From NCBI GenBank assembly GCA_013151555.1, contig JAADIA010000049.1, positions 1 to 62,293 on the forward strand: a stretch of DNA of 62,293 nucleotides, given 5' to 3'. The translations under genes and the position numbers were made by a program. Shown here piece by piece: positions 1 to 62,293 of this stretch. Within the stretch, counting starts at the first letter, position 1. Each line of letters opens with the position of its first letter. Origin of the DNA: Nitrospirota bacterium (lineage in GTDB: Bacteria; NPL-UPA2; JAADIA01). Under the pieces are notes generated by a model. It was given only the letters and a program-made list of their open reading frames with translations. It made no database searches and was not told where the DNA came from.

Positions 1-11
1 TGGGAGGTGTA

Positions 12-429
12 ATGATGGAAGGGCCTTATGGCGAGAAAGTAATGGAACATTTTAAAAATCCCCGGAATGTGGGCGAGATGGAAAATCCGGATGGTGTCGG
101 CCATGTCGGGAATCCGATATGTGGAGATATCATGGAACTTTATATCAAGGTCGAGGGGATGAAGATCGTTGATGCTAAGTTCAAAACCTTCGGCTGTGGC
201 GCGGCTATTGCCACCAGCAGCATGGTCACGGAACTTGTGAAAGGAAAAACCATTGATGATGCTTTAAAGATTTCTAACCGGGCCGTGGCCGAGGCTGGGC
301 GGTCTTCCTCCTATCAAGATGCACTGCTCCGTCTTAGCCGAACAGGCTCTGAGGTCGGCCATAGATAATTACCTGAAGAAGTCCAAAGGGGAAGAGACAA
401 AATCTGAAACCGGGGAGGGTACAGATTAA
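12..429 (+). pseudogene. iscU: IscU/NifU-N-type Fe-S cluster scaffold, reading frame broken near nt 294-296
   Basis: ORF 12..368 gives MEHFKNPRNVG, GNPICGD and FKTFGCGAAIA, which carry two of the three scaffold Cys. The conserved LGGLPPIKMHCSVLAEQALRSAIDNYLKK segment with the third Cys lies in the +1 frame (295..429, TAA at 427-429). GGAGGTG RBS at 3-9. Confidence 0.75.
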
Positions 430-452
430 GTCAATTAAAAATGCAAAATTAA

Positions 453-526
453 GACAGGATTTACAGGATTAAACCGGATAGAGATGAGGGAATAAGAAAA
501 ATTTAAAAAATCCAGTTAATCCTGGC
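453..526. repeat. Family A palindromic element, copy A1
   Basis: Left arm gacaggatttacaggattaaaccggat; right arm atccagttaatcctg. Confidence 0.75.
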
Positions 527-594
527 AAAAGAAGAGATTTAACCTTGCTTGATTTTGTCTGGGTAAATCAGGATCAATAAACAGGAGAAATGAT

Positions 595-1305
595 ATGATA
601 TCTCAAGAGATGTTGCAAAAAAAAGCGGAAGAACTGGAGTCGGGTAGTGCGGAGGAAATTTTAAAATGGGCTTTAACGGAATATGGAGATAAGGTAGCCC
701 TGGCCTGTAGTTTTGGAGCGGAGGATATGGTGCTCATCGATATGATGGTTAAGATAGACCCGCAAGCGCATATCTTCACTCTGGATACGGGAAGGCTTCC
801 CCAGGAAACTTACGAAGTAATGGAGAGGGTGAGAGAAAAATATGGGGCGAAGATCGCCGTCTTCTTTCCCGATACCAAGTCGGTCGAGGAAATGGAAGAG
901 AAACATGGCCCTAATCTTTTCTATAAGAGTCTGGAGTTAAGAAAATTATGTTGCACCGTTCGCAAGCTTGATCCTTTGAAGAGAGCATTTGCGGCCCTTT
1001 CTGCCTGGGTCTGCGGTCTGAGGAAAGAACAAGCGGTTACGCGTACCGGGATAAAGAAGGTAGAGATTGGCGCAGACCCTAACGCCATAGTCAAGATAAA
1101 TCCTTTAGCCGACTGGACGGAAAAACAGGTCTGGGATTATATTAAGAAGAATGATGTTCCCTATAATAAGTTACATGACCTCAACTTTCCCAGTATCGGT
1201 TGCTTGCCCTGTACCCGGGCGGTAACTCCCGGAGAGGATGTAAGAGCGGGACGCTGGTGGTGGGAAAGTCCGGAGCAGAAAGAGTGTGGATTGCATAAAA
1301 AGTAG
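595..1305 (+). CDS. cysH: Assimilatory adenylylsulfate (APS) reductase, Fe-S cluster CysH type
   Basis: PAPS/APS reductase fold. Cys-Cys pair (KLCCTVRK) plus CLPC (CxxC) and C-terminal catalytic ECGLH. AGGAGA RBS before ATG 595. Confidence 0.9.
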   Translation: MISQEMLQKKAEELESGSAEEILKWALTEYGDKVALACSFGAEDMVLIDMMVKIDPQAHIFTLDTGRLPQETYEVMERVREKYGAKIAVFFPDTKSVEEMEEKHGPNLFYKSLELRKLCCTVRKLDPLKRAFAALSAWVCGLRKEQAVTRTGIKKVEIGADPNAIVKINPLADWTEKQVWDYIKKNDVPYNKLHDLNFPSIGCLPCTRAVTPGEDVRAGRWWWESPEQKECGLHKK

Positions 1306-1395
1306 TTGAAGGTTGAAAGTATAAAGTTGAAAGTAAAAACGCTTTTTAGAGCTTTAAACCTTAAACCTTAAACCTTAAACTTTAAACTTTCAACT
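1306..1395. repeat. Family B heptamer array, copy B1 (inverted blocks)
   Basis: Five units of TTGAARG-type, a spacer, then six units of CYTTMAA-type. The arms are roughly three-quarters complementary by eye. Confidence 0.85.
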
Positions 1396-1407
1396 ATATT
1401 GGAGGTT

Positions 1408-2583
1408 ATGGTGAAAGACCAAATTGAACCCCATGGGGGTAAGTTGATAAATCGGGTGGTTGAAGAACGGGAGAGAGAATCGCTCATTGAGAAAGCTTTC
1501 AATCTCCGAGAAGTTCATCTTAGCAAGAGAGAGGTCTCTGACTTAGAGATGATCGCTACCGGGGCCTTTTCTCCCCTGACAGGGTTTATGGGAAGGGAAG
1601 ATTACGAGAGCGTTCTGGATGTGAAGAGATTGTCCAACGGCCTTGTCTGGACTATCCCCGTTACCCTTTCGGTAAAGGAGGAAGAAGCGAAGAAATTAAA
1701 GGTCGGGGAGGAGCTGTCTCTTCTGGACCCGGCCGGGACAACTCTGGCCATCCTTCATCTTGAAGAGATCTACCCGCATGATAAGGAAAAAGAAGCCCTT
1801 CAGATTTACGGTACCAGGGATAGAAAGCATCCGGGAGTAGATAAAGTTTACCTGATGGGGGAAGTCTTACTGGGAGGGAAAGTTACCGTTATCCGTCTGC
1901 CCAAACATGATGATTTTTCCCCTTACCGGCTTCCGCCCCGGGAGACGAGGAAATTATTTAAGGAAAAGGGCTGGAAAAGAGTTGCTGCTTTTCAAACCAG
2001 AAATCCTATCCATCGAGCGCACGAATATATTCAAAAATGTGCCCTGGAAATAGTGGATGGACTTTTTCTTCATCCCCTGGTAGGGGAGACAAAAGGCAGC
2101 GATATCCCCGCTGATATTCGCATAAAGAGCTATGAAGTCGTCCTGGAGAAATATTATCCTAAAGACAGGTTTATCATGGCCGTTCTCCCCATGGCTATGA
2201 GGTATGCGGGCCCCCGGGAGGCCATCCTCCATGCTCTCGTCCGGAAGAATTACGGAGCTACCCATTTTATCGTGGGAAGAGACCATGCCGGGGCGGGAAA
2301 TTTCTACGGGCCTTTCGATGCTCACTATATCTTTGACGAATTTGAACCGGAGGAATTAGGGATAACTCCCCTGTTCTTCGATAATGCTTTCTTCTGCAAA
2401 CAATGTCAGGGGATGGCTTCTTATAAGACCTGCCCGCATGAGTCCAGCGAACATATCTCTCTCAGCGGGACAAAAGTTCGGAGTCTCCTCCGCAAAAAAC
2501 AGCAACCTCCCGTGGAGCTTACTCGACCGGAGGTGGCTCAGGTATTGATTGAGGGAGCCTCCAGACCGGACTATCAAATATGA
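1408..2583 (+). CDS. sat: Sulfate adenylyltransferase (ATP sulfurylase)
   Basis: QTRNPIHRAHE and GRDHAG motifs, N-terminal PHGG. The ORF track starts at TTG 1399, but GGAGG at 1401-1405 favours ATG 1408 or GTG 1411. Confidence 0.9.
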   Translation: MVKDQIEPHGGKLINRVVEERERESLIEKAFNLREVHLSKREVSDLEMIATGAFSPLTGFMGREDYESVLDVKRLSNGLVWTIPVTLSVKEEEAKKLKVGEELSLLDPAGTTLAILHLEEIYPHDKEKEALQIYGTRDRKHPGVDKVYLMGEVLLGGKVTVIRLPKHDDFSPYRLPPRETRKLFKEKGWKRVAAFQTRNPIHRAHEYIQKCALEIVDGLFLHPLVGETKGSDIPADIRIKSYEVVLEKYYPKDRFIMAVLPMAMRYAGPREAILHALVRKNYGATHFIVGRDHAGAGNFYGPFDAHYIFDEFEPEELGITPLFFDNAFFCKQCQGMASYKTCPHESSEHISLSGTKVRSLLRKKQQPPVELTRPEVAQVLIEGASRPDYQI

Positions 2584-2584
2584 A

Positions 2585-2710
2585 ATCACGCGGTTCTTTT
2601 GCCGCCTGGCTGCGTTACACGCTGCGCTCCCTTGTGCGGCGTACAGAATATGTACGCCTCCGCAGTCGCTTGCGCAAGCCTTGCCAGACCGTCAAAACTC
2701 CTCGCGTGAG
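2585..2710. repeat. GC-rich imperfect palindrome of about 125 bp (single copy in this window)
   Basis: Outer atcacgcg / cgcgtgag, centre ggcgtac-agaatat-gtacgcc, with further partially complementary GC-rich segments. Confidence 0.7.
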
Positions 2711-2761
2711 ATAAGCTAATTACGCCGGCATTCTACAAAGTGTCGGTCCGGGATATGAACA

Positions 2762-3169
2762 ATGCCAATGAAGATAAAGCAATCCTGTTTCTCGGAGATG
2801 GTCGAACATTGTCAGCAGGAACATCCTCATGAAGCCTGCGGGATCCTGGCTGGTAAGGATGACCTGGTAACAAAAGTTTATAAGATGGCTAATACTTCCG
2901 AGACGCCGGAAATCTGTTATTCTATCGACACTAAAGTGTTGATTAAGCTCAATAAGGAAATGAGAAATTCCGGGCTGGAGATGCTGGGGATCTACCATTC
3001 CCATGGGTCCAGTGCTCCTTACCCTTCCGTCCGGGATGTAAAGGATGCGCACTATCCGGAAGCGAGCTATGTTATCGTTTCCTTAACCAATTGCTGCAAA
3101 CCGGAAGTGGCTGCGTTTAAAATCGTAGAGGGAAAGATAGAAGAGGAAGAGTTGATCCTGGACAATTGA
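2762..3169 (+). CDS. Stand-alone JAMM/MPN+ metalloprotease (Mec/HcyD/QbsD-like sulfur-carrier C-terminal peptidase)
   Basis: HSH-x7-S-x2-D in YHSHGSSAPYPSVRD with upstream E-x-x-CG. 135 aa, single domain. Confidence 0.85.
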   Translation: MPMKIKQSCFSEMVEHCQQEHPHEACGILAGKDDLVTKVYKMANTSETPEICYSIDTKVLIKLNKEMRNSGLEMLGIYHSHGSSAPYPSVRDVKDAHYPEASYVIVSLTNCCKPEVAAFKIVEGKIEEEELILDN

Positions 3170-3175
3170 AAAAAT

Positions 3176-3253
3176 AAACCACAAGATTTCACGAGATTAA
3201 CATAAAAAAATAATACAATTTTAAGAATAATCTGGTGTTAATCTGTGGTTAAA
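3176..3253. repeat. Family F palindromic element, copy F1
   Basis: aaaccacaagatttcacgagattaac ... aataatctggtgttaatctgtggttaaa. Confidence 0.85.
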
Positions 3254-3318
3254 TTCGTTGGTATTAGAAGGTTTCTCTATGGTAAAGTTTAATATATTCC
3301 ATATGGGGGAGGATAATC

Positions 3319-3651
3319 ATGGTTAAGGAAATCAATGATAATAATTTTCAAGCGGAAGTTTTAGAAGCGGATTTGCCGGTGCTGGTAGATTTCTGGGCTT
3401 CCTGGTGTGGCCCCTGCAAAAGGCTTGCTCCCCTTATAGAGGAGATAGCCGGGGAATACAGCGGGCGCCTGAAAGTTTGCAAACTTAACGTGGATGATAA
3501 TCCGGCAACGTCCCCGAAGTATGAAATTATGAGCATTCCTACTTTAATCATCTTCAAAGGGGGCGATGCCAAGGAACGGATTGTCGGACTGGTGCCGAAG
3601 TCCGCCCTGGAGGCGAAGATAAAACCGTATCTGAAAAACATAAAAACTTGA
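3319..3651 (+). CDS. trxA: Thioredoxin
   Basis: WCGPC active site, 110 aa, GGGAGG RBS. Confidence 0.95.
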   Translation: MVKEINDNNFQAEVLEADLPVLVDFWASWCGPCKRLAPLIEEIAGEYSGRLKVCKLNVDDNPATSPKYEIMSIPTLIIFKGGDAKERIVGLVPKSALEAKIKPYLKNIKT

Positions 3652-3729
3652 CAGGATTTACACGATAAACGGGATAAAAATAGGGAAAAATTAATATAAT
3701 TAAAAAATAAAAATCCTGTTCATCCTGTC
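3650..3729. repeat. Family A element, copy A2
   Basis: gacaggatttacacgataaacggga ... aaatcctgttcatcctgtc. The trxA TGA stop overlaps its first bases. Confidence 0.8.
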
Positions 3730-3782
3730 AAAAGAAGGAAGCGCTTTTAAGAATACCTGATCCTGTCGAAGGAGTAAAAAAA

Positions 3783-5108
3783 TTGCAATCAAACTCCCAA
3801 CTCTTTTCCCAGGCCCGGAAACACATCCCCGGCGGGGTGAATAGTCCCGTGCGAGCTTTTCAGGCCGTAGGGGGGACCCCGCTCTTTATAGATCGGGCAA
3901 AAGGGTCTAAGCTCTACAGTGCCGAGGGGAAAGAATATCTGGATTACTGTCTTTCCTGGGGAGCTTTAATTCTGGGACATAGTTGTCCCGGCGTCATCGT
4001 CGAAGTAAAGAAAGCCCTGGAGAAAGGAACCAGCTTTGGCGCTCCCACCCGGATGGAAACGGAGTTAGCCCGGAAGGCTTGTGAGGCGGTTCCCTCAATG
4101 GAACTGGTGCGGCTGGTGAACTCGGGAACGGAAGCCGTAATGAGCGCCATAAGAGTTGCCCGGGGCTATACCGGGAGAAATAAAATCATCAAATTCGCCG
4201 GCTCTTACCATGGTCATGCCGATTATCTTCTCGTGGAAGCCGGTTCCGGAGCCATGACGCTAAACGTAGGAACTGGAGATGCCGCCGGAGGGAGGGAAAG
4301 TCAATCTTTGCCGTCCAGTCTGGGGGTGCCGGAAGATTTTACCAAACATACTTTCGTTCTCCCCTACAATAATCTGAAAGCGGTAGAAGAAACCGTCAAG
4401 AAACACGCTGCCGATATCGCCTGTATAATCGTGGAACCTGTTTCCGGGAACATGGGAGTCATCCCTCCGCAGGAAGGTTTCCTGGAAGGTTTGCGCCGGA
4501 CTTGTGACCGGCATGATGTCATCTTAATATTTGATGAAGTAATTACCGGGTTCCGCCTTGCCTACGGCGGAGCCCAGGAACTCTTTTCTCTCAAGGCGGA
4601 TTTAACCTGCCTGGGCAAGATAATGGGAGGGGGGTTCCCTCTGGCGGCCTATGGAGGCAGGAAAGACATCATGGAATGTGTGTCTCCTTTGGGTAACGTC
4701 TATCAGGCGGGAACTCTTTCCGGGAATCCGGTAGCTACCACAGCCGGGCTGGCAACGTTAAATTTGTTATCTTCCCAGAAGGAAGAGTTATATAAATCGC
4801 TGGCAGAGAAGGCTGGTTATCTATATGCCGAAATAAAAAAAGAGGCTGAGAAGTCAGGGGTCGAGATGCAAATTCATCGGGTGGGTTCTATGCTTTCCCT
4901 GTTTTTCACTTCCCGCCCGGTCAGCGATTATGAGACGGCCAAGGCAACGGATACCGTAGCTTACCGCAAATTCTTTCATAAGATGTTGGAGGAAGGGGTT
5001 TACCTTCCTCCCTCCAATTTCGAATCTTACTTTCTCTCCTCTTCCCATAGCGGGGAGGATGTAGAGAAGACGATCCGGGCCGTTGGGGCAGCTATGAAAA
5101 AGATATGA
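3783..5108 (+). CDS. hemL: Glutamate-1-semialdehyde 2,1-aminomutase
   Basis: N-terminal IPGGVNSPVRAF, class III aminotransferase core, GKIMGGGFP Lys region. TTG start with GAAGGAG RBS. Confidence 0.9.
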   Translation: MQSNSQLFSQARKHIPGGVNSPVRAFQAVGGTPLFIDRAKGSKLYSAEGKEYLDYCLSWGALILGHSCPGVIVEVKKALEKGTSFGAPTRMETELARKACEAVPSMELVRLVNSGTEAVMSAIRVARGYTGRNKIIKFAGSYHGHADYLLVEAGSGAMTLNVGTGDAAGGRESQSLPSSLGVPEDFTKHTFVLPYNNLKAVEETVKKHAADIACIIVEPVSGNMGVIPPQEGFLEGLRRTCDRHDVILIFDEVITGFRLAYGGAQELFSLKADLTCLGKIMGGGFPLAAYGGRKDIMECVSPLGNVYQAGTLSGNPVATTAGLATLNLLSSQKEELYKSLAEKAGYLYAEIKKEAEKSGVEMQIHRVGSMLSLFFTSRPVSDYETAKATDTVAYRKFFHKMLEEGVYLPPSNFESYFLSSSHSGEDVEKTIRAVGAAMKKI

Positions 5109-5156
5109 GTCGCGAGTTATCAGAACTAATCACTATTGAAGGCAGGAGGAAAAAAC

Positions 5157-5369
5157 ATGAACCTTGTTATTAATGGGAAGAAGAAAGAATTGGAGGAAGG
5201 AACGACTGTCGGCCGGCTTCTGAAAATAAAAAAAGTCCGGCCCGAGGTAGTAACAGTGGAATTAAATGATCAAATAATTGAGAGAGAGAAATATGGAGAC
5301 ACGATCCTTAAAGAGGGAGACAGGTTGGAGCTGGTCTATTATATGGGAGGGGGAGTTGGTTTAGTTTAA
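5157..5369 (+). CDS. ThiS/CysO-like ubiquitin-fold sulfur carrier with residues beyond the Gly-Gly
   Basis: 70 aa from ATG 5157 (AGGAGGA RBS). Ends ...LELVYYMGGG-VGLV. The tail and the TAA stop lie in the first units of the downstream heptamer array. Confidence 0.75.
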   Translation: MNLVINGKKKELEEGTTVGRLLKIKKVRPEVVTVELNDQIIEREKYGDTILKEGDRLELVYYMGGGVGLV

Positions 5370-5466
5370 AGTTAAAAGTTTAAGGTCTAAAGTTAAAAGT
5401 TTAAGGTTTAAGGTTTAAAGTTGAAGGTTGAGGGTTAGGAATTGCAAAAAGACTTTAGACTTTATG
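5357..5466. repeat. Family B heptamer array, copy B2
   Basis: About 11 tandem GTTWAAR heptamers (5364-5439), then gactttagacttta as a short opposing arm. Confidence 0.85.
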
Positions 5467-5488
5467 TTTTCGGATCAAGGGAGAGATT

Positions 5489-6418
5489 ATGATGCAGTCA
5501 AAGGTGGTTAACAATGTATTGGAACTTATCGGCAATACCCCGTTGGTGAAGATGAACAAAATCGGAGAAGAAAATATGGCCGAAGTTCTGGCCAAGTTAG
5601 AAAGTTTTAATCCCGGAGGGAGCGTTAAGGATAGAATCTGCCTGAATATGATTGAGGATGCCGAGAAGAGAGGCCTTCTCAAGCCGGGGGCGATTGTTGT
5701 GGAGCCTACCTCGGGCAATACGGGAATCGGGTTGGCCATGGTGGCGGCTGTCAAGGGCTATAAATGTATTCTTACCATGCCCGAGACGATGAGCGTTGAG
5801 CGTCGTTATATCCTGGAATCCTATGGGGCCGAGATTGTGCTCACCCCGGGCATTGAAGGGATGATGGGAGCGGTAAAGAAGGCCGAGGAGATAGTCCGGA
5901 ATACTCCTAATTCTTTCTTGCCTCAGCAGTTCAAAAATCCAGCTAACCCGGACGTACACCGTCGGACTACCGCGGCAGAAATATTAGCTGCCACGGAAGG
6001 AAAGTTAGAAGCTTTCGTGGCTGGGGTGGGTACCGGAGGGACGATTACCGGCGTAGGCGAAATACTTAAAAAAGAGATTCCTTCCGTGAAAATCATCGCC
6101 GTCGAGCCGGAAACCTCCCCGGTTCTTTCCGGAGGCGAACCCGGGCCCCATAAGATTCAAGGGATAGGGGCAGGGTTCATTCCCGAAGTGCTTAACCGCA
6201 AGATAATTGATGAGATGATTCCGGTAAGTGATGACGATGCTTTTCATACTACCAAGCGGCTGGCCCGGGAAGAAGGAATCTTCGCAGGAATATCATCAGG
6301 AGCGGCTGTCTTTGCCGCCCTCAAAGTGGCTAAGGATTTAGGTAAAGAAAAGAGAGTTGTCGTTATTCTTCCCGATACCGGGGAGAGATACTTTAGTATG
6401 GAACAATACTTTGAATAG
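5489..6418 (+). CDS. cysK: Cysteine synthase (O-acetylserine or O-phosphoserine sulfhydrylase, CysK/CysM family)
   Basis: PLP fold type II: SVKDR lysine motif, [18 protein letters not shown]. CysK versus CysM cannot be resolved by eye. Confidence 0.9.
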
Positions 6419-6433
6419 AGATAATTTAAAAAG

Positions 6434-6513
6434 CAGAATTAAGGATTAAGTGGTAAGAATTAAGCAAAAACATTTAATTCTTAGAACGAAGTGAGCATCT
6501 TAATCATTAACCC
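6434..6513. repeat. Family E (GGATTAA heptamer) element, copy E1
   Basis: cagaattaaggattaagtggtaagaattaagc ... ttagaacgaagtgagcatcttaatcattaaccc. Confidence 0.85.
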
Positions 6514-6585
6514 TACATCGTTAAATCTCCGCGTCTCTGTGGTTAAGTGTGTTGTAGTACTACCGTAAAAATAAGGAGAGTCTTG

Positions 6586-7449
6586 ATGGCTGAGCACGAT
6601 CTTAATGCGTTGAAAAGCTCGGGATTTATGACCCAGAAGGAGAAAGACCTCTTCTCGGTGAGACTGCGGATTGCCGGTGGGTATATCAAGGCTGAGCAGT
6701 TGCCTAAGTTGGCAGAAATATCCAAGAAGTTTGGGCGGGGGCATCTTCACCTGACGACCAGGCAAGGGATAGAGATTCCTTATGTTCACTTCGATAATCT
6801 GGAGAAGGTGAGAAATGAATTGGCCGAAGTAGGTTTAAAAATAGGAGCTTGTGGTCCCCGGGTGCGGACAGTAACGGCTTGTCAGGGAGAAGCTTGTTCT
6901 CACGGTCTTATTGAAGCTCAGCATCTGGGAAAAAAAATAGACGAGATTTTCTTCGGCCGGTCCGGTATCCCGCACAAGTTTAAGATCTGCGTCACCGGTT
7001 GTCCCAATGCCTGTATCAAGCCGGTGGAGAATGACTTCGGGATAATGGGAGTGGTCAGGAAGATTTTCGTCAAGGAAAAGTGTAACTATTGCCGGTTATG
7101 CCAGGAGGTCTGTCCGGTGGGAGCTATCAAGGTGGAAGAGAACGAACTTCACTATGATCCTTCCAAGTGTATCTTCTGCGGCGACTGTATCTTTGCCTGT
7201 CCCTCCTATGCCTGGGAACAGGAGAAGGTAGGATACAAAATCTTCGTGGGCGGAAAGATGGGCAAGTTCCCTGATCTTGGCCGGGAAGTTTTCAGTTTCT
7301 GGGAGGGAGAAGAAAGACTTTTCCAACTTATCGAAAAGACCCTGGATTTCTATAAGGAAGCAGGGAAAAAGGGAGAGAGGTTCGGAGGAACCATCGGTCG
7401 GATTGGGCTGGATAATTATAAAGAGAAGATGGAGGCGGCTATCGCATGA
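6586..7449 (+). CDS. Small sulfite/nitrite reductase-like protein with inserted 2x[4Fe-4S] ferredoxin domain (AsrC/Dsr-LP-like)
   Basis: Nitrite/sulfite reductase ferredoxin-like half-domain (LRIAGG...[11 protein letters not shown]). Cys clusters TACQGEAC and CVTGCPNAC. Two CxxCxxCxxxCP-type motifs ([24 protein letters not shown]). Likely start ATG 6586 after AAGGAGAG. Confidence 0.7.
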
Positions 7450-8642
7450 TAAAGATCTATCTTGACCAGGCAGCGGCAACTCTCCCTCTGCCGGAAGTGG
7501 TAGAGGAGATGATTCCTTACCTGAGGGAGAAGTTCGGTAACCCTTCCAGCCTCCACGAGGTCGGACAGGTGGCCAGAAAGGCAGTGGAAGAAGCCCGGGC
7601 TCGGGTAGCCGGACTGATCAAAGCCGACCCGGAAGAGATCTTCTTCACCTCCGGAGGGACAGAGTCCAACAATTTTGCTTTGAAGAGTATGGCCTTTGCT
7701 CATCAGGATAAAGGGAAGCATATCGTTACCTCGGTCATTGAGCACCATTCCATAATTCATTCGGCTAAGGCCTTAGAGAAATTAGGATTTGAAGTAACTT
7801 ATCTCCCGGTAGACAAATTTGGTTTTGTTGACCCCCGGGCGGTAAAGGGAGCCTTGCGGGAAGGGGAGACGATCCTCGTTTCCATCATGCATGCTAATAA
7901 TGAGGTAGGAACGATCGAGCCCATAGCGGAAATCGGCCGGGTGATAAAAGAATATAACGAAAATTTGGCCTCGAAATCCGGGCGGCGAATTTACTTTCAT
8001 ACCGATGCCGTCTCCACAGTGGGGACAATTCCCGTGGATGTTAAGGAGTTGGGAGTAGACCTTTTGAGTTTGGCGGCTTGCCAGTTCTATGGTCCTAAAG
8101 GAGCGGGAGCTCTCTTTGTTAAAAAGGGAGTCCGGATTATACCTTTCCTCCACGGAGGCATTCAAGAGGGGGGAAGGCGGGCCGGAACGGAGAATGTCGC
8201 CGGAATCGTCGGTTTGGGGAAGGCTGCGGAGATAGTCTCCCGAGAAATGGGTTCCTGGAACGAACGGATAACCGGTCTGAGGGACCGCTTGATAAACGGC
8301 TTGCAGGAAAAGATAGACCATCTTTACCTGAATGGTCATCCCACTAAAAGGCTTCCCGGAAACGTGAATGTCTGTGTAGAGTTTATAGAGGGAGAATCCA
8401 TGCTCCTTTATCTGGGTATGGAAGGGATTGCTGTTGCCAGCGGTTCGTCCTGCACCTCCCACGCCTTGAAAGCTTCCCATGTCCTTGTAGCTTTAGGGGT
8501 GGACCCGGCCTTAGCTCAAGGTTCGCTCCTCTTCAGCTTGGGGAAAGACAACAGTGAGGAAGACATCGATTGTGTCCTGGAGGAAATGCCTCCGATAGTC
8601 AACCGTCTGAGGCAGATGTCACCGCTTTATAAAAAACCGTAA
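7446..8642 (+). CDS. iscS: Class I cysteine desulfurase (NifS/IscS)
   Basis: [15 protein letters not shown], active-site loop ASGSSCTSH. The start overlaps the upstream stop (ATGA at 7446-7449). Confidence 0.9.
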
Positions 8643-8785
8643 CCACGGATAAACTAACTAAAAAGGTAAAGCACAAAATTAAAAGAGATGAAACCCCGAG
8701 ATTATCCAAGATTTACACGAGAGAAGAGAGAACAAGAACAAATTTAGAGATTACTAAGAAAAATCTTGTAATAATCCCTGCCCTC
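8641..8785. repeat. Family F-like element, copy F3 (degenerate)
   Basis: aaccacggataaac ... ccgagattatccaagatttacacgag ... aaatcttgtaataatcc. Confidence 0.55.
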
Positions 8786-8832
8786 CTCAGGAGGGTGGAT
8801 AACCTGTATCTGCAACTTATCACGGTGAGATT

Positions 8833-9084
8833 ATGGAAGAGATAAAAGTAGACGAGACTTTAGATTGTTTTGGCCTTATCTGCCCGGTGCCGGTGCATCT
8901 CACGGCCAAAAAGATAAAGCAATTTCAGGTAGGGCAAGTCCTGGTAGTGATTGCCGACGACCCCGACTCTCTGCAGGACATACCTGCCTGGTGCAAGTCC
9001 AGTGGGCATAAGCTCCTCCGGTTCGAACCGGAAGGAAATATCTATAAATTTTACATCAGGAAAGAAGCCGAGCAGAATAAATAG
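8833..9084 (+). CDS. TusA/SirA-like sulfurtransferase
   Basis: 83 aa, LDCFGLICPVP (CPxP motif). Confidence 0.8.
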   Translation: MEEIKVDETLDCFGLICPVPVHLTAKKIKQFQVGQVLVVIADDPDSLQDIPAWCKSSGHKLLRFEPEGNIYKFYIRKEAEQNK

Positions 9085-9188
9085 GGCGGAGAAGAAGAGC
9101 AAGGGAAGCAGGAGGGTGGATTTAAGTTGATATTATTCCCGTCTCCAGATATAATAAGGGAAGTTAAGGCAGAAAAAAAGGGTTAACC

Positions 9189-9425
9189 ATGAGCGAAATG
9201 AAAGCGGATGAAAAGTTAGATTTAAGGGGAGAGATTTGCCCCTATAACTTTGTGAAAACGAAGCTCAAACTGGAAGAGATGGAGATAGGACAGATATTGG
9301 AAGTGGTTATTGATAATGGGGAACCGATAAAGAATGTTCCCCGCAGCCTGAAAGAAGATGGACATCAAATTCTTAAAGTGGAGAGAATTGAGCAGTATTT
9401 CAAGTTGGTGATAAAGAAGAGTTAA
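9189..9425 (+). CDS. TusA/SirA-like protein, variant motif
   Basis: 78 aa, LDLRGEICPYNF: the Cys-Pro is kept and the second Pro is lost. The stop lies in heptamer array B3. Confidence 0.7.
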   Translation: MSEMKADEKLDLRGEICPYNFVKTKLKLEEMEIGQILEVVIDNGEPIKNVPRSLKEDGHQILKVERIEQYFKLVIKKS

Positions 9426-9451
9426 AAGTTTAAGGTTTAAAGTTTAAAGTA
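9421..9451. repeat. Family B heptamer array, copy B3
   Basis: gttaaaa gtttaag gtttaaa gtttaaa gt. Confidence 0.8.
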
Positions 9452-9458
9452 AGATGGG

Positions 9459-10706
9459 GTGATGAAAGTGTCTTATGTGAAAGGTTTGAAATGTCGGGAG
9501 TGTGGACGGCACTATCCTAAGGAAGCCCTCTATGTCTGTGAATACTGTTTTGGCTCCCTGGAAGTTGATTACGACTACGCTCGCATCAAGAAAAAACTCA
9601 CTCGAAAAGAATTGACCTCCCGCCCGCAGAACCTCTGGCGTTATAGAGAGCTCCTCCCTCTTGATAAAGCGCCAACCGATGGGATGGGTTCGGGATTTAC
9701 CCCTTTGATAAAAGCCGATAACCTGGCCCGGGAATTGGGAGTCAGGGAACTTTATATAAAAGACGATTCGGTTAACCATCCTACCCTCTCTTTCAAGGAC
9801 CGGGTAGTAGCTGTAGCTCTCTCCAAAGCCAAAGAGTTTGGCTTCGATACGGTAGCCTGTGCTTCAACCGGAAACCTGGGTAATTCAGTATCCGCCCAGG
9901 CAGCAAAGGCAAATCTTGAACGCTATATCTTCATTCCTGCGGATTTAGAGATGGGCAAAGTAATCGGCTCGCTTATCTATGCTCCGAACCTCATCGCTGT
10001 GGAAGGAAACTATGATGAAGTAAACCGTCTCTGTGCCGAGATTGCCTTCAGATACAAATGGGCTTTCGTGAACATCAATATCAGGCCTTACTATGCCGAA
10101 GGGTCAAAGACTTATGCCTATGAAATAGCGGAGCAGTTCGGGTGGCGGGCTCCGGACCATATCGTTGTTCCCTCTGCCGGGGGTTCTCTGATTACGAAAG
10201 TCTGGAAGGGTCTCAACGAACTCTATAAAATCGGCTTAATCGATGATAAACCGCGGACCAAAGTTTATTGTGCCCAGGCAGAAGGATGTGCTCCTATAGT
10301 CACGGCCATCAAGGAGAATAGCGAAGTAATCAAACCGGTAAAACCGCAGACTATCGCTAAATCTCTGGCCATCGGCAACCCCGCTGATGGCTACTATGCC
10401 GTGAACACTGTCCAGACAAGCGGCGGTTGGGGAGAGGAAGCCGACAATGAGGAAATTGTGGAAGGAATGAAACTCCTGGCGCGAACGGAAGGAATCTTCA
10501 CCGAGACTGCCGGAGGGGTAACGGTGGCCGTAACTAAAAAATTGATTGCCCAGGGCCGGATTCCCCGGGACGAATCTATAGTGATTGCCATAACCGGAAA
10601 CGGTCTCAAGACTCAGGAAGCAATCTCCGAGCATATCGGGAGATTTACCAAGATAAAACCGACCCTGGCTTCTTTTGAGAAAAAAGTAAAAGCTCGCCGG
10701 CGTTAG
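9459..10706 (+). CDS. Threonine synthase-family PLP enzyme with N-terminal zinc ribbon (ThrC or MetM-like)
   Basis: CRECG...CEYC ribbon, SFKDR PLP-lysine motif, ASTGN. Start ambiguous (GTG 9459, ATG 9462 or GTG 9468). Confidence 0.8.
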   Translation: MMKVSYVKGLKCRECGRHYPKEALYVCEYCFGSLEVDYDYARIKKKLTRKELTSRPQNLWRYRELLPLDKAPTDGMGSGFTPLIKADNLARELGVRELYIKDDSVNHPTLSFKDRVVAVALSKAKEFGFDTVACASTGNLGNSVSAQAAKANLERYIFIPADLEMGKVIGSLIYAPNLIAVEGNYDEVNRLCAEIAFRYKWAFVNINIRPYYAEGSKTYAYEIAEQFGWRAPDHIVVPSAGGSLITKVWKGLNELYKIGLIDDKPRTKVYCAQAEGCAPIVTAIKENSEVIKPVKPQTIAKSLAIGNPADGYYAVNTVQTSGGWGEEADNEEIVEGMKLLARTEGIFTETAGGVTVAVTKKLIAQGRIPRDESIVIAITGNGLKTQEAISEHIGRFTKIKPTLASFEKKVKARRR

Positions 10707-10730
10707 AATAAGGAACTGAATGAAAAAACA

Positions 10731-10819
10731 GACAGGATTAACAAGATATACCGGATGGTTTTAAAAACAAAACTTTACAAAAAATTTTTAGACATCCGGT
10801 TAATCCCGTAAATCCTGTC
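10731..10819. repeat. Family A element, copy A3
   Basis: gacaggattaacaagatataccggatgg ... gacatccggttaatcccgtaaatcctgtc. The first 21 nt are identical to A4. Confidence 0.85.
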
Positions 10820-10848
10820 AGATTTTCTTTTTTCAAGGAGGGACCAAG

Positions 10849-11130
10849 ATGCCCATCAAAGTGAAGATACCCACGCCTTTACAGAAATTGACTAAGAATC
10901 AGGCTGAGGTGGAGAGTGAAGGGAAGACTGTCCAGGAGTTAATTGATGACCTGGAAAAGAATTATCCCGGGATCAAGGAAAGAATCTGCGATGAAAAAGG
11001 AAAAGTACGCCGGTTCATAAATATCTATGTGAACGAAGAAGATGTGAGGTTCTTGAAGGGGGATGATACTCCCGTAAAAGATGGAGATGAGATATCCATT
11101 ATCCCGGCTATTGCAGGAGGAGCAAGTTAG
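10849..11130 (+). CDS. MoaD/ThiS-family sulfur carrier ending GG-AS
   Basis: 93 aa. C-terminus ...[23 protein letters not shown]. Confidence 0.8.
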
Positions 11131-11236
11131 CCCTCACTTCGTTCAGGGCTAACTTAATTGCAAATTGAAGATTGGAAATTGAAAATTTTAAAATAAAAAA
11201 AGTTTCTTTGAAAAGCATCTTTTTTTAATTTTCGAC
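11127..11236. repeat. Family G element (hairpin plus AAATTGA heptamers), copy G1
   Basis: ttagccc-tcacttcgttca-gggctaa hairpin holding the carrier gene's TAG stop, then aattgca aattgaa gattgga aattgaa aatttta. Confidence 0.8.
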
Positions 11237-11256
11237 TATATAAGTGAGGTTGTAAG

Positions 11257-12060
11257 ATGTCCGATTTTACCGATGAGCAGGTTAAAAGATACAGCCGGCA
11301 GATAATTCTGCCTCAGGTAGGAGGGAAAGGACAGAGGAAACTGTTCGAGGCCAAAGTTCTTATCATTGGAGCCGGAGGTTTGGGTTCGCCCGCCTCCCTT
11401 TACTTAGCCGCAGCGGGGGTAGGCCATCTTGGCATAGTTGATAGCGATGAGGTAGAGGTAAGCAATTTGCAACGGCAGATATTACACTCTACCCGCGACG
11501 TCGGCAGACCGAAAACGAGCTCGGCTAAAGATAGATTAACGAACCTCAATCCTGATGTGGAAGTAATTGTTCATGAGGTGCGTGTTACCTCGGAGAACAT
11601 TCTGAATATAATTAAAGATTACGATATCGTCATTGACGGCAGCGATAATTTCCCTACCCGTTATTTGGTAAACGATGCCTGTGTTATATCCAGGAAACCT
11701 TTATCTCACGGAGGAATATTTCGCTTTGACGGCCAGGCAATAACCATCATTCCGGGCAAAGGTCCCTGCTACCGCTGTCTTTTCCCCGAACCCCCTCCCC
11801 GGGGATTGGTTCCCAGTTGCCAGGAAGCAGGAATTCTGGGAGCAGTAGCGGGAGTCATCGGTCTCATTCAAGCCAATGAAGTATTAAAATTTATCCTGGA
11901 CATAGGGGAACTGTTGGTGGGGAAACTTCTTATTTTCAACGCTCTGGAATCCAGCTTCCGACAGGTTGCCGTCCCCAAGGATAAAAATTGTCCCGTCTGC
12001 GGAGATAATCCTACCATAACTGAGTTGATCGATTACGAAGAATTTTGTTCACTTCGGTGA
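11257..12060 (+). CDS. MoeB/ThiF/HesA-family E1-like adenylyltransferase without a rhodanese domain
   Basis: RYSRQI, GAGGLGSP nucleotide loop, two CxxC pairs (CYRC, CPVC). 267 aa. Confidence 0.85.
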   Translation: MSDFTDEQVKRYSRQIILPQVGGKGQRKLFEAKVLIIGAGGLGSPASLYLAAAGVGHLGIVDSDEVEVSNLQRQILHSTRDVGRPKTSSAKDRLTNLNPDVEVIVHEVRVTSENILNIIKDYDIVIDGSDNFPTRYLVNDACVISRKPLSHGGIFRFDGQAITIIPGKGPCYRCLFPEPPPRGLVPSCQEAGILGAVAGVIGLIQANEVLKFILDIGELLVGKLLIFNALESSFRQVAVPKDKNCPVCGDNPTITELIDYEEFCSLR

Positions 12061-12068
12061 GGATAAAA

Positions 12069-12206
12069 AACCTAACCGCAGAGATACGGAGGACACGGAG
12101 AAACCTCTGAAAAAATTTGTAACTATAGATTATCACAAGATTAACAATTAAAAAAAGAATTAGATTAAATCTTTTTCTGGGTAAATCTCGTGAAATCTTG
12201 TGGTTT
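12069..12206. repeat. Family F element, copy F2
   Basis: The right arm aatctcgtgaaatcttgtggttt (12184-12206) is the exact reverse complement of the F1 left arm (3176-3198, 23 nt). The left part is aaccgcagagatacggaggacacggag. Confidence 0.85.
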
Positions 12207-12272
12207 ATATTTTATCCTCAAGGTTTTTCTCGGTGAGTTCTGTGGTGAAAATAAATAGTGGAGGTAAAGAAA

Positions 12273-12512
12273 ATGGCTAAACAAATGGTCAAATTGACTT
12301 TTCCCCAGGAGTTGATTAAAGAACCGGTTACCTTTAAAATGGCCAAGAAATATGACATCATCCCCAATATCCGCCGAGCCCGGGTCAGTGAGACCGTAGG
12401 GGAAATCGTTCTGGAACTGGAAGGGAAGAAAGAGAATCTGGACAAAGGGATCAAATATTTAGAGAAGCGTAATGTCAAAGTCGAACCGATAGTAGGAGAC
12501 ATCGTAGAATAA
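12273..12512 (+). CDS. Stand-alone NIL-domain protein
   Basis: 79 aa from ATG 12273 (GGAGGT RBS). Resembles the MetN C-terminal NIL domain (VKLTFP...EPV...NI..A.V...GEIVLELEG). Confidence 0.6.
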   Translation: MAKQMVKLTFPQELIKEPVTFKMAKKYDIIPNIRRARVSETVGEIVLELEGKKENLDKGIKYLEKRNVKVEPIVGDIVE

Positions 12513-12543
12513 GAAAATAAACCCGCCTATCTTCCCCTAATGA

Positions 12544-12631
12544 GCACACAATTTACGGAACGTAAATTGTATGTGCGAATTATCCCGATAGTTGCAAGAA
12601 AATTTAGTGTAAATTTTCGAGCGCTTTTGCT
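12544..12631. terminator. Two adjacent hairpins between convergent genes (no U-tract)
   Basis: gcacacaatttacg-gaa-cgtaaattgtatgtgc (12544-12576) and ttatcccgatag...ctatcgggataa (12579-12631). They lie between the NIL gene (+) and the CgeB-like gene (-). Confidence 0.45.
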
Positions 12632-12676
12632 ATCGGGATAAGCCCAGGGTGTAGCCTGTTTTAAGAGGCTCTTGCT

Positions 12677-13639
12677 TCAACTTTTCAGCAGTTCCGAAAG
12701 GATGCCAAGCATCTTTTCCATACTTTGCTGCCAGGTATAATGAGCATAAACATGTTTCTGCCCGGCCGCGGCAATCCGTTTTCGTTCTTCCGGCTTCTCC
12801 CGGTAATAGTCAAGGAGTTGGAGACATTCACGGTAACGGTTTTTCCATCCCTTCCCGAGAGGAAACCAGACCAGATGTTCTCTGTCGGTGAACCATTTTT
12901 CTAATCCGGGGACATAAGAAGTCAGATGAAATCCCCGGCAGGCCAGGGTGAGAAAGGTGCGGTCGGAGAAATAATCCGGGATAGTCTGTTTGTCATTGAG
13001 ACCAAGGACGATTTCGGCACCCGAACAGACCCGGGCAAAATTCTCGCTGTCCCGGAGTTCCCCTTGATAAGGAAGGTCGTCCGGCCAGGAGGGAGAGCCC
13101 CATATCTTTACCTGGAAGCCTCGCTTCTTTACCTGTCTCAGGAGTTGTTCCCGGCCGGCTTTGTTCGTCCCGACAAAAGCTACTTCGCATCGATAGAGAG
13201 AAGAGTCAGATTCTATATAGCGATGAACTTCGGGATCACATCCTTCCCAGAGGTGATGGACGTTGTTGAATCCCAGGCGCCGATACTTATCTCTTAACCC
13301 TCCGGCGGTAACAAAGAAGGAATCTGCTTCCCGTCCCAGACGCACTAACCATCTCGGGATAGGCGAATCCATATAGCGCAGGGAAGCATGGCAGGTTTTC
13401 CGGATTTCCAGAAGGGTAGCGGGAGAGATGCCTTCTCCTTTTACCAGGAGGAAAACGTCCGGCTTTTCCTGCCGGACGGTATCAATCATCCGTGCCTGCA
13501 TCTTCTCGTTCCCAAGCTCCCGGCGTTCCCGGCGGTAATCGAAAGGGACGACTTTTTGGCCAAGTCCCTCCAGAGCTTTCTTCATAAAAACTACTGTTGA
13601 TGAGGATTTCTCTAAAGAACCGGACAGGATGATTTTCAT
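12677..13639 (-). CDS. CgeB-family / DUF3880-type glycosyltransferase-like protein
   Basis: 320 aa. Pattern resembles spore-maturation CgeB/YkvP GT1-like proteins. Its start overlaps the stop of the upstream GT4 gene (ATGA). Confidence 0.55.
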   Translation of the reverse strand: MKIILSGSLEKSSSTVVFMKKALEGLGQKVVPFDYRRERRELGNEKMQARMIDTVRQEKPDVFLLVKGEGISPATLLEIRKTCHASLRYMDSPIPRWLVRLGREADSFFVTAGGLRDKYRRLGFNNVHHLWEGCDPEVHRYIESDSSLYRCEVAFVGTNKAGREQLLRQVKKRGFQVKIWGSPSWPDDLPYQGELRDSENFARVCSGAEIVLGLNDKQTIPDYFSDRTFLTLACRGFHLTSYVPGLEKWFTDREHLVWFPLGKGWKNRYRECLQLLDYYREKPEERKRIAAAGQKHVYAHYTWQQSMEKMLGILSELLKS

Positions 13640-14736
13640 TGTTCAAGTTCCCTCAAAATCCTTTGGCTTATCGTCCGCCAACTCAATTCTTTTTCTATCC
13701 TTTTTCTTCCCTTCTCCCCCAGATTTTCGGCTAAACTTTCCTCTGTGAGTAATCTAATCAAAGCTGCAGCAATTTCCTCATGGTTCAAAGGGTCGGTCAA
13801 TAAACCGGTTTCTCCCTCAATGACGGCATCCTTGACACCGCCGCTTCTCCCTCCAATAACCGGTTTGCCGCAGGCGTTGGCTTCCAGGAAGACGATTCCG
13901 AAACCTTCAAAATCTCCTTCCTCCTCGATCTCCCGGCTGGTCATAATGAAAACATCGCCGGCATTATAACAAAGGGGGAGTTCTTCTGAGGAGACGTAAC
14001 CGGCAAAGATTACCTGACGCTCTACTCCGTAGTGGCGAGCTAATTGCCTCAGCCCATCTTCTTCGGGTCCTTCCCCCACGATGAGATAGACGGCTTCCGG
14101 AACTCTCTCCAGGACTTTAGGCAAAGCTTGAATAATCTTCCGGTGCCCTTTTCGCTTCACCAAATGAGAGACGGTCAGAATAACCTTCCGGTCGAATAGG
14201 TTGAATTTCTCTTTTAGGGAAGAAGAGTCGATTCCCGGCTTAAATCGTTCCGGATCAACCCCGTTGGGGATAACGGTTATTTTCTCCTCCGGGATTCCTA
14301 TCCGGACCAGCTCCCGGGCGGTGAAATGACTCACTGCCAATATCCTTCGGGCTCTCTTAAAATTTTCCCGGATGGATTTCCTCCTCCAGGGAAGCAAAAC
14401 CTCGCCTCCGTGGGCAACAATGTAGTAATCGATTCCCCAAAGACGATGAGCCCAGGAGGCCAGAGCGGCATAGTCTGCCCGATGAGCCACGAGGATTTTT
14501 TCTATCCTTTTCCTCCACAAAATCCAGAAGAATTTCAGATAGAGTCCTATCTTACTTTTCGCCCGGATTACCGGGAAGACCTGTTCCCGGTCGAACTCTA
14601 TATCTCCTTCAGTCCCGGGAGCGAGGACGGTAACCTCCTCTCCCCAGGAGGACAGACCCCGGGCCACCTCGTAAGAGTAAGTCTGGATCCCTCCTACTTG
14701 AGGAGGAAAATCATGAGTGCAGAGCAAAATACGCAT
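13636..14736 (-). CDS. Glycosyltransferase family 4
   Basis: N-terminal FPPQVGGIQ, C-terminal E-x7-E region (EGFGIVFLEANACGKPVIG). Confidence 0.8.
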   Translation of the reverse strand: MRILLCTHDFPPQVGGIQTYSYEVARGLSSWGEEVTVLAPGTEGDIEFDREQVFPVIRAKSKIGLYLKFFWILWRKRIEKILVAHRADYAALASWAHRLWGIDYYIVAHGGEVLLPWRRKSIRENFKRARRILAVSHFTARELVRIGIPEEKITVIPNGVDPERFKPGIDSSSLKEKFNLFDRKVILTVSHLVKRKGHRKIIQALPKVLERVPEAVYLIVGEGPEEDGLRQLARHYGVERQVIFAGYVSSEELPLCYNAGDVFIMTSREIEEEGDFEGFGIVFLEANACGKPVIGGRSGGVKDAVIEGETGLLTDPLNHEEIAAALIRLLTEESLAENLGEKGRKRIEKELSWRTISQRILRELEQ

Positions 14737-14743
14737 TATAATA

Positions 14744-14775
14744 GTCTAAAGTTAAAGGTTGAAAGTTTAAAGTAT
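14744..14775. repeat. Family B heptamer array, copy B4
   Basis: gtctaaa gttaaag gttgaaa gtttaaa. Confidence 0.8.
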
Positions 14776-14800
14776 TCTTTTAACAATAACCGTAATCAAG

Positions 14801-15961
14801 TTACGGCTTCCGGATTACTTCTGTATAAACCTTCAGGGTTTCTTCAACATTCCTGGCCAGGGTGAATTTCTCGGCTAAACATCGGGCATTTCTACTCAAC
14901 CTCTTTCTCAAATCCTCATCGAAGGTCATCTTGATTTTCCGGGCAATCTCTTCCGGGTCCTCAGGATTGTTAAGGAGGAAGCCTTCTTTCCTTTCGGTAA
15001 TTATCTCGGCAGCACCGCTGGAGCGGCTGACGATAAGGGGAAGTCCGCTGGAGAGAGCTTCCAGGCAGACGTTCCCAAAAGGTTCGTAGAGAGTGGGGAA
15101 AACAAAGATAGTGGCGGCAGCATAGAATCGGTAAGTTTCTCTCGAACCGCCGGTGAAGATAACCTTGTCTTCCAATCCCAACTTCTTCACCAGACGCGAA
15201 TAAGGTCTCTTTCTATCTTTGCCGACTATGAGGAGCTTTACTTTCTCCTCCTTAAGCAAAGCCACCGCTTTGATCAAAAAACTCAACCCCTTGCGACGGA
15301 ATCCCGAGCCCACAAAGAGGATAACAAAATCGTCCTCAGCCAGATGGGACTGCCTCCTGGTGTTCACTCCAAACCGGCGTTTATTATCCGGTTTGAATTC
15401 CTCTCCATCCACTCCATTGTAGACTACCGTGATGTCCCGGGGATTTGTCCCGTAATGCTTGATAATCTCTTCCTTTCCCACCTTGGCAATAGCAATTATC
15501 TTCTTACTTTTTTTGAATACTTCCCTCTCCAGAAAGAGGAGGATAAGATGGAGAAGGTTGAGCCGAATGGCCAGACGAGCCGGAGGAGAAGAAGTAAGCG
15601 CTAACGACCTTTTCAACCATTCCCGGTGGCAACCGTCGCCGGCGCGGTAGATGTCCTGATAAAGGGTGCGGTCGAAACTGTGAATGATATCGAAACTTTC
15701 CTTTTTTAACAGCCTCCGGCAGAAAATGGCAAAACTTAAAGTTCTCAGGAAGGCTGCTCCCCCAAGGACAGGAACGCGGTGGAAGGTGATTGGATTCATT
15801 GAGGTCGTTGAGTTATTGAGCTGGTGGAGTTCCTCCTCACCGGTGTGAGCAAAAATATGGATATGGTGACCTCTTTTCGCCAGTTCCCGACTCAAATTAT
15901 AAACATATCTTTCCGCTCCTCCATATTTATGATAATCCTGTCTGATAAGAGCAATCTTCAT
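14801..15961 (-). CDS. Glycosyltransferase family 4, WaaG/RfaG-like LPS core transferase
   Basis: MKIALIRQDYHKYGGAERYV start typical of WaaG-like enzymes; EPFGNVCLEALSSGLP. Confidence 0.7.
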   Translation of the reverse strand: MKIALIRQDYHKYGGAERYVYNLSRELAKRGHHIHIFAHTGEEELHQLNNSTTSMNPITFHRVPVLGGAAFLRTLSFAIFCRRLLKKESFDIIHSFDRTLYQDIYRAGDGCHREWLKRSLALTSSPPARLAIRLNLLHLILLFLEREVFKKSKKIIAIAKVGKEEIIKHYGTNPRDITVVYNGVDGEEFKPDNKRRFGVNTRRQSHLAEDDFVILFVGSGFRRKGLSFLIKAVALLKEEKVKLLIVGKDRKRPYSRLVKKLGLEDKVIFTGGSRETYRFYAAATIFVFPTLYEPFGNVCLEALSSGLPLIVSRSSGAAEIITERKEGFLLNNPEDPEEIARKIKMTFDEDLRKRLSRNARCLAEKFTLARNVEETLKVYTEVIRKP

Positions 15962-15967
15962 TTTTTT

Positions 15968-17599
15968 CTATTCCTTGACTTTCTTGGTTCTCTTTCCCAA
16001 GGATTTAGCCCGGGTGCGAGCTTCTATTCTAACGATGATTTTCTTCCTCTCCTTCCTGCTCAACCTCAACTTTTCAGAGTAGACCAGGAAAAACCGAACC
16101 TTATCAGTCCGGCTGATGAAGGATGGCATTGATTCATTGAGACGAGCCAGATCCTTTATTCGTTGATTGAGGTAAAGCCTTTTCCTCAATCCGGAACCTC
16201 CGAAATCCACGAAATAAAAAACGGGTTCTTTGCCTTCTCTCATTTGTACCATGATATTACTGGTGTTCAAATCCCCATGGAAAAGGCCTTTATTATGAAC
16301 GTCCTTAATGGTCCCGGCCAGAGACCTGATAAATTTCCACTTTTCCCTTCTCTTCATCTCAGACAGAGGAGGTGTAAGGCTGGAAATATAATGGCTGATG
16401 TTGACGGCATTTGGAATTTTTCTATTTATTAAGAAGCTGTCTGACAACAATCTAAACTTTCTCCGCTCTCCAACGGCTAATGGAACAGGAGATTGAATGC
16501 CCCTCCGTAACAGCTCGTTGCTTATCTTCCACTCCTTTACAGCCTTGCAAGATCTAAATATATCTTTTAATATTCTCAGCCGCCCCTGGCGTTCCCATTG
16601 CTTTATGATTATTGTCTCCCGAAAATTGTTGTGCGTCAAGGTCGTAGAAACAATGGCAGGGTCATGAACGTCGTCTACCACCTGGAGCTTATATCTCTTT
16701 GCCAACCCGCTTATATCTGTTATGCCCAGTCTTAGCAGATCATCTTTGTAGTCATTTTTCACATTCAGTTTGATTCCATCCCTCTTAAGAGTGATAAGAC
16801 CCGTTTCCTTCCTCATCCATTTTTTCAAGATCCAATCGCTGAGCCGCTCCGATATCGCTCTCACGTCCACTGGCAGAAGAGAGCTCCATTTTTCTCTGAT
16901 TTTCGCATTTACATCTTGCCGAAGGCGGAGGTCGTCGGGCACGATACGCCGGTATTGCTCACTGCTGCGGCCCTTCCCGGACTGATGTAAATAGGAGACC
17001 TTCACCACAAAGTTTTTATATCCACCCCGAATGGCTTTGAACGAGAGATCAAGGTCGTAACCATGCATGAAAAACTGCTCGTCAAATCCACCCACTGCCT
17101 GAACGAAACTCTTTTTGAAGAGCAGGCACAGTCCATCCACGATAGCTACCCTCTCATACTCGTGCTTCATGTTGTTCCTTCCTCTTTCGCCGCCCACTAT
17201 CGTCCTGCCCATCCAGGAAAGCGACTTTCTCAGTCGCTTCGCACCATAAAAACCGATTAGGCCGGTAGAAGCCTCAGCCTCGAACAAATTGGAAACCTTC
17301 TGCAGCCAGGTCCGGTCACAGATAATTACATCATTATGTACCGCGCAAATATAATCGGATTTACTTTTTCTAATACCTTGGTTTAGCGCTATTGCCAACC
17401 CTGGATTTGTTCTATTTCGCACATATACTATTTCTTCAGAGTAAGCTCGAAAATATTTCTCGGTATCATCGGTGGATCCATTATCTACTAATATTAACTC
17501 AAAGGGAACTCTTATATTTTCCCGGATGCTCTCAATACATCTCTTTGTCTGATCGAGCTGATTAAATACGACAATGACAAAACTCAGATCACTTATCAT
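15968..17599 (-). CDS. Fusion: GT2 glycosyltransferase (N) plus Kdo/WaaP-family lipopolysaccharide kinase (C)
   Basis: N-terminus VIVVFNQ...LILVDNGSTDDT (GT2). C-terminus KAVKEWKISNELLRRGIQSPVPLA...FHGDLNTSNIMV...FVDFG (LPS kinase catalytic and DFG-like motifs). Confidence 0.7.
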   Translation of the reverse strand: MISDLSFVIVVFNQLDQTKRCIESIRENIRVPFELILVDNGSTDDTEKYFRAYSEEIVYVRNRTNPGLAIALNQGIRKSKSDYICAVHNDVIICDRTWLQKVSNLFEAEASTGLIGFYGAKRLRKSLSWMGRTIVGGERGRNNMKHEYERVAIVDGLCLLFKKSFVQAVGGFDEQFFMHGYDLDLSFKAIRGGYKNFVVKVSYLHQSGKGRSSEQYRRIVPDDLRLRQDVNAKIREKWSSLLPVDVRAISERLSDWILKKWMRKETGLITLKRDGIKLNVKNDYKDDLLRLGITDISGLAKRYKLQVVDDVHDPAIVSTTLTHNNFRETIIIKQWERQGRLRILKDIFRSCKAVKEWKISNELLRRGIQSPVPLAVGERRKFRLLSDSFLINRKIPNAVNISHYISSLTPPLSEMKRREKWKFIRSLAGTIKDVHNKGLFHGDLNTSNIMVQMREGKEPVFYFVDFGGSGLRKRLYLNQRIKDLARLNESMPSFISRTDKVRFFLVYSEKLRLSRKERKKIIVRIEARTRAKSLGKRTKKVKE

Positions 17600-17685
17600 A
17601 ACTTTAGCTCCAGCAGCCTAACTCGAAAGCTTTTGATCTTTTCTATTATTTCTTTCATTTCATTCATAAATTATCTCTTTATTTC

Positions 17686-18039
17686 TTATGCATACAGGGG
17701 GGAAATGTCTATGTAGATCCGGTAATCTGCAATTAATTCATCTTCCATCCGCAAGATATTCACAAAGGGAAGGGTTAACTTCTGACCGTCATGACGTGTA
17801 TAAGTCGCTTCTCCTTCACAAATTACGATATTACCATGTTCCCATACTTCTGAAACATTGTGGTGCAATCCTTTTATGCTGGAGAAAAAACCCTGAACGG
17901 CATTACGGATGTTCTCCCGGTCAAATACCGCCGGGCCGTTAGCAAAGCGGAAACTTGCCTCCTCGGTCAAAAACAAAACGAAACTATCCGCATCCATCCG
18001 GTCTATCGCCGCAAATAAACGGTTCAGCCAATCTTTCAT
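17686..18039 (-). CDS. SnoaL-like / NTF2-fold protein
   Basis: 117 aa; the pattern fits small NTF2-like proteins only loosely. Confidence 0.45.
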   Translation of the reverse strand: MKDWLNRLFAAIDRMDADSFVLFLTEEASFRFANGPAVFDRENIRNAVQGFFSSIKGLHHNVSEVWEHGNIVICEGEATYTRHDGQKLTLPFVNILRMEDELIADYRIYIDISPLYA

Positions 18040-18070
18040 CTCCTCTCACTCCTTTAAATAGGGACAGACA

Positions 18071-18256
18071 CTATTTAATTTCCTTTAAGGATTTCTGCCG
18101 TTCCTGATATTTATATTGGGCCGTTTTTAATCTTTTTTCATTGCTCGTATAGCCCCATATTGGAGGCAAAATGTCATTAAGAACAACCCTAAGTCGAAGT
18201 ATTTGCTTTGTCATAAGTCCTTCTCCTGATTTAAAAATCTTTGTCTTTTCTCTCAC
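18071..18256 (-). pseudogene. Possible remnant of a pRiA4b ORF-3-like gene (N-terminal fragment only)
   Basis: ILRLRVVLNDILPPIWGY resembles the family's conserved start (L.V.L.di.PPIWRR). The rest is unrelated and only 61 aa long. Confidence 0.3.
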
Positions 18257-18363
18257 TACCGGTGCGAGTTATTTGTTTCGTAACACGTCGTATCAGATAT
18301 TTTATCCTAACTAACTCTTTTGGTCAATTGGTCAATAAAAAGTAGCCTGTCCCCTTTATTTGA

Positions 18364-19428
18364 TTATGCTATTTTGAAAAGTTTAATGAGAGTGATGCTT
18401 ATTATGGCCATGAGCAGAGCTGCTGATAAACCGGCATAGAAGGGTTTTAAGCCGATTTTTTTCATGGAGGCCAGGTTTGTTCCCAGTCCTACGCCGGCAA
18501 TAGCAGTTACAATAAGAAAGCCGGCGGTAGTTTTAATAATACTGATGACTTCATCAGGAAAAACTCCTAAGGTTCTCAGAATAGCCATCCCTATGAAGCC
18601 GAGCACAAAAACCGGGAAAGCTTTTTTATGGTCTATTTTTTTCTCTTTATCGCCCGTTCCGTTTTTCCGGTTTTCTTTCACTATGTGGAGATAACTTAAA
18701 AGTACGATTACCGGAGCCATAAAAAGGTTGCGGGTAAGTTTCACTACGGTAGCTATACTCCCGGATACATCGCTGTAAATAAAACCCGTAGCCACTGCCT
18801 GGGAGGTATCGTTTACCGCCGCCCCGGCCCAGATGCCGAAGAGGGTATCGGACATATGAAGCAGATAGCCGATTATGGGATAGACAAATACCGCCATTAA
18901 TCCAAAAATAGTTATGGTGGCTACAGCAAAAGAGGTTTCTTCTTCCGTTGCCTCAATGGCCGGGGAAGTGGCCACAATGGCGGAAACGCCGCAAATGGAG
19001 GTCCCCACGGCAATCAGGGTTCCTAACCTGTCCGGCAGCCCGAGCTTATGACTTATGTAACGCACCAGAAAAATAGCCATAATTATCAGAATGGTAATTA
19101 TTCCCAGGGAGCTCCCGCTGATCTTCAGCATCTCAACGAAACTAAGATGGACTCCCAGGAGGATAATCGCCAACCGGAGTATTTCCTTGACGGAAAAGTT
19201 CACCCCCGCCTTCCCTTTTTCGGGAAGACCGAACAGGTTGCGGACAAGAATTCCGACCACAATAGCAATAGCTACGGCACTAAGCTGTCCATAGAGCTTA
19301 TGGATATATACGGAGGGAACGGCAATAGCCAGTACCAGTAATATTCCCGGGATAAGCTTCCAAATATGCGTTTCGCGTATCTTTTGTCCTCTTCTCCCCC
19401 TGCGGGAGTTTAAGTTGTGAATGCCCAC
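18364..19428 (-). CDS. YeiH/UPF0324-family integral membrane transporter (putative sulfate exporter family)
   Basis: About 10 hydrophobic helices; pattern typical of YeiH-like proteins. Confidence 0.6.
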   Translation of the reverse strand: MGIHNLNSRRGRRGQKIRETHIWKLIPGILLVLAIAVPSVYIHKLYGQLSAVAIAIVVGILVRNLFGLPEKGKAGVNFSVKEILRLAIILLGVHLSFVEMLKISGSSLGIITILIIMAIFLVRYISHKLGLPDRLGTLIAVGTSICGVSAIVATSPAIEATEEETSFAVATITIFGLMAVFVYPIIGYLLHMSDTLFGIWAGAAVNDTSQAVATGFIYSDVSGSIATVVKLTRNLFMAPVIVLLSYLHIVKENRKNGTGDKEKKIDHKKAFPVFVLGFIGMAILRTLGVFPDEVISIIKTTAGFLIVTAIAGVGLGTNLASMKKIGLKPFYAGLSAALLMAIISITLIKLFKIA

Positions 19429-19543
19429 TTCTTTGGTTGTCTCCCTGGTTTTGCAAACCTTTTTTCATAATCACCTGATAGGAAAACAGCGAAAACAGGG
19501 TCTGAAAATAGGGTCAGCGACCATTTATTTTCCTATTGCTTTA

Positions 19544-20326
19544 TCATGTCCTCAGGGCCAGGTAAATTTTGGCTATGGTGGGATGGGAATAGATGAATAA
19601 TTTTCTTGAGAGCCAGCCGACATTACCTTTTTCCGTATCAAGTCTCTTTATCCGCATGGGGTCGAAGTTGAAAGTATTGGCTCCCCGGTCCGTGATTACT
19701 CCTCCCTGATACCCGAGTTTCCGGGCAAGAGCAGTTACTTCCTGGTTGCAGGAACCCCAGGGCCAGGCGATAAAACGGCAATCTTTGGATAAATTTTTTT
19801 CGATGAGTTGCCGGGAAATGGTTAGCTCTTCTTCGATATCAACTCCTTCTTCAGCCAGATTCTTATGTCGATGGGTGTGAGATTGAATATCGATAAGGCC
19901 GCCGGCTTCCATCTCTCGCATCTCCGCCCAGCTAAGGTAAGCATCAGAGAGATCTTTTCCCATCATATCCCGGGGGCGAACTTCTGCATGGCGGGGAATA
20001 ACCGGTTGGGAAGAAGTGTGGATCTCTTCGGTCAGGGAGGTGATAACGAAAATGGTTGCTTTCATTCCATACTTCTTTAAAATGGGGTAGGCATAAACCC
20101 GGTTATCTACATACCCGTCGTCGAAGGTGAGAGCTACCGCCTTCTCAGGCAGCGCTTCCTTTTGCTCCAGACAAGAAATCAGCTCCGGGATGAAAATTGT
20201 CTTATATCCCCGGCTACTCAGATATTTCATCTGTTCTTCAAAATATTCCGGAGTTACCGTCACCTTGTCTCCTTGATGACAGTTGACATGATGATAAGTT
20301 ATTACCGGTATGGAAATATTCCTCAT
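19544..20326 (-). CDS. Polysaccharide deacetylase (CE4/NodB family)
   Basis: TFDDGY and HTHRH motifs. Confidence 0.8.
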   Translation of the reverse strand: MRNISIPVITYHHVNCHQGDKVTVTPEYFEEQMKYLSSRGYKTIFIPELISCLEQKEALPEKAVALTFDDGYVDNRVYAYPILKKYGMKATIFVITSLTEEIHTSSQPVIPRHAEVRPRDMMGKDLSDAYLSWAEMREMEAGGLIDIQSHTHRHKNLAEEGVDIEEELTISRQLIEKNLSKDCRFIAWPWGSCNQEVTALARKLGYQGGVITDRGANTFNFDPMRIKRLDTEKGNVGWLSRKLFIYSHPTIAKIYLALRT

Positions 20327-20479
20327 AATAGACCCTTCGCCTTAAATTAGGGCGCTTGCGGCAGGCAACTTTCCTCTCGCCCTGGAAGCCGGAACTTTAA
20401 GTCCGGGGGAGCAAGCTCACCCCTATGCGAACCTTTAGGCTGAAGCCTAATATCCGGGATAACTTTGGAATTCTGAACA

Positions 20480-21571
20480 TCAAGCTAATAAATCTTTGTA
20501 AAGAGCCTCTATCTTGTTCAGCATCATCTCCAAACCAAATTTTTTCTCTATCAAATGCCGCCCGTTTTCTCCCAGTATCCCGGCCTTTTCTCTATCTTTT
20601 AACAGCAAAAGGATATTTTGGGCTAAGGATTCGCTGTCGGCCGGAGGAACTAATAATCCGGTTTGATTATGAATAATTACTTCCGGAATGCCTCCCACCG
20701 AGGTAGCAACTACCGCTTTCTTCATGGCTAGAGCTTCTAAGAGAGCCGTGCCCAGGGCCTCTCTTAGAGAAGGCATAGCAAGGACATCTATAGCCGCTAA
20801 AATCCGGGGGATATCGGGACGAAACCCGATTACGAGAATCTTCTTCTCCAGGTTTAACTCCCGCACCTTTTGAATAACGGTTTCTCCTCTTGGTTCCAGA
20901 CCCACAATGACAAACCTGACCTCCGGTTTTACTTTTAATATTTTCTGAGCTGCTTCTATAAAATATTGATGACCTTTCTCCCCGCGGATAACTCCGACTA
21001 TTCCCACTAAAGGAGTCCCGGGGACGATTCCCAGCTCTTCCCTTATCTTTTCCCCATCTATCCTAAAGTCGAACTTCTCCAGATCTACAGAAGTAGGAAT
21101 GGAAACAATTTTCTCCGGGTTTATCCTGTTTTCCCGGATCATTGTTTCCCGGACATAATTACTCACCGTGATAATCATCCGAGGTAGTTTATAAACAATA
21201 TTAAGAGGATGTTGTGATATGGGAATAGTGACATGACGGGTTCTGAGGAGGATTGGCCTGCCGGCCAAGCGGGCAGCGAAGGAGGTTATCCAGGAATCAC
21301 TTGAGGAATGGGAGTTGACGATATCAACTTTTTCTTTCCTTATGAGAGAGAAGATCTTAAATAAGGCCGCAAGGAAATCCTTATTGCGCATTCTTATTTC
21401 CCTGACCTCAATCCCCGCCTCCTCAGCATGTTTTCCTAAAGCGCTTCCCGGCTGAACGGCAAGGATTACCCGATAGCCTCTCTTCTTATTAAATTCTACT
21501 GCCTCGGTGAAGGTTCTCCTTTCTTGGCCCCCCCATCTTTTAGCGGATTCCGTATGAAGAACAGTAATCAT
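20480..21571 (-). CDS. Glycosyltransferase family 4
   Basis: WGGQER N-terminus; C-terminal LREALGTALLEALAMKKAVVAT. ATGA overlap with the upstream CE4 gene. Confidence 0.8.
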   Translation of the reverse strand: MITVLHTESAKRWGGQERRTFTEAVEFNKKRGYRVILAVQPGSALGKHAEEAGIEVREIRMRNKDFLAALFKIFSLIRKEKVDIVNSHSSSDSWITSFAARLAGRPILLRTRHVTIPISQHPLNIVYKLPRMIITVSNYVRETMIRENRINPEKIVSIPTSVDLEKFDFRIDGEKIREELGIVPGTPLVGIVGVIRGEKGHQYFIEAAQKILKVKPEVRFVIVGLEPRGETVIQKVRELNLEKKILVIGFRPDIPRILAAIDVLAMPSLREALGTALLEALAMKKAVVATSVGGIPEVIIHNQTGLLVPPADSESLAQNILLLLKDREKAGILGENGRHLIEKKFGLEMMLNKIEALYKDLLA

Positions 21572-22281
21572 ATCCGGCTCCTTCCCAGCTTGAGGTTAAG
21601 TAAAAAATACAAGCGACTGTCGTAACCTCGAATAAGTATCCTCTTTAAAGCAAAGGGATCCTCACCCCGGCCGTTCTTTCCCGGCAGGGTGGAGAAAGAG
21701 GCCCGGTAACCGCAACTTCCCACTATATCTTTCACCCTCTCATCGAACTTTCCCCAGGGGTATGAAAAAAACTTTACCGCTTTACCCAGCTTCTTTTCCA
21801 GGATACTCTTAGACTGCTCGATTTCCTGTCTCATTTCCTCTCCGCTGAGCGAGGGCAGGAGACGATGGCTATGACCGTGAGAGCCGAATTCCATTCCTCC
21901 CCGGCCCATCTCTTTTATCTCCTCCCAATTGAGGAGAGGTTCGGCTCCTCCTTCGTCCCATTCGCTGACGGAGCCGATGCAGCCGCTAACCAGGAAAACG
22001 ATGGCGGTAAAGTTATACTTTTGTAAGATAGGGAAAGCATAAAGGAAATTATCCCGGTAGCCATCATCGAAACTGAGGATTATTTTTCTCTCCGTCAAAG
22101 GCAAACGGCCTTCACAGAAGTTTATTAACTCCTCAACCGTTACGGTCTTATATCCGTGGTTAAACAGATAGCTCATCTGCCGGTCAAATTTCTCCGGAGT
22201 GACCCGTAGCTTCTCTACTTTTCCCTCTACCCGGTTAGGGCTTACCTTATGATACATGAAGACCGGTATTCCCTTAATCAT
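21568..22281 (-). CDS. Polysaccharide deacetylase (CE4/NodB family)
   Basis: SFDDGY and HGHSH motifs. Start moved to MIKGIPVFMYHKV (22281) because the upstream 16 codons are repeat D1. Confidence 0.8.
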   Translation of the reverse strand: MIKGIPVFMYHKVSPNRVEGKVEKLRVTPEKFDRQMSYLFNHGYKTVTVEELINFCEGRLPLTERKIILSFDDGYRDNFLYAFPILQKYNFTAIVFLVSGCIGSVSEWDEGGAEPLLNWEEIKEMGRGGMEFGSHGHSHRLLPSLSGEEMRQEIEQSKSILEKKLGKAVKFFSYPWGKFDERVKDIVGSCGYRASFSTLPGKNGRGEDPFALKRILIRGYDSRLYFLLNLKLGRSRI

Positions 22282-22301
22282 TGTCTGCCTTTTCAACTCA
22301 G

Positions 22302-22386
22302 AAAACAGATGACAGATGACAGAAGTCAAATATCAGAAGGCGGGGTTGTTCTGTCCTCTGTCCTCTGTTTTCTGTTTTCCGTCTTG
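22302..22386. repeat. Family D heptamer hairpin, copy D1
   Basis: aaaacagatgacagatgacag (22302-22322) pairs with ctgtcctctgtcctctgtttt (22351-22371): 21 bp with 2 mismatches. Units are CAGATGA / CTGTCCT. Confidence 0.9.
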
Positions 22387-23127
22387 TTGCCTTTCCCACA
22401 ACTTCACATACTTAACGAATACATAGAAAGCCTGGAGAATACTGTAAAGAAGACCATGAAATCCATCCCGGAAACCTTGTCTGATAAAGTAGATCAGGAT
22501 AAATTCGCTTGGTAAGCGCAGGAAAGGATACCATCTTCCATACCGCCGCTTCCCGGCTTTATCCAGAGCATCGAGAGTACTATAACGGTTGAACTTTTGC
22601 AGATAATCATCGAGGTTTTTATAGCTGTAATGGAGCATAGGATACCGGAGATAACCTACCCGGCCCTCAACCTTAACTCCCTCATGCACTGCTATCTCTT
22701 CGAACTTCCCTTTTCCCTTCTTAAAGAGCCGGAGATGAGGCTTGGGGTAAAGACCGCCGTGTCTCATCCAGCGACCGAAGAAGAAGAACTTCATAGGGAT
22801 AAGATATCCGTCCTCATTGCCGTTTCCCCGCAGTACTTCCTTTATCTCCTTAATCAATTCTGGAGAAATTCTCTCATCGGCATCCAAACTCAAGATCCAT
22901 TCTCCGGCAGCTTCTTCTATGGCAAAATTCTTCTTCTCGGCATACCCTTCATACTTCGTCTTAAAGACTTTGCTTCCATACTTTCGGCAGATCTCTACGG
23001 TTCTATCATCGCTGAAAGAATCGATAACGATAATTTCATCGGCCCATTTTACGCTCTCCAAGCAGGGACCGATATCTTCCTCTTCGTTCTTGGTGATAAT
23101 CACGACAGATAAACGATTATTTTTCAT
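22333..23127 (-). CDS. Glycosyltransferase family 2, WaaE/KdtX-like LPS core transferase
   Basis: LSVVIITKNEE...IIVIDSFSDDRT...LDADE. The last ~18 codons (QQDGKQKTEDRGQNNPAF) are encoded by repeat D1. Confidence 0.75.
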   Translation of the reverse strand: MKNNRLSVVIITKNEEEDIGPCLESVKWADEIIVIDSFSDDRTVEICRKYGSKVFKTKYEGYAEKKNFAIEEAAGEWILSLDADERISPELIKEIKEVLRGNGNEDGYLIPMKFFFFGRWMRHGGLYPKPHLRLFKKGKGKFEEIAVHEGVKVEGRVGYLRYPMLHYSYKNLDDYLQKFNRYSTLDALDKAGKRRYGRWYPFLRLPSEFILIYFIRQGFRDGFHGLLYSILQAFYVFVKYVKLWERQQDGKQKTEDRGQNNPAF

Positions 23128-23170
23128 CTAAAAATCCCAAGTCGGTTATTAGTTATAAATTAACGTTTTT

Positions 23171-23219
23171 TCAACCTTAAACCTTAAACCTTCAACCTTC
23201 AACTTTAGACCTTGAACGA
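23171..23219. repeat. Family B heptamer array, copy B5 (opposite orientation)
   Basis: tcaacct taaacct taaacct tcaacct tcaactt tagacct tgaacga. Contains the stop of the LpxL-like gene. Confidence 0.85.
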
Positions 23220-24164
23220 TTGCCCTCTCCACCGTCGGTGTATCCAGGCCCACTGGTCGGGATAACGACGGATATAGGATTCCACTACTTTGGTCAATCG
23301 GGATATATTCTCCGGGATATCTTTCTCCGGCTTGCCGGTTGTCTCCAGGGGAAAAGGAGGTTCAATGCGGAGGCTATATTTATTATCCGCCCGGCGAACG
23401 ATAAACATGGGCACAAGCCTCGCTCCTGTTCGCAGAGATAAGACCACCGGACCGACAGCCGTAGGAGCCGGATGGCCGAAGAAATTTACGCTTACTCCTT
23501 CTTTGGAATACTGGTCGCCGAGGAGACAGACTGTTTCGTTCTTCCTCAAGGCTTTCAGGCATTGGCTGATACAACGATGTTGAGGTTTAACCGAAATGAA
23601 TTTGACGTTTACTCTCTCCCCCAATTTTTTTATATAATCTGTTGCCCGGACATCATCCGGGAAACGGATCACATAGCTGAAAGGAAACCCGTCCCGGGCA
23701 AACTTACTCCCGATAAGGGGAAAAACTCCCAGATGAGCAGTGAAGGCAATTACTCCTTTCCCTTCCGCAAGAGCCCGGCTCAGGTTTTCCTTTCCCTCGA
23801 CAACCAATCTCTTTTCCAGACTTTCCAAAGGAAGGAAGGTAAAGCGGATCACCTCAAAGAGTCCTCCCAGAAGATTCTGAAAAGACTTCCGGGCAATAGA
23901 TTTTATTTCCTTTTCGCTCTTCTCTTCACCGAAAGCTAACCGGAGGTTGACAAGGGCGATTCTTCTTCTCCTCCTCCAGGTAAAATAGAGAAGGTCTCCG
24001 GCTTTTCTTCCCAGGAATCCGGACCAGGCCAGGGGTAAAGAGGAAGCCAGTTTTACGATCAGCCGGATGAAAAGGAAACCCATCCCTCGTTCCAGCCTCT
24101 TCTTCTTTCCCGCTTTCTTGCTCACCTGTTTCCCGTCTCCCTTGGATTCAGTATTTTTTGACAA
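23205..24164 (-). CDS. Lipid A biosynthesis late acyltransferase (LpxL/HtrB family)
   Basis: LPLAT-family pattern (TAHLGVFP, LGDQ). The start may be M28 (24083), which removes the overlap with the upstream gene. The SFKV tail lies in array B5. Confidence 0.7.
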   Translation of the reverse strand: MSKNTESKGDGKQVSKKAGKKKRLERGMGFLFIRLIVKLASSLPLAWSGFLGRKAGDLLYFTWRRRRRIALVNLRLAFGEEKSEKEIKSIARKSFQNLLGGLFEVIRFTFLPLESLEKRLVVEGKENLSRALAEGKGVIAFTAHLGVFPLIGSKFARDGFPFSYVIRFPDDVRATDYIKKLGERVNVKFISVKPQHRCISQCLKALRKNETVCLLGDQYSKEGVSVNFFGHPAPTAVGPVVLSLRTGARLVPMFIVRRADNKYSLRIEPPFPLETTGKPEKDIPENISRLTKVVESYIRRYPDQWAWIHRRWRGQSFKV

Positions 24165-25195
24165 CCCCTGAGCACATCTTCAACAGTTATCTTATCCATA
24201 CAGAGATAATCTTTCCGTTTGCATTCTTTCTTCAGGCAGGGAGAACAGGGAGTTGCTTTCCTCAAAACAATACTTTTCTCTCCCAGAGGACAGGTTCTTA
24301 CCGGATCGGTGGAGCCAAAGATGGCCACCAGAGGCGTCTTCACGGCTGCTGCCAGGTGCATCGTCCCGGTATCGTTGGTAATGAATAAAAAGCACCGGGA
24401 AATCAGCGCCCCTAACTCCCGCAGAGTAGTCTGTCCGGCAAGATTGAGTCCGGGAGAATCCATCCTTGCCTCTATAGAATCGGTTATTTCTTTTTCCCCG
24501 GAACTACCGAAGAGGATTATTTTTGCCTGGTATCTTTTTTGCAGCTCCTCGCCCAGCTTGGCGAATCTATCCGGGAACCAGCGTTTAGCCGGACCAAAAG
24601 CTGCCCCCGGGCTGAGACCGATCAGCTTAGCATCCGGAGGAACTTTAGCCTTCCGGAGCAATTTCTTTGCCCTCTTCTCCTCGTCCTTGGTTATCACCCA
24701 GACCAAACGTTTATCCTTCTCATTATCGAGGAACCCGGCAAATAACATCTGCCGGTCGTCTTGCCCATTACCGATAATAGCTTCTACTAATTTCTTGTAA
24801 TAGTCAACCTGATGCTCCTCCCGGAAACGGGAGGGGCGCTTTATCCGTTGAGTAAGCAGGAAGGAACGACCATCGGTGGCATAACCTACCCGTCGGGGTA
24901 TTCCCGCCAACCGGAAGAGAAAAGCGGAAGAGAAAGAGTTGGGGAAGAGCACCCCTAAATCAAATTTAGCCGCTTTCAATCTTCCGGCCAGTCCGCGACG
25001 GCTTTCGCCCTCCTTCATCACATATATTTCCCGGACATCGGGGTTAGCCTCAAACACCGGGGCTACCCATTCCTTGGCTAAGACAACGATCCGGGAATCC
25101 GGGAATTTCTGCCCGAGGAGATGGAGAGCCGGAGTAGAGAGCACGGCATCTCCTATCCAATTGGGCACCCGGACAATTATCTTGAACATTTTCAA
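24122..25195 (-). CDS. ADP-heptose:LPS heptosyltransferase (GT9, WaaF-like)
   Basis: VPNWIGDAVLSTPAL N-terminus; NDTGTMHLAAA near the C-terminus. Confidence 0.8.
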   Translation of the reverse strand: MKMFKIIVRVPNWIGDAVLSTPALHLLGQKFPDSRIVVLAKEWVAPVFEANPDVREIYVMKEGESRRGLAGRLKAAKFDLGVLFPNSFSSAFLFRLAGIPRRVGYATDGRSFLLTQRIKRPSRFREEHQVDYYKKLVEAIIGNGQDDRQMLFAGFLDNEKDKRLVWVITKDEEKRAKKLLRKAKVPPDAKLIGLSPGAAFGPAKRWFPDRFAKLGEELQKRYQAKIILFGSSGEKEITDSIEARMDSPGLNLAGQTTLRELGALISRCFLFITNDTGTMHLAAAVKTPLVAIFGSTDPVRTCPLGEKSIVLRKATPCSPCLKKECKRKDYLCMDKITVEDVLRGCQKILNPRETGNR

Positions 25196-25254
25196 GAACC
25201 CTTTTCGCTACGGATAAATACAGAGTTGAAAAAACTAAAATAATTTCAAAAATG

Positions 25255-25361
25255 GACAGGATTAACAAGATATACAGGATAGTTTTCTCGAAGAATCTAC
25301 CCCTAAGTGGAAATTTTTTGTAAACTTTTTAGAAAATCCAGTTAATCCGGTGAATCCTGTC
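25255..25361. repeat. Family A element, copy A4
   Basis: gacaggattaacaagatatacaggatag ... aaaatccagttaatccggtgaatcctgtc. Confidence 0.85.
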
Positions 25362-25385
25362 AGGCTATTTCTTCTTAAAATTATT

Positions 25386-25426
25386 AATCTTATGATAACC
25401 AAAGGGTCCACAATCTGTGGTTAAAG
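25386..25426. repeat. Family F-like short element, copy F4
   Basis: aatcttatgataaccaaagggtccacaatctgtggttaaag, directly after A4. Confidence 0.55.
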
Positions 25427-25445
25427 TTTTTTTAATCTTTACTTT

Positions 25446-26609
25446 TCAGGGTATATCCGTAGTCATTTTATTTTCTCTATAGTTTATACTTTCAAGAAAT
25501 TCTCTGCAACAGCTCCTCTCCAGAACTTTTTCCCCTTGCACAATCTTCAGCTTTATCGTCAGGTAAAGCAGTGCCCGGGGAAGTTTTGTTCCCGGCGGGA
25601 TGCGGACAGCATCCTTCTCGGTGGTAACGATGTACTCTGCCCCTTTCCGAAGGGCTTCCTCTCCCACCTCCCGGAGTTCTGCTTCCCGGTACCAGTGATG
25701 GTCCGGGAAACGCCTCTTCCCTACCAATAAAGCTCCCAGTCCGGCCAGGGTTTTCTCAAAAGATTCCGGGCGGCCGATACTGGATAAGGCCAGAACCTTC
25801 TTCCCGGAGAGGCCGGTTAGTTCCCGGCTGTCTCCTGTCTTGAGATCAATTAAACAGTCGGGATTGTGGACCGTCTCCACAATCTTTGCGCCGGGCTTGA
25901 TTTTCTTTAATTTTTCCCTCAACCCCTTGAGGTCGCCGGCCTGGTCCGCCCGGGTTAAGAGAAAAAGGTCCCCTCGCTCCAGGCTTTCTAACGGTTCGCG
26001 CAATCTCCCCCGGGGAAGCAAGTAACCGTTCCCGAAGGGGTTGGCGCTATCAATGACTACTATATCTAAGTCCCTGGTTAAGGGCCAGTACTGATAACCA
26101 TCATCAAGAACGAGGGTATCTACAGCAAAGTTAGTCAGGGCATAATTTCCCGAGGAGATACGGTCCTTTCCCACGAGCACTGCTATCCCCGGCAAGTTTT
26201 TGGCTAAGAGATAAGGTTCGTCTCCGGCTTCCCTAACCTCCATCAAGATATTCTTTCCCCGGGAAACTACTCCCATTTCGCCCGGAGCCCGGGAGCGGGG
26301 AACTCTCTTATACCCGCGACTTAAGATAACTACCTTGTGCTTTCTTTGCTGCAGTTTCTCAACCAACATGGCCACAGCCGGAGTCTTTCCTGTCCCTCCC
26401 ACGGTAATATTTCCTACGCTTATCGTATAGCCGGGCAGCTTCTTCTTTTTTAATAACCGGCAGCGGTAGAGACAAGAACGGAGTTTGAGAAGGAACCCGT
26501 AGATTCCGGAGAGGACAGTTAATCCGAGGCGAAGAAGGCTAAGCAAAAATCCTTTCCCCTCTCCTTCTGTTACTTCTAAAAGAAACTCTTGCCGGTATCG
26601 CTTAATCAA
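25446..26609 (-). CDS. lpxK: Tetraacyldisaccharide 4'-kinase
   Basis: P-loop [17 protein letters not shown] motif. The first 34 codons of the track ORF translate palindrome C1, so the proposed start is TTG 26609 (uncertain). Confidence 0.8.
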
Positions 26610-26632
26610 ATTATCTCTCTTCGGTACAAATA

Positions 26633-26826
26633 GGCACAGAGGCACTAAGGCACTGAATTTAGAAAAATCCGAAATACTAAATCCGAAACTCGAAACAAAT
26701 CCGAAATTCAAATTATCAAAATCCTAAACGTTGTTTTGGTCATTCGTATTTCGGTCATTTGATATTGTTTCGTATTTCGTGCTTCGTGCTTCGAATTTGT
26801 AGTTTGTCACCTTGTGCCTTGCCTTT
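26633..26826. repeat. Family C composite palindrome of about 195 bp, copy C1
   Basis: Left: ggcacagaggcactaaggcac plus atccgaaa-type units. Right: tttcgtgc/ttcgtgc/ttgtcac/cttgtgc units. Centre near 26725. Overlaps the lpxK 5' end and the DUF374 3' end. Confidence 0.8.
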
Positions 26827-27488
26827 CTTGTCTCATCTTTAAAATATTCATCTGCTTGTTGAGTAATGACCTTCAGTGTTTGTTCCAGCTCTTCTCTCTT
26901 TGCTTCCCGGACCTCAGCGGAGCTCTTGGCGGGAACCTCGACCGGGGAACCGTAAACGAGAACTGCCCGGCTGAAGGGATGAGGGACGATAAAAGCATCC
27001 CAGCTATTCAGGATTGTCTTCCTTCCGGCGCCATAGGTTACCGGAACAATGGGCAACCCGGTCTTTTGAGCCAGATGCACTATCCCCGGCTGAACCTTGT
27101 ATTTAGGACCTTGAGGGCCATCGGGAGTAACCGCTCCGTCATATCCCGATTTCAACTTTTTAGTCATCTGAAGAAGAGCCCGGGCTCCCCGGGAGGTAGT
27201 TGACCCGCGAATTGCTCCCGTCCCGAATTTATGAATGGTCCGGCTTATGTATTCCCCATCCCGGCTGGAACTGACCAGCACGATAATTCCCCGATGGCGA
27301 AGGGCATAAGTTATCAGAAGCAAACGATTATGCCAGAAGGCATAGATAACATGTTCCCCGGATTCTTTAAGAGCTTTGAGATGTTCTTCTCCTCTTACCT
27401 TCCATCGGACCGTCTTTCCTATCAGGGAGATGAATAGCCACCCCAAGAAAGGAATAAGCCGAAGCAGCAACCAGTCTTTTAGCATCAA
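26724..27488 (-). CDS. DUF374-family (LPLAT-like) protein commonly linked to Kdo transferase and LpxK
   Basis: FWHNRLL...SSSRDGEYIS...GAIRGS...VTPDGPQGP. The last ~30 codons run into palindrome C1. Confidence 0.75.
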   Translation of the reverse strand: MMLKDWLLLRLIPFLGWLFISLIGKTVRWKVRGEEHLKALKESGEHVIYAFWHNRLLLITYALRHRGIIVLVSSSRDGEYISRTIHKFGTGAIRGSTTSRGARALLQMTKKLKSGYDGAVTPDGPQGPKYKVQPGIVHLAQKTGLPIVPVTYGAGRKTILNSWDAFIVPHPFSRAVLVYGSPVEVPAKSSAEVREAKREELEQTLKVITQQADEYFKDETRKARHKVTNYKFEARSTKYETISNDRNTNDQNNV

Positions 27489-27513
27489 TTAGCGCACCTT
27501 TGGTGTGTATATA

Positions 27514-27624
27514 GGCACAGAGGCACTAAGGCACAGAGGCACAAAGTTGAAAAAACCTAAAAGAAACTGCAAGTATTGGCTCCTGTCTTTCCTTTGTGCC
27601 TTTGTCACTCTGTGCCTTTGTGCC
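27514..27624. repeat. Family C hairpin element, copy C2
   Basis: ggcacagaggcactaaggcacagaggcacaaag ... ctttgtgcctttgtcactctgtgcctttgtgcc. ataggcacagaggcactaaggcac (from 27511) is identical to C1 over 24 nt. Confidence 0.85.
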
Positions 27625-27635
27625 TTCTTTCTGCT

Positions 27636-29513
27636 TTAATATTCCTGCTGAAACTGCATCTCATAGAGCCTTTTATAAAGTCCTCCGTTAGTCAGGAGTT
27701 CCTCATGCCGGCCCCTTTCCATGATCTTTCCCTGATCCAGCACCACTATTACATCGGCCTTCCTGACCGTGGATAACCGGTGGGCAATGACGAAAGTGGT
27801 TCTTCCTTTCATTAACTTATCAAGGGCGTCCTGAACCAACCTTTCCGATTCCGAATCCAATGCTGAAGTAGCCTCATCCAGAATGAGGATAGCCGGGTCT
27901 TTCAGGATTGCCCGGGCAATAGCCAACCGTTGCCTTTCTCCTCCGGAAAGTCTCATACCCCGGTCGCCGATTTTGGTCTCATACCCTTCCGGCATCTTCG
28001 TAATGAACCCGTGCGCATTGGCGGCCTCTGTAGCAGAGATTATCTCTTCCTTGGAGATATCCTCTCTCCCATAAGCAATATTCTTGCGCACGGTATCGTG
28101 AAAGAGGATAGTTTCCTGGGTAACGATTCCCATCTGCCCCCGCAGAGATTTCAGGGTTACCTCCCTTATATCCCGATTGTCAATCTCGATATGGCCTGAG
28201 GTGGGGTCATAGAAACGAGGGATAAGATTAACCAGGGTCGTCTTGCCTACTCCGGTGGGACCGACAATAGCTATTATATCTCCTACCTTAGCTTCCAGGT
28301 TGATATCCGTAAGGACTTTTTTCTTCCCATAGGAAAAACTCACCTTGAGGAAGCGAATCCCTTCTTTAATTTCGGGAAGAACAAGAGCGTCCTTCTTCTC
28401 TTTAACAGAGGGCTCGCTATCCAGCATCCGGAAGATGCGTTTCCCTGCAGATAGTCCTTCCTGGATATCCACATTAACCTTGCTCAATTTGGTGAAAGGG
28501 GGAGCAAGAGAAGCTAAAATAGCAATGAAGAAAATAAAGTATTCCGGAGCGATATCTCCTCTCAAGACATACCAACCTCCGTATAAGAGAACCACAGACC
28601 CTCCCAGATTAGCCAGGAAATCGACCAGAGGAGAGAGGCCGCTTTTACGCTTCATCGACTTCATAATTACCTGAAATAAGCTCAGGTTCTCCCTCCGGAA
28701 CTTACCGATCTCATAATCTTCCATAGAGAAGGCTCTAACGACATGCCCGCCGGAGATGGTTTCCTGAAGAAGCGAATAAATATCAGCCATCTTTTCCTGA
28801 GAGCGAGTGGTAATTTTACGTATTTCCTTTCCAATCCGGGCCGTAGGATACGCTATTAAGGGAACGATGATTAGGGATAACAGAGCTAATCTCCAGGGGA
28901 TGAAGATGAACATGGTACTTATGAAGATGATCACGGAAAGTGACTGTTGGAGGAAACTGCGCAGAGCTCCGGAAACAGCCCTATCGACAAAACCCACATC
29001 ATTGGTCAGCCGGGAGATGATAGTGCCTGTACGGCGCTTGCTGAAATAGTCCAAAGAGAGAAATTGTAACTTCTCATAGAGCGCTAAACGCAAATCTTTA
29101 ACTATCCCCTGGCCGATATAAGCCATGAGATATTCCCGCCCAAAGGAAGCTAATCCTCTCAGGAAAGTAAATACCAATAAGGCAACCACGATGACGATAA
29201 GTAATTGCTGCCGGGAGTATCTGTCGAGAAAGGCCGTTACTCTTATCCTTGCCTCTTCCTTAAACCCTTTTACCTTTCCAAAGAAGGGTGCCAGCGGCAT
29301 CCCTTTGACTTTTTCTATCCCGTCTCTCACTTCCTCGTTTGCCGGAGTGGCTATTGAGGGTTGTCCCGTTATCAAAATTCTTCCCATAAAGGGAATAATC
29401 GTAGATAGGGAAAGGAGGTTAAAGAGGGAAAAGAGAATCATGCAGACAATAGCAGCGACAAACCGCCCTCTATAAGGATTAAGAAGCTTTAACAATCTCA
29501 AGTATAATTTCAT
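27636..29513 (-). CDS. msbA: Lipid A export ABC transporter (permease-ATPase)
   Basis: Six-helix TMD, Walker A GPTGVGKTT, signature LSGGERQR, Walker B ILILDEATS. Sits in a lipid A gene context. Confidence 0.85.
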   Translation of the reverse strand: MKLYLRLLKLLNPYRGRFVAAIVCMILFSLFNLLSLSTIIPFMGRILITGQPSIATPANEEVRDGIEKVKGMPLAPFFGKVKGFKEEARIRVTAFLDRYSRQQLLIVIVVALLVFTFLRGLASFGREYLMAYIGQGIVKDLRLALYEKLQFLSLDYFSKRRTGTIISRLTNDVGFVDRAVSGALRSFLQQSLSVIIFISTMFIFIPWRLALLSLIIVPLIAYPTARIGKEIRKITTRSQEKMADIYSLLQETISGGHVVRAFSMEDYEIGKFRRENLSLFQVIMKSMKRKSGLSPLVDFLANLGGSVVLLYGGWYVLRGDIAPEYFIFFIAILASLAPPFTKLSKVNVDIQEGLSAGKRIFRMLDSEPSVKEKKDALVLPEIKEGIRFLKVSFSYGKKKVLTDINLEAKVGDIIAIVGPTGVGKTTLVNLIPRFYDPTSGHIEIDNRDIREVTLKSLRGQMGIVTQETILFHDTVRKNIAYGREDISKEEIISATEAANAHGFITKMPEGYETKIGDRGMRLSGGERQRLAIARAILKDPAILILDEATSALDSESERLVQDALDKLMKGRTTFVIAHRLSTVRKADVIVVLDQGKIMERGRHEELLTNGGLYKRLYEMQFQQEY

Positions 29514-29678
29514 TTATATATCCATTTCCCCATAGAATTGCCGGGCGATTCCTGGAGCTAAGCCCCTGAGAATACATCCGCAATTTCCAGAGGCAGATTG
29601 CAGAGGGCCGGGGCATCTTGCTCTCTGCTTCTCCATTTTAAGAAAAGGTATGAATAGAACGGGGGTAACGTTCTCAGA

Positions 29679-29707
29679 ATTATATCTGAAAACTACCTTA
29701 TCGTCAA
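29679..29707 (-). promoter_or_regulatory. Sigma70-type promoter facing msbA
   Basis: On the minus strand: TTGACG (29707-29702), 17-nt spacer, TATAAT (29684-29679). Implies a leader of about 160 nt before the msbA ATG at 29513. Confidence 0.55.
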
Positions 29708-29762
29708 TAAAAACTCATCACTTCAGGGGCAACGAATAGGTCCATCTTAATTGTTTGGGTTC

Positions 29763-30887
29763 TTATACATAAATCCGGGGTACCCTTTTTCCCAAACGGG
29801 AAACGATTTCGTGGGGGACCGTCCCTATCCATTCAGCTATCTCCTCCACTGTGATCCTTGCCTCGTTCTGATTTCCTATTAAAATTACCTCGTCCCCGAC
29901 CTTTACCCCGGGGATATGCCCTACCTCTATCATTGTCTGGTCCATACAGATTCGCCCTCTAATCGGGGCTCGTTTCCCTCTTACCAACACCTCGCCCTTA
30001 TTGGATAGAGCGCGGCTGTAACCATCACCGTAACCGATGGGAAGCGTAGCGATCACTGTTTCCCTCCCGGTAACGTAAGTCCGACCATAGCTGATAGGCC
30101 TCCCGGAAGGAGTCTTCTTTAAATAAACTATCTTCGTCTTCAGAGAAAGAGCCGGCCTTAAATCCAGACTTTTTTTCATTGCCAGGGAAGGATAAAGTCC
30201 GTAAATGAGAAGCCCGGGGCGGAGCAAATCGAAATAACTCTCCGGTAAATTCAGGATAGCGGCACTGTTAGCCATATGCTTCAGGGGAATATCCGTCCCT
30301 GCTCTTGCCAGGCGGCCAAGCACTTCTTTAAACCGCTCAATCTGGATGAGGCTAAAGGTTTTATCTTCCTCATCGGCAGAGGGGAAATGCGTATAGATGC
30401 CCTCTATCTCCAGGCTTTTTTTCTTTCCTAACTTCCTGATAAAATCTGCCGCTTCTTCGAAGTAGACTCCAACCCGTCCCATCCCGGTATCTACCTTGAC
30501 GTGCACTTTTATTTTTTGCCCCGGGACTTTCTCCCTCCCCAGGCAGGCCAGAGAAGAGGCAAACTCTTCCGTGCAAACGGTAGCCGTGAGATTGTACTTA
30601 ACTATCTTCTCTGCTTCCTCCGGCAAGCTGGAGCCAAAGATTAAGATAGGAGCCTCCAGGCCGGCTTCCCTCAATTCCAGAGCCTCGTTCAGGCCGGCTA
30701 CTCCCAGGTAGTTAACTCCTGCGGCCAGAATTGTCTGTGAAACAGGAATAACTCCATGCCCGTAAGCATCGGCCTTAACCACTCCCAGGATCCGGACTTC
30801 CTTGCCTGCCTTCTTCCGGACTTCCCTTATATTGTGAGCCACCGCTCCTAAATCGATTTCTGCCCGGGTTGGTCTATAGTCAGCCAT
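29763..30887 (-). CDS. alr: Alanine racemase
   Basis: VVKADAYGHG PLP-lysine motif. Start set at MADYRP (30887). Confidence 0.9.
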   Translation of the reverse strand: MADYRPTRAEIDLGAVAHNIREVRKKAGKEVRILGVVKADAYGHGVIPVSQTILAAGVNYLGVAGLNEALELREAGLEAPILIFGSSLPEEAEKIVKYNLTATVCTEEFASSLACLGREKVPGQKIKVHVKVDTGMGRVGVYFEEAADFIRKLGKKKSLEIEGIYTHFPSADEEDKTFSLIQIERFKEVLGRLARAGTDIPLKHMANSAAILNLPESYFDLLRPGLLIYGLYPSLAMKKSLDLRPALSLKTKIVYLKKTPSGRPISYGRTYVTGRETVIATLPIGYGDGYSRALSNKGEVLVRGKRAPIRGRICMDQTMIEVGHIPGVKVGDEVILIGNQNEARITVEEIAEWIGTVPHEIVSRLGKRVPRIYV

Positions 30888-30970
30888 GATAGCACCTGTT
30901 GTAAAAGAAGGGTTCAAGAGAAAAAACTTTAAGAGATAAACCCAGGAATCCTTGCCCTCTCTCTTTCCTT

Positions 30971-31891
30971 CTATATGCCAAGATTCTTCAGAGCCTCTTT
31001 TATCTCTGCCTCTGCTTTATGTAAAGTTGCTTTCTCTTCCGAATTCAAATCTAAAGGGATAATCTCTTCTACCCCCTCTTTCCCCAACCTCACCGGCACG
31101 CCGATACAGATACCTTCCAGTCCGTATTCTCCCTGCAAATAGACGGAAGCCGGGAGAATTTCCTTTTTATCCCGGACGATTATCTCCGCCATCTCGGCAA
31201 TGGAAGCTGCCGGGGCTACATAAGCGCTGCCTGTTTTCAGGAAACCAACAATCTCCGCCCCGGCCTTCCGGGTGCGATTGATGAGATTATCTATCTGCTC
31301 CCGGGAGATAATCTCCGGGATCGGTTTCCCGGAAACGGTACAGTGTTCCGGTAAAGGCAACATCAATTCACTATGCATCCCGATAACTAAGGCCGAGGTC
31401 TCCCTGACCGGCACTTTCATTTCCTCAGCCAGGAAATAACGGAAACGAGACGAGTCCAGCACTCCTCCCATTCCCAGGACTTTCTCCCGTTTAAAACCAC
31501 TTACTTTAAAAGCCAAATAAGTCATTACATCCAGAGGGTTGGTTACCATAACAATCTTAGCCTGGGGACTGTACTTCACTACCTCTTCCACTACAGACCG
31601 GACGATAGTCGCATTCTTTCTCAATAAATCCAGACGACTCATCCCCGGTTTCCGGGCTAACCCGGCCGTGATTACCACTAACTCCGAACCGGCCGTATCC
31701 CCATAATCGTTTGAACCCATTATAACATTATCAAACCTCGACAAAGGAGATGCCTGCATCATATCCAGAGCTTTACCCTGAGGGAGTCCTTCTACTACAT
31801 CTACCAGGACAATCTTTGCCAATTCCTTTACCGCCATAAAAAGAGCTGCTGTCGCTCCTACATTTCCGCTGCCGATAACGCTGATTTTCAC
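30971..31891 (-). CDS. mdh: Malate dehydrogenase (LDH-like type)
   Basis: GSGNVG; ITAGLARKPGMSRLDL carries the Arg typical of MDH at the substrate-specificity position. Confidence 0.85.
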   Translation of the reverse strand: MKISVIGSGNVGATAALFMAVKELAKIVLVDVVEGLPQGKALDMMQASPLSRFDNVIMGSNDYGDTAGSELVVITAGLARKPGMSRLDLLRKNATIVRSVVEEVVKYSPQAKIVMVTNPLDVMTYLAFKVSGFKREKVLGMGGVLDSSRFRYFLAEEMKVPVRETSALVIGMHSELMLPLPEHCTVSGKPIPEIISREQIDNLINRTRKAGAEIVGFLKTGSAYVAPAASIAEMAEIIVRDKKEILPASVYLQGEYGLEGICIGVPVRLGKEGVEEIIPLDLNSEEKATLHKAEAEIKEALKNLGI

Positions 31892-31917
31892 TGTTTTCCT
31901 CCTCTGTTATTTTGACG

Positions 31918-31940
31918 GGATGAACAGGATTAACCGGTCA
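31918..31940. repeat. Family A half-element (A5)
   Basis: gggatgaacaggattaaccggtc; no clear partner arm. Confidence 0.4.
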
Positions 31941-31979
31941 AATTTTCTTCACGTTTTGTTATCTTATTCTGATCGGGTT

Positions 31980-32582
31980 CTAATCTTGAACATCCTCTTC
32001 CATCTCCATCCCCTTGGCGATAAGATATCCCCGGGCTCTTTCCGCCAATTTGTACCGGGAGACGAGCTCCCAGAAAGATTTGCTATGATTGGGCTCGATT
32101 ATATGAGCCATCTCATGAAGAAGGACATAATCCCTTACCCACTCCGGCATCTCTGCCAGGCGATGGGAAAGACGGATAGTCCCCGTCCGATAATTACAAC
32201 TCCCAAACTGCTTATTCTGGTTAGTTACATACTTTATCAATGAAACTTTTAGCCGTCCGCCAAAATATCTTTTGTTCAGCCTCTGTCCTATCTTTTCCAG
32301 ACTCTCTTTTGACTTCAACTCCTTTTTAATTTTTCGCTTCTCAAACCGGGTTTTAAAATCCTCAACCACTTTCTTAAGTTTATCATCGGGAATATTCTCC
32401 GGAGCATGGACGTGCATTACCTTCCCCACCACGCGGGCACTAATAGTTCTCTTCCGTCTTCGACTGCGAATGATTTTTACTTCCATCGGGTTCATTTCCG
32501 TTTGTTTCTCCTTAATGATAAAGGCTTCCCGGTCGGGAAGCCTTTTCTTAATCTGACTCTTTGTTCTATTCGGGGAAAACAT
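31980..32582 (-). CDS. YgjP/DUF45-family zinc metallopeptidase-like protein
   Basis: RRRKRTISARV segment near the N-terminus; HEMAH zinc motif. Start uncertain (M1 or M30). Confidence 0.7.
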   Translation of the reverse strand: MFSPNRTKSQIKKRLPDREAFIIKEKQTEMNPMEVKIIRSRRRKRTISARVVGKVMHVHAPENIPDDKLKKVVEDFKTRFEKRKIKKELKSKESLEKIGQRLNKRYFGGRLKVSLIKYVTNQNKQFGSCNYRTGTIRLSHRLAEMPEWVRDYVLLHEMAHIIEPNHSKSFWELVSRYKLAERARGYLIAKGMEMEEDVQD

Positions 32583-32675
32583 TTATTATCTCACTATTGG
32601 ACTTGCAGCAAGTTTATTATGCAAAAAGATTTACTGTTTGTCAAACAAGCTGGAAAAAATGAGCCCTCTTCTATT

Positions 32676-32705
32676 TTGACACCCTTGCCCATATTGTGTT
32701 AGAAT
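32676..32705 (+). promoter_or_regulatory. Sigma70-type promoter with extended -10
   Basis: TTGACA (32676-32681), 18-nt spacer ending TGT, TAGAAT (32700-32705). Upstream of the DUF2065-like gene. Confidence 0.5.
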
Positions 32706-32762
32706 CAAGTTGAGTCCGTGACAGTTAACGACATTCTATAAATGTGGAAGGAGGATAAACGG

Positions 32763-32975
32763 ATGGATTCTATTTACATGTTCACCTTTAGGCATATGAA
32801 ATTGATCTTTGCCGGGGTAAGCCTGGCTATTCTTGCAGAAGGAGTTATCTTATTTTTCATTCCCGGAAAAACTGCTCGCTGGTTGGAAAGGATGCCTCGC
32901 TTCTCTCTTCGTCTTATAGGCATCGCCGAGGTCCTTTTCTCCTTAGGACTGCTTTTTTTTATCTTATATCGTTAG
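32763..32975 (+). CDS. DUF2065-like small membrane protein
   Basis: Two hydrophobic helices with an EG...P...R pattern. GGAAGGAGGA RBS before ATG 32763. Confidence 0.5.
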   Translation: MDSIYMFTFRHMKLIFAGVSLAILAEGVILFFIPGKTARWLERMPRFSLRLIGIAEVLFSLGLLFFILYR

Positions 32976-33176
32976 GGCCATTATCGTCAGGATAATCAAG
33001 ATGGAGAGGAGTTGACTGTGCTTATCTGCCGGAGTAAGCTGGTAACCTTCTTGCTTGATTTCCACTTTCTTACTGTTTCCCTTCCCGGTATTTTCCGTTG
33101 CCGGGCTAATACCAACCAGAATGGTTGAGGCTAAGATAAACCCTACGAAGAAAAAAATTAGCAGTTTTCTCATCAT
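32964..33176 (-). CDS. Hypothetical small exported or membrane protein
   Basis: N-terminal signal-like helix and C-terminal hydrophobic helix. No recognisable family. Confidence 0.3.
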   Translation of the reverse strand: MMRKLLIFFFVGFILASTILVGISPATENTGKGNSKKVEIKQEGYQLTPADKHSQLLSILIILTIMALTI

Positions 33177-33232
33177 TTATAACACCTCCTGAGCCGAATT
33201 ATTCCCGGGTGAATAAATAGTCCCCTTTCCGT

Positions 33233-33421
33233 CTACTTCCTTTTATAATCAGGGCATTGGGTAGCGTTTGGCCGTTCCCGCCGGCGGCAGGCATTTCCCC
33301 AGTCATACTTGCAAGTATCGCAAAGGAAACCGCCTCCCCGGCAAGCTAACTTTATCCTTTGCCAAAGCGCCTTCAGCCAGTTTAAATTCTTCATATCCGA
33401 CTGATTTCTCCATTCCCCCAT
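33233..33421 (-). CDS. Small Cys-rich protein (CxxC-x7-C-x12-C)
   Basis: 62 aa, LCDTCKYDWGNACRRRERPNATQCPDYK. Family not recognised. Confidence 0.4.
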   Translation of the reverse strand: MGEWRNQSDMKNLNWLKALWQRIKLACRGGGFLCDTCKYDWGNACRRRERPNATQCPDYKRK

Positions 33422-33664
33422 CCGTTCTTACAATATGGATATATACTATCACTTATAGTATGTCCTTGTCAAATAAACCGCTCCCGCTCATTTCCAACCG
33501 GATGACCTCGGCCTTTGGATATTGCTCATAGGAACCGGAAATCTTTGTTCTTACATCCGGGATCTCCCTCTTTTTCAGCCAAAAGGCTATAAAGAAACTT
33601 CACATTTCAAAAGAATAATAAACCTTAGCCTTATAAAATAGGCACAGCTATTTGATTTTTTTAG

Positions 33665-33693
33665 TTGACATGGTATCAAGGAGATAGTATAAT
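33665..33693 (+). promoter_or_regulatory. Consensus sigma70-type promoter
   Basis: TTGACA (33665-33670), 17-nt spacer, TATAAT (33688-33693). Lies 20 nt upstream of the ORF at 33713 and the kinase genes. Confidence 0.65.
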
Positions 33694-33712
33694 TTGAAAT
33701 AGGGAGAATTGT

Positions 33713-34027
33713 ATGAATGTTGAAAAAATTGTGCAAAATCTCCGGATAATAAAAGATAGACAGGTGTCTGCCGGCTTCGCAAAGAAGGTAGTAGTTCCTG
33801 ATTTCAATAACTCCCCGGACATCCCTGCGTTAAAGACTCTCGGCAGAGAAAAACCTCTTCTCGTTTACCCTCCTATCATAGTCAGTGACAGGCGAGAGCA
33901 CTTTGAGCTTGTCAAAGGTTATCCCTCTGTCCACGTTGGACAAAGTCATAGATTTCCCGGTAGCCGGAATCATCTTTGTGGGGCTCTTCTTATCTTTGGG
34001 CGGGGAAATTTTATCTTCGGATATTAA
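33713..34027 (+). CDS. Hypothetical protein downstream of a consensus promoter
   Basis: 104-aa ORF, GGGAGAA RBS, no recognisable domain. Confidence 0.35.
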   Translation: MNVEKIVQNLRIIKDRQVSAGFAKKVVVPDFNNSPDIPALKTLGREKPLLVYPPIIVSDRREHFELVKGYPSVHVGQSHRFPGSRNHLCGALLIFGRGNFIFGY

Positions 34028-34094
34028 TATGCAAATATAGAAGAGGGAGAGATTAGATGGACCGGATGGTGATAAAGCTCGAGGTTTCGGGCAG

Positions 34095-36026
34095 ATGGTA
34101 AGCTTAAGAAATAAAATTATCACCGTGATGGTAGTGGTAATTCTGCTGTTCGGGTTAGGAATGATGCTCTTTACCCAGATAAAGCTTACCCGGATATTAA
34201 CCCAGGAGCGGCAACACTGGGGAATTATTGTCTCCCAGGATATCAGTTTGCGAAGTGTCGATTTCCTTTTAAAAGGGGACTTGCCGGGTCTTCAGAGATT
34301 TATAGAAGACGTAGAGAGCAAACATGCGGAGCATTTTGCCTATATTTTTGTGGTGGATAAGGAAGGGCGGGTATTAGCTCATACCTTTAAGGAAGGATTT
34401 GGAGAGGAACTCGTTAGGGCAAATAAAATTTCTCCAGATCAGTCCAGCAATATCCAACTGCTCGAGACAAAGCAAGGATGGGTCTATGACATCGCCATAC
34501 CCATTTTCAAAGAAGGAGGAGTAATCGGAACAACCCGGGTGGGAATCAACGAAAAGTATATTAGAAAAGCCGTTACTAATATTGTAGGCGCTGTTATGGG
34601 CGTAACGGCCCTGGCTATGGGGATAGGAATAGTGGTAGCCCTGGGATTGGCCAGCTTTATTACCCGGCCTCTCTCGGAATTGACTGAGGCTGCCCGGGCC
34701 GTGGGCGGCGGTGATCTGGAACGGCAAGTGGACATCAGAACTAATGACGAAATAGGGCAGTTAGGGAAAATTTTTAACCAGATGACCGCGGATTTGAGGA
34801 AAGCAACCGAGCTGACGGCAACGGTAACTCAGAACCTTATGGAAGGAGTTATGTTGTTATCTAAGGATTTCCGGATTCTTTGGGCGAATAAGAAGATAAA
34901 AGAGTTCAGCGGCCTGGAGGAAAAGGACATCATCGGCAATTTTTGCTATCGGGTTACCCATGGCCGTAAAGATCCCTGTCAACCGCCTCATGATGTATGT
35001 CCCGTCAACAAACTTATGGAGACAGGCAAACCTACGGTTGAGCTCCACATCCACTTTGATAAGGAAGGTAATGAACATCATGTGGAGGTTACGGTCGAGG
35101 CAGTAAGAGATGAAAAAGGCGATATTGTTCAATTCATCCATGTTACCAGAGACGTAACTGAGATAATGAAGGCGAAGAAAGAACTGGAGAAAGCCTATGA
35201 GGAAATCAAAGAGCTGAATGCCGGGCTGGAGCAAAAAGTTGAGGAACGGACCCGGGCATTGAAACAAGCCCAGGCTCAGCTCGTTCAATCCGGCAAGTTA
35301 GCAGCCATCGGGCAGTTGGGAGCGGGGGTAGCCCATGAGCTGAATAATCCCGTGGGAGGCATCCTGGGTTACGCTCAGTATCTCCAGGACAAAATTAACA
35401 AGCCCGGTTTCCAGGGTGAGGACTTTAAGACTTGCAAGAAATATTTAGGTTATATCGAGAAGGAAGCGGAGCGATGTAAGACCATTGTGGAGAATCTCTT
35501 AAAGTTCTCCCGCCGCTCCCCGGAGAGATTTGAGCCTCTTAACATAAATCAGGTTCTTGAAGATACCCTGGCTATCACTGCTCATCAGTTGATGATGAAG
35601 AAGATAAAATTGAAGAAGGAGCTTGCTTCTCACTTAAAACCGGTGGAAGGCAACGCTAATCAACTGCAGCAAGTATTTATCAATCTTATCCTCAATGCCC
35701 AGCAGGCGATGACTGAAGGGGGGGAATTGACTATTGCCACCCGGTTAAAAGTTAAAAGTCAAAAGCTTGAAGTAAGAGACGAAAAATGTCTGCCTGAGAC
35801 TAATTTCGTAGAAATTGTCTTCAGGGATACAGGATGTGGCATACCTCCGGAGAACCTGGACAAGATTTTCGATCCTTTCTTCACCACCAAGATGGATTGG
35901 AGGGGAACGGGGTTGGGCTTATCGGTAAGCTATGAGATTGTTCAGCACCATAAAGGTTGGATAGAGGTGGAGAGCGAGGTAGGCAAGGGAACGACCTTTA
36001 CCATATCTCTTCCGGTGAAGGCATGA
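34095..36026 (+). CDS. Sensor histidine kinase (2 TM sensor, HAMP, PAS, HisKA, HATPase_c)
   Basis: HAMP ([14 protein letters not shown]...), PAS, H-box [11 protein letters not shown]-box LILNAQQA, G-boxes DTGCGIP and GTGLGLS. Confidence 0.9.
35744..35778. repeat. Family B heptamer array, copy B8, inside the histidine kinase CDS
   Basis: gttaaaa gttaaaa gtcaaaa gcttgaa gtaagag, translated as [11 protein letters not shown]. Confidence 0.7.
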
Positions 36027-36087
36027 GAAGCTGGAGGTAAGGCAAATCAAAAGAGGAGAATCGGGGCATGAGGGAATTAAAATCTTA

Positions 36088-36465
36088 GTGGTAGACGATG
36101 AGAAAGTTATCCGCAATCTTCTCACCGACGTGCTGAGCGATGAAGGATATGAGGTGACTGCAGTAGCAGATGGCCTCGAGGCTGTGGCCAGAGTGAAAGA
36201 AAAAGTTTTTGATATCGTCTTCTCGGATGTCCATATGCCGGGAATGGATGGGGTGGAGACCTTAAAAGCGATAAAGGAGATTAAGCCGGAGATAGTGATG
36301 ATAATAATGGATAGTTATCCTGATCAACTCCTGAAAGAGGCTCAGGAAACCGGGGTGTTTGCTTATTTCCATAAGCCTTTTAATATAAAAGATGTGGTAG
36401 CTGTGGTAGAGGAAATTCGCCTTCTAATCGGGGCCCCGAGAAACCCGAAGGAGTCCCGGAACTGA
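36088..36465 (+). CDS. Single-domain response regulator (CheY-like receiver)
   Basis: VVDDE...DIVFSDVHMPGMDG...KP. Start uncertain: the conserved KILVVDD begins upstream of GTG 36088 with no canonical start codon there. Confidence 0.8.
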   Translation: MVDDEKVIRNLLTDVLSDEGYEVTAVADGLEAVARVKEKVFDIVFSDVHMPGMDGVETLKAIKEIKPEIVMIIMDSYPDQLLKEAQETGVFAYFHKPFNIKDVVAVVEEIRLLIGAPRNPKESRN

Positions 36466-36482
36466 TAAAGGAGATAAAGAGC

Positions 36483-38036
36483 GTGGCCGAAGGAAAAATT
36501 CTTGTTATCGATGATGAAGAAGTTATCTGCCATCTCCTGGAAGATTCCTTGAGTGCCCAGGGGTACACAGTTATCACTGCCCAGAGTGGTACTGAGGCTC
36601 TGGAGAAAGTCCGGAAGGGATCGTTCGATATGGTTATCACGGACATCCGCATGCCGGATGTAACCGGAATACAGATTCTGGAAGAGGTAAAGAAAATCAA
36701 TCCGCAAACGCTGGTTATTATAATGACGGCTTTTGCCTCGGTGCAGACGGCTCAGGAAGCTATCCGGAAGGGAGCGTATGACTATATTACGAAACCTTTT
36801 GAGAAAGGAGAACTCGACTTTGCTGTGAAGCGGGCTATGGAAACCAGAAGATTGACGATAGCGAATAAAAATTTGAACAAAAACCTTCAGGAGTTTAATA
36901 TCCAGTTAGAGAACAAGGTAAGAGAAAGAACGCAGAAGTTAGCCACAATTTACCGAATAGAGAAAGAAATATCCTCGACTCTGGAACTAAGCGAAGTTTT
37001 GAAGGTTATCGTTAACAGAACTATCCATGTTTTAGATTCGGGGATAATCTCTATTCTCTTGATAAATGAGCAGGGGGAACTTTATATTAAGCGGGCTATT
37101 GGATTAAGCGATAAAATTATCAGGGAGACCAAGCTTAAACTGGGAGAGAGAATCTCCGGCTGGGTGGCCCAGAATAAAGAGGCGATATTAATTGAAGATA
37201 TAGAGAAAGCTCCTCTTTTCGCTAAAGAGAATCAGGAGAGATACTATACCCGTTCCCTGATTAGCGCTCCTTTGATATTTGAAGGTAAAGTGATCGGGGT
37301 TATTAACGTGAATAACAAGAGGTCCCGCGAGGCTTATACGAAGGATGACTTAAATTTCCTGGAGGGCATTGCCAACCAGGCAGCTATCGCTATCCGGAAC
37401 GCTCAGCTGCATGCGGACTTACGGACTTCTTATGTAAATATCATCTGTGCGATAACCAATGCTTTGGAAGCAAGGGACCCTTATTCGTATGGTCATTCCA
37501 GCAACGTAACCGATTGCGCTCGTGCTATAGCTGAGGAATTAGGTCTTGATCCCTCGGAGAAGGAGATTCTCATCCATGCCGCCTTACTGCACGATGTAGG
37601 TAAGATCGGGGTCAGTGATGCTATTCTGCTCAAGCCGGGGAAGTTGACCCAAGCCGAGTGGGCAATCATTAAAGAACATCCGCAAAGGGGAAAGGAAATT
37701 CTCGAACCGCTGAGTTTCCTCAAAGAAGCGGTACCCATTGTCTATCACCACCATGAGCGTTACGATGGGAGCGGTTACCCGGAGGGACTGAAAGGGGAAG
37801 AAATACCGTTGGGAGCGCGCATTTTAGCTGTAGCCGATAGTTATGATGCCATGAGCTCTGATCGTCCTTATCGTAAGCGGTTGTCGAAAGAAGAATGTAT
37901 AATAGAATTGAAAAAGTGCGTCGGAACGCAACTTGATCCCCGGATAGTGGAAGCCTTTTTACGAGTACTGGAGAAGAGGACAGAAGACAGAGGAGGAAAA
38001 ACAGAAGACAGAAGACGGAGGACGGAGGACAGATAA
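36483..38036 (+). CDS. Response regulator with receiver, GAF and HD-GYP (c-di-GMP phosphodiesterase-type) domains
   Basis: Receiver (VIDDEE...DMVITDIRMPD...KP), GAF, then HD..GK and HHERYDGSGYP. The C-terminal KRTEDRGGKTEDRRRRTEDR tail is encoded by repeat D2. Confidence 0.85.
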   Translation: MAEGKILVIDDEEVICHLLEDSLSAQGYTVITAQSGTEALEKVRKGSFDMVITDIRMPDVTGIQILEEVKKINPQTLVIIMTAFASVQTAQEAIRKGAYDYITKPFEKGELDFAVKRAMETRRLTIANKNLNKNLQEFNIQLENKVRERTQKLATIYRIEKEISSTLELSEVLKVIVNRTIHVLDSGIISILLINEQGELYIKRAIGLSDKIIRETKLKLGERISGWVAQNKEAILIEDIEKAPLFAKENQERYYTRSLISAPLIFEGKVIGVINVNNKRSREAYTKDDLNFLEGIANQAAIAIRNAQLHADLRTSYVNIICAITNALEARDPYSYGHSSNVTDCARAIAEELGLDPSEKEILIHAALLHDVGKIGVSDAILLKPGKLTQAEWAIIKEHPQRGKEILEPLSFLKEAVPIVYHHHERYDGSGYPEGLKGEEIPLGARILAVADSYDAMSSDRPYRKRLSKEECIIELKKCVGTQLDPRIVEAFLRVLEKRTEDRGGKTEDRRRRTEDR

Positions 38037-38095
38037 ATTCTCCCCGGAAGACTACTCCGGCTCGCAAGAGAGATTTTTCTGTTATCTGTTTTCAG
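37975..38095. repeat. Family D heptamer array, copy D2
   Basis: gaggaca gaagaca gaggagg aaaaaca gaagaca gaagacg gaggacg gaggaca, plus a short opposing ctgttatctgttttc. Confidence 0.85.
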
Positions 38096-39246
38096 GGCCG
38101 GAAGCTTCTTAATTGCTCTAATTTTTCATAGGCCCGGCCGCTATCTATCAGTTGAGCAGCAACCTCCAGCCCCTCTTGAAGACTTTTTGTTTTATTGCCT
38201 ACCAGGAGACCGGCCGCTGCATTTAAGAGCACAATATCTCTTTTAGCTCCTTGCTCTTTGCCTTTGAGGATATCGATTAATATTCTCTTATTCTCTTCCC
38301 TTTCGCCTCCGGCCAAATCTTCCGCTCGAGCACGTTTGAGACCGAGCTCCTCAGGCCGTATGGTAAAGTCTTTAATCTGTCCGTCTTCACATAGTTCGGA
38401 AACGACATTCTCTCCCAGGGTAGACAGTTCATCCATGCCTTTGGTCCGGGTATCCCCGCATCCATGAACGACGAAGGCTCTTTTCATGTTCAGGAGCTTT
38501 AAAACTTCTGCCATTTTCCTCGTTAACCGGGGTTCGCGGACGCCCAATAGCTGGACCCCGTTCTTTTTCCGGGCATCAAAAGCAGGATTGGCCAGGGGGC
38601 CCAGAATATTAAATACTGTGGGTACTCCTATCTCCTTGCGCACTTTCTGGACATTTTTGAACGCCCGGTGAAAATTGGGCGCGTAGATGAACCCAAGTCC
38701 TATTTTGGCTATACAAGCCTCTACTTCGGCAGGCTTCAAATCTATCTTTACCCCTAACTGCTCCAGGACGTCCGCACTTCCACATTTGGAAGTAATTGCC
38801 CGATTGCCGTGTTTGGCGATGACCATTCCTGAAGCGGCCAGGATAAACATAATTGCGGTGGAGATGTTGAAGGTATCCAGAGTTCCCCCGCCGGTGCCAC
38901 AGGTGTCTGCGATGACGGTATCCGTCCCTTCTTTGAATTTGATTCTGACCGGTTCCGCCATCTCTCGAATTGCAAAAACAAAAGCCGCAATTTCGGCGTT
39001 GCTTTCTCCCTTAGCATTGAGAGCGGTTAAGAATTCCGCCCTTTGAGAATCGGAGGGTCCTTCCGACATGAGAATCCGCATGGCTCCATAGGCTTCGTAA
39101 GGTTCCAGGTCCTCCTTGCGGCGCACCTTCTCGATATAAGGAACTAAACTCTTTTCTTCTCCCGCTTCTTTTTTATACCGGGAAAGAAGTTCAGTAAAGA
39201 AAGAACTCTTTTCTTCCTTGGCATTTCCCTCAATCCTTGATTCCAT
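38092..39246 (-). CDS. Anthranilate phosphoribosyltransferase-family (TrpD-like) protein, not in a trp operon
   Basis: GTGGGTLDTFNIST, KHGNRAITSKCGSADVLE, GPLANPA. N-terminal extension of about 40 aa. Confidence 0.7.
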   Translation of the reverse strand: MESRIEGNAKEEKSSFFTELLSRYKKEAGEEKSLVPYIEKVRRKEDLEPYEAYGAMRILMSEGPSDSQRAEFLTALNAKGESNAEIAAFVFAIREMAEPVRIKFKEGTDTVIADTCGTGGGTLDTFNISTAIMFILAASGMVIAKHGNRAITSKCGSADVLEQLGVKIDLKPAEVEACIAKIGLGFIYAPNFHRAFKNVQKVRKEIGVPTVFNILGPLANPAFDARKKNGVQLLGVREPRLTRKMAEVLKLLNMKRAFVVHGCGDTRTKGMDELSTLGENVVSELCEDGQIKDFTIRPEELGLKRARAEDLAGGEREENKRILIDILKGKEQGAKRDIVLLNAAAGLLVGNKTKSLQEGLEVAAQLIDSGRAYEKLEQLRSFRP

Positions 39247-39270
39247 ATTTTCCCCTCCCTGATCAAATTT

Positions 39271-39441
39271 TAACCACAGGTGGACACAGTTGAGCCCGGA
39301 AAACCAAGGCCTTTACTTAATTACCGCCGGGAACGCCGAGGTCGCAGAGAAAAGAATCATCTTAGATAAAAATTAAATAATCTCTGCATTCTCTGCGGTG
39401 AAAATTAAAGGGATAGCATTTACCCGGGTTTGTCTGTGGTT
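39271..39441. repeat. Family F-like nested palindrome, copy F5
   Basis: Outer arms taaccacaggtggacacagttgagcccgg / cccgggtttgtctgtggtt. Inner arms cgcagagaa / ttctctgcg. Confidence 0.7.
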
Positions 39442-39465
39442 CATTCCTTTCATATTTCTTTCTCT

Positions 39466-40260
39466 TTACTCAAACACGATAATTAACTTCTCACCTCTAT
39501 CCAGACCTAACACCTTCCGGGCATTGCCCTGGTTAAGGGATATTTCCAGGTAATGGGAACTGCCTATAATTGCTAAGAGTTCCCCCGACTGGCTTTCTGC
39601 ATAAGACTTATTGATTTTACGGATTTCTTTTCCCCCGACGGTTATTCTTATCCCCTTGCCGGAAATTTTTTTCTCTAACCCTCTGAGGTCGGCCCGGGTG
39701 ATATTAGTGATGAGGTTACCAAATCGGTCGATATAAATGATTTCTCCTTCCAGTCCTTTTTCGGAAAAATGAACCGGGGGGATTTTTAAATCTCTAAAGT
39801 GGCTAACCTTTGGGCCAAGTTCGCTTGGATTCACTCCCAGGGAGAGATGCGCCGCCACCGGCGCAAAGATATCCCGGCCCTGGAAAGTCCGGCTGACCTC
39901 TTTCAGAAAATAACGTTGCCGGGAAACTTCTACTATCTCTTCTATTTTTTCCTCCTGTCTGATAGGAGTAAGCACGCCGTTATCGGGAGCCAGGAAGAGA
40001 TAGTCGGAGGTCTTCAGACACACTATCTTCCTTTTACTTCCCACTCCCGGATCAACAACGATGACATGGATGGTTCCCCGGGGAAAATACTTATAAGAGA
40101 CTTTCAGGAGGAAAGCTGCGCTGTGGATATCCTGGGGAGGAACTTCATGGCAGAGGTCAATCACTCTTGCTTGAGGATTTATCCCCTGGATAACTCCTTT
40201 CATTACCCCTACATAAGAATCTTTTCCGCCAAAGTCCGTTAAAAGAGTTATGCACTGCAT
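39466..40260 (-). CDS. SAM hydroxide adenosyltransferase family (DUF62) protein
   Basis: ITLLTDFGGKDSYVGVMKGV start typical of DUF62. The track ORF's first 51 codons overlap purN, so the start is moved to ATG 40260. Confidence 0.8.
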   Translation of the reverse strand: MQCITLLTDFGGKDSYVGVMKGVIQGINPQARVIDLCHEVPPQDIHSAAFLLKVSYKYFPRGTIHVIVVDPGVGSKRKIVCLKTSDYLFLAPDNGVLTPIRQEEKIEEIVEVSRQRYFLKEVSRTFQGRDIFAPVAAHLSLGVNPSELGPKVSHFRDLKIPPVHFSEKGLEGEIIYIDRFGNLITNITRADLRGLEKKISGKGIRITVGGKEIRKINKSYAESQSGELLAIIGSSHYLEISLNQGNARKVLGLDRGEKLIIVFE

Positions 40261-40264
40261 TTTT

Positions 40265-40912
40265 TTATTTCCCGGGTGCTTTTTCCGGCTTGAGATACAC
40301 TTTCCTTCCTTTGATTGCCAGTCTTCCCTCGGCAAACAGCTGAATGGCCCGGGGGTAGAGTTTGCCCTCTTCTGCAAAGACCCGGGCCGCCAGGGTATCC
40401 GGAGTATCGTCATCTTTTACGGGCACGGCGGCTTGTAATATTATCGGTCCCCGGTCATAAGCATTGTCCGCAAAATGCACGGTACATCCGGAGATTTTCA
40501 CTCCGTAATCCAGGACCGCCCGGTGAACATGATGCCCGTAATATCCTTTACCGCAGAAAGAAGGGATCAAAGCGGGATGAATATTCATTACTTTGCCTTT
40601 ATACTTCTCCCCGGATTTGAATAAATGCATAAATCCCGCCATGACGATTAAATCCACAGGGTAAAGGGAAAGAATCTTATTAATTTCCTCACTGAACTTA
40701 CCGGCATCATCTCCCTGATAAAGTTTATGAGGGACACAATGAGCATCTATTCCTGCTCTTTTAGCTCTTACCAGTCCGTAGGCATCCTCCCGGCTGCTTA
40801 TGACTACGACCACTCTGGCATCCAACTTTTTTTCCCGGATACAGTCAAGGATATTCTCTAAAGTTCTCCCTCCCCCGGAGAGGAGAACGGCCAGGTTCAC
40901 AGGCTTAGCCAT
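40265..40912 (-). CDS. purN: Phosphoribosylglycinamide formyltransferase
   Basis: LAVLLSGGGRTL, MNIHPALIP, SGCTVH. GAGGAGG RBS places the start at ATG 40912. Confidence 0.9.
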   Translation of the reverse strand: MAKPVNLAVLLSGGGRTLENILDCIREKKLDARVVVVISSREDAYGLVRAKRAGIDAHCVPHKLYQGDDAGKFSEEINKILSLYPVDLIVMAGFMHLFKSGEKYKGKVMNIHPALIPSFCGKGYYGHHVHRAVLDYGVKISGCTVHFADNAYDRGPIILQAAVPVKDDDTPDTLAARVFAEEGKLYPRAIQLFAEGRLAIKGRKVYLKPEKAPGK

Positions 40913-40936
40913 CGATTTTTTCCTCCTCAAGAAAAA

Positions 40937-41019
40937 CAGGATTAAGTATTAAGTTGTAAGGATTAAGCAAAAAACTTAATTCTTAGAGCGAACGAAGTGA
41001 GCGTCTTAATCCTTAATCC
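40937..41019. repeat. Family E element, copy E2
   Basis: caggattaagtattaagttgtaaggattaagc ... ttagagcgaacgaagtgagcgtcttaatccttaatcc. Confidence 0.85.
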
Positions 41020-42017
41020 TTGAATATTTTCGTTATCTCATCCCTGGCAAAATAAGGGAGCTTGCTTTGCCCCAGGGAAAGTCCGGCTTTCTTTTCAACC
41101 ACCTTTCCGATAATCGAGCTCTTGATTCCTTCCTGCTGATAAAGAGCGTGGAGTTTTTCCGAATCCTCTGGGGGAAGAGCGATAATTAAAGCTCCGGAAG
41201 CCATTAATCCCAGGGGATTAAGACCGAATCTCTCACAGAGCACCTGGCACTCGGGCAGGACGGGAATCTTCTCCTCATAAATTATCATTCCTGTCTGAGA
41301 GGCTTTGCTCAGCTCATAGAGCCCGGTAGCTAAACCGCCTTCGGTGGGGTCGTGCATCGCATGCACTTCTCCCGATTCGACGGCCATCAGGGCTTCTCTG
41401 ACAATGCTTATTCCCGGCTCATAGAGATAGTTCCGGGTTCGCTGGAGGAATTCTTTCCCGAACTTTTTTTCCAGCTCTTCTCCTCTCTCCCGGGCAATGA
41501 CGGAAGTTCCCTCAATGGCAATTCCTTTAGTTAAGAGAATATTATCTCCCACCCGGGTTCCTGAGGACCGGATTAATTTACCTTTCTCCATCTCTCCCAG
41601 CATCTGACCGACGATGATGGGCCGGTCCAGACCGTAAGTAATCTCAACGTGCCCGCCACAGAGGGAGATGTCAAGTTCCTGACAGGCCCGGGAAACCCGG
41701 GAGAAGATGTCTTCAACCAACTTTTCCGTTGTTGTCTTCTCGGGTAAGAGGAGCGTAGCTAAAAACCATTTTGGCCGGGCTCCCATAGTAGCAATATCGT
41801 TGGCATTGACCTGAATTATATAATATCCGATATCCTCAGCAACGAAGGTTATGGGGTCGGTCTTGGCTACTAAGTATTTTTCTCCGCAATCAATGACCGT
41901 AGCATCTTCTCCGATGCGAGGTCCTACTACTACCCGTGCGTCCGTATGGACATATTTCTTGATGAGTTTCTCTAAGAACTCCAGGGGAAGTTTCCCTAAG
42001 GGTAGAAATTCCGTCAT
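41013..42017 (-). CDS. AIR synthase-related (PurM/HypE/ThiL superfamily) protein
   Basis: GEDATVI...VAKTDP...ANDIATMGA...GGH motifs. GGGAGGA RBS before ATG 42017. The stop lies inside repeat E2. Confidence 0.7.
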   Translation of the reverse strand: MTEFLPLGKLPLEFLEKLIKKYVHTDARVVVGPRIGEDATVIDCGEKYLVAKTDPITFVAEDIGYYIIQVNANDIATMGARPKWFLATLLLPEKTTTEKLVEDIFSRVSRACQELDISLCGGHVEITYGLDRPIIVGQMLGEMEKGKLIRSSGTRVGDNILLTKGIAIEGTSVIARERGEELEKKFGKEFLQRTRNYLYEPGISIVREALMAVESGEVHAMHDPTEGGLATGLYELSKASQTGMIIYEEKIPVLPECQVLCERFGLNPLGLMASGALIIALPPEDSEKLHALYQQEGIKSSIIGKVVEKKAGLSLGQSKLPYFARDEITKIFKD

Positions 42018-42113
42018 ATTTTCCTCCCGGCTCATTTTACCCTCTGCTCTTCTCGATTGCAATAAAAATTGCTCTCAGGAACCGAAAGCGGGGTTTTTCA
42101 ATATATAGATGAC

Positions 42114-42234
42114 GCAATAAATACTTGCGCATTCATATATGGGTAGTGGCAGAGTTTACTCTGCCTCTTCTGTCGAGCATCCTTATACCCTTGCGGGCAC
42201 AGGCGGGCACAAGCAAGCTCGACCACTACGATAG
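42114..42234. repeat. Family H structured element of about 120 bp, copy H1
   Basis: gcaataaatacttgc...ggtagtggcagagtttactctgcc...gtcgagc...cttgcgggcacaggcgggcacaagcaagctcgaccactac. Several nested inverted repeats. Confidence 0.9.
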
Positions 42235-42290
42235 GTAACAATTTATTATGTTTTATGTGGGAACGAAAAAAAGTCCTTAGCGGGCGGGGG

Positions 42291-42824
42291 TTACTTTATC
42301 TTTGCCCCTTCCCTCAAGGCCTCTTTATTTATTTCCAGGAGATGGTGGGCGCGTTTTGGAAGGACATCTTGAAGATGGTCAAGGACTGTTTTCAGGGGAA
42401 CGACTTTCTTTTGGATAATATAGGCCCCGAGAGCGACCATATTGGCTACCCGGGAGTTGCCTAAATTCATGGCTATCTCAGTGGCCGGAACTTTGATAAT
42501 CTTAAGGTCATCTCTATCCGGATCCCGGTTGATTAAGGAACTGTTAAGGATGAGAAGTCCGTCTTTTTTAATCCGGGGTTCGAATTTATCCAGGGAAGGT
42601 TTATTCATGACGATGGCCGTATAAGGACACGAAGAGAGGGGAGAGGCAATCTCCTCTGAAGAAATGATTACGGTGCAGTTAGCCGTGCCCCCTCTGACCT
42701 CGGCGCCGTAGGATGGTAAATAGGTGACCTGATTACCTTTCCGCATTCCCAGGTAAGCAAGGAATTTTCCCATAAAGATTACTCCCTGTCCTCCAAACCC
42801 GGCCATAATTATTTCTTCATGCAT
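42291..42824 (-). CDS. 2-oxoacid:ferredoxin oxidoreductase gamma subunit
   Basis: IIMAGFGGQGV...SYGAEVRGG pattern. Start set at MHEEII. Confidence 0.85.
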   Translation of the reverse strand: MHEEIIMAGFGGQGVIFMGKFLAYLGMRKGNQVTYLPSYGAEVRGGTANCTVIISSEEIASPLSSCPYTAIVMNKPSLDKFEPRIKKDGLLILNSSLINRDPDRDDLKIIKVPATEIAMNLGNSRVANMVALGAYIIQKKVVPLKTVLDHLQDVLPKRAHHLLEINKEALREGAKIK

Positions 42825-42888
42825 CTTTAATCCTTTACCAGGCGGTCCCGAAATCCGTTCCCGCAATTGTTCTCATTACAAGGCCTCA

Positions 42889-43641
42889 TTAAGAGCGGCG
42901 CTTCGGGGGTGCCTTTTTAATTACCCCCAGAGGAAAACAAGGAATCATCTTTTCTTCCAACCACTTCATTGATTCCTGCGGAGTCAATCTCCAGTAACTG
43001 GGACAAGGGGAGAGGATTTCTACCAGGGAAAGGCCTAACCCCCTTATCTGAAGTTCAAAGGCTGTGCGCATAGCTTTCTTCGCTTTGGCAATATTCGCGG
43101 GGGTGTTCACTGCGGTCCGGTCAACATAAACCGTTCCTGGAAGGTTAGCTAACATCTCCGCAACTTTTAAGGGATACCCGGCCGTAGAGGCTTCCCGGCC
43201 GGCCGGAGAAGTTGCTGTTTTCTGACCAATTAAGGTGGTGGGAGCCATTTGGCCTCCGGTCATCCCGTAAACAGCGTTATTAACGAAAATAACGGTAAGC
43301 TTCTCTTCCCGGTTGGCCGCATGGATTATTTCGGCCGTACCGATAGCTGCCAAATCTCCATCGCCCTGGTAGGTAAAGACGATATTCTCGGGATTTGCTC
43401 GTTTCAGTCCCGTAGCTACGGCGGGAGGTCTTCCGTGCGCGGCCTCAATTATGTCCAGGTCGAAATAGTCATAGAGCAGAACCGCACAGCCGACGGGGGC
43501 GATACCTATCGTCCTTTCCCTTATTTTCAGTTCATCAATGACTTCTCCGAGGAGGCGATGGATAATGCCATGCCCGCATCCGGGACAGTAATGGGTACGA
43601 ACATCCGTCATACATTGGGGGCGACTGAATATTTTCTTCAT
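42889..43641 (-). CDS. 2-oxoacid:ferredoxin oxidoreductase beta (TPP-binding) subunit
   Basis: HYCPGCGHG, GDGD TPP motif. ATGA overlap with the alpha subunit stop. Confidence 0.85.
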   Translation of the reverse strand: MKKIFSRPQCMTDVRTHYCPGCGHGIIHRLLGEVIDELKIRERTIGIAPVGCAVLLYDYFDLDIIEAAHGRPPAVATGLKRANPENIVFTYQGDGDLAAIGTAEIIHAANREEKLTVIFVNNAVYGMTGGQMAPTTLIGQKTATSPAGREASTAGYPLKVAEMLANLPGTVYVDRTAVNTPANIAKAKKAMRTAFELQIRGLGLSLVEILSPCPSYWRLTPQESMKWLEEKMIPCFPLGVIKKAPPKRRS

Positions 43642-44702
43642 ATCTTCCTTATCTCTGCCAATATTTCCTCGGCAGTAGGGACTCCTCCTCCCATCCTTCC
43701 ATAAAAGTGGACGGGACATTTTCCTTCCCCTGCCAACTTGACATCCTCAACCATCTGGCCGGCGCTCATCTCCACAGTGAGGAGAGCTTTGGCCCGGCCG
43801 GCTATCCCGGCAACGATATCCGAAGGGAACGGCCAGAGGGTTATCGGCCGGAGCATTCCCACTTTCAGTCCTTCTTTCCTGGCTTTAGCTAAAGCTGCTT
43901 TGGATATGCGGGCGGAGGTTCCATAAGCGATCAGGACAATCTCCGCATCCTTCAGGGAAATCGCCTCATAGCGTACTTCCTTCCGGGAAATTTTCTTGTA
44001 TTTTTCCTGTAAATGTTGGTTGTGCTGCTCCAGAGTTCCCAGGTAAAGAGAACGGAGGAGATTGCGCGGCCTTCCCTTAGCTCCCGTCAAAGCCCAGGGT
44101 TTTTTATTCGTTGAGGTTTTTTTGCCTTTCCCTTTCAACTTTAAACTTTCAACTTTAAACTCAACCGGTTCCATCATCTGACCGAGGAGACCATCCCCTA
44201 AAAGGATAACGGGATTACGGTATTTGTCCGCTAAATCAAAGGCCAGACGGGTTAAGTCCATCATCTCCTGTACCTTAGAAGGAGCCAGGACGATGGTCCG
44301 GTAATCCCCGTGGCCGCCACCCCGGGTAGCTTGAAAATAATCGGCCTGAGCAGGAGCAATGTTTCCTAATCCCGGACCGCCCCGCATGATGTTAATGATA
44401 ACAGCAGGCAGTTCCGCTCCGGCTAAATAGGAGATCCCTTCCTGCTTGAGACTGATGCCCGGGCTGGAAGAAGAAGTCATCGCCCGCATTCCGGCCGCGG
44501 CAGCGCCGTAGACCATATTTATAGCGGCTATTTCCGACTCCGATTGCAGGAATACCCCTCCAACCTCAGGAAGTCTTCCGGCCATATAAGCCGTCAACTC
44601 GTTTTGAGGAGTTATCGGGTAGCCAAAGTAGTAGCGGCAGTTAGCTTGAATGGCTGCTTCGCCTATTGCTTCGTTCCCGCACATGAGCACTTTCTTGGAC
44701 AC
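43638..44702 (-). CDS. 2-oxoacid:ferredoxin oxidoreductase alpha subunit
   Basis: GNEAIGEAAI...YPITPQNE N-terminus. Contains an internal FKVESLKLKGKGKK segment encoded by heptamer array B6. Confidence 0.85.
   Translation of the reverse strand: MSKKVLMCGNEAIGEAAIQANCRYYFGYPITPQNELTAYMAGRLPEVGGVFLQSESEIAAINMVYGAAAAGMRAMTSSSSPGISLKQEGISYLAGAELPAVIINIMRGGPGLGNIAPAQADYFQATRGGGHGDYRTIVLAPSKVQEMMDLTRLAFDLADKYRNPVILLGDGLLGQMMEPVEFKVESLKLKGKGKKTSTNKKPWALTGAKGRPRNLLRSLYLGTLEQHNQHLQEKYKKISRKEVRYEAISLKDAEIVLIAYGTSARISKAALAKARKEGLKVGMLRPITLWPFPSDIVAGIAGRAKALLTVEMSAGQMVEDVKLAGEGKCPVHFYGRMGGGVPTAEEILAEIRKI
44131..44166. repeat. Family B heptamer array, copy B6, inside the oxidoreductase alpha CDS
   Basis: ctttcaa ctttaaa ctttcaa ctttaaa ctcaacc on the + strand; encodes FKVESLKLK on the - strand. 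Confidence 0.75.
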
Positions 44703-44771
44703 TGTTCACCCCTTTATTGTAGAAAAGAACCCTTGAACCCTACATAATTTTATCACTCTCCGGCCGTCCCG

Positions 44772-46175
44772 TCAATCCTTATCAAAATTAGGTAGTGGTA
44801 TTATCGCAGGAGGAACGGGTTGCCCGGAAAATGTCCGGTAGTTGAGGCTTTTCAGGTTGTGCCAGAGAACAGTAACAGCTACTATAAAGGTGAGCAGGCT
44901 GGAAACAGCATAACCTAATCCATAATAGGCGGGACCTAACTTCAGGGTGATGAGGGTGAAAAGGGTGTTTGTTACCAGGAATGTACCGGTGACGAGGAGA
45001 GCGGCCTTCCAGAACTCAAAATAGCAGAGGATAATGATGGTTATCAGAGCCATGATATGAAAAAAGGAACCAAACGTTCCAAGTCGGAAGATACCCAGTT
45101 GGAGGGGTGACCAACCGATGAGACGGAGTATCTTGGGAGCGAAAAGAATAGCCAGAATTGTTATCAGCCCCTGGATTCTCAGCAGGGTGCCGAAACTTTC
45201 CCGCAGGGAACTTTTTATTTCCTCTATCATCATTTCCAGCTCTTTCAAACCGGCTCTGTCCAGGATGGCATCATAATACCCCCGGAACTTTTCGTAGAAG
45301 CTGGTTTCTACTTTTAGCAGAAAGACTCCCAGGGTCGGGACAACGGTCAGATAGGCTAAGAACATGGCCGAATCGTAAGGATAATGGGTGCGAAAGAGAG
45401 ACCAGACGGCATATCCCTGGGGGGAGAACCATAAGATCCATTTATCTACCCAGATGGCTAAGCTGTAAAATAGACCGATAAAGACGAGTTGGGGGAAGAG
45501 TTTGAAATAACGGTAAAAATCCCAGAAGTTCGATTCCTGCCATCCCGTTTCCCGGAGCACCTGGTAAATTAAGACAAAGAGAATAGTCGCTTGGCCAAGG
45601 CTGAATCCGATAAGCCATCCTTCGAGACGGAAGTGCCGTCCCAGGATCATGGCCGTCCCGAGGCCGATGATGTTGCCTTCTAAAAAGGCAAAGGATATGG
45701 TCTTGTAATCCCTCAAAACACTAAGGAAAGACATTACCAGCCAGAGACAGCTCATGGTTACAAAAAGCCCGATGGCGGCTACTTTATACAAGGGGCTGAC
45801 ATTGCTGAAGAGGTAGAAAACGGTAGCCGAGACAAAGCTTATTCCTGCAGTAAGACAGATAGTGCCGGTAAGTGTTGTCCCCAGGGTGGGATCGCGCAGG
45901 TAGAAGCGGTCGGCAATGAACTTACTGATGAGCAATTGCAACATACCGTTTATGACCAGGGAGAAAATGAAAGTATAGACCATGGTAGCCCGGAAGAGAG
46001 CCAGTTCCGATTTGGAGAGTAAAGGGATGGAAAAGGTGGTTATGGCGGCGAGAGAGATGATGGAGAAAATCCAGGGACCGGCGGCAATGACGGCAGAGTA
46101 AAGGTGCGCGGTGATATCGGATAAGTATGTTTCCTCCTTCAGTAAATTCCTTAATCGAAACCCAATCCCGGCCAT
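44772..46175 (-). CDS. pelG: PelG-like polysaccharide exporter (12-TM)
   Basis: MAGIGFRLRNLLKEETYLSD...GPWIFSI matches the characteristic PelG N-terminus as I recall it. Polytopic membrane protein. Confidence 0.8.
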   Translation of the reverse strand: MAGIGFRLRNLLKEETYLSDITAHLYSAVIAAGPWIFSIISLAAITTFSIPLLSKSELALFRATMVYTFIFSLVINGMLQLLISKFIADRFYLRDPTLGTTLTGTICLTAGISFVSATVFYLFSNVSPLYKVAAIGLFVTMSCLWLVMSFLSVLRDYKTISFAFLEGNIIGLGTAMILGRHFRLEGWLIGFSLGQATILFVLIYQVLRETGWQESNFWDFYRYFKLFPQLVFIGLFYSLAIWVDKWILWFSPQGYAVWSLFRTHYPYDSAMFLAYLTVVPTLGVFLLKVETSFYEKFRGYYDAILDRAGLKELEMMIEEIKSSLRESFGTLLRIQGLITILAILFAPKILRLIGWSPLQLGIFRLGTFGSFFHIMALITIIILCYFEFWKAALLVTGTFLVTNTLFTLITLKLGPAYYGLGYAVSSLLTFIVAVTVLWHNLKSLNYRTFSGQPVPPAIIPLPNFDKD

Positions 46176-46185
46176 CTTATCTCCC

Positions 46186-46295
46186 CTTTCAACCTTAAAC
46201 TTTCGACTTTAAACTTAAAACATAGACTTTGGACCTACAGTACCGACCTTAGACTTAAGACCAGACAAATTTTTAGTCTTAGGTCTATAGTCTTA
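46186..46295. repeat. Family B-like heptamer array with hairpin, copy B7
   Basis: ctttcaa ccttaaa ctttcga ctttaaa cttaaaa ..., then gaccttagacttaagac / gtcttaggtctatagtc inverted arms. Confidence 0.8.
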
Positions 46296-46301
46296 TTTTC
46301 T

Positions 46302-48638
46302 TTACTGCATCAGCTCTTGGTAAAGCTTCGCATAACTTCGCACTACTTCTTCCTGCCGGTAGAAGCGGCTCACCCGTTGCCGACCGCTTTCCCCCATTTC
46401 CTGCCTTAACTTATCGTCAGAGAATATCTTTAAGACGGCTTCGGCCACTTCCTGAGGGTTGCCTATAGAAACGATTAAACCTGCTGCTCCTAATTCCTTA
46501 TCTTCTTTTTCTCTTCCCTGAAGGAGTTCGGCACAAGAACCTACATAAGTGGCTACCACGGGTATTCCTACACACATGGCTTCCATTACTGCCAGGGGTT
46601 GAGCCTCGCTGACGCTGGTTAAGACGAGAACGTCCAGTTTGGGATAATAGAGACGCAGGTCGATGTTGCCGGTAAATTGGATTTTTTCCTCTAATCCTAA
46701 GGACTGGGAGAGCATCCGGCATTCCTCTGCATATCCCGGATCTTCGTCCAATGGTCCCATAATGAGAAACTCTACCCGGGGAATTTTCTCGGCGATTAGC
46801 CTACAGGTCCGAATGAAAGTTTTAATGTCCTTGATAGGAACTACCCGACCGACTAACCCAACCCGGAAGATACCTTCTTTTTCCCTTTGCAGGGAAGAAA
46901 AAGTGTCCACCTGGATGCCGTTGGGAATAATCATCGTTTTATCCGGTTGGGCTCCCATCTCCAGTTGAAGTTTACGATTGTCCTCGTAGAGAGTAACTAT
47001 TCGTTCTGAATGCTCGTAGGTTAATTTGCTTAAAGTATTAAAGAATCCTATCCAGACATCTTTAAGGGAAGTGCCCAGGGGTTCTGCCCAGAGACTATCC
47101 GTCTCCCGGGTATATACCCAGGCAGCGTTGGCAATCTCGATTTTTCTCTCTTCATGGTATATGCCATGTTCCGTTAAAAGAAGCGGTTTCCCCGTTCTCT
47201 TATTAGCCAGGACTCCCAGGAGACCGGCATAGCCGGTAGAGAGGGTATGATAAGCCCTGGCTCGGGGGATGTCTGCCTTGAGTAACTGAAGCAGAGGGAG
47301 AACGATACTCCTGTAGGTCCAAAAAAAGTCAACGAAGGAGGTTTCTTCAGGCATCTTCTGCTCACAGGTCTTTACTAAAAAATCCCAAGCTTGAGGGGAA
47401 AAGAGGAAGGACTGGTCCAGGGATTTTCGACACTTGTCTTCATCAAGAGAATTGATTAATTTATCAAACCCGTCTAAGCTGTTTTTCTCCAGGTTGGTAA
47501 GGAATTCAGCAAGGACATCCCAGGTTTTCTCGTCTATTCTCTTCCCCTGCCGGGTCTCGACATTCTTCTCCTGAAGGTAAACCTCGGATAAGTGAATTAC
47601 ATTCTGAGGAAGAGCAAACTTAAACTCCCGCAAGGAATTTTCAAAGGGGGCTAAGTAAAGAAGAGAGAATCGGATATGGGGCAATCCTTTAATAAGGTTA
47701 CGCACCCAACTGGATACGCCGCCGGGGAAATAGGGATAGGTTCCTTCCAGGATTAAGCAAATATCTGCCTCGTCATCATCTCTTTGCTCTCCCATCCGTC
47801 TCAAGTAGTAATTTGCCAAAGAACGGATGTTCGAATTTTCATCTTTTGTCCAACGGGTTAGGGTCTTCTTTGCCAAATTCTTATCGCCTAAACTTGCCAA
47901 GGCTCTGATAATTTGACAACGCACTTCGTCTTCTTCTTCTTGTTCAAACCTTGCTGTTAACTTTTTCCCTATCTTCTTTGCCTGAAATTGGCCCAAAGCC
48001 CAGGCGGCTAACCTTCTTACCTGCGGGTGGGGGTCCTCAAGCAATGCGACTATCTCTCCGGTGGCTTCTTTTCCTCCTAAGTCCCCCAGGGTAAATATCG
48101 CCGTGCAGCGAACTCGAGGTTCAGGATCCCCGAGCAACTTTCTGACCGGTTTAATAGCTTTAACATCTCTTAGTAGCCTCAAAGCTTCCATGACTTTTAT
48201 CCGAACCTCGACATCCGGGTCCGAGAGCACCCGGATCAACGAGAGGACGGCATATACTTGCCCCTCGGCTCCCAGGGTCTCTGCTGCATAACATTTGCTG
48301 AAAGACCGGCCCCGCTCCAGTTCATCCAGGAGAAGGTCATATTTTTTATCGCTTTCTATGCGGTTGAGAGCCGTTGCTGCTTCGCCCCGCACCATTTCGT
48401 TCTTATCGTTCAAAAAGGAAATCAGCGGGAGGAGAACCGATTCCTTACCGAGATTCCCCATGAGACGACAAAAGTAAGCCCGGAGGAGAAAGGGTTCCGT
48501 TTTAATGAGCTCAGCTAAAGGAGGGATGTATTCCTCCTCCCGTATCTGAAGAAACTTTTCTACCGCTTGCTCTCGCTTGCGCCAGTCCGGGTCTTTCATC
48601 AGGCTGATAAGAGTCTTAATCTCCTCGCGTGGAGACAT
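46302..48638 (-). CDS. pelF: PelF-like GT4 glycosyltransferase (DUF3492 plus GT4) with a ~290-aa N-terminal HEAT-repeat domain
   Basis: Residues ~291 onward: DICLILEGTYPYFPGGVSSWVRNLI (DUF3492/PelF signature), then GT4 (SVSEAQPLAVMEAMCVGIPVV). Residues 1-290: about seven PBS-lyase-type HEAT repeats (DP..VR...A..AL). Confidence 0.8.
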   Translation of the reverse strand: MSPREEIKTLISLMKDPDWRKREQAVEKFLQIREEEYIPPLAELIKTEPFLLRAYFCRLMGNLGKESVLLPLISFLNDKNEMVRGEAATALNRIESDKKYDLLLDELERGRSFSKCYAAETLGAEGQVYAVLSLIRVLSDPDVEVRIKVMEALRLLRDVKAIKPVRKLLGDPEPRVRCTAIFTLGDLGGKEATGEIVALLEDPHPQVRRLAAWALGQFQAKKIGKKLTARFEQEEEDEVRCQIIRALASLGDKNLAKKTLTRWTKDENSNIRSLANYYLRRMGEQRDDDEADICLILEGTYPYFPGGVSSWVRNLIKGLPHIRFSLLYLAPFENSLREFKFALPQNVIHLSEVYLQEKNVETRQGKRIDEKTWDVLAEFLTNLEKNSLDGFDKLINSLDEDKCRKSLDQSFLFSPQAWDFLVKTCEQKMPEETSFVDFFWTYRSIVLPLLQLLKADIPRARAYHTLSTGYAGLLGVLANKRTGKPLLLTEHGIYHEERKIEIANAAWVYTRETDSLWAEPLGTSLKDVWIGFFNTLSKLTYEHSERIVTLYEDNRKLQLEMGAQPDKTMIIPNGIQVDTFSSLQREKEGIFRVGLVGRVVPIKDIKTFIRTCRLIAEKIPRVEFLIMGPLDEDPGYAEECRMLSQSLGLEEKIQFTGNIDLRLYYPKLDVLVLTSVSEAQPLAVMEAMCVGIPVVATYVGSCAELLQGREKEDKELGAAGLIVSIGNPQEVAEAVLKIFSDDKLRQEMGESGRQRVSRFYRQEEVVRSYAKLYQELMQ

Positions 48639-48663
48639 TTGGCAATTCTCCTTAAAAATAAGA

Positions 48664-48728
48664 CAGAATTAAGTAGTAAGTTATAAGGATTAAGTTTTTC
48701 TTAATACTTAATTCTTAATACTTAATCC
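48664..48728. repeat. Family E element, copy E3
   Basis: cagaattaagtagtaagttataaggattaag ttttt cttaatacttaattcttaatacttaatcc. Confidence 0.85.
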
Positions 48729-49755
48729 CATCCTTTGCGCCCGATTCCTCCGTCCAGAAACTGATGATATCCAGAAATCTGTCCGGATGGGGGTGTTTTT
48801 CCCGTATTCGGTTGCAGATAGACGGTATCTTTTCATATTCGCCGAATTCATAACAGCATTGAGCCATACCGAGCAGAGCCCGGAGATTATCCTCGTCATA
48901 GGAGAGAGCCTTTTCAAACCGTTCCCGGGCTTCAAGGAAATTCTGCTTTATAATAGAGATGCGGCCCAGGTTGTTATAGACCTCGGCCTGCTCGGCTTCT
49001 AAGGTTAGAGATTCCAGATATTCGGTTTCGGCTAAGTCAAGGTAGGTTTTTTTTGCCTGGGTATCAAGCAATCCCGACTCACAGTATTCCAGGGCAATAT
49101 TAGCCAGGATCCGGTGCGCTTCACTACTCTCGGGATGGGCGGAGGATTCCTTTTGCGCCTGGAATATATTGGTGGTAAACTCCTCATGTCCTTCCGATAT
49201 GTGAGAAGCAGCTTCGGACCGGACTACCGCGTAGGAATCTTTAGCCAGGCTGTGCAATCTTTCCAGGGACGACTTATCTCCTAACTTGCCTAATATGCGG
49301 GCAGCTCCCGCTCTCCGGCTCGCGTCTTTGTCGCTGAGCCCCTGGACTGCCGGTTCGATCTCGGTTCCCTGACGGACAAATTCGGGAAGGTTGACTATTT
49401 TCCCCGGAAGTTTTTTCCTTCTACCGGAGCAACTCATATACTTTTTATATTCGTCACACAGGTCACTGACTGCTTCCGGGTCAAGCTTATTTCTTAAAAA
49501 GAAAAGGAGCAGTACCCCAAGCAATCCCCCTACCGGAATGGTCAGGGTGAGAGAGGTTCCCAGCAAGATCCAGTTTCGATAGCCACTCTCCTTCTTCAGG
49601 GTTTGCATCAGTCCCAGGGTTACACTGGCCGAAGCAAAAAGGTGGAGAAGGATAACCAGAGAAATCCCGGAGTTGGATAACCCCTCCTTGATGAGAAGAC
49701 TTACCGCCAGGCCCTCTAAAACCAGGCTGGCGAGAAGAAAAAAACTTCCTAACAT
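48715..49755 (-). CDS. PelE-like membrane protein (N-terminal TM helices, HEAT-like and TPR repeats)
   Basis: Lies between the PelD-like and PelF-like genes. TM helices followed by helical repeats. Assignment rests mainly on synteny and architecture. Confidence 0.55.
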   Translation of the reverse strand: MLGSFFLLASLVLEGLAVSLLIKEGLSNSGISLVILLHLFASASVTLGLMQTLKKESGYRNWILLGTSLTLTIPVGGLLGVLLLFFLRNKLDPEAVSDLCDEYKKYMSCSGRRKKLPGKIVNLPEFVRQGTEIEPAVQGLSDKDASRRAGAARILGKLGDKSSLERLHSLAKDSYAVVRSEAASHISEGHEEFTTNIFQAQKESSAHPESSEAHRILANIALEYCESGLLDTQAKKTYLDLAETEYLESLTLEAEQAEVYNNLGRISIIKQNFLEARERFEKALSYDEDNLRALLGMAQCCYEFGEYEKIPSICNRIREKHPHPDRFLDIISFWTEESGAKDGIKY

Positions 49756-51134
49756 TTTGCCTCACTTCTCGTACCCTTTTTCATGTTCTCCCGGGCCTGT
49801 CTGAATAGGTCCTCAACGCTCTTCATCTGAGGATTAAAGGTTGCCCGGCCGGTAGAGAAACGGAGTCTTTTTTCGTCATGGTAAGGTTTAAGTTCAAAAC
49901 CGTTGATGCTTTTAATCAATCGTTCTTCTACCCTCTTTGCCCCCTCCTCATCTGTAAAAGGCAGAATCATAAGGAATCCGTCCTCATTGCCATCCCGGCC
50001 GATGATATCCGTCGTCCTCAGGGCCAGGGAGAAAGCAGATCCCAGGACGCCCAGGAGAGTAGCTTTCATCTCCCCGGAGGCAAGAAGAGCATAATCTTCT
50101 ATCCGAATAAGCATGGTCGAGAAGACCGTTTTGTAACGAAGGGCTTTCTTGAATTCTTCCTCCAAGCGATTTCTCACATATTTAGCGTTGTACACTTTGG
50201 CCACCTCATCGTCTATCCGGTTAGCTTCCGCTTTCCCGTAACGGGTCGCGTTTTCTATAGCCCGGTAAGCCCAGTCGGCTACCACGGAAAGCATTCTCAC
50301 GGAAGCCTGGTTAAATTTGACAAAGGGAAGATAGTCAATATTAATGACTCCCATAACCTTCCCGGAAACCGATTTCAGGGGAGCACACATTATCCTGCCC
50401 TTATCTTTCCCCTCTTCCTTTGCTGCCTCCCACCCTGAATCACGGATAGTTATCGTCTTTCCCCAACTGGCTACTTTCCCCATAACTCCCTCGGTAATGC
50501 CTACTCGCTGAGGAGGGAGGCTGTCCGCCGGGTACCCGAGATTGGCTTTCAACCAGAAGTTCTCCCCCTCGCGAAGATAAAGGGAAATCTTTTCGGCTCC
50601 AATATATTCTTTCACCACCCGGGGGATAGTAGGGAGAAGCTCCTTTAACTCTAAATTTCCCAGACTTTGGGCGGTTTCATAGAGGGTGATTACCGTTGAG
50701 GTCTGACTCAAGACTTTCTTCTCTAATTCCTTCCGCAGATTATCCAGGGCAGTATAACGGGAGTGAACAGATTCTAACTCTTCTTCCTGGCGCTGGACCC
50801 TATCCCGCCATTCCCGAAGTTTCTTTTCCAGGTTATCTCTCAGACTGCCCAGAAAGAAACTGATGATGAGGAAGGAAGCTACCATAGGTAACCTTTCCGA
50901 TAGAAAGGCCTTTTCCTCTCCGGGAAGAACCAGATAAATCGCCCCTACGAGGAGTGAGGAGAGCATTCCCCAGTTAGCTCCATAGCGAGCGCTGGTGAAG
51001 ATGATAACCAGCCAGAGGGGATTGGGGTTAAACTTATAAAAGCCGAGGTCATCTCGGAACCAGAGGAGATTGATAGTCATCAGTAACCCGATGAAACCCA
51101 GAATCTCCAGGATAATATATTTCTTCTTTGACAT
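49749..51134 (-). CDS. PelD-like c-di-GMP receptor (4 TM, coiled coil, GAF, degenerate GGDEF)
   Basis: Four N-terminal helices, a GAF-like region, then LRTTDIIGRDGNEDGFLMILP: an RxxD I-site-like motif upstream of a degenerate GGDEF position. Start set at MSKKKY (51134). Confidence 0.7.
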   Translation of the reverse strand: MSKKKYIILEILGFIGLLMTINLLWFRDDLGFYKFNPNPLWLVIIFTSARYGANWGMLSSLLVGAIYLVLPGEEKAFLSERLPMVASFLIISFFLGSLRDNLEKKLREWRDRVQRQEEELESVHSRYTALDNLRKELEKKVLSQTSTVITLYETAQSLGNLELKELLPTIPRVVKEYIGAEKISLYLREGENFWLKANLGYPADSLPPQRVGITEGVMGKVASWGKTITIRDSGWEAAKEEGKDKGRIMCAPLKSVSGKVMGVINIDYLPFVKFNQASVRMLSVVADWAYRAIENATRYGKAEANRIDDEVAKVYNAKYVRNRLEEEFKKALRYKTVFSTMLIRIEDYALLASGEMKATLLGVLGSAFSLALRTTDIIGRDGNEDGFLMILPFTDEEGAKRVEERLIKSINGFELKPYHDEKRLRFSTGRATFNPQMKSVEDLFRQARENMKKGTRSEAKC

Positions 51135-51180
51135 AGCTCCACCACTTAGGTCGCCTCCGGCGGCAACAGATATAAAGAAA

Positions 51181-51236
51181 GGCACAGAGGCCCAAAGTTA
51201 AAAAAACTACAAAAACTACAAATAACTGCAAGGTGC
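51181..51236. repeat. Family C half-element, copy C3
   Basis: ggcacagaggcccaaagttaaaaaaac...aactgcaagg parallels the left half and loop of C2. Confidence 0.65.
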
Positions 51237-51237
51237 T

Positions 51238-52230
51238 TTATCTAAATAAAATTCTATCCAGTGCTACCGTTCCTACATAAGGGATAAAACCATAACTTGA
51301 CGAGGAACGGTAAGCATACTTTATCAGGGACCTATCCGTGGGTCCTGCATAGTCAATAGTGAATATGGGCAATTTGTATTTCTTTCTAATAGAGAGCAGC
51401 TCCCGGATTAGAGGCTCCCGGACAGAACGAGCTGTCTTTTTATAAAAATTCTCTTCATGGTCGTAGTGGGAGAAAAGGTCTTCCACTGCTAAGGCATCGA
51501 GGGAAGAAGATATCTTCTCGATTATAAAGTTGGCATTAGCGGCAATTAATATTTCTCCCGGGAAAGTTTTCCTTATCTCTTTTATCAAAGTGACCATGCC
51601 GGGTTCCATCTCCGGAAAATTATAGGGGCCGGCCGTGTCCACGGTATCCAGGTAGAGACCGTCGAAGCCTTTCTCGAGGATGGCCGGGATAACCGTGTTC
51701 AGCAAGAGACGATGCCAGCCGGGCTGATTGACATCTACATAGAAATTGCCCGGCCAGTTCGGGTTCTCTTTCCTTATCCATTCCGGGTTTACCCGGGAGA
51801 AGAACCAACGGTAATTTTCAGCTTCTCCCACGCTCAGATAACCGATTACTATCTTACCTCTGGCTTTCAAAGCAAGGACATCTTTTGCTGTGTATGCATC
51901 AGGGTCAATCATTATAAGGTCGAATTTGGAGAGTTGTTTCAGGTGCCCGGTTCCTCCAAAGTAGACGACGAGGTTCTTCACTTCTCTTAACTGTAGGGGC
52001 GAGGAACGAACCATAGATGAGGTCATTCCACAACCTGTAAGTACAAGACTGATGAATGAAATGCCGCAAAATAGCCATCCTTGCTTAGGCCTTGCAATTC
52101 GAGAATTGCCGGTACTTAATCCCGGAAATCCTTCGGGTTTCCGGGATCCCCGATTGAATAATCCGGGTAACCTGCCTTTAAAAATTTGTGTAATCAAAAG
52201 TAGAGTACCCATCCTACCTGCACCTTCCAT
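51238..52230 (-). CDS. GH114/TM1410-type (PelA-hydrolase-like) glycoside hydrolase, probable lipoprotein
   Basis: LVLTGC lipobox. VIGYLSVGEAE and KGFDGLYLDTVDT motifs typical of the endo-alpha-1,4-polygalactosaminidase-like TIM barrel. Start uncertain (52230 or 52212). Confidence 0.7.
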   Translation of the reverse strand: MEGAGRMGTLLLITQIFKGRLPGLFNRGSRKPEGFPGLSTGNSRIARPKQGWLFCGISFISLVLTGCGMTSSMVRSSPLQLREVKNLVVYFGGTGHLKQLSKFDLIMIDPDAYTAKDVLALKARGKIVIGYLSVGEAENYRWFFSRVNPEWIRKENPNWPGNFYVDVNQPGWHRLLLNTVIPAILEKGFDGLYLDTVDTAGPYNFPEMEPGMVTLIKEIRKTFPGEILIAANANFIIEKISSSLDALAVEDLFSHYDHEENFYKKTARSVREPLIRELLSIRKKYKLPIFTIDYAGPTDRSLIKYAYRSSSSYGFIPYVGTVALDRILFR

Positions 52231-53816
52231 TCCTTAAACCGGGTTTCTAAATTTCCGGTCAGGGTATCCGTGCGGGAATAATCGGCAAACAATCCCCAAC
52301 CCTGACGGTAACGATAATTGAGCCTGAGCCTCAGTCCATTAAGCAGGGCCCGGTCTGAGACTGCCCAGGCCAGGGTCTCATGAAAGAGGTAAGAGAACTT
52401 CTTTTTCCGTTTGTCGCTCAAGATGAAAAGAAGGGAGTGGACCTCGTAATTCTCAGGATTCCAGTAAGGATAAGTTTTGGAAGAAGTGTCCTGATGACGA
52501 AAAGAATCGCGGTTATAGGTATAAGCTAAATCAATAAGAGGTCCCCCTTTTTTGAGATGACGGATCAAGCCCAGTTCGGTTTCCCATTCATTATTGCTAT
52601 CGGAATAAGAACCGTATTTCAACCGCGAGGAGAGACTCCAGAGGGGCTTAAGATTGTAGTAAAGGGATACCTCCAGGAAAGTAGCTTCAATGCCTTTATC
52701 TATTGCAGCAAGCTCGGAAACTATATCCTCATAGGAGACGGTGCCCTCCAGGGAAAGGGGAACCTTAAGAAAGTTCTTCTTCATGGTCAGGGAACCGTTG
52801 AGATGCGTTTCTCCCCGCGAATAATCGTTGACTGTTATTTTCTCCGACAAGGTCAGGTAATTAAGAAAGTAGTTGGTTGCTTCCAATTGGTAAGAGTCGG
52901 CATCTATGCTTCTCCCGGATTGACTATATTCAGGCCGGGAGTAAGAAAAAGTATAATCAAGGTAGTCGCTTAGATATTGACCGTAACCCCAGGAAAAATA
53001 AGAATGAGTGTAATCATCTCCCCGGTTGTGATAATAATATTGAGCCTGCAATCTCGATTTTCTTTTCTCCCTTATCTCCTCCAGGCGCCTTTGGCTCTTG
53101 GGACTCTTCCCCTTTAAGAGGGAGTTTTGGTAATATTTTTCTGCTGTGGTATAGAGGCGGAAATCATAATAGATGTCCGCGAGCTTTTGGTTGATTTCCG
53201 GGTTGTCCGGCTCGGCTTTTAACACCAAGCGATATTGCCGGACCGCTTCCAGGGTCCTTCCATTCCATAGATAGAGGTCGGCTAATATCTTCCGGGAGCC
53301 AATATCCCCGGCATCCTGCTTGAGGATTTCCTCATACTGAAGGATAGCTTTCTGCTGGCGCCCTCCCTCAACGTATTTCTGGGCTAAAGCCCGGCGGAGC
53401 TCTAAATCTGAAGGATTCAGAGTTACCAAAGCTTCATATTTTTTCAGGAGCTTTTCGGGCATCTTCCCCCAACCATAGAGGAGAAGAAGCTGGCGGTTAG
53501 CTTCCCGGTTATTTGGGGAAAGCTTTAAGACCCTTTCATACAGAATCCGGGCTGAATCTTCCTTGTCTCTCTCCAGATATATCCCTGCCAGAGTTAAAGA
53601 TGCCTGGATATCCCGGGGATGCGCTTCCACATATTTTTCTATTCTCTCCAGAGCGTTTTCCAGTCCTTCCTGGTATTGAGTCAGAGCCTCTTCGAAAGCG
53701 AAACGGTTCATTTCCCCCTCGTAGATATTATCGGCTCTCCCTGACTCCACCAAGCCAAGCAGGGTTAAACAGATAATAAGAATTGTTGTTCTTAGCAATA
53801 ATTTCACCTTGAGCAT
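52194..53816 (-). CDS. TPR-repeat plus C-terminal beta-barrel outer-membrane protein (compact PelB/PgaA-like)
   Basis: Signal peptide, about 5 TPRs, then alternating aromatic-rich strands ending ...VQVGWVLYF (terminal Phe as in OMPs). Confidence 0.6.
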   Translation of the reverse strand: MLKVKLLLRTTILIICLTLLGLVESGRADNIYEGEMNRFAFEEALTQYQEGLENALERIEKYVEAHPRDIQASLTLAGIYLERDKEDSARILYERVLKLSPNNREANRQLLLLYGWGKMPEKLLKKYEALVTLNPSDLELRRALAQKYVEGGRQQKAILQYEEILKQDAGDIGSRKILADLYLWNGRTLEAVRQYRLVLKAEPDNPEINQKLADIYYDFRLYTTAEKYYQNSLLKGKSPKSQRRLEEIREKRKSRLQAQYYYHNRGDDYTHSYFSWGYGQYLSDYLDYTFSYSRPEYSQSGRSIDADSYQLEATNYFLNYLTLSEKITVNDYSRGETHLNGSLTMKKNFLKVPLSLEGTVSYEDIVSELAAIDKGIEATFLEVSLYYNLKPLWSLSSRLKYGSYSDSNNEWETELGLIRHLKKGGPLIDLAYTYNRDSFRHQDTSSKTYPYWNPENYEVHSLLFILSDKRKKKFSYLFHETLAWAVSDRALLNGLRLRLNYRYRQGWGLFADYSRTDTLTGNLETRFKEWKVQVGWVLYF

Positions 53817-56414
53817 CTAATTCGAGTCCGCCTTCTTTAAATAAATAATCGCCCGGGACGAGTGCGTTTCCAATATATAGTATTCCTGCCCCGGATATTT
53901 GTAGATTATCTTGCCGTTCACCACTTCCCGAACTGTCTTTCCATTATTAATTCTCATCACGAAGAAGTTAGGCTTCTTCGAACCGCTGGGGAACTCCGCC
54001 TCTATCTTTTCCTCGCTTAACCGGTAACGGGCCGGGGTCTCGCCATAGCGAAGAAATTCATAGTAAGCATCCCGGGCAGACATATTGCGCAGCCAGGGAT
54101 AATTGCCCCGCACGAAGGAGAAAAGTTCGTTAATTGCTTCCTTCAATTCCGGCCAGCTTTTTCCCTGGGACCTTTCTTCGTTATAAACATCGTCAGGATG
54201 AAAGAAATGGGTCCAGACACCAAAAGAACCAATCCCGTTAAGCATCTCCTTCATCATATCCGGCGTGCGGACATAGCCGAAACTCATGCGGGGGATATTA
54301 AAAAAATTATCATTCCAGGGATCCATAGTGAATTCTTTACCCGTTTCCTCTTCATCGGCATTATATATAGTAGAGACTACCTTAATGCTGGGGAAGACCT
54401 CGTGAAGAGCCTTTTCCCCCTCCGGGCTGATGGCATCGCTCGGAGCTACATAGGTAAATGGGGGATAAGGGAAATCTTTTTCCCATTCCTCTTTACCGGA
54501 TTTTAAAGCCAGAACCATGTTCTCTTCCGTTCGCCAGCCTTTGCTTATTACAAAAGGGGTGCTCAGAAGCAGGGACTGGTGATTATAACCATGCAGACCC
54601 ATCTCGAAACCTGCCTTGATGATGACTTGCCCCAGCCGTTGAGAAGAGGAATCCTTACCGTTATGAAACTGGGAGTTATCATAAGGCGGGTTAACTTTAC
54701 CGTTGTAGTTGAAAGCAACTGCAGCAGTATAGTTAATCCCGTATTTTCGGGAGAGAGCCAGGGTCTCCGGCCACCATTCCTTTAGATAGAAATCCGTATC
54801 GGTAAGGTTTCCTTTCCCCTTTATAGGCTTAATGACTTTATTCCACATCGACAGGGGGGTATCATCAAGGAAAATTACTTCCACGTTAGCCAGGGAGGCG
54901 ACGCCTGCCGGCTGAACCATCAGGATGGACTGGACAATAAACCCGCGGTAGGATTTTTCCCACAAAGAGTCTACGTTCCAGAACAAGGTTTTTCCCCGTC
55001 CGTATCCGTATTCCCAGAAGAGAGGTAATCCCCGGGGGTATCCTTCCATCTTTTCCGAGGAGACGGCCAGGAGATTTACTCCTTTATCCAGAACCAGGCT
55101 CAGGCTGGTGTTCTCTGTCTCTTCCCCGGAAAGGTCCAGTCCCTCGGTACCGGGGAAGAAAGGCCGGATGAATTTAAGCCCGGGAACCTGCCGGGGGTAT
55201 TCCCCCCGATATTCCTTTATCCCGAATATTTCCGCCAGGCTCTCGCTATATCCTTCGTAGAGGACGATTATACTTCCCCCTTTCCGAACATATCGTTTAA
55301 GACCGGGCACCGTTGCCTCGCTTTCTTCCATCTTCCAAATTCTGTTCAAAGCCAGGATAAGGCTGCTGTAACCCTTCATATCGAGGAATAAAAGATCCTT
55401 TACCTTCTTCAGCTCCAGAGTTTCGTATTCTATCTTAGCATAGTCTAAAGCCCAGCCAATATTATTTAAATACCGGCGGCTCAGGTCATCCTCCTTGTCC
55501 CAGATTATTAGGACCTTTTGTCTAAGCCTCTTCCCGGGTTTACCCCAGAGGGATTCCTCAAAGAATCTGAGGAAATTAAGACGCATCTGTACCTGGAAAG
55601 TATCCGGGTTTACATAGTAGATATAATTAGAAAGAGCCATTCCCCCATAAGGAGTGCTGACTACCAGAGGACTTGCCGAATCGGGAATATCCGTTCGTCG
55701 GACGACCAGATACTCTTCATTATCCGGGAGAAGAGACTCGAAAAGAAAGTAATGTTTGGTCTCCTTCAGAGAAAGAGGATGTTTATACTCGACCATATCG
55801 GAATCTTTATATTCCACCTGGAGAACCCGGGGATTGGAGGTCCAGGTAGCCATATAAACCAGCCCTAAGGCATTAAAAGCTATGTTGACCTCGTCCAGTC
55901 TCAGCCATTTTCCGGTGGAGGCTTCCTGAAAAGCGCCAAAATTGCCCAGGATGATAACCCGGCGTCCGGCTTTAATCTGCCGGGATAACCACTGCCCGTA
56001 TTCGCGGGCTCCCTTCATCTTAGAGTCCCGATACCAGCTTATTATCCCCCGGTATTTCTGCATCATCTTTTTCCCGGGCAAACCCCGGTTTATATCGTAA
56101 TAATCTACTCCTAACCCCAGGGTTTCCAGGGCCTGCTCGGCGAAGTTGAGGATATCGTTGTTCTTTGCGGAAGTTCCCTCCGTCCCGTCATAGAGTCCTA
56201 AGATGCGAGCCGGATTGCTCCTCCGTTTCCGGAGTTTCGGAAGGAGCTCTTCTGTGGTTTCCGGAGGTAGTGATCCTTCGGTCTGGGAAGGAACCTGAAG
56301 TTCTTTCGGGGAAACCGGGAGAGAAACTTTCCGGGGGGAAGAATACCGCCAGGCAAAGATTAAAAAGGAGGTAAGAAAAAGGAAAATAATTATCTGCCCT
56401 ATGTTTTTTTTCAT
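53817..56414 (-). CDS. Large anchored or exported DUF2194-like protein with CE4-like deacetylase motifs
   Basis: N-terminal TM anchor. C-terminal half has VIFLDDTP (Asp-Asp) and GLHGYNHQ (H-x3-H), consistent with a NodB-like metal site. The TAG stop abuts the next ATG. Confidence 0.5.
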   Translation of the reverse strand: MKKNIGQIIIFLFLTSFLIFAWRYSSPRKVSLPVSPKELQVPSQTEGSLPPETTEELLPKLRKRRSNPARILGLYDGTEGTSAKNNDILNFAEQALETLGLGVDYYDINRGLPGKKMMQKYRGIISWYRDSKMKGAREYGQWLSRQIKAGRRVIILGNFGAFQEASTGKWLRLDEVNIAFNALGLVYMATWTSNPRVLQVEYKDSDMVEYKHPLSLKETKHYFLFESLLPDNEEYLVVRRTDIPDSASPLVVSTPYGGMALSNYIYYVNPDTFQVQMRLNFLRFFEESLWGKPGKRLRQKVLIIWDKEDDLSRRYLNNIGWALDYAKIEYETLELKKVKDLLFLDMKGYSSLILALNRIWKMEESEATVPGLKRYVRKGGSIIVLYEGYSESLAEIFGIKEYRGEYPRQVPGLKFIRPFFPGTEGLDLSGEETENTSLSLVLDKGVNLLAVSSEKMEGYPRGLPLFWEYGYGRGKTLFWNVDSLWEKSYRGFIVQSILMVQPAGVASLANVEVIFLDDTPLSMWNKVIKPIKGKGNLTDTDFYLKEWWPETLALSRKYGINYTAAVAFNYNGKVNPPYDNSQFHNGKDSSSQRLGQVIIKAGFEMGLHGYNHQSLLLSTPFVISKGWRTEENMVLALKSGKEEWEKDFPYPPFTYVAPSDAISPEGEKALHEVFPSIKVVSTIYNADEEETGKEFTMDPWNDNFFNIPRMSFGYVRTPDMMKEMLNGIGSFGVWTHFFHPDDVYNEERSQGKSWPELKEAINELFSFVRGNYPWLRNMSARDAYYEFLRYGETPARYRLSEEKIEAEFPSGSKKPNFFVMRINNGKTVREVVNGKIIYKYPGQEYYILETHSSRAIIYLKKADSN

Positions 56415-56431
56415 TTTAGACTTTCTGCCAG

Positions 56432-58513
56432 TTACAAAATCTTATAGATAAAGACTCCGTTGCGGGAAAAGATTAACTTCAGATATTCCCCGGAGAAGAA
56501 AAAACGCAAGAATCTTTTTCGGGCTTTCTCATCAGCCCAGTTGAAAGAGTCATAATCCCGGCTAACTCTTTTGACCTCGGAAGCATTATAAAGGATATAG
56601 GTAATTCCCATATCTTTCAACTTATTTTTTATCTCTTCACCATTACGGGAAGAGTTTACTATCCCTACAATGATATTGTCATCGAGAGGACTGTTGGCTA
56701 CAAAGTCGCGGTCGAGGTAGTATCCCTGGTTCTCCCCGATGAGGAGAAGCTTGGCTGAAGAAGGCAACTTCTCATTGGCGAAGCGAAAGGCATCGTAAGC
56801 ATAGAAGGTACGAGAGAGAAACGCTTCTTGGGATTCCCGGTTGAGCGCTACTTTCAGGAGGCCGTATTCCGGGACCATACCCATAACCGTTGCTAAATTC
56901 AAGAGGAACACCAGCGCCAGACCGGACACAAGCAGAGGGGAGAGAGATCTCCTCTTTGCACAGTTGATTACTATAAAGACGATAAAAGTACTGAGTCCCA
57001 GGGCTAAGGGGATAAGGAAGAGACCCTCCCGGAACTTGAGGAGTTGTAAACCAAAGAGGTGAAATCTTTGATAATCTAAGGCCAGGGCAAATCCCAGTCC
57101 GGCTGTCAGGAGCAGGGAATAACCCTTCCCCGTTCCAAAACGTTTCATTAGGTAAGCGACTACTAAACTGATGGCGGGGAAGGCCGGCAGGAGAAACCGG
57201 TAGTCACGTTGGGTGAAAAAAGCCCACAACAAAAAATATACTCCTCCGTAAATAAGAAGCAGTTTGATCGGCTTTGCAAATTGCTTAAAGAAGACTAACA
57301 AGGGAACAAAAATAATAAAGAGCGGACCAATATCCTTGCTTTTGCTGATAGCTAAAGGCACGGTGAAGATTCCCCACCAATGGGGGAAAGGAGCAGAATG
57401 CTGGGCCATAAACCTTGCGGCATTGAAGGCGTTCCAGCCTCTTCCTCCCAGGAAGTTATAGAATAAAGGATAGATAGGATTACCGGTATAAATAAAATTC
57501 TTGATAAGCCAGGGAGAAACTGTTCCTATCGCCACGAGGGAAAAGATAAGTGCTTTCTTTAAGCTGACCGGCCAGCGGACCTTATCTATCAAGCTCGTCT
57601 TGAGGATAATTCCCAGAAGGAGGGGAAGGAAGGAGAAGAGGATGGCCGGGTACTTTGTTCCCATAGCCAGACCGGTGAAGATAGCGGAAATTAGGAAATC
57701 TTCTCTCTTCCGGGAATAAAACCAGTTGACAAATCCCAGGAGAGCTAAGGAGGTATAAAGGGCTGCCCCTAAATCAATATAAGCCGTGGTGGACAGGAAT
57801 CCCGTTAGCGGAATGTTGAAGAAAATGGCTGAGGCCAGAAGCGCTATCCGGGAGTTGAAGTAACGCCGGCCAAAGATATAAATAGTGGCAACCGTGAGGA
57901 GGCCGAAGGAGAGATGAACCAGTTTCGCCAGGATACCGCCCTTGAGGAGGAGGCTTAAAAGATAAAGCATTTCCAGGGTGAAAGGGAAATTGGAATAGAC
58001 TTGATGAGGAAGATAAACGATTTTATGATAGCGGATATATTCTTTGGGAACCCCTAAATGATAAGAGAGCGTGTCGTAGTTGAGGGGAGGAGTAAGAGCG
58101 CCAATGAGAACCGTTACCAGAGTGGTAGCAAGCAGCAGCCAGAGACTAAAAAAGAAGAGGCGGTTAATCTTTGTTGAATCCAGACAAGCCGGCTTGCCGG
58201 TCTCCAACGAGCCTGTTTGCCTGCCGGAACCGGTCAAGCGCTTCCCGATAGCTCCGATGAACGCCTTTATCTCAGGAAGTACGATTAGGGTTAGAAGAGC
58301 AAGCAGCCCATAAGCTACCCCTCGATAAAGCAGCCTGCCGACCCCCAGACCCAGTACTAAATAGGCTAAGGCTCCCCATCCCAGGGATAAAGAGAAAACA
58401 ATCTCTTCCAGGAAAGAGTTGAACCCTACCCCCAGGAGTCTCCAGATCTTTCTTCCCAGTCCGTAGCCAACCAATCCCATGAAGAGTAACAGGACTATTT
58501 GAGTAAGCTTCAA
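56432..58513 (-). CDS. GT-C-fold membrane glycosyltransferase-like protein (GT39/GT83-like)
   Basis: More than 12 TM helices, first loop PPLNYDTLSYHL, soluble C-terminal domain. TTG start. Confidence 0.5.
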   Translation of the reverse strand: MKLTQIVLLLFMGLVGYGLGRKIWRLLGVGFNSFLEEIVFSLSLGWGALAYLVLGLGVGRLLYRGVAYGLLALLTLIVLPEIKAFIGAIGKRLTGSGRQTGSLETGKPACLDSTKINRLFFFSLWLLLATTLVTVLIGALTPPLNYDTLSYHLGVPKEYIRYHKIVYLPHQVYSNFPFTLEMLYLLSLLLKGGILAKLVHLSFGLLTVATIYIFGRRYFNSRIALLASAIFFNIPLTGFLSTTAYIDLGAALYTSLALLGFVNWFYSRKREDFLISAIFTGLAMGTKYPAILFSFLPLLLGIILKTSLIDKVRWPVSLKKALIFSLVAIGTVSPWLIKNFIYTGNPIYPLFYNFLGGRGWNAFNAARFMAQHSAPFPHWWGIFTVPLAISKSKDIGPLFIIFVPLLVFFKQFAKPIKLLLIYGGVYFLLWAFFTQRDYRFLLPAFPAISLVVAYLMKRFGTGKGYSLLLTAGLGFALALDYQRFHLFGLQLLKFREGLFLIPLALGLSTFIVFIVINCAKRRSLSPLLVSGLALVFLLNLATVMGMVPEYGLLKVALNRESQEAFLSRTFYAYDAFRFANEKLPSSAKLLLIGENQGYYLDRDFVANSPLDDNIIVGIVNSSRNGEEIKNKLKDMGITYILYNASEVKRVSRDYDSFNWADEKARKRFLRFFFSGEYLKLIFSRNGVFIYKIL

Positions 58514-58548
58514 ATGTTCATCCTCATCCTCTCCTGAAATTTAAATTA

Positions 58549-58577
58549 AGTTTAACGAAATCATTTCCCCTTGTCAA
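58549..58577 (-). promoter_or_regulatory. Sigma70-type promoter facing the Pel-like operon
   Basis: On the minus strand: TTGACA (58577-58572), 17-nt spacer, TAAACT (58554-58549). About 35 nt upstream of the TTG start at 58513. Confidence 0.5.
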
Positions 58578-58669
58578 GAAAATTGCTTGCCTTATCCTTG
58601 CGGGAGTGCTATGTTTTAGAAAATAGTAACCGGAAACTCGTAACTATATAAAACGTAACAGATAGTTGT

Positions 58670-58792
58670 CTATTGTAGTGGTCGAGCTTGCTTGTGCCCG
58701 CCTGTGCCCGCAAAAGGGTATAAGGGTGCTCAACAGAACAAGCAGCAGAGTAAACTCTGCCACTACCATATGAAGGTGCAAGTGTTTATTGC
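58670..58792. repeat. Family H element, copy H2 (inverted relative to H1)
   Basis: Its reverse complement aligns with H1 end to end. 39 nt (58675-58713) are identical to the reverse complement of 42191-42229, and 23 further nt (ggtagtggcagagtttactctgc) are identical. Two small indels. Confidence 0.9.
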
Positions 58793-58876
58793 CTTACTAC
58801 CGATAAAAGCACAAAACAGCGAAGACATCAGGACTGAAACCTTTAATATCTTCCCAATGCTTGCGAATAAGGTGAG

Positions 58877-59719
58877 ATGATGCCCTCCTATTATTATGGG
58901 GATAGACCTCAGATGCGTTTCGGGGGCGGGGTATTAACCCCGATGGTGAAACGTTTAATTATCGCCAATGTAGCCGTATTTGTCTTCCAGCTTATGCTGG
59001 GAGGAACGGCTTCCCGGCGCTTTATCGAGCTTTTCGGGTTGGTTCCCGTTTTTGCCGTCCGAAAACTGATGTTCTGGCAGTTTTTTACTTACATGTTCCT
59101 CCACGGAGGTTTTTGGCATATTCTCTTCAATATGTTTGTGCTCTGGATGTTTGGAGGCGATTTGGAGAGAAAATGGGGCGAGAAGCAGTTCCTCCGTTAT
59201 TACCTTATAACCGGTATAGGAGCCGGATTCATTTACTATCTTTCCGCTCTTAATTCCAGCATTCCCACTATCGGGGCTTCTGGAGCTATCTTCGGGATCC
59301 TGGTTGCTTTCGGAATGACTTTCCCGGAGAGGATAGTTACCTTACTTATCTTCTTTGTCTTCCCGGTAAGCATGAAAGCTAAACATCTGGTCATGCTCTT
59401 TGCCGCCCTCGAGTTCTTCCTCTATCTCTCTCCGGGCAGTACTGTGGGAGTGGCCCGCTTTGCCCACCTGGGAGGAATGCTGGTCGGCTACCTGTATTTG
59501 AAGACGGGGCGGAGGGGGTACGGGGAGCTACCCGGCTTATCTGACCTTAGTTTCCGGATTAGCCAATGGCGAATCCGGCAGAGAGCCAAGCAAAGAGAAG
59601 CCCGGGAAAAGGAAGAAGATATCGATGCCATCCTGGACAAGATATCCCGCCGGGGGGTGGGCAGCCTGACCCTGAGGGAGAGGAGAACCTTGCAAAGAAA
59701 ATCTAAAAAACAGGATTAA
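58877..59719 (+). CDS. Rhomboid-family intramembrane serine protease
   Basis: HGGFWHILFNM, GASGAIFG catalytic Ser, AHLGG catalytic His. Confidence 0.85.
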   Translation: MMPSYYYGDRPQMRFGGGVLTPMVKRLIIANVAVFVFQLMLGGTASRRFIELFGLVPVFAVRKLMFWQFFTYMFLHGGFWHILFNMFVLWMFGGDLERKWGEKQFLRYYLITGIGAGFIYYLSALNSSIPTIGASGAIFGILVAFGMTFPERIVTLLIFFVFPVSMKAKHLVMLFAALEFFLYLSPGSTVGVARFAHLGGMLVGYLYLKTGRRGYGELPGLSDLSFRISQWRIRQRAKQREAREKEEDIDAILDKISRRGVGSLTLRERRTLQRKSKKQD

Positions 59720-59784
59720 GCAGTAAGTGGTAAAAATTAAGTTTTTCCTAAGGCCGAATCCTGAGCGCTGAATGCTGAATGCTA
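59711..59784. repeat. Family E element, copy E4 (variant right side)
   Basis: caggattaagcagtaagtggtaaaaattaag ..., then gctgaat gctgaat gcta. The rhomboid TAA stop lies in its first unit. Confidence 0.75.
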
Positions 59785-59805
59785 ATGAGGAGGAGTAAAA
59801 GAGAC

Positions 59806-60425
59806 ATGTTTCTTAAAAGACTTGTTGTCGGGCCGTTAGAGTCCAACTGTTATTTAGTGGCTGATGAGGAAACTAAAGAAGGAATTATCGTTGATCCCGG
59901 TGAAGAGGGGGAACGGGTGTTGAAAGCAATGAGGCAAGAAGGAATCGTTCCCCGCTATCTCATCAATACCCACGGGCATATTGACCACATCGGGGCGAAT
60001 GGCTATCTAAAGGAAAGAATAGAAGGAATCAAGCTCGGCATCCATGAAGCCGATGCCCGGATGCTCATTAATGCCACTGATAACCTCTCAAACTTTTCCG
60101 GGACAGGGCTTACCTCTCCGCCCGCTGATTTCTTTCTCAAAGAAGGAGATGAAATAAAAGCAGGAGGGATCTGCCTGAAAATTATTCATACCCCCGGCCA
60201 TACGCTCGGGGGAATCTGCCTTCTCGGGGAAGGGGAAATTTTTACCGGCGATACTTTGTTTGCCGGCTCGGTAGGAAGAACCGACCTGCCCGGCGGCTCC
60301 CGGGAGCAATTGATGCAAAGCCTGAAGGAGAAGCTGATGGTCTTACCGGAAGAAACCGTCGTTCATCCCGGCCATGGGGAACCGTCCACTATCGGGAGGG
60401 AAAAGACAACCAATCCTTTCCTCTA

Positions 60426-60426
<1 letters not shown>
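59806..60426 (+). CDS. MBL-fold metallohydrolase (glyoxalase II-like)
   Basis: THGHIDH motif. Start set at MFLKRL after GAGGAGGAG. Confidence 0.8.
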
Positions 60427-61846
<1,420 letters not shown>

Positions 61847-61886
61847 GGGAATAATCTACCCGGCTGGCAACAACTCATATTATGAA

Positions 61887-62159
61887 TTGGGAATTTCCTT
61901 GACGAAGATAATTATCATTATCCTCATCTTAGGAGTTTTCCTGGTCTATCCGGGCTATCTGGATTTAAGGAAAACTAATCTGGAATCAGCCAAGTTAGAT
62001 AAGAATATCAGCAAGTTGGAGGAGACAAACAAAAATCTCCAGGTAGAGATAAGGAAATTAAAAAAAGACAATTTCTACATCGAAAAAGTTGCCCGGGAAA
62101 CTCTGGGCTTGGTTAAGCCCGGAGAAATCATCTACAAAATTTCCTCTACCGAAAACTAA
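61887..62159 (+). CDS. FtsB/DivIC-family septum formation initiator
   Basis: N-terminal TM helix, coiled coil, C-terminal YIEKVARE..GL..PGE motif. Lies downstream of eno as in many bacteria. TTG start. Confidence 0.7.
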   Translation: MGISLTKIIIIILILGVFLVYPGYLDLRKTNLESAKLDKNISKLEETNKNLQVEIRKLKKDNFYIEKVARETLGLVKPGEIIYKISSTEN

Positions 62160-62167
62160 AAAAATAG

Positions 62168-62241
<74 letters not shown>

Positions 62242-62248
62242 TTTTAAA

Positions 62249-62292
62249 AGACCCGCTTAGCCTTCAAAAAAGGCTGAGCCGGTCTTTTTTTT
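62249..62292 (+). terminator. Rho-independent terminator after the tRNA
   Basis: 15-bp stem (agacccgcttagcct / aggctgagccggtct; one mismatch, one G-T) with a 7-nt loop, followed by T8. Confidence 0.8.
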
Positions 62293-62293
62293 G

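Follow-up and report, generated by a model that had tools for sequence, protein, structure and literature searches.

The window, a stretch of 62,293 nucleotides, opens with a run of 16 open reading frames that all lie on the + strand (Table 1). According to the ORF list, each is found exactly where the first-pass annotation had placed it, and Pfam and NCBIfam profiles recovered in every one the domain that had been claimed for it, with catalytic motifs intact throughout the cluster. The genes had also been described as separated by short gaps, which does not hold, since the intergenic distances are 36 to 197 bp and mostly 90 to 200 bp, whereas the versions of the same genes in relatives abut. 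The intergenic stretches contain heptamer repeats and palindromes. The long hairpin that precedes the gene for carrier B (inverted repeat I1; RNA fold, −37.1 kcal/mol; z, −4.66) is a member of an intergenic palindromic repeat family, with further copies at 453-526, 3650-3729, and 25255-25361. Downstream of the cluster, glycosyltransferase genes occupy the − strand from position 12677 on. At the other end, the IscU gene is already at the window start, so the 5' boundary of the cluster is not fixed and the window edge may cut it. The genome is covered here by 62 kb only, and other E1s, carriers, ThiG, MoaE, cysE, or thrB may be encoded elsewhere. The closest named proteins come from the candidate division NPL-UPA2, and the broader relatives are mostly Omnitrophota.

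Table 1. Genes and the hairpin of the sulfur cluster, in order along the window
Feature	Position	Strand	Supporting evidence
IscU/NifU-type Fe-S scaffold, frameshifted	12..429	+	NifU_N 130 bits, profile positions 2-94 of 127
APS reductase, thioredoxin-dependent, CysH, Fe-S type	595..1305	+	TIGR02055 264 bits, cut-off 235
ATP sulfurylase (Sat)	1399..2583	+	PUA_2 and ATP-sulfurylase domains; NF003166 569 bits
JAMM/MPN+ metalloprotease, Mec+/HcyD-like	2762..3169	+	Prok-JAB 89 bits; HSHx7SxxD and EACG motifs
Thioredoxin (CGPC)	3319..3651	+	TIGR01068 124 bits
HemL, glutamate-1-semialdehyde aminomutase	3783..5108	+	TIGR00713 608 bits
Carrier A, ThiS-type sulfur carrier	5136/5157..5369	+	TIGR01683 73 bits; 70 aa from ATG
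CysK-type cysteine synthase, PLP, SVKDR	5489..6418	+	TIGR01139 475 bits
Small siroheme sulfite reductase, Fsr C-terminal-half/AsrC-like	6547/6586..7449	+	NIR_SIR_ferr, NIR_SIR, Fer4
NifS-type cysteine desulfurase	7446..8642	+	TIGR03402 511 bits; SGSSC active-site loop
TusA1 (CPVP)	8833..9084	+	TusA 88 bits
TusA2 (CPYN, YedF-like)	9189..9425	+	TusA 85 bits
MetM-like ThrC homologue	9459..10706	+	PALP domain; NF006050 307 bits
Long hairpin, then U-run	10724..10826	+	Between ThrC-like gene and carrier B
Carrier B, CysO/MetO-type (MoaD-like) sulfur carrier	10849..11130	+	PDB matches to CysO
E1 adenylyltransferase, MoeB/ThiF-type, 267 aa	11257..12060	+	ThiF 294 bits
NIL (ACT-like) protein, stand-alone, 79 aa	12258/12273..12512	+	NIL 62 bits

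The cluster was examined in a survey of 81 loci that took in 80 related species; of these loci, 60 had enough downstream sequence, 52 had enough upstream sequence, and 43 were used for counts on both flanks. Many phyla share the core gene order; the arrangement is not due to chance. On the downstream side, carrier B adjoins the ThrC-like gene almost without exception (56/60 loci), a NIL gene is found in 49/60, and an E1 in 32/60. Upstream, CysK was present in 39, the JAMM protease in 33, and ThiS in 24 of the 52 loci. The 16-gene order singled out in the first-pass annotation is thus conserved in its core, but NifS, TusA1, IscU, and thioredoxin are rare; judged from gene content, these four and Sat are lineage-specific additions.

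The APS reductase carries the pattern CC...CxxC...ECGLH (CC119, C203xxC, and ECGLH230), and the thioredoxin, an accessory gene found in 1/52 related loci, is its likely reductant. The sulfite reductase, whose inserted ferredoxin carries two [4Fe-4S] clusters by domain search, is best matched in the PDB by the F420-dependent sulfite reductase Fsr (7np8; E value, 8e-40). Residues 351-612 of Fsr align along the entire protein, with the same domains and ferredoxin insert, but the F420H2-dehydrogenase half is lacking here. Its closest known counterparts also include small Dsr-like proteins and AsrC; on the AsrC model TIGR02912 the protein scores 163 bits, well short of the cut-off of 324. At the position of HemL, relatives hold a complete siroheme block, HemA-HemC-CobA/HemD-HemB-HemL, and by this comparison HemL reads as the leftover of a siroheme-synthesis operon.

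The first of the two carriers, carrier A, passes the ThiS equivalog model and has Geobacter ThiS (2k5p) as its best PDB match. Its C terminus reads YYMGGG followed by VGLV, and residues beyond the GGG were found in 30/30 carrier A homologues of related loci; because every such ThiS-type carrier extends past GGG, proteolytic maturation would be obligatory. The JAMM gene lies immediately upstream of ThiS-CysK in many relatives, and we propose that its product trims the carrier tails and frees cysteine or homocysteine from the carrier. In 16 species or loci, an in-frame fusion places ThiS at the N terminus of CysK, with the GGG motif kept. These fusions and the residues after Gly-Gly tie carrier A to CysK and the JAMM protease.

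The arrangement recalls M. tuberculosis, where the gene order is mec-cysO-cysM, and the order of JAMM protease, carrier, and cysteine synthase is retained in the relatives of our cluster. In both systems the carrier has an E1 that serves, or here would serve, further carriers too. However, the carrier of the cysteine synthase is here of the ThiS type, not the CysO type, and always needs C-terminal cleavage, whereas CysO of M. tuberculosis has GG as its C terminus. The synthase is of the canonical OASS-A type, with canonical CysK proteins (2egu and 2q3b) as its best PDB matches, and not of the CysM type, the one that works with CysO in M. tuberculosis; the CysO-like carrier is paired with the ThrC-like enzyme. 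A canonical CysK could take free sulfide directly, and it is conceivable, though in our view unlikely, that protein thiocarboxylates are confined to the homocysteine branch. CysK, as an ordinary O-acetylserine sulfhydrylase, would then be fed by the sulfite reductase with free sulfide (or S0), and the ThiS-type carrier would serve thiamin, tRNA thiolation, or another thio-cofactor, being merely co-located or fused. That reading would accommodate the CysK and ThiS model scores, the Thi4 and/or ThiI genes that adjoin the cluster in L001, L005, L015, and L019, and the high-GC Omnitrophota, which keep JAMM-CysK-MetM-MetO-E1-NIL without ThiS. It is at odds with the 16 in-frame fusions and the mec-cysO-cysM-like gene order, and ThiG, ThiH, and ThiF-type thiamin genes were absent from all surveyed clusters. 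In addition, JAB genes never occur in thiamin or Moco operons (PMC1779556).

The second carrier lies beside a ThrC-like protein with an N-terminal CxxC...CxxC Zn ribbon (CxxC at 11 and 26) and an SFKDR motif. Homologues with 64 to 79% identity occur in at least 588 species, and the ribbon is invariant and is absent from solved ThrC structures. Since the gene adjoins a canonical ThrC in L076, its product is not the housekeeping enzyme. Proteins of the MetM type carry the annotation "threonine synthase" everywhere. Carrier B, which ends in AIAGG and then AS, shares about 50% identity with CysO of A. orientalis (4n6e_B; E value, 7e-24) and of M. tuberculosis (3dwg_C; E value, 4e-23) and is distant from MoaD (E value, 1e-5 or weaker); in-frame fusions join it to E1 (5 loci) or to NIL (11 loci). 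The E1, with GxGxxG, two CxxC motifs, and C188, is equidistant from ThiF, Uba4, and MoeB in PDB matches, and its ThiF/MoeB assignment bore out the earlier description of a 267-aa protein without a rhodanese domain.

Two ubiquitin-like carriers, an E1, and a JAMM protease might also make up a conjugation system, similar to archaeal SAMP/UbaA/desampylase, that modifies or regulates the sulfur assimilation enzymes and does not carry sulfur. Archaeal SAMPs perform both protein conjugation and sulfur carriage, and carrier B clears the SAMP1 cut-off (64 bits versus 60); the E1 (356 bits on the UbaA model) and the JAMM protease (81 bits on desampylase) both fall below their cut-offs. We regard this as highly improbable in view of the widespread, tight linkage to two PLP gamma/beta-replacement enzymes and sulfate reduction, the closest match of carrier B to CysO, a biochemically defined sulfur carrier, and the absence of E2- or E3-like genes.

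A pairing like that of carrier B and the ThrC-like enzyme is known from Streptomyces, where MetM (a ThrC homologue), MetO, Mec, and MoeZ are described as making homocysteine from O-phosphohomoserine (Hasebe et al. 2024, AEM 90:e01247-24; bioRxiv 10.1101/2024.10.14.618325, PMC12172450). This route, omitted when the first-pass annotation listed Mec-CysO-CysM and HcyS-HcyD-HcyF-MetY as the characterized thiocarboxylate systems, already explains the ThrC-like/MoaD-like pair, and we propose that the enzyme is a thiocarboxylate-dependent homocysteine synthase acting on O-phosphohomoserine. By the accounts of S. albulus drawn on here, the likeness, one of description, is that a ThrC-homologous PLP enzyme sits directly beside a small ThiS/MoaD-family carrier that needs a JAMM protease (Mec) and an E1. 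MoeZ has a rhodanese domain, whereas the E1 here does not, and a SAM riboswitch lies at S. albulus metM, whereas none was present when one was looked for at this locus. The operon here also joins all of these genes with sulfate reduction, and NIL almost always joins them as a third partner and is in some loci fused to the carrier; secondary sources on Streptomyces make no mention of a NIL protein.

Both carriers, CysK, the ThrC-like gene, JAMM, and E1 occurred together in 11 of the 43 two-flank loci, each with a single E1 match and a single JAMM match in the stretch examined. Sharing of the E1 is not universal, because in some lineages a TusA-like ORF stands where ThiS would be, or there are two E1s (L068 and L074) or none nearby. 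Nor is it probably new that one E1 and one JAMM protease serve several carriers. The Streptomyces route is described as using Mec and MoeZ (bioRxiv 10.1101/2024.10.14.618325), and the JAMM protease and E1 that act with CysO in M. tuberculosis go by these names as well; mycobacterial MoeZR is described as acting in both Moco and cysteine synthesis (PMC3227635).

The desulfurase and TusA pair had been put forward as persulfide donor to the rhodanese-less E1. In this scheme, NifS would draw persulfide from cysteine and pass it through TusA1 and TusA2 to the E1 and on to both carriers. NifS, TusA1, and TusA2 do lie directly between the sulfite reductase and the ThrC-like gene, both in this cluster and in L085, a close relative, and the thiocarboxylation of MoaD in E. 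coli draws in part on IscS and TusA. SirA/TusA was moreover predicted in 2006 as the rhodanese substitute and partner of a rhodanese-less E1 in such operons (PMC1779556, row 4e). Nonetheless, NifS and TusA1 are each present in only 2/52 loci, and in L034 and L078 NifS, IscU, and TusA1 stand as a module of their own. The lineage-specific occurrence makes the desulfurase doubtful as a general donor. Furthermore, making cysteine from cysteine sulfur gives no net synthesis, which weakens the proposal for de novo cysteine, and the same operon encodes a complete route from sulfate to reduced sulfur. We therefore hold this scheme to be quite unlikely; it could apply to the homocysteine branch alone, as a form of transsulfuration.

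The IscU gene, itself found in 3/52 related loci, carries a frameshift near nt 288-300. The ORF as read spans 12-368, and the real C terminus, LGGLPPIKMHCS..., lies in frame 1, which runs on to nt 429; the continuation there, LGGLPPIKMHCSVLAEQALRSAIDNYLKK, matches homologues from L014 and L034. From its distribution, the set of NifS, TusA1, and frameshifted IscU looks like a lineage-specific insertion of an Fe-S or persulfide module into the operon. TusA2, by comparison of related clusters, is the sole conserved TusA: it is the best match of nearly all TusA hits there and occurs in 23/52 loci, usually with the sulfite reductase or CysK on one side and the ThrC-like gene on the other. The conserved candidates for sulfur donor are thus TusA2 and the small Fsr-like sulfite reductase.

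The last gene encodes a NIL protein that contains no cysteine and in which PNIRRA is invariant among homologues. Its AF2 model (pLDDT, 86) matches the MetN C2 domain with a TM score of 0.8 and an rmsd of 1.1 to 1.5 Å; the fold and an Asn-Ile motif are common to both, but the ATPase domain of MetN is absent. The NIL-ferredoxin MA1822, from the DUF39 homocysteine pathway of methanogens and Desulfovibrio, differs in its ferredoxin domain. NIL proteins of that type are likewise linked to homocysteine synthesis (PMC5764234), although the DUF39 pathway is non-homologous to the one proposed here. On the strength of the model, the protein is most likely a ligand-sensing (Met/Hcy) regulatory or docking subunit in the homocysteine branch.

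For each half of the operon, a similar pathway has been described in other bacteria. Operons with JAB, a rhodanese-less E1, SirA/TusA, and sulfate assimilation genes were recognized in silico in 2006 (Iyer, Burroughs, Aravind; PMC1779556, row 4e). Together with HcyS-HcyD-HcyF-MetY of Wolinella succinogenes, they have in common with our cluster a C-terminally extended ThiS-family carrier, the JAB protease, an E1 without rhodanese, a SirA/TusA protein, and Sat, APS/PAPS reductase, and sulfite reductase in a single operon. They differ in that the homocysteine enzyme is here a ThrC homologue rather than an O-acetylhomoserine sulfhydrylase, that the two carriers are from different families, that CysK is a partner, fused in many species, and that a NIL protein and a small Fsr-C-like sulfite reductase are present.

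From these domain identities we infer a flow of sulfur between the enzymes. Sat would convert sulfate to APS, the Fe-S APS reductase would reduce APS to sulfite with electrons from the adjacent thioredoxin, and the small sulfite reductase, its siroheme supplied through HemL, would reduce sulfite. The JAMM protease would cut off the residues beyond Gly-Gly of both carriers, and the one E1 would adenylate carriers A and B, whose adenylates would become thiocarboxylates with sulfur from free sulfide or a TusA2 persulfide. CysK would then join ThiS-COSH to activated serine, and the MetM-like enzyme MetO-COSH to O-phosphohomoserine; once an S-to-N acyl shift had taken place, cysteine and homocysteine would be freed by the JAMM protease and the carriers regenerated.

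The thiocarboxylate interpretation given at first is thus supported for two carriers feeding two PLP enzymes through one E1 and one JAMM protease, for which the ThiS::CysK fusions, the adjacency of carrier B and the ThrC-like gene, the fusions of carrier B to the E1, and the 11 full-set loci give good comparative evidence, but not for the NifS/TusA donor. We consider it fairly probable that the cluster is an assimilatory sulfur operon with a two-carrier thiocarboxylate pathway. The operon is conserved widely among uncultured bacteria and most likely takes sulfate to cysteine and homocysteine by way of two small ubiquitin-like carriers.

Comparative genomics gives good support to the proposal of the first-pass annotation that sulfur for both cysteine and homocysteine passes through thiocarboxylates of two carriers activated by one E1, but the proposal was largely anticipated by a 2006 catalogue of such operons and by work on CysO and on MetM/MetO. 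All 16 co-directional genes were recovered, as + strand ORFs at nt 12 to 12512, and Pfam and NCBIfam searches bore out each of the domain names assigned earlier. The gaps between them are not short, as had been stated, but measure 36 to 197 bp, with one 4-bp overlap. The next genes, glycosyltransferases on the - strand from 12677, are convergent, and the first 12 kb has a purine-rich + strand skew in keeping with + strand coding. Minus strand ORFs within the cluster (e.g., 7782 to 8480) were rejected as antisense ORFs nested in well-supported genes. Catalytic motifs are intact in CysH (CC...CxxC...ECGLH), thioredoxin (CGPC), and the TusA proteins (CPVP and CPYN), as are the lysine motifs of the PLP enzymes. 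The probable start of the ThiS gene is the ATG at 5157, and the stored call is 70 aa long. The IscU gene is frameshifted near nt 288 to 300, and its real C terminus lies in another frame, so that the third cluster-ligand cysteine (MHCS) is cut off from the remainder of the protein; this reflects either an error in the assembly or a pseudogene. IscU lies at the very start of the window, so further genes of the cluster may lie 5' of it.

Positions and supporting matches of features in the window; the last column gives the related loci that hold the gene, out of 52 with at least 5 kb upstream or out of 60 with at least 2.5 kb downstream
Feature	Position (nt)	Strand	Match or content	Related loci
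NifU_N (IscU)	12-429	+	Pfam/NCBIfam domain	3/52
APS reductase, Fe-S type (CysH)		+	TIGR02055 passed	27/52
ATP sulfurylase (Sat)		+	Pfam/NCBIfam domain	9/52
Prok-JAB (JAMM protease)		+	Pfam/NCBIfam domain	33/52
Thioredoxin (Trx)		+	Pfam/NCBIfam domain	1/52
HemL		+	Pfam/NCBIfam domain	
ThiS (carrier A)	5157-5369	+	Pfam/NCBIfam domain	24/52
CysK		+	TIGR01139 passed	39/52
Small NIR_SIR protein, two ferredoxin clusters (SiR)		+	Pfam/NCBIfam domain	14/52
NifS		+	Pfam/NCBIfam domain	2/52
TusA, two copies	8833-9084 (TusA1), 9189-9425 (TusA2)	+	Pfam/NCBIfam domain	23/52
ThrC-like PLP enzyme	9459-10706	+	Pfam/NCBIfam domain	
MoaD/SAMP-like carrier (carrier B)	10849-11130	+	Pfam/NCBIfam domain	56/60, adjacent to ThrC-like gene
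ThiF/MoeB E1, 267 aa, without rhodanese domain	11257-12060	+	Pfam/NCBIfam domain	32/60
NIL protein, 84 aa (79 aa more likely)		+	Pfam/NCBIfam domain	49/60
Membrane protein	18364-19428	-	PF03601 (Cons_hypoth698, YeiH-like)	
Pel-type exopolysaccharide cluster	44772-58513	-	PelG, DUF3492-GT4 (PelF-like), TPR and HEAT proteins, GAF-GGDEF (PelD-like), GH114, DUF2194/DUF2334	
Tandem heptamer arrays	1312-1395, 5363-5437, 9420-9450, 11156-11187, 23170-23217, 44132-44161, 46186-46216, 48698-48726, 60443-60483			
REP-like palindromic element	453-526, 3650-3729, 10724-10826, 25255-25361		GACAGGATTnACAnGAT..ACCGGAT, loop, ATCCnGTTAATCCnGT; four intergenic gaps	

The two PLP enzymes beside the carriers are of different kinds. 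CysK is of the canonical OASS-A type, passing the TIGR01139 cysK model with 475 bits and reaching 316 bits on the TIGR01138 cysM model (cut-off, 394), and its top PDB matches are CysK enzymes, not the M. tuberculosis CysM type. The ThrC-like enzyme is homologous to threonine synthase (PALP, 232 bits; TIGR00260, 289 bits; SFKDR lysine motif), with roughly 40% identity to B. subtilis ThrC (6cgq) as judged by eye from a printed alignment. It aligns with solved threonine synthases from residue 55 on only, and the N-terminal 55 residues contain an invariant CxxC...CxxC ribbon. In a locus from Candidatus Magnetominusculus, a canonical ThrC without the Zn ribbon (L076, 11797 to 12909) lies directly 3' of the ThrC-like, carrier, and NIL genes, which argues for two paralogues with different jobs. 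As reported earlier, the E1 has no rhodanese domain, ThiF being its only domain; its GxGxxG motif, two CxxC motifs, and C188 are intact, and it is equidistant from ThiF, Uba4, and MoeB. The JAMM site HxHx7Sx2D is likewise intact (HSHx7SxxD; HSHGSSAPYPSVRD at residue 79).

At least 588 species have a ThrC-like relative in a scan with one genome for each GTDB species, and the best 80 of these loci (numbered L001 and so on) were mapped by tblastn with the 16 proteins of the window and eight extra proteins from L001. Identity of the ThrC-like protein in these 80 is 64 to 79%. Their sources are Omnitrophota, Saganbacteria/Margulisiibacteriota, "Planctomycetia" MAGs, Elusimicrobiota, Armatimonadota, Nitrospirota, Methylomirabilota, Poribacteria, Thermodesulfobacteriota, Scalindua, and an Actinomycetota MAG, with no Streptomyces among the best 80. 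Homologs at 76 to 79% identity are mostly from Candidatus Omnitrophota MAGs, and the nearest named relatives, at 86 to 88%, are from candidate division NPL-UPA2. The ThrC-like protein and the E1 of the window matched no record by exact sequence. Two modules recur, JAMM-ThiS-CysK and ThrC-like-carrier-(E1)-NIL, and the triad of ThrC-like, carrier, and NIL genes also stands alone (e.g., L025, L030, L037, and L038). Both carriers, CysK, and the ThrC-like gene occur with one E1 match and one JAMM match in 11 of the 43 loci that have both flanks. The order in Omnitrophota (L001, L003, L008, L018, and L021) is CysH (preceded by Rrf2 in L001), a PHO4-type permease, JAMM, HemA, HemC, CobA/HemD, HemB, HemL, ThiS::CysK, SiR, TusA, ThrC-like, carrier, E1, and NIL. 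HemL was considered as an aminotransferase of the pathway and rejected, since relatives place it at the end of a HemA-C-D/CobA-B-L siroheme block. The place of that block in the Omnitrophota loci explains the HemL of the window, which is the remainder of a siroheme-synthesis block serving sulfite reductase. The order CysK-SiR-NifS-TusA-TusA-ThrC-like-carrier-E1-NIL is shared with L085, an 88%-identical relative; there, a 23S_rRNA_IVP-family gene (5520 to 5876) sits between the carrier and E1 genes. A Thi4-type thiazole synthase and/or ThiI lies directly beside the cluster in L001 (12661 to 14552), L005, L015, and L019, which suggests a broader sulfur-incorporation supra-operon.

Carrier A is ThiS-type (TIGR01683; best PDB match, Geobacter "ThiS" 2k5p). 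For carrier B, the best PDB matches are two biochemically characterized sulfur carriers, CysO of A. orientalis (4n6e_B, E 7e-24) and CysO of M. tuberculosis (3dwg_C, E 4e-23), at about 50% identity over the full length; MoaD proteins in the PDB match at E 1e-5 or weaker, E. coli MoaD gives no match, and the bacterial moaD model gives 35 bits versus a cut-off of 66. A SAMP-like conjugation system, to which a weak HMM resemblance is the sole pointer, is very improbable. Both carriers of the window are tailed after Gly-Gly, carrier A by VGLV and carrier B, which ends in AIAGG-AS, by AS. The window's ThiS-type carrier and all 30 of the survey have residues beyond GGG; the latter comprise 16 fusions and 14 proteins with nonconserved tails of 1 to more than 30 residues. 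These in-frame ThiS::CysK fusions (L001, 7718 to 8857; L003, 7753 to 8889; and 14 others) keep the ThiS motif (F/Y)(F/Y)MGGG with no stop codon at the junction, and in several loci the start methionine of CysK directly follows GGG (...YYMGGG-MPFSDRIA...). The ThiS-CysK junction of the window holds about 10 copies of a GTTTAAG-like heptamer. The MoaD-like carriers have an exact GG terminus in 17 of 70 cases, the others being short-tailed or fused. Carrier B is fused in frame to E1 in five loci (L014, L015, L019, L034, and L071; joint ...PAIAGG plus 2 to 4 residues, no stop codon) and to NIL in 11 (L033, L036, L040, L041, L043, L045, L047, L052, L065, L067, and L074). A search for ThiS homologs with queries of 70 to 77 aa returned 45 proteins, all stand-alone, but it used a word index and so is no measure of fusion frequency; the matches listed for NIL were likewise stand-alone proteins only.

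Adenylation requires a free Gly-Gly carboxylate. Every carrier A, and carrier B in many cases, would thus depend on proteolysis after Gly-Gly, which would give the JAMM protease a role beyond product release, and fusions that run through the Gly-Gly end imply the same obligatory cleavage. It is unlikely that CysK simply takes free sulfide and ThiS has another purpose, given the ThiS::CysK fusions and the JAMM-ThiS-CysK order of related loci, which parallels mec-cysO-cysM in M. tuberculosis. High-GC Omnitrophota (L027, L035, L046, L048, L050, L053, L056, and L058) have a TusA-like ORF with the motif DVRDM(L/T)CAQAL, not ThiS, between JAMM and CysK and thus possess a single carrier.

Mec and MoeZ are the names of the protease and the E1 in the CysO route of M. 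tuberculosis. The first-pass annotation counted two characterized thiocarboxylate routes, from M. tuberculosis and Wolinella; a third exists in Streptomyces albulus, where the threonine-synthase homolog MetM uses the MetO thiocarboxylate and O-phosphohomoserine to make homocysteine (Hasebe et al. 2024, as summarized in the GapMind 2026 preprint and in PMC12172450). MetO is matured by Mec and activated by MoeZ, and according to the preprint MetM "is often misannotated" as threonine synthase. With Mec and MoeZ common to both routes by name, one E1 and one JAMM protease for several carriers is probably not new. The window resembles the MetM/MetO pathway in having a threonine synthase homolog as its PLP enzyme, an adjacent ThiS/MoaD-family carrier with a tailed Gly-Gly, and a JAMM gene in the operon. 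With the Mec+-CysO-CysM system it shares a JAMM metalloprotease with an intact site, whereas its CysK is partnered by a ThiS-type carrier, its CysO-like carrier goes with the ThrC-like gene, and its synthase is not CysM-type by TIGR models and PDB matches.

Iyer, Burroughs, and Aravind (2006; PMC1779556) had already cataloged operons with a ThiS/MoaD protein, a JAB protease, an E1 that "always lacks" rhodanese, and sulfate-assimilation genes, so neither the operon class nor the replacement of rhodanese by TusA is a recent idea; both go back some 20 years. Their row 4e operons, including Wolinella HcyS/D/F, have in common with positions 1 to 12512 a carrier, JAB, rhodanese-less E1, SirA/TusA, and sulfate-assimilation genes. 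The thiocarboxylate-using enzyme there is MetY, in place of which the window has a ThrC homolog and CysK; Pfam/NCBIfam searches found no MetY (O-acetylhomoserine sulfhydrylase; Cys/Met-metabolism PLP) in the cluster. JAB genes are never present in thiamin and Moco operons (PMC1779556). Unlike ThiS and MoaD in those settings, the carriers of the window are tailed and accompanied by a JAB gene, and ThiG, ThiH, and MoaE are absent from the 62-kb window. What is new relative to the 2006 catalog and the CysO and MetM/MetO work is the particular combination: a ThiS-type carrier that is a precursor in every case surveyed, often fused to a CysK-type synthase; a putative CysO/MetO-type carrier with a Zn-ribbon ThrC homolog and a single rhodanese-less E1; and TusA2, a small, predicted Fsr-like sulfite reductase, and a near-constant NIL partner.

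The sulfur donor to the E1 is the least certain step of the mechanism. The adjacent desulfurase and TusA pair had been put forward as a persulfide donor. This route is not conserved, with NifS in 2 of 52 loci, and is circular for cysteine, permitting no net synthesis; we consider it quite unlikely. In L034 and L078, NifS and IscU stand with a TusA1-type gene in a module of their own, which makes NifS and TusA1 a lineage-specific insertion at the conserved SiR-TusA2-ThrC-like junction. TusA2 is the conserved candidate relay; its gene overlaps the end of the SiR gene in L001 and L003 and remains beside SiR where the pair has been relocated (L032, L071, and L065). Over its entire length, SiR itself aligns with the half of F420-dependent Fsr that reduces sulfite, the C-terminal one (7np8, E 8e-40). 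Two adjacent shorter SiR-like genes replace it in four Saganbacteria/Margulisiibacteriota loci (L006, L013, L016, and L017) and may represent a heterodimeric form. A 2026 report that assimilatory sulfite reductases give off zero-valent sulfur (S0) (PMC13188885) makes a hand-off from SiR via a TusA persulfide to the E1 plausible. Free sulfide delivered to the E1 is a simple alternative. It was reportedly the sulfur source in the reconstitution of Wolinella HcyS.

The NIL protein (PF09383, 62 bits) has an ACT-like beta-alpha-beta-beta-alpha-beta fold. Its AlphaFold (AF2) model (pLDDT, 86) superimposes in Foldseek on the C2 domain of MetN (3tui, 3tuz, and 3dhw; TM, 0.79 to 0.81; rmsd, 1.1 to 1.5 Å) and more distantly on ACT domains of aspartokinases. 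PNIRRA is invariant and the C-terminal GDIVE near-invariant. The invariant N37-I38 aligns with N295-I296 of E. coli MetN, so NIL has the conserved N-I motif as well as the fold of MetN C2. According to the MetNI literature, Asn295 is needed for methionine binding and trans-inhibition. Having no cysteine, NIL is not a persulfide carrier; most simply, it would be a subunit of the homocysteine branch that senses small molecules or serves in docking.

The S. albulus metM gene has an upstream SAM riboswitch (PMC12172450), whereas Rfam searches of positions 1 to 12700, at the gathering threshold and at E<=1, found no riboswitch or leader; this regulatory feature is probably not a defining one. The only Rfam matches, miRNA hairpins on an intergenic palindrome, are spurious. 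Tandem heptamers of the GTTTAAG/AGTTTAA/GTTGAAG family, most of them in sense orientation, precede many start codons by 10 to 100 nt on either strand, and L085 has arrays of other unit sequences at equivalent intergenic positions. The palindrome copy between the ThrC-like and carrier B genes has a folding energy of -37 kcal/mol (z -4.7), and a U-run comes directly after it; the same gap in L085 holds related 9-mers. Promoter-like sites number 24 (15.6 expected) and terminator-like sites 15 (17.3 expected), and neither figure is informative. The other 50 kb of the window holds no further carrier or E1. It encodes LPS core and lipid A functions, MsbA, alanine racemase, malate dehydrogenase, a two-component system, TrpD, PurN, PurM, 2-oxoacid:ferredoxin oxidoreductase, enolase, and one tRNA, along with the Pel-type cluster. 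The PF03601 protein, of a family often named "putative sulfate exporter" by NCBI, is the one other gene product of the window with a possible link to sulfur.

The cluster itself offers gene content, intact motifs, conserved linkage, and fusions; its reaction steps are modeled on characterized homologous systems. Sat would turn sulfate into APS, CysH would use thioredoxin to reduce APS to sulfite, and the siroheme SiR would then reduce the sulfite. The carriers would be trimmed by the JAMM protease and adenylated by the E1, and the adenylates thiocarboxylated. The carrier thiocarboxylate would then displace the leaving group of an activated serine on CysK and of O-phosphohomoserine on the MetM-like enzyme, and after an S-to-N acyl shift the JAMM protease would free cysteine and homocysteine. 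We can extend this to a reading in which the carriers are pro-proteins cut by JAMM, NIL is an obligatory third component, and a persulfide relay runs from SiR through TusA2 to the E1, although it is unlikely that all three hold together. Tails or fusion partners (CysK, E1, or NIL) would be cut after Gly-Gly in a metabolic bacterial counterpart of ubiquitin-precursor processing. As part of the ThrC-type homocysteine synthase, NIL would be a switch that senses methionine or homocysteine or a subunit that docks the carrier, and this would account for the recurrence of NIL domains in the DUF39 homocysteine pathway, which is unrelated. The rhodanese-less E1 would receive its persulfide without free sulfide, in agreement with S0 release by assimilatory sulfite reductases.

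If the two-carrier reading is true, many uncultured phyla, including Omnitrophota, Saganbacteria/Margulisiibacteriota, Elusimicrobiota, Methylomirabilota, Poribacteria, Thermodesulfobacteriota, and others, make both sulfur amino acids via protein thiocarboxylates, with the ThrC-type enzyme present in at least 588 species. In standard annotation, these genes go by the names "threonine synthase," "ThiS," "MoaD," "MoeB," and "ferredoxin"; methionine auxotrophy would then be wrongly predicted, and such false calls bear on the claimed host dependence of these small-celled bacteria. The ThiS::CysK, MetO::E1, and MetO::NIL fusions supply clean, testable pairings of carrier, enzyme, and protease, and the NIL link gives a handle on the role of NIL domains in homocysteine synthesis, a question since the work on methanogen MA1822.

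Follow-up and report, generated by a model that had tools for sequence, protein, structure and literature searches.

The 23S intervening sequence of Coxiella, called a selfish element, has a 28-bp terminal-repeat stem with the S23p ORF inside its loop, carries tandem GACAGAT heptamers in strain-variable number and is excised by RNase III (PMC4990558). In a 62,293-nt contig of a Nitrospirota bacterium (hereafter the window, the whole stretch of DNA analysed), most genes of a sulfur-assimilation operon are separated by hairpins or tandem arrays, which the original prediction compared to operon punctuation. These operon-gap hairpins are best read as copies of genome-wide, partly cross-phylum foldback repeat elements. 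The spacers were probably colonised by MITE-like elements that lack an ORF and derive from foldback cassettes resembling intervening sequences, and not equipped with purpose-built punctuation.

Elements in the spacers of the sulfur-assimilation operon

Pfam annotation agreed with the predicted gene order and placed all 16 genes on the forward (+) strand, with 15 spacers: NifU_N (iscU, 12-368), PAPS reductase (cysH, 595-1305), ATP-sulfurylase (sat, 1399-2583), Prok-JAB (JAMM, 2762-3169), thioredoxin (trx, 3319-3651), class-III aminotransferase (hemL, 3783-5108), ThiS (5136-5369), PALP (cysK, 5489-6418), NIR_SIR (sir, 6547-7449), class-V aminotransferase (iscS, 7446-8642), two TusA genes (tusA, 8833-9084; tusA2, 9189-9425), a second PALP (thrC-like, 9459-10706), ThiS/MoaD (moaD-like, 10849-11130), ThiF (E1, 11257-12060) and NIL (12258-12512). 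The elements predicted for individual gaps were present at their places, and 12 of the 15 spacers had a hairpin or tandem array. The claim of an element in each gap stood to that extent and failed at tusA|tusA2, where no repeat element was found (folding z +1.5); since this gap measures 104 nt, tightly coupled pairs are not the only ones without an element. Nor does each gap carry a different element, as families A, B, E, F and G recur; all-against-all BLAST of the spacers agreed with this grouping.

Folding of each whole gap was compared with dinucleotide shuffles (z). A clear excess was obtained for the gaps of A1, B1, the GC-rich palindrome, F1, A2, A3, F2 and the post-NIL hairpins, while B2, E1, F3 and G1 were weak as hairpins (gap z -1.0 to -1.5). 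Strand is assigned only to B3 and to a promoter-like site, both on the + strand.

The A-type arm consists of three ~9-nt ACAGGAT units, and the A arms match a 19-specified-base pattern. A1 (453-526, iscU|cysH, z -2.8) has a left arm GACAGGATTTACAGGATTAAACCGGAT (453-479) and a right arm AATCCAGTTAATCCTGGC (509-526) with an AT-rich loop between them. A2 (3650-3767, z -2.0), in the 131-nt trx|hemL gap, has arms at 3650-3675 and 3712-3729 and one extra GATCCTGTC unit (3759-3767), the first base of its left arm being overlapped by the trx stop codon (3649-3651). The best A-type hairpin is A3 (10731-10819, thrC-like|moaD-like, z -5.0), with 34-nt arms that are 79% complementary. F1 (3177-3250, JAMM|trx, arms AACCACAAGATTTCACGAGATTAAC and TAATCTGGTGTTAATCTGTGGTT, z -2.8) is built of ACNNGAT units, which vary the A unit, and matches the inner arm of F2 at 97%. 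F2 itself (12076-12247, E1|NIL, z -3.9 and -4.1 in two runs) is a nested foldback, in which an inner F-type hairpin (12132-12149 and 12183-12205) lies between two outer arms made of CGCAGAGA/ACGGAGGA units (12076-12105 and 12222-12247), the whole folding into a single long stem. F3 (8697-8776, iscS|tusA, z -1.0) has degenerate F-type inverted arms (8697-8722, 8748-8776) and adjoins a small GC hairpin, CCCTCCTCAGGAGGG (8781-8795).

B1 (1305-1394, cysH|sat, z -3.0) lies directly 3' of the TAG stop, and its arms are heptamer arrays of GTTGAAA/G units against CTTTAAA/CCTTAAA units (inverted repeat of 32 nt, 81%). B2 (5359-5465, ThiS|cysK, z -1.4) overlaps the ThiS stop and comprises ~10 heptamers (GTTTAAG/GTTAAAA/GTTGAAG) plus a short inverted AGACTTT x2. 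B3 (9421-9450, tusA2|thrC-like), which also overlaps a stop codon, is only a tandem array (~4 heptamers, GTTTAAG/GTTTAAA; 4-copy) and not a hairpin. The E1 element (6434-6511, cysK|sir) is built of (G/A)ATTAAG units, a loop and TTAATTCTTA, with the 12-mer GAACGAAGTGAG embedded within the right arm. G1 (11131-11232, moaD-like|E1) combines a small hairpin CCCTCACTTCGTTCAGGG, AATTGAA-type heptamers and an AT-rich palindrome.

Two features do not belong to the foldback class, both of them unique and outside the tandem-unit class. One, a long palindrome rich in GC (56%), occupies 2586-2709 in the sat|JAMM gap (z -2.1); no second copy of it was found in the window or the compared loci, and three relatives have a DUF2061 gene at its position, to which no homology was found. 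The other is the pair of hairpins in the convergent gap 3' of NIL (12545-12641, z -5.5), beyond the 15 spacers of the array; the transcription unit may end there.

Distribution and density in the window

The families cross-matched by BLAST across the whole window. Outside the operon array were a fourth complete A-type hairpin (25255-25363), a hairpin of 8-nt AGGCACAG and CCTTTGTG units (27513-27626, z -3.2), a weak second case of nesting (39255-39460, z -1.4) whose outer arms are F-like and whose inner arms are of CGCAGAGA type, and an E-type copy with the GAACGAAGTGAG insert (40932-41016) that matched the E1 element at 85% over 86 nt. Further E-like copies lay at 48663-48728 and 59705-59741, and the exact 12-mer GAACGAAGTGAG occurred three times in the window.

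The families are scattered through the window at more than chance frequency: with tandem units of 7-11 nt in at least 2.5 copies as the criterion, the window contained 24 short-unit arrays versus 0-3 in five shuffled versions, and a 50-kb E. coli K-12 control contained 0. The high density proposed as special to the operon was not borne out. Array density was 0.41/kb in the operon (5 in 12.3 kb) versus 0.38/kb outside (19 in 50 kb), and by an automatic criterion 9 of 15 operon gaps were occupied compared to 11 of 29 elsewhere (Fisher p = 0.21). The elements are not a feature of the operon, the same families occurring throughout the window.

Orthologous operons in relatives

The same operon occurs in relatives whose proteins are 87-90% identical, and its gaps there often measure 2-8 nt. 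Elements turn over between these close relatives, in which a junction may be filled, empty or occupied by another family or a gene-bearing cassette, at odds with a conserved design. At trx|hemL, A2 lies in a 131-nt gap here, while in L001-L003 the two genes overlap or are 3 nt apart. At cysH|sat, B1 is shared with L001, where it has two fewer units, while L002 has an AGACTAT/AGTCT hairpin and L003 nothing. At thrC|moaD, A3 is shared with L125, and L124 carries other elements. At moaD|E1, G1 has a near-identical orthologue in L124, and in L125 the junction holds a PF05635 four-helix-bundle gene between inverted TAGTCCA/TGGACTA arrays. Since relatives may lack an element in a gap or carry a different family there, turnover is fast. 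Arrays also change copy number (B3 has 2 units in L124 and 4 in L125), and elements nest inside one another. B1, B3, A3 and G1 nevertheless each have a counterpart at the matching junction of one or more relatives (88-90% protein identity), a persistence that weak selection for function would also give. The tusA|tusA2 spacer is conserved in L124 and L125. In the orthologous gaps compared, neither a target-site duplication nor a clean empty-versus-filled boundary was definable; we infer mobility.

GxxExxY and four-helix-bundle cassettes

In a scan of species-representative genomes the A-type arm was found at at least 120 loci, which, among the matches listed, fall in at least eight bacterial phyla as well as Methanoperedens and Methanosarcinales; complete chromosomes and an isolate are among them. 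It also occurred in 57 viral contigs. A GxxExxY gene lay exactly between two A-type arms in 4 loci among the matches listed, and at L073 complete A-type hairpins flank it. In an independent sample of 120 GxxExxY homologues, 67 terminate in translated ACAGGAT arrays (NPVNPV-type, 45), and three separately fetched short-tailed genes, each between co-directional housekeeping genes, were all bracketed by A-type inverted arrays (3/3). GxxExxY cassettes from many phyla have A-type arms as their terminal arrays. The protein (PF13366) has a minimal PD-(D/E)XK nuclease fold with an intact D...ExK motif (D66, E76 and K78 invariant), and its structure model (pLDDT 93.5) matches Cas4, lambda exonuclease and Hjc.

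The four-helix-bundle protein belongs to the 23S rRNA intervening-sequence protein family (PF05635); neither it nor GxxExxY is a known transposase. All five of its genes in 80 thrC-like loci were read directly as lying between inverted tandem arrays, which differ in unit sequence. Alignment-based scans scored the flanking repeats as strong for four of the five and weak for L174; among 355 small control ORFs, one scored at least 17 and none at least 20. No GxxExxY or four-helix-bundle gene was found in the 62-kb window, and the cassette link therefore rests on other genomes, for families A and F via arm sequence and for B, E and G only via architecture and orthologous position.

Origin of the elements

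Selected punctuation, with hairpins kept to set differential stability or processing of polycistronic mRNA segments as E. coli REP/BIME do, is rather unlikely. It agrees with elements that sit between cistrons directly 3' of stop codons, with downstream genes that all retain their own Shine-Dalgarno sequence on direct reading of the gaps, with several gaps that fold far better than shuffles, with the persistence of B1, B3, A3 and G1, and with A-type hairpins that in other phyla are mostly downstream of genes (11 convergent, 13 co-directional, 4 divergent). However, most junctions in relatives are 2-8 nt or hold another family, density and occupancy do not set the operon apart, and the asymmetric families E and G are found both along and against the direction of transcription. 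Direct reading also showed that pairing present in the L125 copy is lost from A3, and that no other change compensates for it. The idea that each element is an efficient terminator and each gene has its own promoter, already doubted in the original prediction, is hardly tenable: despite stable stems 3' of stop codons and a promoter-like TTGATA-17-TATAAT in the tusA|tusA2 gap (9127-9155, 11/12, the best sigma-70-like match of the region), none of the gap elements combines a GC-rich stem with a T-run 3' of it, terminator-like candidates are as frequent as in shuffles (15 vs 17.3 expected), promoter-like sites were not found in most gaps, and operons in relatives are tightly packed, implying co-transcription.

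Birth in place, by replication slippage and template switching in a quasi-palindrome from an ancestral terminator-like hairpin, with neither mobility nor a cassette link, would fit the differing unit numbers of orthologous B1 and B3 and the great diversity of units. It is very unlikely given that families recur at unrelated loci, non-repetitive parts included (the E-type loop with its GAACGAAGTGAG insert; the 19-specified-base A arms), that A arms common to several phyla bracket a specific gene family, and that elements are nested. Heptad arrays bound by ribbon-helix-helix repressors provide the model for another reading, in which iteron-like units 7-10 bp apart serve a DNA-binding or nucleoid-associated protein and hairpin potential is incidental. 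Units do recur at about one helical turn, direct and inverted, and conservation of ACAGGAT across phyla suggests recognition by a conserved protein; but one genome holds many unrelated units, the sites lie inside operons 3' of stop codons and not at promoters, and no nearby candidate binding protein was found in the window, making this highly improbable. The recognising protein could be the nuclease of the cassette itself, and so this reading is not exclusive of colonisation by foldback elements.

On the colonisation reading, a foldback element is a hairpin with two arms of inverted tandem 7-10-nt unit arrays, and a gene-bearing cassette has like arrays around one small gene, GxxExxY or four-helix-bundle. 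Loss of the ORF may have left bare hairpins, which would spread by insertion and survive only where harmless, just 3' of stop codons with the next ribosome-binding site intact. Counting against this reading, the 42 short complete A-type hairpins in the matches listed showed no sense-strand bias for G-U over A-C mismatches (6 vs 12, small numbers).

Comparison with known systems

No Rfam matches to the elements were found. The REP/BIME-style label applies insofar as they are REP/MITE-like in the broad sense, being extragenic hairpins or tandem repeats in dispersed copies; the REP/BIME sequence definition fails, the elements here being AT-rich, with arms of tandem 7-10-nt units and without a GTAG head. 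An effect on mRNA processing or stability is plausible, since transcription of the operon takes in stems of 20-35 bp, and would be a by-product of colonisation. By analogy with 23S intervening sequences, cleavage of such transcribed stems by RNase III is plausible; if they are cut, the mRNA "punctuation" is a side effect and not a designed system. Outside the operon array, a hairpin at 22300-22390 consists of the heptamers ACAGA(G/T)G and GACAGAA, which are units of the same type as GACAGAT in the 23S intervening sequence from Coxiella (PMC4990558).

Element architecture at the operon junctions

The 16 plus-strand genes at 12-12,512 constituted a sulfate-assimilation and sulfur-carrier module in which Pfam supported every call, and their order (iscU, cysH, sat, JAMM, trx, hemL, ThiS, cysK, sir, iscS, tusA, tusA2, thrC-like, moaD-like, the ThiF-domain gene E1, and NIL) was as given in the original prediction. 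The elements that it had listed were likewise found in their places, at 12 of the 15 junctions (A1 in iscU-cysH, B1 in cysH-sat, a GC-rich palindrome in sat-JAMM, F1 in JAMM-trx, A2 in trx-hemL, B2 in ThiS-cysK, the element E1 in cysK-sir, F3 in iscS-tusA, B3 in tusA2-thrC-like, A3 in thrC-like-moaD-like, G1 in moaD-like-E1, and F2 in E1-NIL) and in the convergent gap after NIL. Three junctions possessed no element, namely sir-iscS (overlapping genes), hemL-ThiS (27 nt, empty) and tusA-tusA2; as the last of these spans 104 nt, the claim that only tightly coupled pairs lack an element did not hold. Within the tusA-tusA2 gap lay the highest-scoring sigma-70-like match of the region, at 9127-9155 (11/12).

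The elements shared a design consisting of an arm of 2-10 tandem units of 7-10 nt, an AT-rich loop and a reverse-complement arm, with arm lengths of 18-34 nt in gaps of 26-35% GC. The GC-rich palindrome and the two hairpins after NIL, which were unique, fell outside this design. The A arms comprised three ~9-nt ACAGGAT units and the F arms variants of the A unit (ACAAGAT, ACGAGAT), and the B, E and G arms were built from GTTTAAG/GTTGAAA heptamers, (G/A)ATTAAG units and AATTGAA units, respectively. When whole gaps were compared with dinucleotide shuffles, folding clearly exceeded that of the shuffles for A1, B1, the GC-rich palindrome, F1, A2, A3, F2 and the gap after NIL (z from -2.0 to -5.5) and was weak for B2, E1, F3 and G1 (z from -1.0 to -1.5); B3 consisted of four heptamers and nothing more. 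In F2, whose outer arms were made of CGCAGAGA/ACGGAGGA units, a second hairpin was nested in the loop of the first, and the whole element folded into one long stem (z = -4.1). Most elements started a few bases past the upstream stop codon and some overlapped it, and, by direct reading of the sequence, each left the Shine-Dalgarno of the next gene untouched.

Both ubiquitin-like sulfur carriers extended past the usual C-terminal Gly-Gly, ThiS ending in ...GGGVGLV and a stop codon (5340-5369) and the MoaD-like protein in ...AGGAS and a stop codon (11110-11130). The B2 heptamer array supplied part of the coding sequence for the ThiS extension. To judge from these predicted proteins, the extended carriers and the JAMM/Prok-JAB peptidase gene of the operon would fit a need for C-terminal trimming.

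Dispersal of the element families across the window

Tandem arrays (period 7-11, at least 2.5 copies) numbered 24 in the window, all at gene junctions, compared with 0-3 in five shuffled windows and none in 50 kb of E. coli K-12. Their density was 0.41/kb in the operon versus 0.38/kb in the rest of the window, and an automatic criterion returned 9 of 15 occupied gaps in the operon versus 11 of 29 elsewhere (p = 0.21); the crowded look of the operon results mainly from the shortness of its genes. Cross-comparison of spacers showed that copies of the families matched across the window. Outside the operon, B-type elements were found at 14,750, 23,170, 44,132 and 46,186, A-type elements at 25,255-25,363 and as a half copy at 31,910, E-type elements at 40,932, 48,663 and 59,705, and a G-type element at 60,441, with other unit types at 22,300-22,390, 26,630-26,710, 27,513-27,626 and 51,202. 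Direct heptamer arrays were represented by B2 (about 9-10 copies), B3 (4.4 copies), 23170-23217, 44132-44161 and 46186-46221.

Other repeats were also present in the window. The exact 12-mer GAACGAAGTGAG occurred three times (~0.007 expected), at 6484-6495, 11133-11144 (minus strand) and 40990-41001, as well as at 5635-5646 of the related locus L124, and every window copy sat next to E- or G-type arrays, resembling a minute independent insert carried within them. The sole unit in the window resembling STRR2 was a two-copy TTGGTCAA at 18320-18336, which contains TTGGTCA, presumably the cyanobacterial STRR2 heptamer. A ~125-nt repeat containing TGCGGGCACAGGCGGGCACAAG was found in long spacers as two copies of opposite orientation (42114-42234 and 58670-58792), 16 kb apart and 87% identical; it lies outside the tandem-unit hairpin class, showed more stable folding than expected (z about -2.8 at 42076-42175) and matched no Rfam family at the gathering score. 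In addition, two coding-like stretches (40414-40930 and 42867-43637), one of which adjoins the gene for a 2-oxoacid:ferredoxin oxidoreductase gamma subunit (42291-42866), contained no ORF of at least 70 aa in a crude gene model, and may be frameshifted genes or genes missed by the greedy ORF picker.

Turnover of the elements among relatives

The junctions were compared with those of relatives possessing the same operon, in which Sat was 87-90% identical (loci L001-L003) or the thrC-like protein 88-89% identical (L124, L125). The closest named Sat homologues, at about 70% identity, belonged to metagenome bins labelled Deltaproteobacteria or Nitrospinota. The iscU-cysH gap, of 226 nt with A1 in the window, measured 2 nt in L002, and the JAMM-trx gap, of 149 nt with F1, measured 2 nt in L001; trx-hemL (131 nt, A2) had a gap of 3 nt or an overlap in each of three relatives, and cysK-sir (128 nt, E1) a gap of 41 nt in L002 and 17 nt in L124 and an overlap in L125. 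Other junctions were filled differently: at cysH-sat, B1 recurred with two fewer units in L001, was replaced by an unrelated AGACTAT/AGTCT hairpin in L002 and faced an empty 40-nt gap in L003, and at iscS-tusA, the position of F3 was taken by AACTGGA heptamers in L124 and a B-type hairpin in L125. A3 was found again in L125, with other elements in L124; G1 in L124, with a gene-bearing cassette in L125; and B3 (about 4 units in the window) in both, with 2 units in L124 and 4 in L125. The sole element-free long spacer, tusA-tusA2, which also holds the promoter-like site, was the conserved one.

On the basis of this junction comparison, inheritance accounts for a minority of the elements, and the majority are specific to their lineage. 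Compared with its L125 counterpart, A3 in the window had lost some of its pairing and showed no compensating changes, its second unit being ACAAGAT facing ATCCCGT where L125 has ACAGGAT facing ATCCTGT. When thioredoxin, the MoaD-like protein and two Sat starts of the window were matched by exact sequence, no second assembly of the same population emerged. Since B1, B3, A3 and G1 recurred in independent assemblies of relatives at 87-90% identity, an assembly artefact is excluded. Target-site duplications were sought, and none was definable in alignments of filled and tight junctions too diverged to fix boundaries; the T-runs, A-runs or TA beside the A arms belong to the palindrome.

The sat-JAMM gap (2584-2761) contained a unique 124-nt palindrome of 56% GC with an inner perfect hairpin, GGCGTACA-gaata-TGTACGCC, and no second copy was found in the window or in the loci compared with it. 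Three close relatives possessed at this junction a DUF2061 gene (73-79 aa) that is absent in the window, and the palindrome was rejected as a remnant of it, having neither protein nor DNA similarity.

The A arm across phyla

The pattern GACAGGATTNACANGAT-N4-6-GGAT, derived from the four A copies of the window, matched at least 120 loci in species-representative genomes. The matches listed included Verrucomicrobiota, Kiritimatiellota, Acidobacteriota, Chloroflexota, Bacteroidota, Desulfobacterota, Planctomycetota, Gemmatimonadota, Gammaproteobacteria and Nitrospirota among bacteria, and Methanoperedens and Methanosarcinales among archaea, with complete chromosomes and the isolate Thioalkalivibrio denitrificans represented. 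Most copies listed were hairpins with identical kinds of arms and unrelated loops, and at least 42 short complete hairpins (median 73 nt) were recovered in other genomes; among the matches listed, the flanking genes were convergent in 11 cases, co-directional in 13 and divergent in 4. The A arm was also present in 57 viral contigs, where no GxxExxY or four-helix-bundle gene was detected beside it at E <= 1e-4. The A-arm sequences were not found in the open, searchable literature.

Further short-unit arrays accompanied the A arms in some genomes. In a Lewinellaceae locus (L048, ~5400-5700), A-type arms lay within a ~98-nt tandem repeat (GTTGAAAGTA-GACAGGATTGACAGGATTAACAGGAT-...), indicating that B-like and A-like units can join in one higher-order repeat in Bacteroidota. 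In L028, L089, L094 and others, A-type hairpins were flanked by arrays of units such as CTCCGTG, CTTTGTG and CTTCGTGCC; such flanking arrays in distant phyla resembled the CGGAG- and AGGCACAG-type units of the window, and several unit families besides ACAGGAT may be common to different phyla.

Gene-bearing cassettes

Among the matches listed, a GxxExxY gene (125 aa; TIGR04256, PF13366, PDDEXK_3) occupied precisely the space separating a left from a right A arm in four loci, and a fifth (L073) had the gene flanked by complete A-type hairpins. In 67 of the 120 best homologues of one GxxExxY protein, the C-terminal tail was a translated ACAGGAT array, of the ...NPVNPV kind in 45. Three further GxxExxY genes whose frames stop before any arm were all bracketed by A-type inverted arrays, and lay in spacers between co-directional housekeeping genes. 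As the homologue tails and these three genes form an independent sample, the link between the A arm and GxxExxY is confirmed. The structure model (pLDDT 93.5) had Cas4, lambda exonuclease and Hjc, a Holliday-junction resolvase of similar size, as nearest solved folds, and the PD-(D/E)XK motif was intact with D66, E76 and K78 invariant, so that GxxExxY is confidently predicted to be a minimal PD-(D/E)XK nuclease.

A four-helix-bundle gene (TIGR02436, PF05635) occupied the moaD-like-E1 spacer of L125, between inverted heptamer arrays (TAGTCCA/TGGTCCA and TGGACTA/TGGACCA). By direct reading, all five four-helix-bundle genes in 80 thrC-like loci (L125, L151, L159, L174, L183) were bracketed by inverted tandem arrays, with a different unit in each; alignment-based scans rated four of the five as strong and the L174 repeat as weak. 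In L151, the cassette (GTTGATA/GTTTATG units) immediately preceded the thrC-like gene. As a control, 355 further small ORFs of these loci were scored for a flanking inverted repeat; the score was at least 17 in one and did not reach 20 in any. The long gaps of the window contained no GxxExxY or four-helix-bundle gene or remnant, and bare hairpins with the same arms outnumbered gene-bearing cassettes among the matches listed. A search of the open literature by element sequence and family names returned no description of the cassettes, and a prior description elsewhere is possible.

Proposed origin and possible consequences of the elements

The expectation that the elements were not efficient terminators was borne out by a consensus scan, which gave 15 terminator-like sites compared with 17.3 in shuffles and, on the plus strand, no GC-rich stem with a T-run at any gap element; intrinsic terminators were rejected, as was a promoter for each gene. 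At the gathering score, Rfam 15 reported only a tRNA in the window (62168-62241) and no rRNA, and a permissive scan of 1-13,000 added three sub-threshold microRNA-hairpin matches and nothing else. When 42 A-type hairpins were placed in the orientation given by their neighbouring genes, the mismatches (6 G-U versus 12 A-C) gave no signal of selection at the RNA level. Several narrower functions were also considered and dropped: CsrA-sponge-like GGA arrays, because stems enclose the GGA motifs and archaea share the family; DnaA boxes, with a match of 5/9 only; integron attC sites, as the genes are core metabolic and no integrase was seen; and the -35-like TTGACA at arm ends, which points into the hairpin from both sides with no -10.

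The pattern originally described is real and well above chance, and its reading as dispersed extragenic hairpins other than terminators stood as to kind. Its scope as an operon device did not, since the same families occur window-wide at similar density and are unstable among relatives, and orthologous junctions that are tight or differently filled argue against a conserved, operon-specific punctuation design. The best-supported reading is that the operon gaps hold ORF-less, MITE-like members of a diverse foldback population, the full-length forms of which carry one small gene. Dispersal, excess over chance, turnover in relatives, copy-number change, nesting and the association of arms with genes were observed directly. 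The elements would spread by insertion and persist only at harmless sites, and the bare hairpins would derive from cassettes, rather than cassette genes having entered hairpins. By analogy, transcribed stems would be cut by RNase III, and mRNA punctuation is plausible as a consequence of the elements. The GxxExxY protein may be a candidate for the mobilising enzyme of the A-armed elements.

A broader proposal is offered tentatively, and we lean somewhat towards doubting it: miniature mobile foldback cassettes would form a class found throughout prokaryotes, with two inverted arrays of tandem 7-10-nt units around one tiny gene for an intact GxxExxY nuclease or an Avd-like four-helix-bundle protein, far commoner ORF-less derivatives would fill operon spacers in many phyla and impose RNase III cuts on polycistronic mRNAs, and 23S intervening sequences would be the special case in rRNA. 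Under this proposal, the GxxExxY nuclease possibly acts on the hairpin or cruciform of its own arms. If mobile, such elements would explain the origin of 23S intervening sequences and the sharing of short units by distant phyla, a puzzle known for TAACTGA repeats, would hint at what GxxExxY proteins might do, and would lead one to expect that, in environmental bacteria, operon transcripts are widely processed by RNase III at such elements.

For annotation, one hairpin per gap can be the footprint of a selfish repeat and not a regulatory design, which close relatives decide quickly. GxxExxY/PDDEXK_3 and the four-helix bundle are two very common "hypothetical" small-gene families of poorly described setting, and both were found within inverted tandem-unit arrays in spacers of housekeeping genes in many phyla. 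The interest of these results lies in the link, across phyla, to cassettes of the GxxExxY and intervening-sequence-like kinds.

Comparison with known systems

MITEs such as Correia in Neisseria and Nezha in cyanobacteria are short, non-coding, intergenic and nested, with terminal inverted repeats. A1-A3, B1, F1 and F2 similarly had terminal inverted repeats around a short non-coding core, and the window elements were dispersed in intergenic DNA, nested, and related by their ends to longer gene-carrying partners (A arms with GxxExxY). Unlike MITEs, their arms are tandem short-unit arrays and not one unique inverted repeat, the diverged alignments revealed no target-site duplication, and the partner gene encodes a 125-aa PD-(D/E)XK-fold protein and no known transposase. 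Drosophila foldback (FB) transposons, which are kilobase-sized, have long inverted terminal repeats of tandem sub-repeats in variable number, most copies having little or no loop and a minority a coding loop. The likeness is one of architecture only, FB elements being eukaryotic, far larger and unrelated in sequence.

Cyanobacterial STRR sequences are tandem heptamer repeats. In Beggiatoaceae, Cyanobacteria and Bacteroidetes, TAACTGA repeats share one unit between distant phyla, by a transfer mechanism that is not known, and form intergenic arrays of 2-40 heptamers, almost always direct and immediately upstream of start codons (PMC4679880). B2 and B3 are likewise direct intergenic heptamer arrays; unlike TAACTGA or STRR1-3, the units in the window were GTTTAAG, GTTGAAA, AATTGAA and others, and most arrays were paired with an inverted copy and began at the upstream stop codon.

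REP/BIME sequences, including those of REPIN-RAYT systems, are dense extragenic palindromes, often between co-transcribed genes, that affect mRNA stability (PMC3333891, PMC8266576). The window elements were also extragenic, high-copy and dispersed. A REP is a GC-rich imperfect palindrome of 20-40 nt with a conserved head, species-specific and tied to a Y1 transposase (RAYT), whereas the window elements were AT-rich, with tandem-unit arms and no common head, so that the REP/BIME label of the original prediction fails on sequence features. Family A is moreover common to several phyla, and no Y1 transposase was identified among the scanned window ORFs (27 by Pfam, 8 by NCBIfam).

The 23S rRNA intervening sequence of Coxiella, called selfish, has a 28-bp terminal-repeat stem with an ORF in its loop and tandem GACAGAT heptamers in strain-variable number, is excised by RNase III, and belongs to the elements within which the S23p/four-helix-bundle protein (PF05635) is encoded (PMC4990558). 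Compared with the intervening sequences of Coxiella, Leptospira, Salmonella and others, the window elements lie in protein-coding spacers and not in 23S helix 25 or 45, every copy is without an ORF, and the units are many and varied. They share with them terminal-repeat stems of at least 20 bp and tandem heptamers, the hairpin at 22300-22390 being built of a heptamer, ACAGA(G/T)G, that is nearly the same as that of Coxiella, and PF05635 genes were located between inverted arrays in L125, L151, L159, L174 and L183.

Follow-up and report, generated by a model that had tools for sequence, protein, structure and literature searches.

Tandem heptanucleotide arrays and their turnover in an uncultured candidate-phylum bacterial lineage

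We have followed tandem arrays of seven-nucleotide units along a 62,293-nt contig (the window) and through the contigs of its relatives. The arrays are of a kind described before, the heptanucleotide simple-sequence repeats of bacteria, and they change quickly between relatives. They persist only where they are tolerated, namely in transcribed intercistronic spacers and in surface loops or linkers of proteins. They are probably hypermutable microsatellites of the STRR/LSSR kind, generated by slippage and lasting where they do no harm; their effects on the structure of mRNAs and on linkers of proteins would be incidental. In repeat-rich bacteria, no long microsatellites are more common than heptanucleotide repeats, and the contig and its relatives form a compact natural experiment in which the same junctions carry no array, a short seed, a long array, an array of another unit or inverted arrays.

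Of the named protein relatives, a 'candidate division NPL-UPA2' MAG comes closest (80% identity) and Omnitrophota come next (~67%); the genes of the contig are non-photosynthetic (VOR, Pel, LPS and sulfur assimilation). Looked up as an exact sequence, the enolase of the window matched no recorded protein. By protein similarity, the host appears to be an uncultured, NPL-UPA2-like candidate-phylum lineage and not a cyanobacterium, in agreement with the original prediction, which saw no cyanobacterial hallmarks. The phenomenon is thereby extended to such a lineage, and its GTTWAAR unit recurs across Bacteroidota, Cyanobacteria and other phyla.

Period-7 arrays in the window

Runs were scored in 28-nt scanning windows with a self-match of at least 75%, with 50 Markov-1 shuffles as the null. 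The contig holds 19 period-7 runs, whereas the shuffles average 0.12. The same scan gave 0 runs at periods 5-6 and 3-4 at periods 8-10; periods 4-6 show no enrichment, and a control of 50 kb of E. coli gave 0 period-7 runs. Array density on the 62-kb contig is 0.29 runs per kb. Eight period-7 arrays (B1 to B8; family B, unit GTTWAAR) had been predicted, and all were found at, or a few bases off, the coordinates given earlier. The description of family B as period-7 arrays stood. Sites 6 and 7 are not intergenic and lie in frame inside ORFs. The other six occupy co-directional intercistronic spacers. Outside the arrays, lone GTTWAAR heptamers are about as frequent as expected (18 and 17 observed versus 19.3 expected per strand), and the enrichment of family B is therefore specifically tandem. 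The components of family B are as follows.

1305-1339, plus strand: left arm of B1, five GTTGAAR-type units (GTTGAAG, GTTGAAA, GTATAAA, GTTGAAA, GTAAAAA)
1340-1351: loop of B1, between the two arms
1352-1394, minus strand: right arm of B1, six YTTWAAC units (GTTWAAR on the minus strand)
5357-5437, plus strand: B2, direct array of ~11 units with a 21-nt super-period
5450-5464, minus strand: two inverted AGACTTT units (AAAGTCT on the minus strand) downstream of B2
9420-9450, plus strand: B3, 4.4 units, the whole 33-nt spacer from the tusA2 stop codon (9423-9425) to the start of a thrC-like gene (9459)
14744-14775, plus strand: B4, 4.5 units between two minus-strand GT4 glycosyltransferase genes
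23170-23219, minus strand: B5, ~7 units overlapping the stop codon of a lipid A acyltransferase gene (23205-24164, minus strand)
35744-35785, plus strand: B6, six units (42 nt, 14 codons) in frame in the HATPase_c domain of a histidine kinase (34095-36026)
44131-44166, minus strand: B7, five TTKAAAG units with a perfect 14-nt super-period, in frame in a VorB-like ORF (43638-44702, minus strand)
46186-46221, minus strand: direct part of B8, five units adjoining the pelG Shine-Dalgarno sequence and start codon (GGAGATAAGATG; start 46175)
46224-46295, both orientations: hairpin part of B8, inverted AGTCTWA/TWAGACT units directly after the pelF stop codon

Family B does not stand alone: the contig has further arrays of period 7 and period 8, which are listed here with predicted RNA folds.

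11156-11192, plus strand: AATTGAA (RTTGAAA in another register), between thiS2 and thiF
22294-22386, both orientations: ACAGAWG/CTTCTGT-type inverted pair at the GT2-polysaccharide deacetylase junction; hairpin of -36.6 kcal/mol, z = -5.5
26763-26798, minus strand: CTTCGTG family, at the 3' end of the DUF374 ORF
27505-27635, both orientations: inverted pair of the 8-mer AGGCACAG, between an MsbA-like ABC transporter gene and DUF374; hairpin of -50.7 kcal/mol, z = -5.3
37996-38036, plus strand: ACAGAAG/ACGGAGG, coding for the C-terminal TEDRRRRTEDR-stop of a response-regulator/HD protein
48640-48730, both orientations: inverted ATTAAGW arrays across the TPR gene stop codon and the TPR-pelF spacer; hairpin of -26.6 kcal/mol, z = -4.2
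60442-60483, plus strand: AATTGAA/ATTGTAA with a 14-nt super-period, upstream of the enolase gene

An array or hairpin is present in 13 of the 41 spacers of at least 20 nt. Intercistronic B arrays often begin at the upstream stop codon and finish near the next ribosome-binding site. The first G of B1 is the last base of the TAG stop codon (1303-1305) of cysH, which encodes PAPS reductase; the right arm ends 6 nt before the Shine-Dalgarno sequence GGAGG (1401-1405) of sat, which starts with GTG at 1411 and has a called product of 390 aa. The stop codon of a ThiS-like ORF (5136-5369, C-terminus GGGVGLV-stop) falls within the first units of B2, and the array ends ~50 nt upstream of a cysK/M-like gene (5489). 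B3 lies inside a transcript predicted to begin near a promoter-like site at 9127-9155. B5 ends ~40 nt upstream of the start of a GT2 gene (23127), and B4, which is alone among the direct arrays in running antisense, ends 7 nt before an ATG at 14736. Thus, B1, B3 and B8 adjoin a Shine-Dalgarno sequence or start codon, B2 and B5 stop 40-50 nt upstream, and the distance from array to start codon is not fixed (4 to ~50 nt). Canonical GGAGG-type Shine-Dalgarno sequences are present. Units such as GTTTAAG and GTTAAAA place TAA in each frame within 21 nt, and the first array units contain or touch the stop codons of cysH, the ThiS-like ORF, tusA2 and the LpxL-like gene. Transcribed spacers tolerate TAA in all three frames, and the array often supplies the upstream stop codon.

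Super-periods fit some arrays better than period 7 does: self-match in B2 is 88% at period 21 versus 79-81% at 7, and in B7 it is 100% at period 14. These super-periods of 14 and 21 nt therefore point to stepwise duplication in place. Under the microsatellite reading, slipped-strand mispairing or unequal exchange would both create the arrays and alter their length on the spot, one to three units (7, 14 or 21 nt) at a time. The inverted arrays would come from strand or template switching, which the palindromic TTAA/TTTAAA core should favor. The consequences would be by-products with no designed function: compact or overlapping junctions would be lengthened and uncoupled, the next ribosome-binding site would be preceded by an A/U-rich unstructured leader or a long imperfect stem-loop, and hydrophilic peptide linkers with a 7-residue period would be created.

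Turnover between relatives

Orthologous spacers of relatives with 79-90% identical proteins carry fewer units, another unit in the same layout or no array. At the cysH-sat spacer, compared among the window, L001, L002, L003 and L131 (Sat identity 79-90%), B-type arms occur in the window and L001, a GTCTRAA unit with the arm order swapped occurs in L002, and L003 and L131 have no array in a spacer of 32-40 nt. The right arm of B1 has six units in the window versus four in L001, and B2 has at least 11 units where L002 has a seed of 2-3. In the leader of pelG, the array counts 5 units in the window, 3.5 in L129 and 4 in L130, and the hairpin part of B8 is absent from both L129 and L130. The original prediction had called for a comparison of copy number, and unit numbers do differ at the B1, B2 and pelG leader loci. 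Judged from these orthologous sites, turnover of the arrays is fast. Members of 90% protein clusters differ in the start codon only. A metagenome scan with PelG returned relatives that are only 38% and 25% identical and of no use for orthologous spacers.

In L125, a more distant relative (VorB 76% identical), the lipid A gene junctions overlap or abut, at -4, -4, -34, -4 and 11 nt, versus 147, 12, 250, -43 and 77 nt in the window, where the repeats lie in the long junctions. There is no period-7 run in the 17.8 kb of L125. Comparison with these compact junctions indicates that the arrays are a derived state.

Repeats can mis-assemble, and the L133 contig ends in an 8-mer array (10443-10491), so an assembly artefact was weighed as a source of the arrays. 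All B arrays are at most 110 nt long, the arrays inside ORFs hold the reading frame, and homologous arrays stand at the same sites in independent assemblies (L001, L126, L129, L130 and L133) that come from other samples and pipelines (Logan, JGI, NCBI). On this evidence an artefact is next to impossible. Nor are the arrays confined to one contig, the other outcome that had been held to count against the prediction, as contigs of relatives also carry them. The arrays break contigs, make spurious ORF extensions and alter predicted C-termini (e.g., the ThiS-like GG terminus), and for these reasons annotators need to recognize them.

Hairpins, orientation and candidate cis-acting roles

Hairpins had been predicted at B1 and B7. 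B1 does fold, with 32-nt arms that are 81% complementary and a predicted RNA fold of -23.4 kcal/mol (z = -3.7), and its right arm can pair with the left arm in several registers; B7 (44131-44166) is without any inverted partner. Among the B sites, only 1 and 8 are predicted to form hairpins. The B8 hairpin has 14-17-nt arms of the AGTCTWA/TWAGACT unit (z = -2.6 for the predicted fold), which is one substitution from GTTTAAA. Long hairpins occur at the cysH-sat and TPR-pelF spacers in more than one lineage with unrelated sequences, and in both predicted folds the Shine-Dalgarno sequence is left unpaired. For B2, no stable fold is predicted (z = -0.6).

Several known functions of hairpins and spacers were tried and rejected. 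The stems are A/U-rich without a U-tail, and an intrinsic terminator is thus not matched, with no G+C-rich stem followed by a U-tract and no terminator-like site at the B arrays in 1-15000. GTTGAAA contains TTGAAA, and three units plus 2 nt give a 17-bp spacing to TAAAGT; a consensus scan for promoters found no site within the B arrays that faces the adjacent genes, and the one promoter-like site that begins in B4 faces the other way. Known structured RNA families were searched with the curated covariance models of Rfam at gathering score, and the sole match in the window is a tRNA (62168-62241).

The arrays might instead be selected cis-acting mRNA elements, the direct ones serving as A/U-rich, unstructured standby or S1-binding leaders with weak Shine-Dalgarno-like UAAGG motifs that tune translation of the next cistron, and the inverted ones as REP-like stem-loops that protect or process polycistronic mRNA. 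The co-directional placement of six of the eight B arrays, the position of B1, B3 and B8 beside a Shine-Dalgarno sequence or start codon and the lack of predicted structure in B2 would suit such a role. A Nostoc preprint reports altered reporter expression upon deletion of heptamer repeats (10.1101/2022.06.06.494920), and MacGregor proposed translational control for the TAACTGA repeats (PMC4679880). The recurrence of hairpins at two spacers despite different sequences, and the retention of the pelG leader array in three lineages, could reflect selection for structure or leader. However, close relatives have intact operons without arrays at the same junctions (L003, L131, L125), the distance to the start codon varies, unrelated units stand at equivalent positions and units also occur inside ORFs. 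The B1 hairpin was compared in two sequences only, the window and L001; of two substitutions in the arms, one leaves a wobble pair intact and the other disrupts a pair, and the comparison gave no sign of covariation.

Orientation bears on the same question. Of the 13 direct arrays on the contig, 12 have their purine-rich strand as the sense strand, even though the direction of the genes changes four times (p = 0.003), and this shared orientation counts in favor of an element acting in mRNA. The sense strand is itself purine-loaded (purine fraction 0.558 in spacers and 0.536 in coding sequence), which partly explains the bias. Among named genomes, at least 120 stretches carry GTTWAAR arrays of four or more units; about ten phyla are represented, chiefly Bacteroidota and filamentous Cyanobacteria. 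Cyanobacterial hosts include Rivularia, Richelia, Scytonema, Calothrix, Moorena and Okeania, where the arrays stand beside CAACTGT-type arrays. The 87 placeable arrays in other phyla are without exception intergenic, none lying inside an ORF of at least 100 aa, and 32 are sense and 34 antisense. This 32:34 split rules out a universal strand-specific RNA role, and the lack of a strand preference across phyla therefore favors a mutational origin over a conserved RNA function. Taken with the turnover at orthologous junctions, we regard selected cis-acting elements as rather unlikely.

A dedicated heptamer-recognizing nucleic-acid-binding protein, with the arrays as its multimeric sites and the neighboring genes as a regulon, would be served by the same unit at eight loci, in tandem copies suited to cooperative binding, and by unit families common to related genomes; the idea has a precedent as a hypothesis in the work of MacGregor on TAACTGA. 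We consider it very unlikely: the neighboring genes have no functional theme (sulfur assimilation, LPS, Pel, 2-oxoacid oxidoreductase, kinase), units are degenerate within an array, at least five other unit families behave alike, arrays come and go between close relatives, and no candidate binding protein was identified on the contig.

Arrays inside proteins and known repeat systems

Two B arrays are coding. B6 makes up most of a 16-residue insertion that the L124 orthologue is without, and an in-frame TAA has been lost through a GTTAAAA to GTCAAAA change. B7 codes for PVEFKVESLKLKG in a hypervariable linker between POR_N and PFOR_II; the corresponding linker of P0123 has an extra 7 residues (= 3 units). 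Stop codons are gone exactly where the reading frame would meet TAA. In protein loops and linkers, only multiples of three units persist, with the in-frame stops mutated away, and the VorB linker illustrates how a unit that is not a multiple of three can become coding, as three-unit blocks with the stops edited out.

In all close relatives the VorB linker consists of a heptamer array, made of A-rich, lineage-specific units, and the B-type block occurs only in the window, L126 and L133 lineage. Clean replacement of one unit by another was considered for this linker and softened: the units of L124, L129 and L130 have an A-rich core in common, so divergence and homogenization in place suffice.

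One-unit changes in VorB or the kinase would shift the frame, because the unit length is not a multiple of three, and many neighboring genes have envelope functions (LPS, Pel), as is classical for phase-variable loci. The arrays might then be contingency loci at which gain or loss of a single 7-nt unit switches genes through a frameshift or through leader spacing. Against this, the arrays inside ORFs are degenerate and thereby less prone to slippage, the more than 20 homologues compared show in-frame states only, and VorB and the sulfur-assimilation genes are housekeeping. Guo and Mrazek, as summarized in a citing paper, found no functional enrichment for such repeats. Contingency loci are accordingly a highly improbable reading.

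A few unit families (B, AGTCTWA, ACAGAAR, CTTCGTG and AGGCACAG) recur at many loci and in several related genomes; the CTTCGTG family is also found in L003 (7422-7453) and the AGGCACAG 8-mer family in L124 and L133. Such recurrence is not obviously what purely local, independent slippage would predict. It would be expected of a mobile or actively written element, whether a MITE/REP-like hairpin, an attC site or the product of reverse-transcriptase- or telomerase-like synthesis at many sites, as would the presence of the same families at unlinked loci, including inside ORFs. The contig does carry genuine dispersed elements (6429-6510/40932-41016 and 42114-42234/58670-58792), and hairpins between co-directional genes with GTT...AAC superficially recall attC (GTTRRRY/RYYYAAC).

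Each of these identities was examined. All-against-all BLAST of spacers gave B-B matches limited to the repeated part (22-44 nt) with no unique flank; the B copies thus share no unique core or termini, their length varies continuously, and family B is therefore not a MITE. The REP/BIME elements of enterobacteria carry ~35 nt of conserved sequence, are mobilized by RAYT transposases and can protect mRNA 3' ends. The B hairpins resemble them as imperfect hairpins in intercistronic operon spacers, and protection of mRNA 3' ends is a plausible analogy, whereas the B arrays are tandem 7-mers without a conserved core. In attC sites, a core of RYYYAAC (5') and GTTRRRY (3') bounds an imperfect palindrome at cassette boundaries, with intI nearby. 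The arm order of B1 is the opposite (GTT-type 5', AAC-type 3'), and the genes on either side are housekeeping genes whose synteny holds in the presence and in the absence of the hairpin, and hence no cassettes. The 62-kb contig was found to carry no integrase, transposase, RAYT or reverse transcriptase. Given also the super-periods, which speak for growth in place, a mobile or written element is very improbable.

A broader version holds that a small repertoire of 7-8 nt units (GTTWAAR, AGTCTWA, ACAGAAR, CTTCGTG, AGGCACAG) is actively copied from locus to locus by a dedicated process, be it template switching, gene conversion or a writer akin to a reverse transcriptase, and that the arrays serve as exchangeable 'spacer cassettes' governing coupling, mRNA structure and linker sequence. 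Two spacers that keep hairpins while their sequence is replaced, and a VorB linker array with another unit per lineage, would be compatible with this version, which we nonetheless hold to be quite unlikely.

The hypermutable microsatellite reading places the arrays among known repeats. Heptanucleotide units are dominant among the long simple-sequence repeats of many repeat-rich prokaryotes (Mrazek, Guo and Shah 2007, as summarized in PMC4679880 and PMC4692102); those summaries give Xanthomonas, Burkholderia, Beggiatoaceae and Bacteroidetes as examples and mention polymerase slippage as a proposed explanation for the 7-nt preference. Here, likewise, 7-nt tandem runs exceed chance, lie mostly in non-coding, intergenic DNA at many loci of the contig, have period 7 dominant and a sporadic distribution across phyla, and vary in unit number between relatives. 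The NPL-UPA2-like host is outside that survey; several unit families co-exist here, many as inverted pairs, and two arrays run in frame within proteins despite a unit length that three does not divide. The rarity outside cyanobacteria that the original prediction implied does not hold, with heptamers already described as the dominant long-repeat class in repeat-rich prokaryotes and GTTWAAR in about ten phyla.

Its comparison with cyanobacterial STRR sequences was right as to kind, in that both are several families per genome of dispersed tandem heptanucleotide arrays, mostly intergenic and without an established function. The three families that Mazel and colleagues reportedly described in 1990 are STRR1 (CCCCAGT), STRR2 (TTGGTCA) and STRR3 (CAACAGT), whereas the units here are GTTWAAR, AATTGAA, ACAGAWG, ATTAAGW, CTTCGTG and others, in a host that is no cyanobacterium.

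TAACTGA direct repeats of marine Beggiatoaceae, also present in Cyanobacteria and Bacteroidetes, have 2-6 copies and one inverted repeat only (MacGregor 2015, PMC4679880), and a binding protein was raised for them as well as translational control. They resemble the present arrays in carrying stops in all three frames, often overlapping the upstream stop codon and occurring occasionally at the periphery of ORFs. They often stand in forward orientation a few nucleotides before the next start codon, in place of a canonical Shine-Dalgarno sequence; of the B arrays, B1, B3 and B8 come close to this position, B2 and B5 end farther upstream and B4 is antisense. They differ in their unit, and the window has many families, up to at least 11 units per array, five inverted pairs versus one, a variable distance to the start codon and Shine-Dalgarno sequences. 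The GGGAATC and GGGGAYT heptamers of Xanthomonas and Nostoc vary much in length and sequence between close relatives and include some inverted pairs (Rehm et al. 2015, PMC4692102); the stem-loop potential of these pairs is shared, but those repeats are G-rich and form G-quadruplexes, whereas GTTWAAR is A/T-rich without G-tracts. Borg tandem repeats, as far as the account in PMC9879509 goes, are in frame, create intrinsically disordered regions and belong to the element, the host having virtually none. Like the VorB linker and kinase loop, they are rapidly evolving, lineage-specific repeats that make hydrophilic or disordered segments; unlike what that account describes, the unit here is 7 nt, the peptide period is 7 residues and all three frames are read in turn.

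Apart from the arrays, one of the genuine dispersed elements on the contig (6429-6510 and 40932-41016) has a unique core common to its copies and is also present in L002, and a second occupies 42114-42234 and 58670-58792.

Tandem period-7 arrays in the window

Eight arrays of the heptamer GTTWAAR (family B, sites B1 to B8) had been predicted in the window, and Tandem Repeats Finder recovered all eight, with 14- or 21-nt super-periods often matching better than 7:

1305-1394, B1, cysH|sat spacer
5357-5464, B2, ThiS|cysK/M spacer
9420-9450, B3, spacer array at the tusA2 stop
14744-14775, B4, spacer array
23170-23219, B5, spacer array at the LpxL-like stop
35744-35785, B6, within histidine kinase ORF 34095-36026 (+)
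44131-44166, B7, within VorB-like ORF 43638-44702 (-)
46186-46295, B8, spacer array

Autocorrelation (28-nt windows, at least 75% self-match, periods 4-12) counted 19 period-7 runs in the window, whereas 50 Markov-1 shuffles averaged 0.12, with no comparable excess at other periods from 4 to 12; a 50-kb control stretch of E. coli K-12 gave 0. Outside arrays, lone GTTWAAR heptamers occur at the expected rate (18 and 17 observed versus 19.3 expected per strand), so the signal is specifically tandem repetition. The core observation is confirmed, and an assembly artefact, the concern raised with the original prediction, is excluded because arrays recur at orthologous sites in independent assemblies.

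Six arrays occupy spacers between co-directional genes and tend to start at the upstream gene's stop. B1 opens with the G of the cysH stop TAG, the TAA stops of the ThiS-like and tusA2 ORFs fall within the first units of B2 and B3, and the TAA of the LpxL-like ORF lies in B5. The arrays end 4 to about 50 nt before the Shine-Dalgarno sequence of the next gene, and with units such as GTTTAAG and GTTAAAA every reading frame meets a TAA within 21 nt. Terminator and promoter readings were rejected, as no terminator-like site coincides with a family B array in 1-15000 and no array coincides with a promoter-like site facing neighboring genes. No array matched an Rfam family.

Sites B6 and B7 lie in frame within ORFs. 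B6 (six units, 42 nt, 14 residues) forms most of a 16-residue HATPase_c insertion missing in the orthologous kinase of a relative (L124), and the sole position where its frame would give TAA has GTCAAAA, not GTTAAAA. B7 encodes PVEFKVESLKLKG in the VorB linker between the POR_N and PFOR_II domains, and alternates TTTAAAG with TTGAAAG such that the frame never reads TAA.

Hairpins had been proposed at B1 and B7; the former is a long imperfect hairpin, whereas B7 has no inverted partner. The left arm of B1 (1305-1339: GTTGAAG GTTGAAA GTATAAA GTTGAAA GTAAAAA) is followed by a 12-nt loop and a right arm (CTTTAAA CCTTAAA CCTTAAA CCTTAAA CTTTAAA CTTTCAA C) ending at 1394. Its 32-nt arms are 81% complementary and can pair in several registers offset by 7 nt (RNA fold -23.4 kcal/mol, fold-energy z = -3.7). 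The B8 hairpin is built of the variant unit AGTCTWA with arms of 14-17 nt, and no structure is predicted for direct arrays (B2 z = -0.6).

The ThiS-like sulfur-carrier ORF (5136-5369) ends GGGVGLV*, four residues past its conserved glycine motif (GGG) and into B2; C-terminal extensions in relatives are also short and variable (GGGC*, GGGRLKI*, GGGELDE*). By analogy with CysO/Mec-type cysteine biosynthesis, the Prok-JAB protease encoded in the same operon (2762-3169) might free the glycine C-terminus. A promoter-like site (9127-9155; TTGATA, 17 nt, TATAAT; 11/12 matches) lies upstream of the second tusA-like ORF (9189-9425), which is not in the 80-aa ORF list.

Orthologous junctions in relatives

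The window spans an entire metagenome contig (62,293 nt) with housekeeping operons. It carries genes for sulfur assimilation and sulfur carriers (nifU, cysH, sat, JAB, thioredoxin, ThiS-like, cysK/M-like, sulfite reductase-like, two tusA, thrC-like, thiS, thiF), LPS and lipid A (GT4, GT2, GT9, Kdo kinase, LpxL-like, LpxK, MsbA-like), a two-component system, purM and purN, a VOR-type 2-oxoacid:ferredoxin oxidoreductase, the Pel polysaccharide operon and enolase; no integrase, transposase or reverse transcriptase is among them. The best named relative of VorB belongs to a 'candidate division NPL-UPA2' MAG (80% identity), followed by Omnitrophota at about 67%. The NPL-UPA2 genome paper makes no mention of repeats.

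Relatives' loci (L numbers) were compared where Sat or VorB was 76-90% identical. At cysH|sat, L001 keeps the B1 hairpin with two point changes and a right arm of 4 units versus 6 in the window, in L002 a different unit (GTCTRAA/TAGACYA) makes up a similarly sized hairpin whose G-type arm lies on the opposite side, and L003 and L131 have plain spacers of 40 and 32 nt. At ThiS|cysK/M, a 2-3-unit seed in L002, GTTAGTTTAAAGTTTAAAC, corresponds to at least 11 units in the window. The direct array by the pelG Shine-Dalgarno sequence has 5 units in the window, 3.5 in L129 and 4 in L130, and the hairpin beside it occurs in the window only. Long hairpins at TPR|pelF are found in both the window and L129, built from unrelated short-period repeats.

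The VorB linker consists of about six heptamers in every close relative, although not of one and the same unit: the window, L126 and L133 have TTKAAAG, L129 has ATGYAAA, L130 has ACAGAAR and L124 has AAAACYC. VorB homologues have a matching 7-residue periodicity in the linker, where one (P0123) carries an additional 7-residue block equal to 3 units. The A-rich units of L124, L129 and L130 are similar enough for divergence and in-place homogenization to explain them.

Within the lipid A block, L125 (VorB 76%) has overlapping or abutting genes (-4, -4, -34, -4 and 11 nt), whereas the same junctions in the window measure 147, 12, 250, -43 and 77 nt, with repeats in the long spacers; the 17.8 kb of L125 contain no period-7 runs. 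Repeat-filled spacers are therefore a derived state of a sub-clade, and the turnover of individual arrays falls at roughly 10-15% protein divergence.

Origin and consequences of the arrays

The arrays are real and striking, and of a known kind. According to Mrazek and colleagues, as cited in PMC4679880 and PMC4692102, the long SSRs of repeat-rich prokaryotes are predominantly heptanucleotides, with polymerase slippage as the proposed cause; family B matches this class. It behaves like the G-rich heptamers of Xanthomonas and Nostoc, which lie between the same genes and vary widely in length and sequence, some of them forming inverted pairs (PMC4692102). It also behaves like the TAACTGA repeats common to Beggiatoaceae, Cyanobacteria and Bacteroidetes, which in Beggiatoaceae give three-frame stops, extend over upstream stop codons, lie before start codons and occasionally occur at ORF peripheries (PMC4679880). 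By sequence and host, family B belongs neither to the TAACTGA family nor to cyanobacterial STRR1-3, and it did not pass as a MITE/REP element, attC site, terminator or Rfam family. In a Nostoc preprint, heptamer repeats are reported to have a modest influence on reporters, with no mechanism defined (10.1101/2022.06.06.494920). To this class the present case adds its host lineage, the many unit families and inverted arrays that occur side by side, a clean series of comparisons at conserved operon junctions, and a protein linker spelled out in heptamers throughout a clade.

A scan for (GTTWAAR)x4 in one genome per GTDB species returned at least 120 stretches. The majority of the matches listed are from Bacteroidota and filamentous or heterocystous Cyanobacteria (Rivularia, Richelia, Scytonema, Calothrix, Moorena, Okeania, Microcoleus), with others from Ignavibacteria, Desulfobacterota-type MAGs, Calditrichia, Acidobacteriota, Chloroflexota and a few Gammaproteobacteria and Firmicutes. 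These listed arrays reach 17 units and frequently lie next to other heptamer families, in some cases with an inverted array facing them; a crude ORF call puts 0 of the 87 placeable ones inside an ORF of at least 100 aa. Between co-directional genes, 32 of the listed matches are sense and 34 antisense. In contrast, 12 of 13 direct arrays in the window are purine-rich on the sense strand (p = 0.003), a bias that partly follows the general purine loading of the genome's sense strand.

We consider it probable that the arrays are hypermutable microsatellites that form and change length in place and that selection then leaves only at tolerable positions, because of their nested 7/14/21-nt periods, orthologous unit-number differences and seed-to-array transition, their rapid gain, loss and change without shared flanks, and the ORF frame arithmetic, variable start-codon distance and lack of strand preference in other phyla. 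Anatomy, statistics, orthologous variation, in-frame insertions and distribution are direct observations, and the mechanism is drawn from what is established for simple-sequence repeats and quasi-palindromes: slippage would create and resize arrays in place, and template switching, aided by the palindromic TTAA/TTTAAA core, would yield inverted arms. The main rival, that selection acts on some array effects such as the leader or hairpin, is hinted at by the kept pelG leader array and by the recurrence of hairpins at cysH|sat and TPR|pelF; we regard it as rather unlikely. A further reading, active copying of a shared repertoire of units between loci, seems improbable to us. The arrays must still have effects: gene junctions that overlap in relatives would become uncoupled, the next ribosome-binding site would be preceded by a long stem-loop or by a leader that is A/U-rich, carries UAAGG motifs and is predicted to be unstructured, and hydrophilic protein linkers with a 7-residue period would arise.

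Other repeat families and dispersed elements

Further short-period families occur in the window:

11156 and 60442, heptamer AATTGAA
22294-22386 and 37996, heptamer ACAGAWG
48640-48730, heptamer ATTAAGW
26763, heptamer CTTCGTG
27505-27635, 8-mer AGGCACAG

Several form inverted pairs with strong predicted hairpins (z -4.2 to -5.5), and 13 of the 41 window spacers of at least 20 nt contain an array or hairpin of heptamer/8-mer type. In an all-against-all spacer BLAST, family B copies matched one another solely in the repeated part, which rules out a MITE and identifies a simple-sequence repeat. The same search found true dispersed elements with unique cores, together with short intergenic repeats (21-32 nt, 90-97% identical):

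6429-6510, 40932-41016 and partial 48663-48694; L002 232-291, hairpin element of ~85 nt
42114-42234 (+) and 58670-58792 (-), second element
3169-3198 / 12184-12213, short repeat
10731-10762 / 25255-25286, short repeat
502-534 / 3709-3737 / 25328-25348 / 31910-31931, short repeat
27528-27556 / 51179-51207, short repeat

The window spacers are a mosaic of small repeats resembling that of some cyanobacteria. The ~85-nt element has ATTAAGW heptamer arms and a conserved non-repetitive core, GCGAACGAAGTGAGCGTCT; its copies are 85-90% identical at non-orthologous loci of two genomes (cysK|sir, purM|purN and Rrf2|cysteine desulfurase), and its behavior, in contrast to that of family B, is that of a MITE/REP-type mobile element. 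The second element (87% identity over about 125 nt, opposite orientations) has nested stems (GTAGTGG...CCACTAC, GTCGAGC...GCTCGAC), an internal GCGGGCACAG x2 repeat, no Rfam match and a consensus fold of -33.7 kcal/mol, its two copies being too few for covariation; it could be a small RNA or a mobile element. L001 (about 7030-7085) and L129 (about 5095-5150), from one sample, have a common hairpin with conserved loop TGTGCCCCGAAGGGGTA, whose stems differ yet stay complementary (GGGTCGGAT/ATCCGACCC versus GGGCTTGAT/ATCAAGCCC), which looks like compensatory change in another dispersed hairpin family.

A sigma-70-like promoter (TTGACG, 17 nt, TAAAAT/TAGAAT/TACAAT) overlapping the pelG stop codon is conserved upstream of vorB:

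44703-44774 (-), window
5021-5180, L129
7061-7147, L130
about 1240-1290, L126

An 8-nt direct repeat comes after this promoter: GTGCTCMA x2 in L129 and L130, GGGTTCAA x2 in the window. In L130 (about 3250-3306), pelF probably has its true start at the GTG following GGAGAATTAGCGA, which aligns with the window and L129; a 12-nt repeat, CCGCATGAAGMT x3 (encoding PHE[AD]), would then lie inside the PelF N-terminus. A tRNA gene (62168-62241; Rfam tRNA, 60 bits) follows a DivIC-like gene at the right contig end. In L133, which is the closest relative by VorB, a perfect 8-mer array, CTGGAGCA (10443-10491, about 5-6 copies), forms the end of the contig, and arrays of this type probably break assemblies in the clade.
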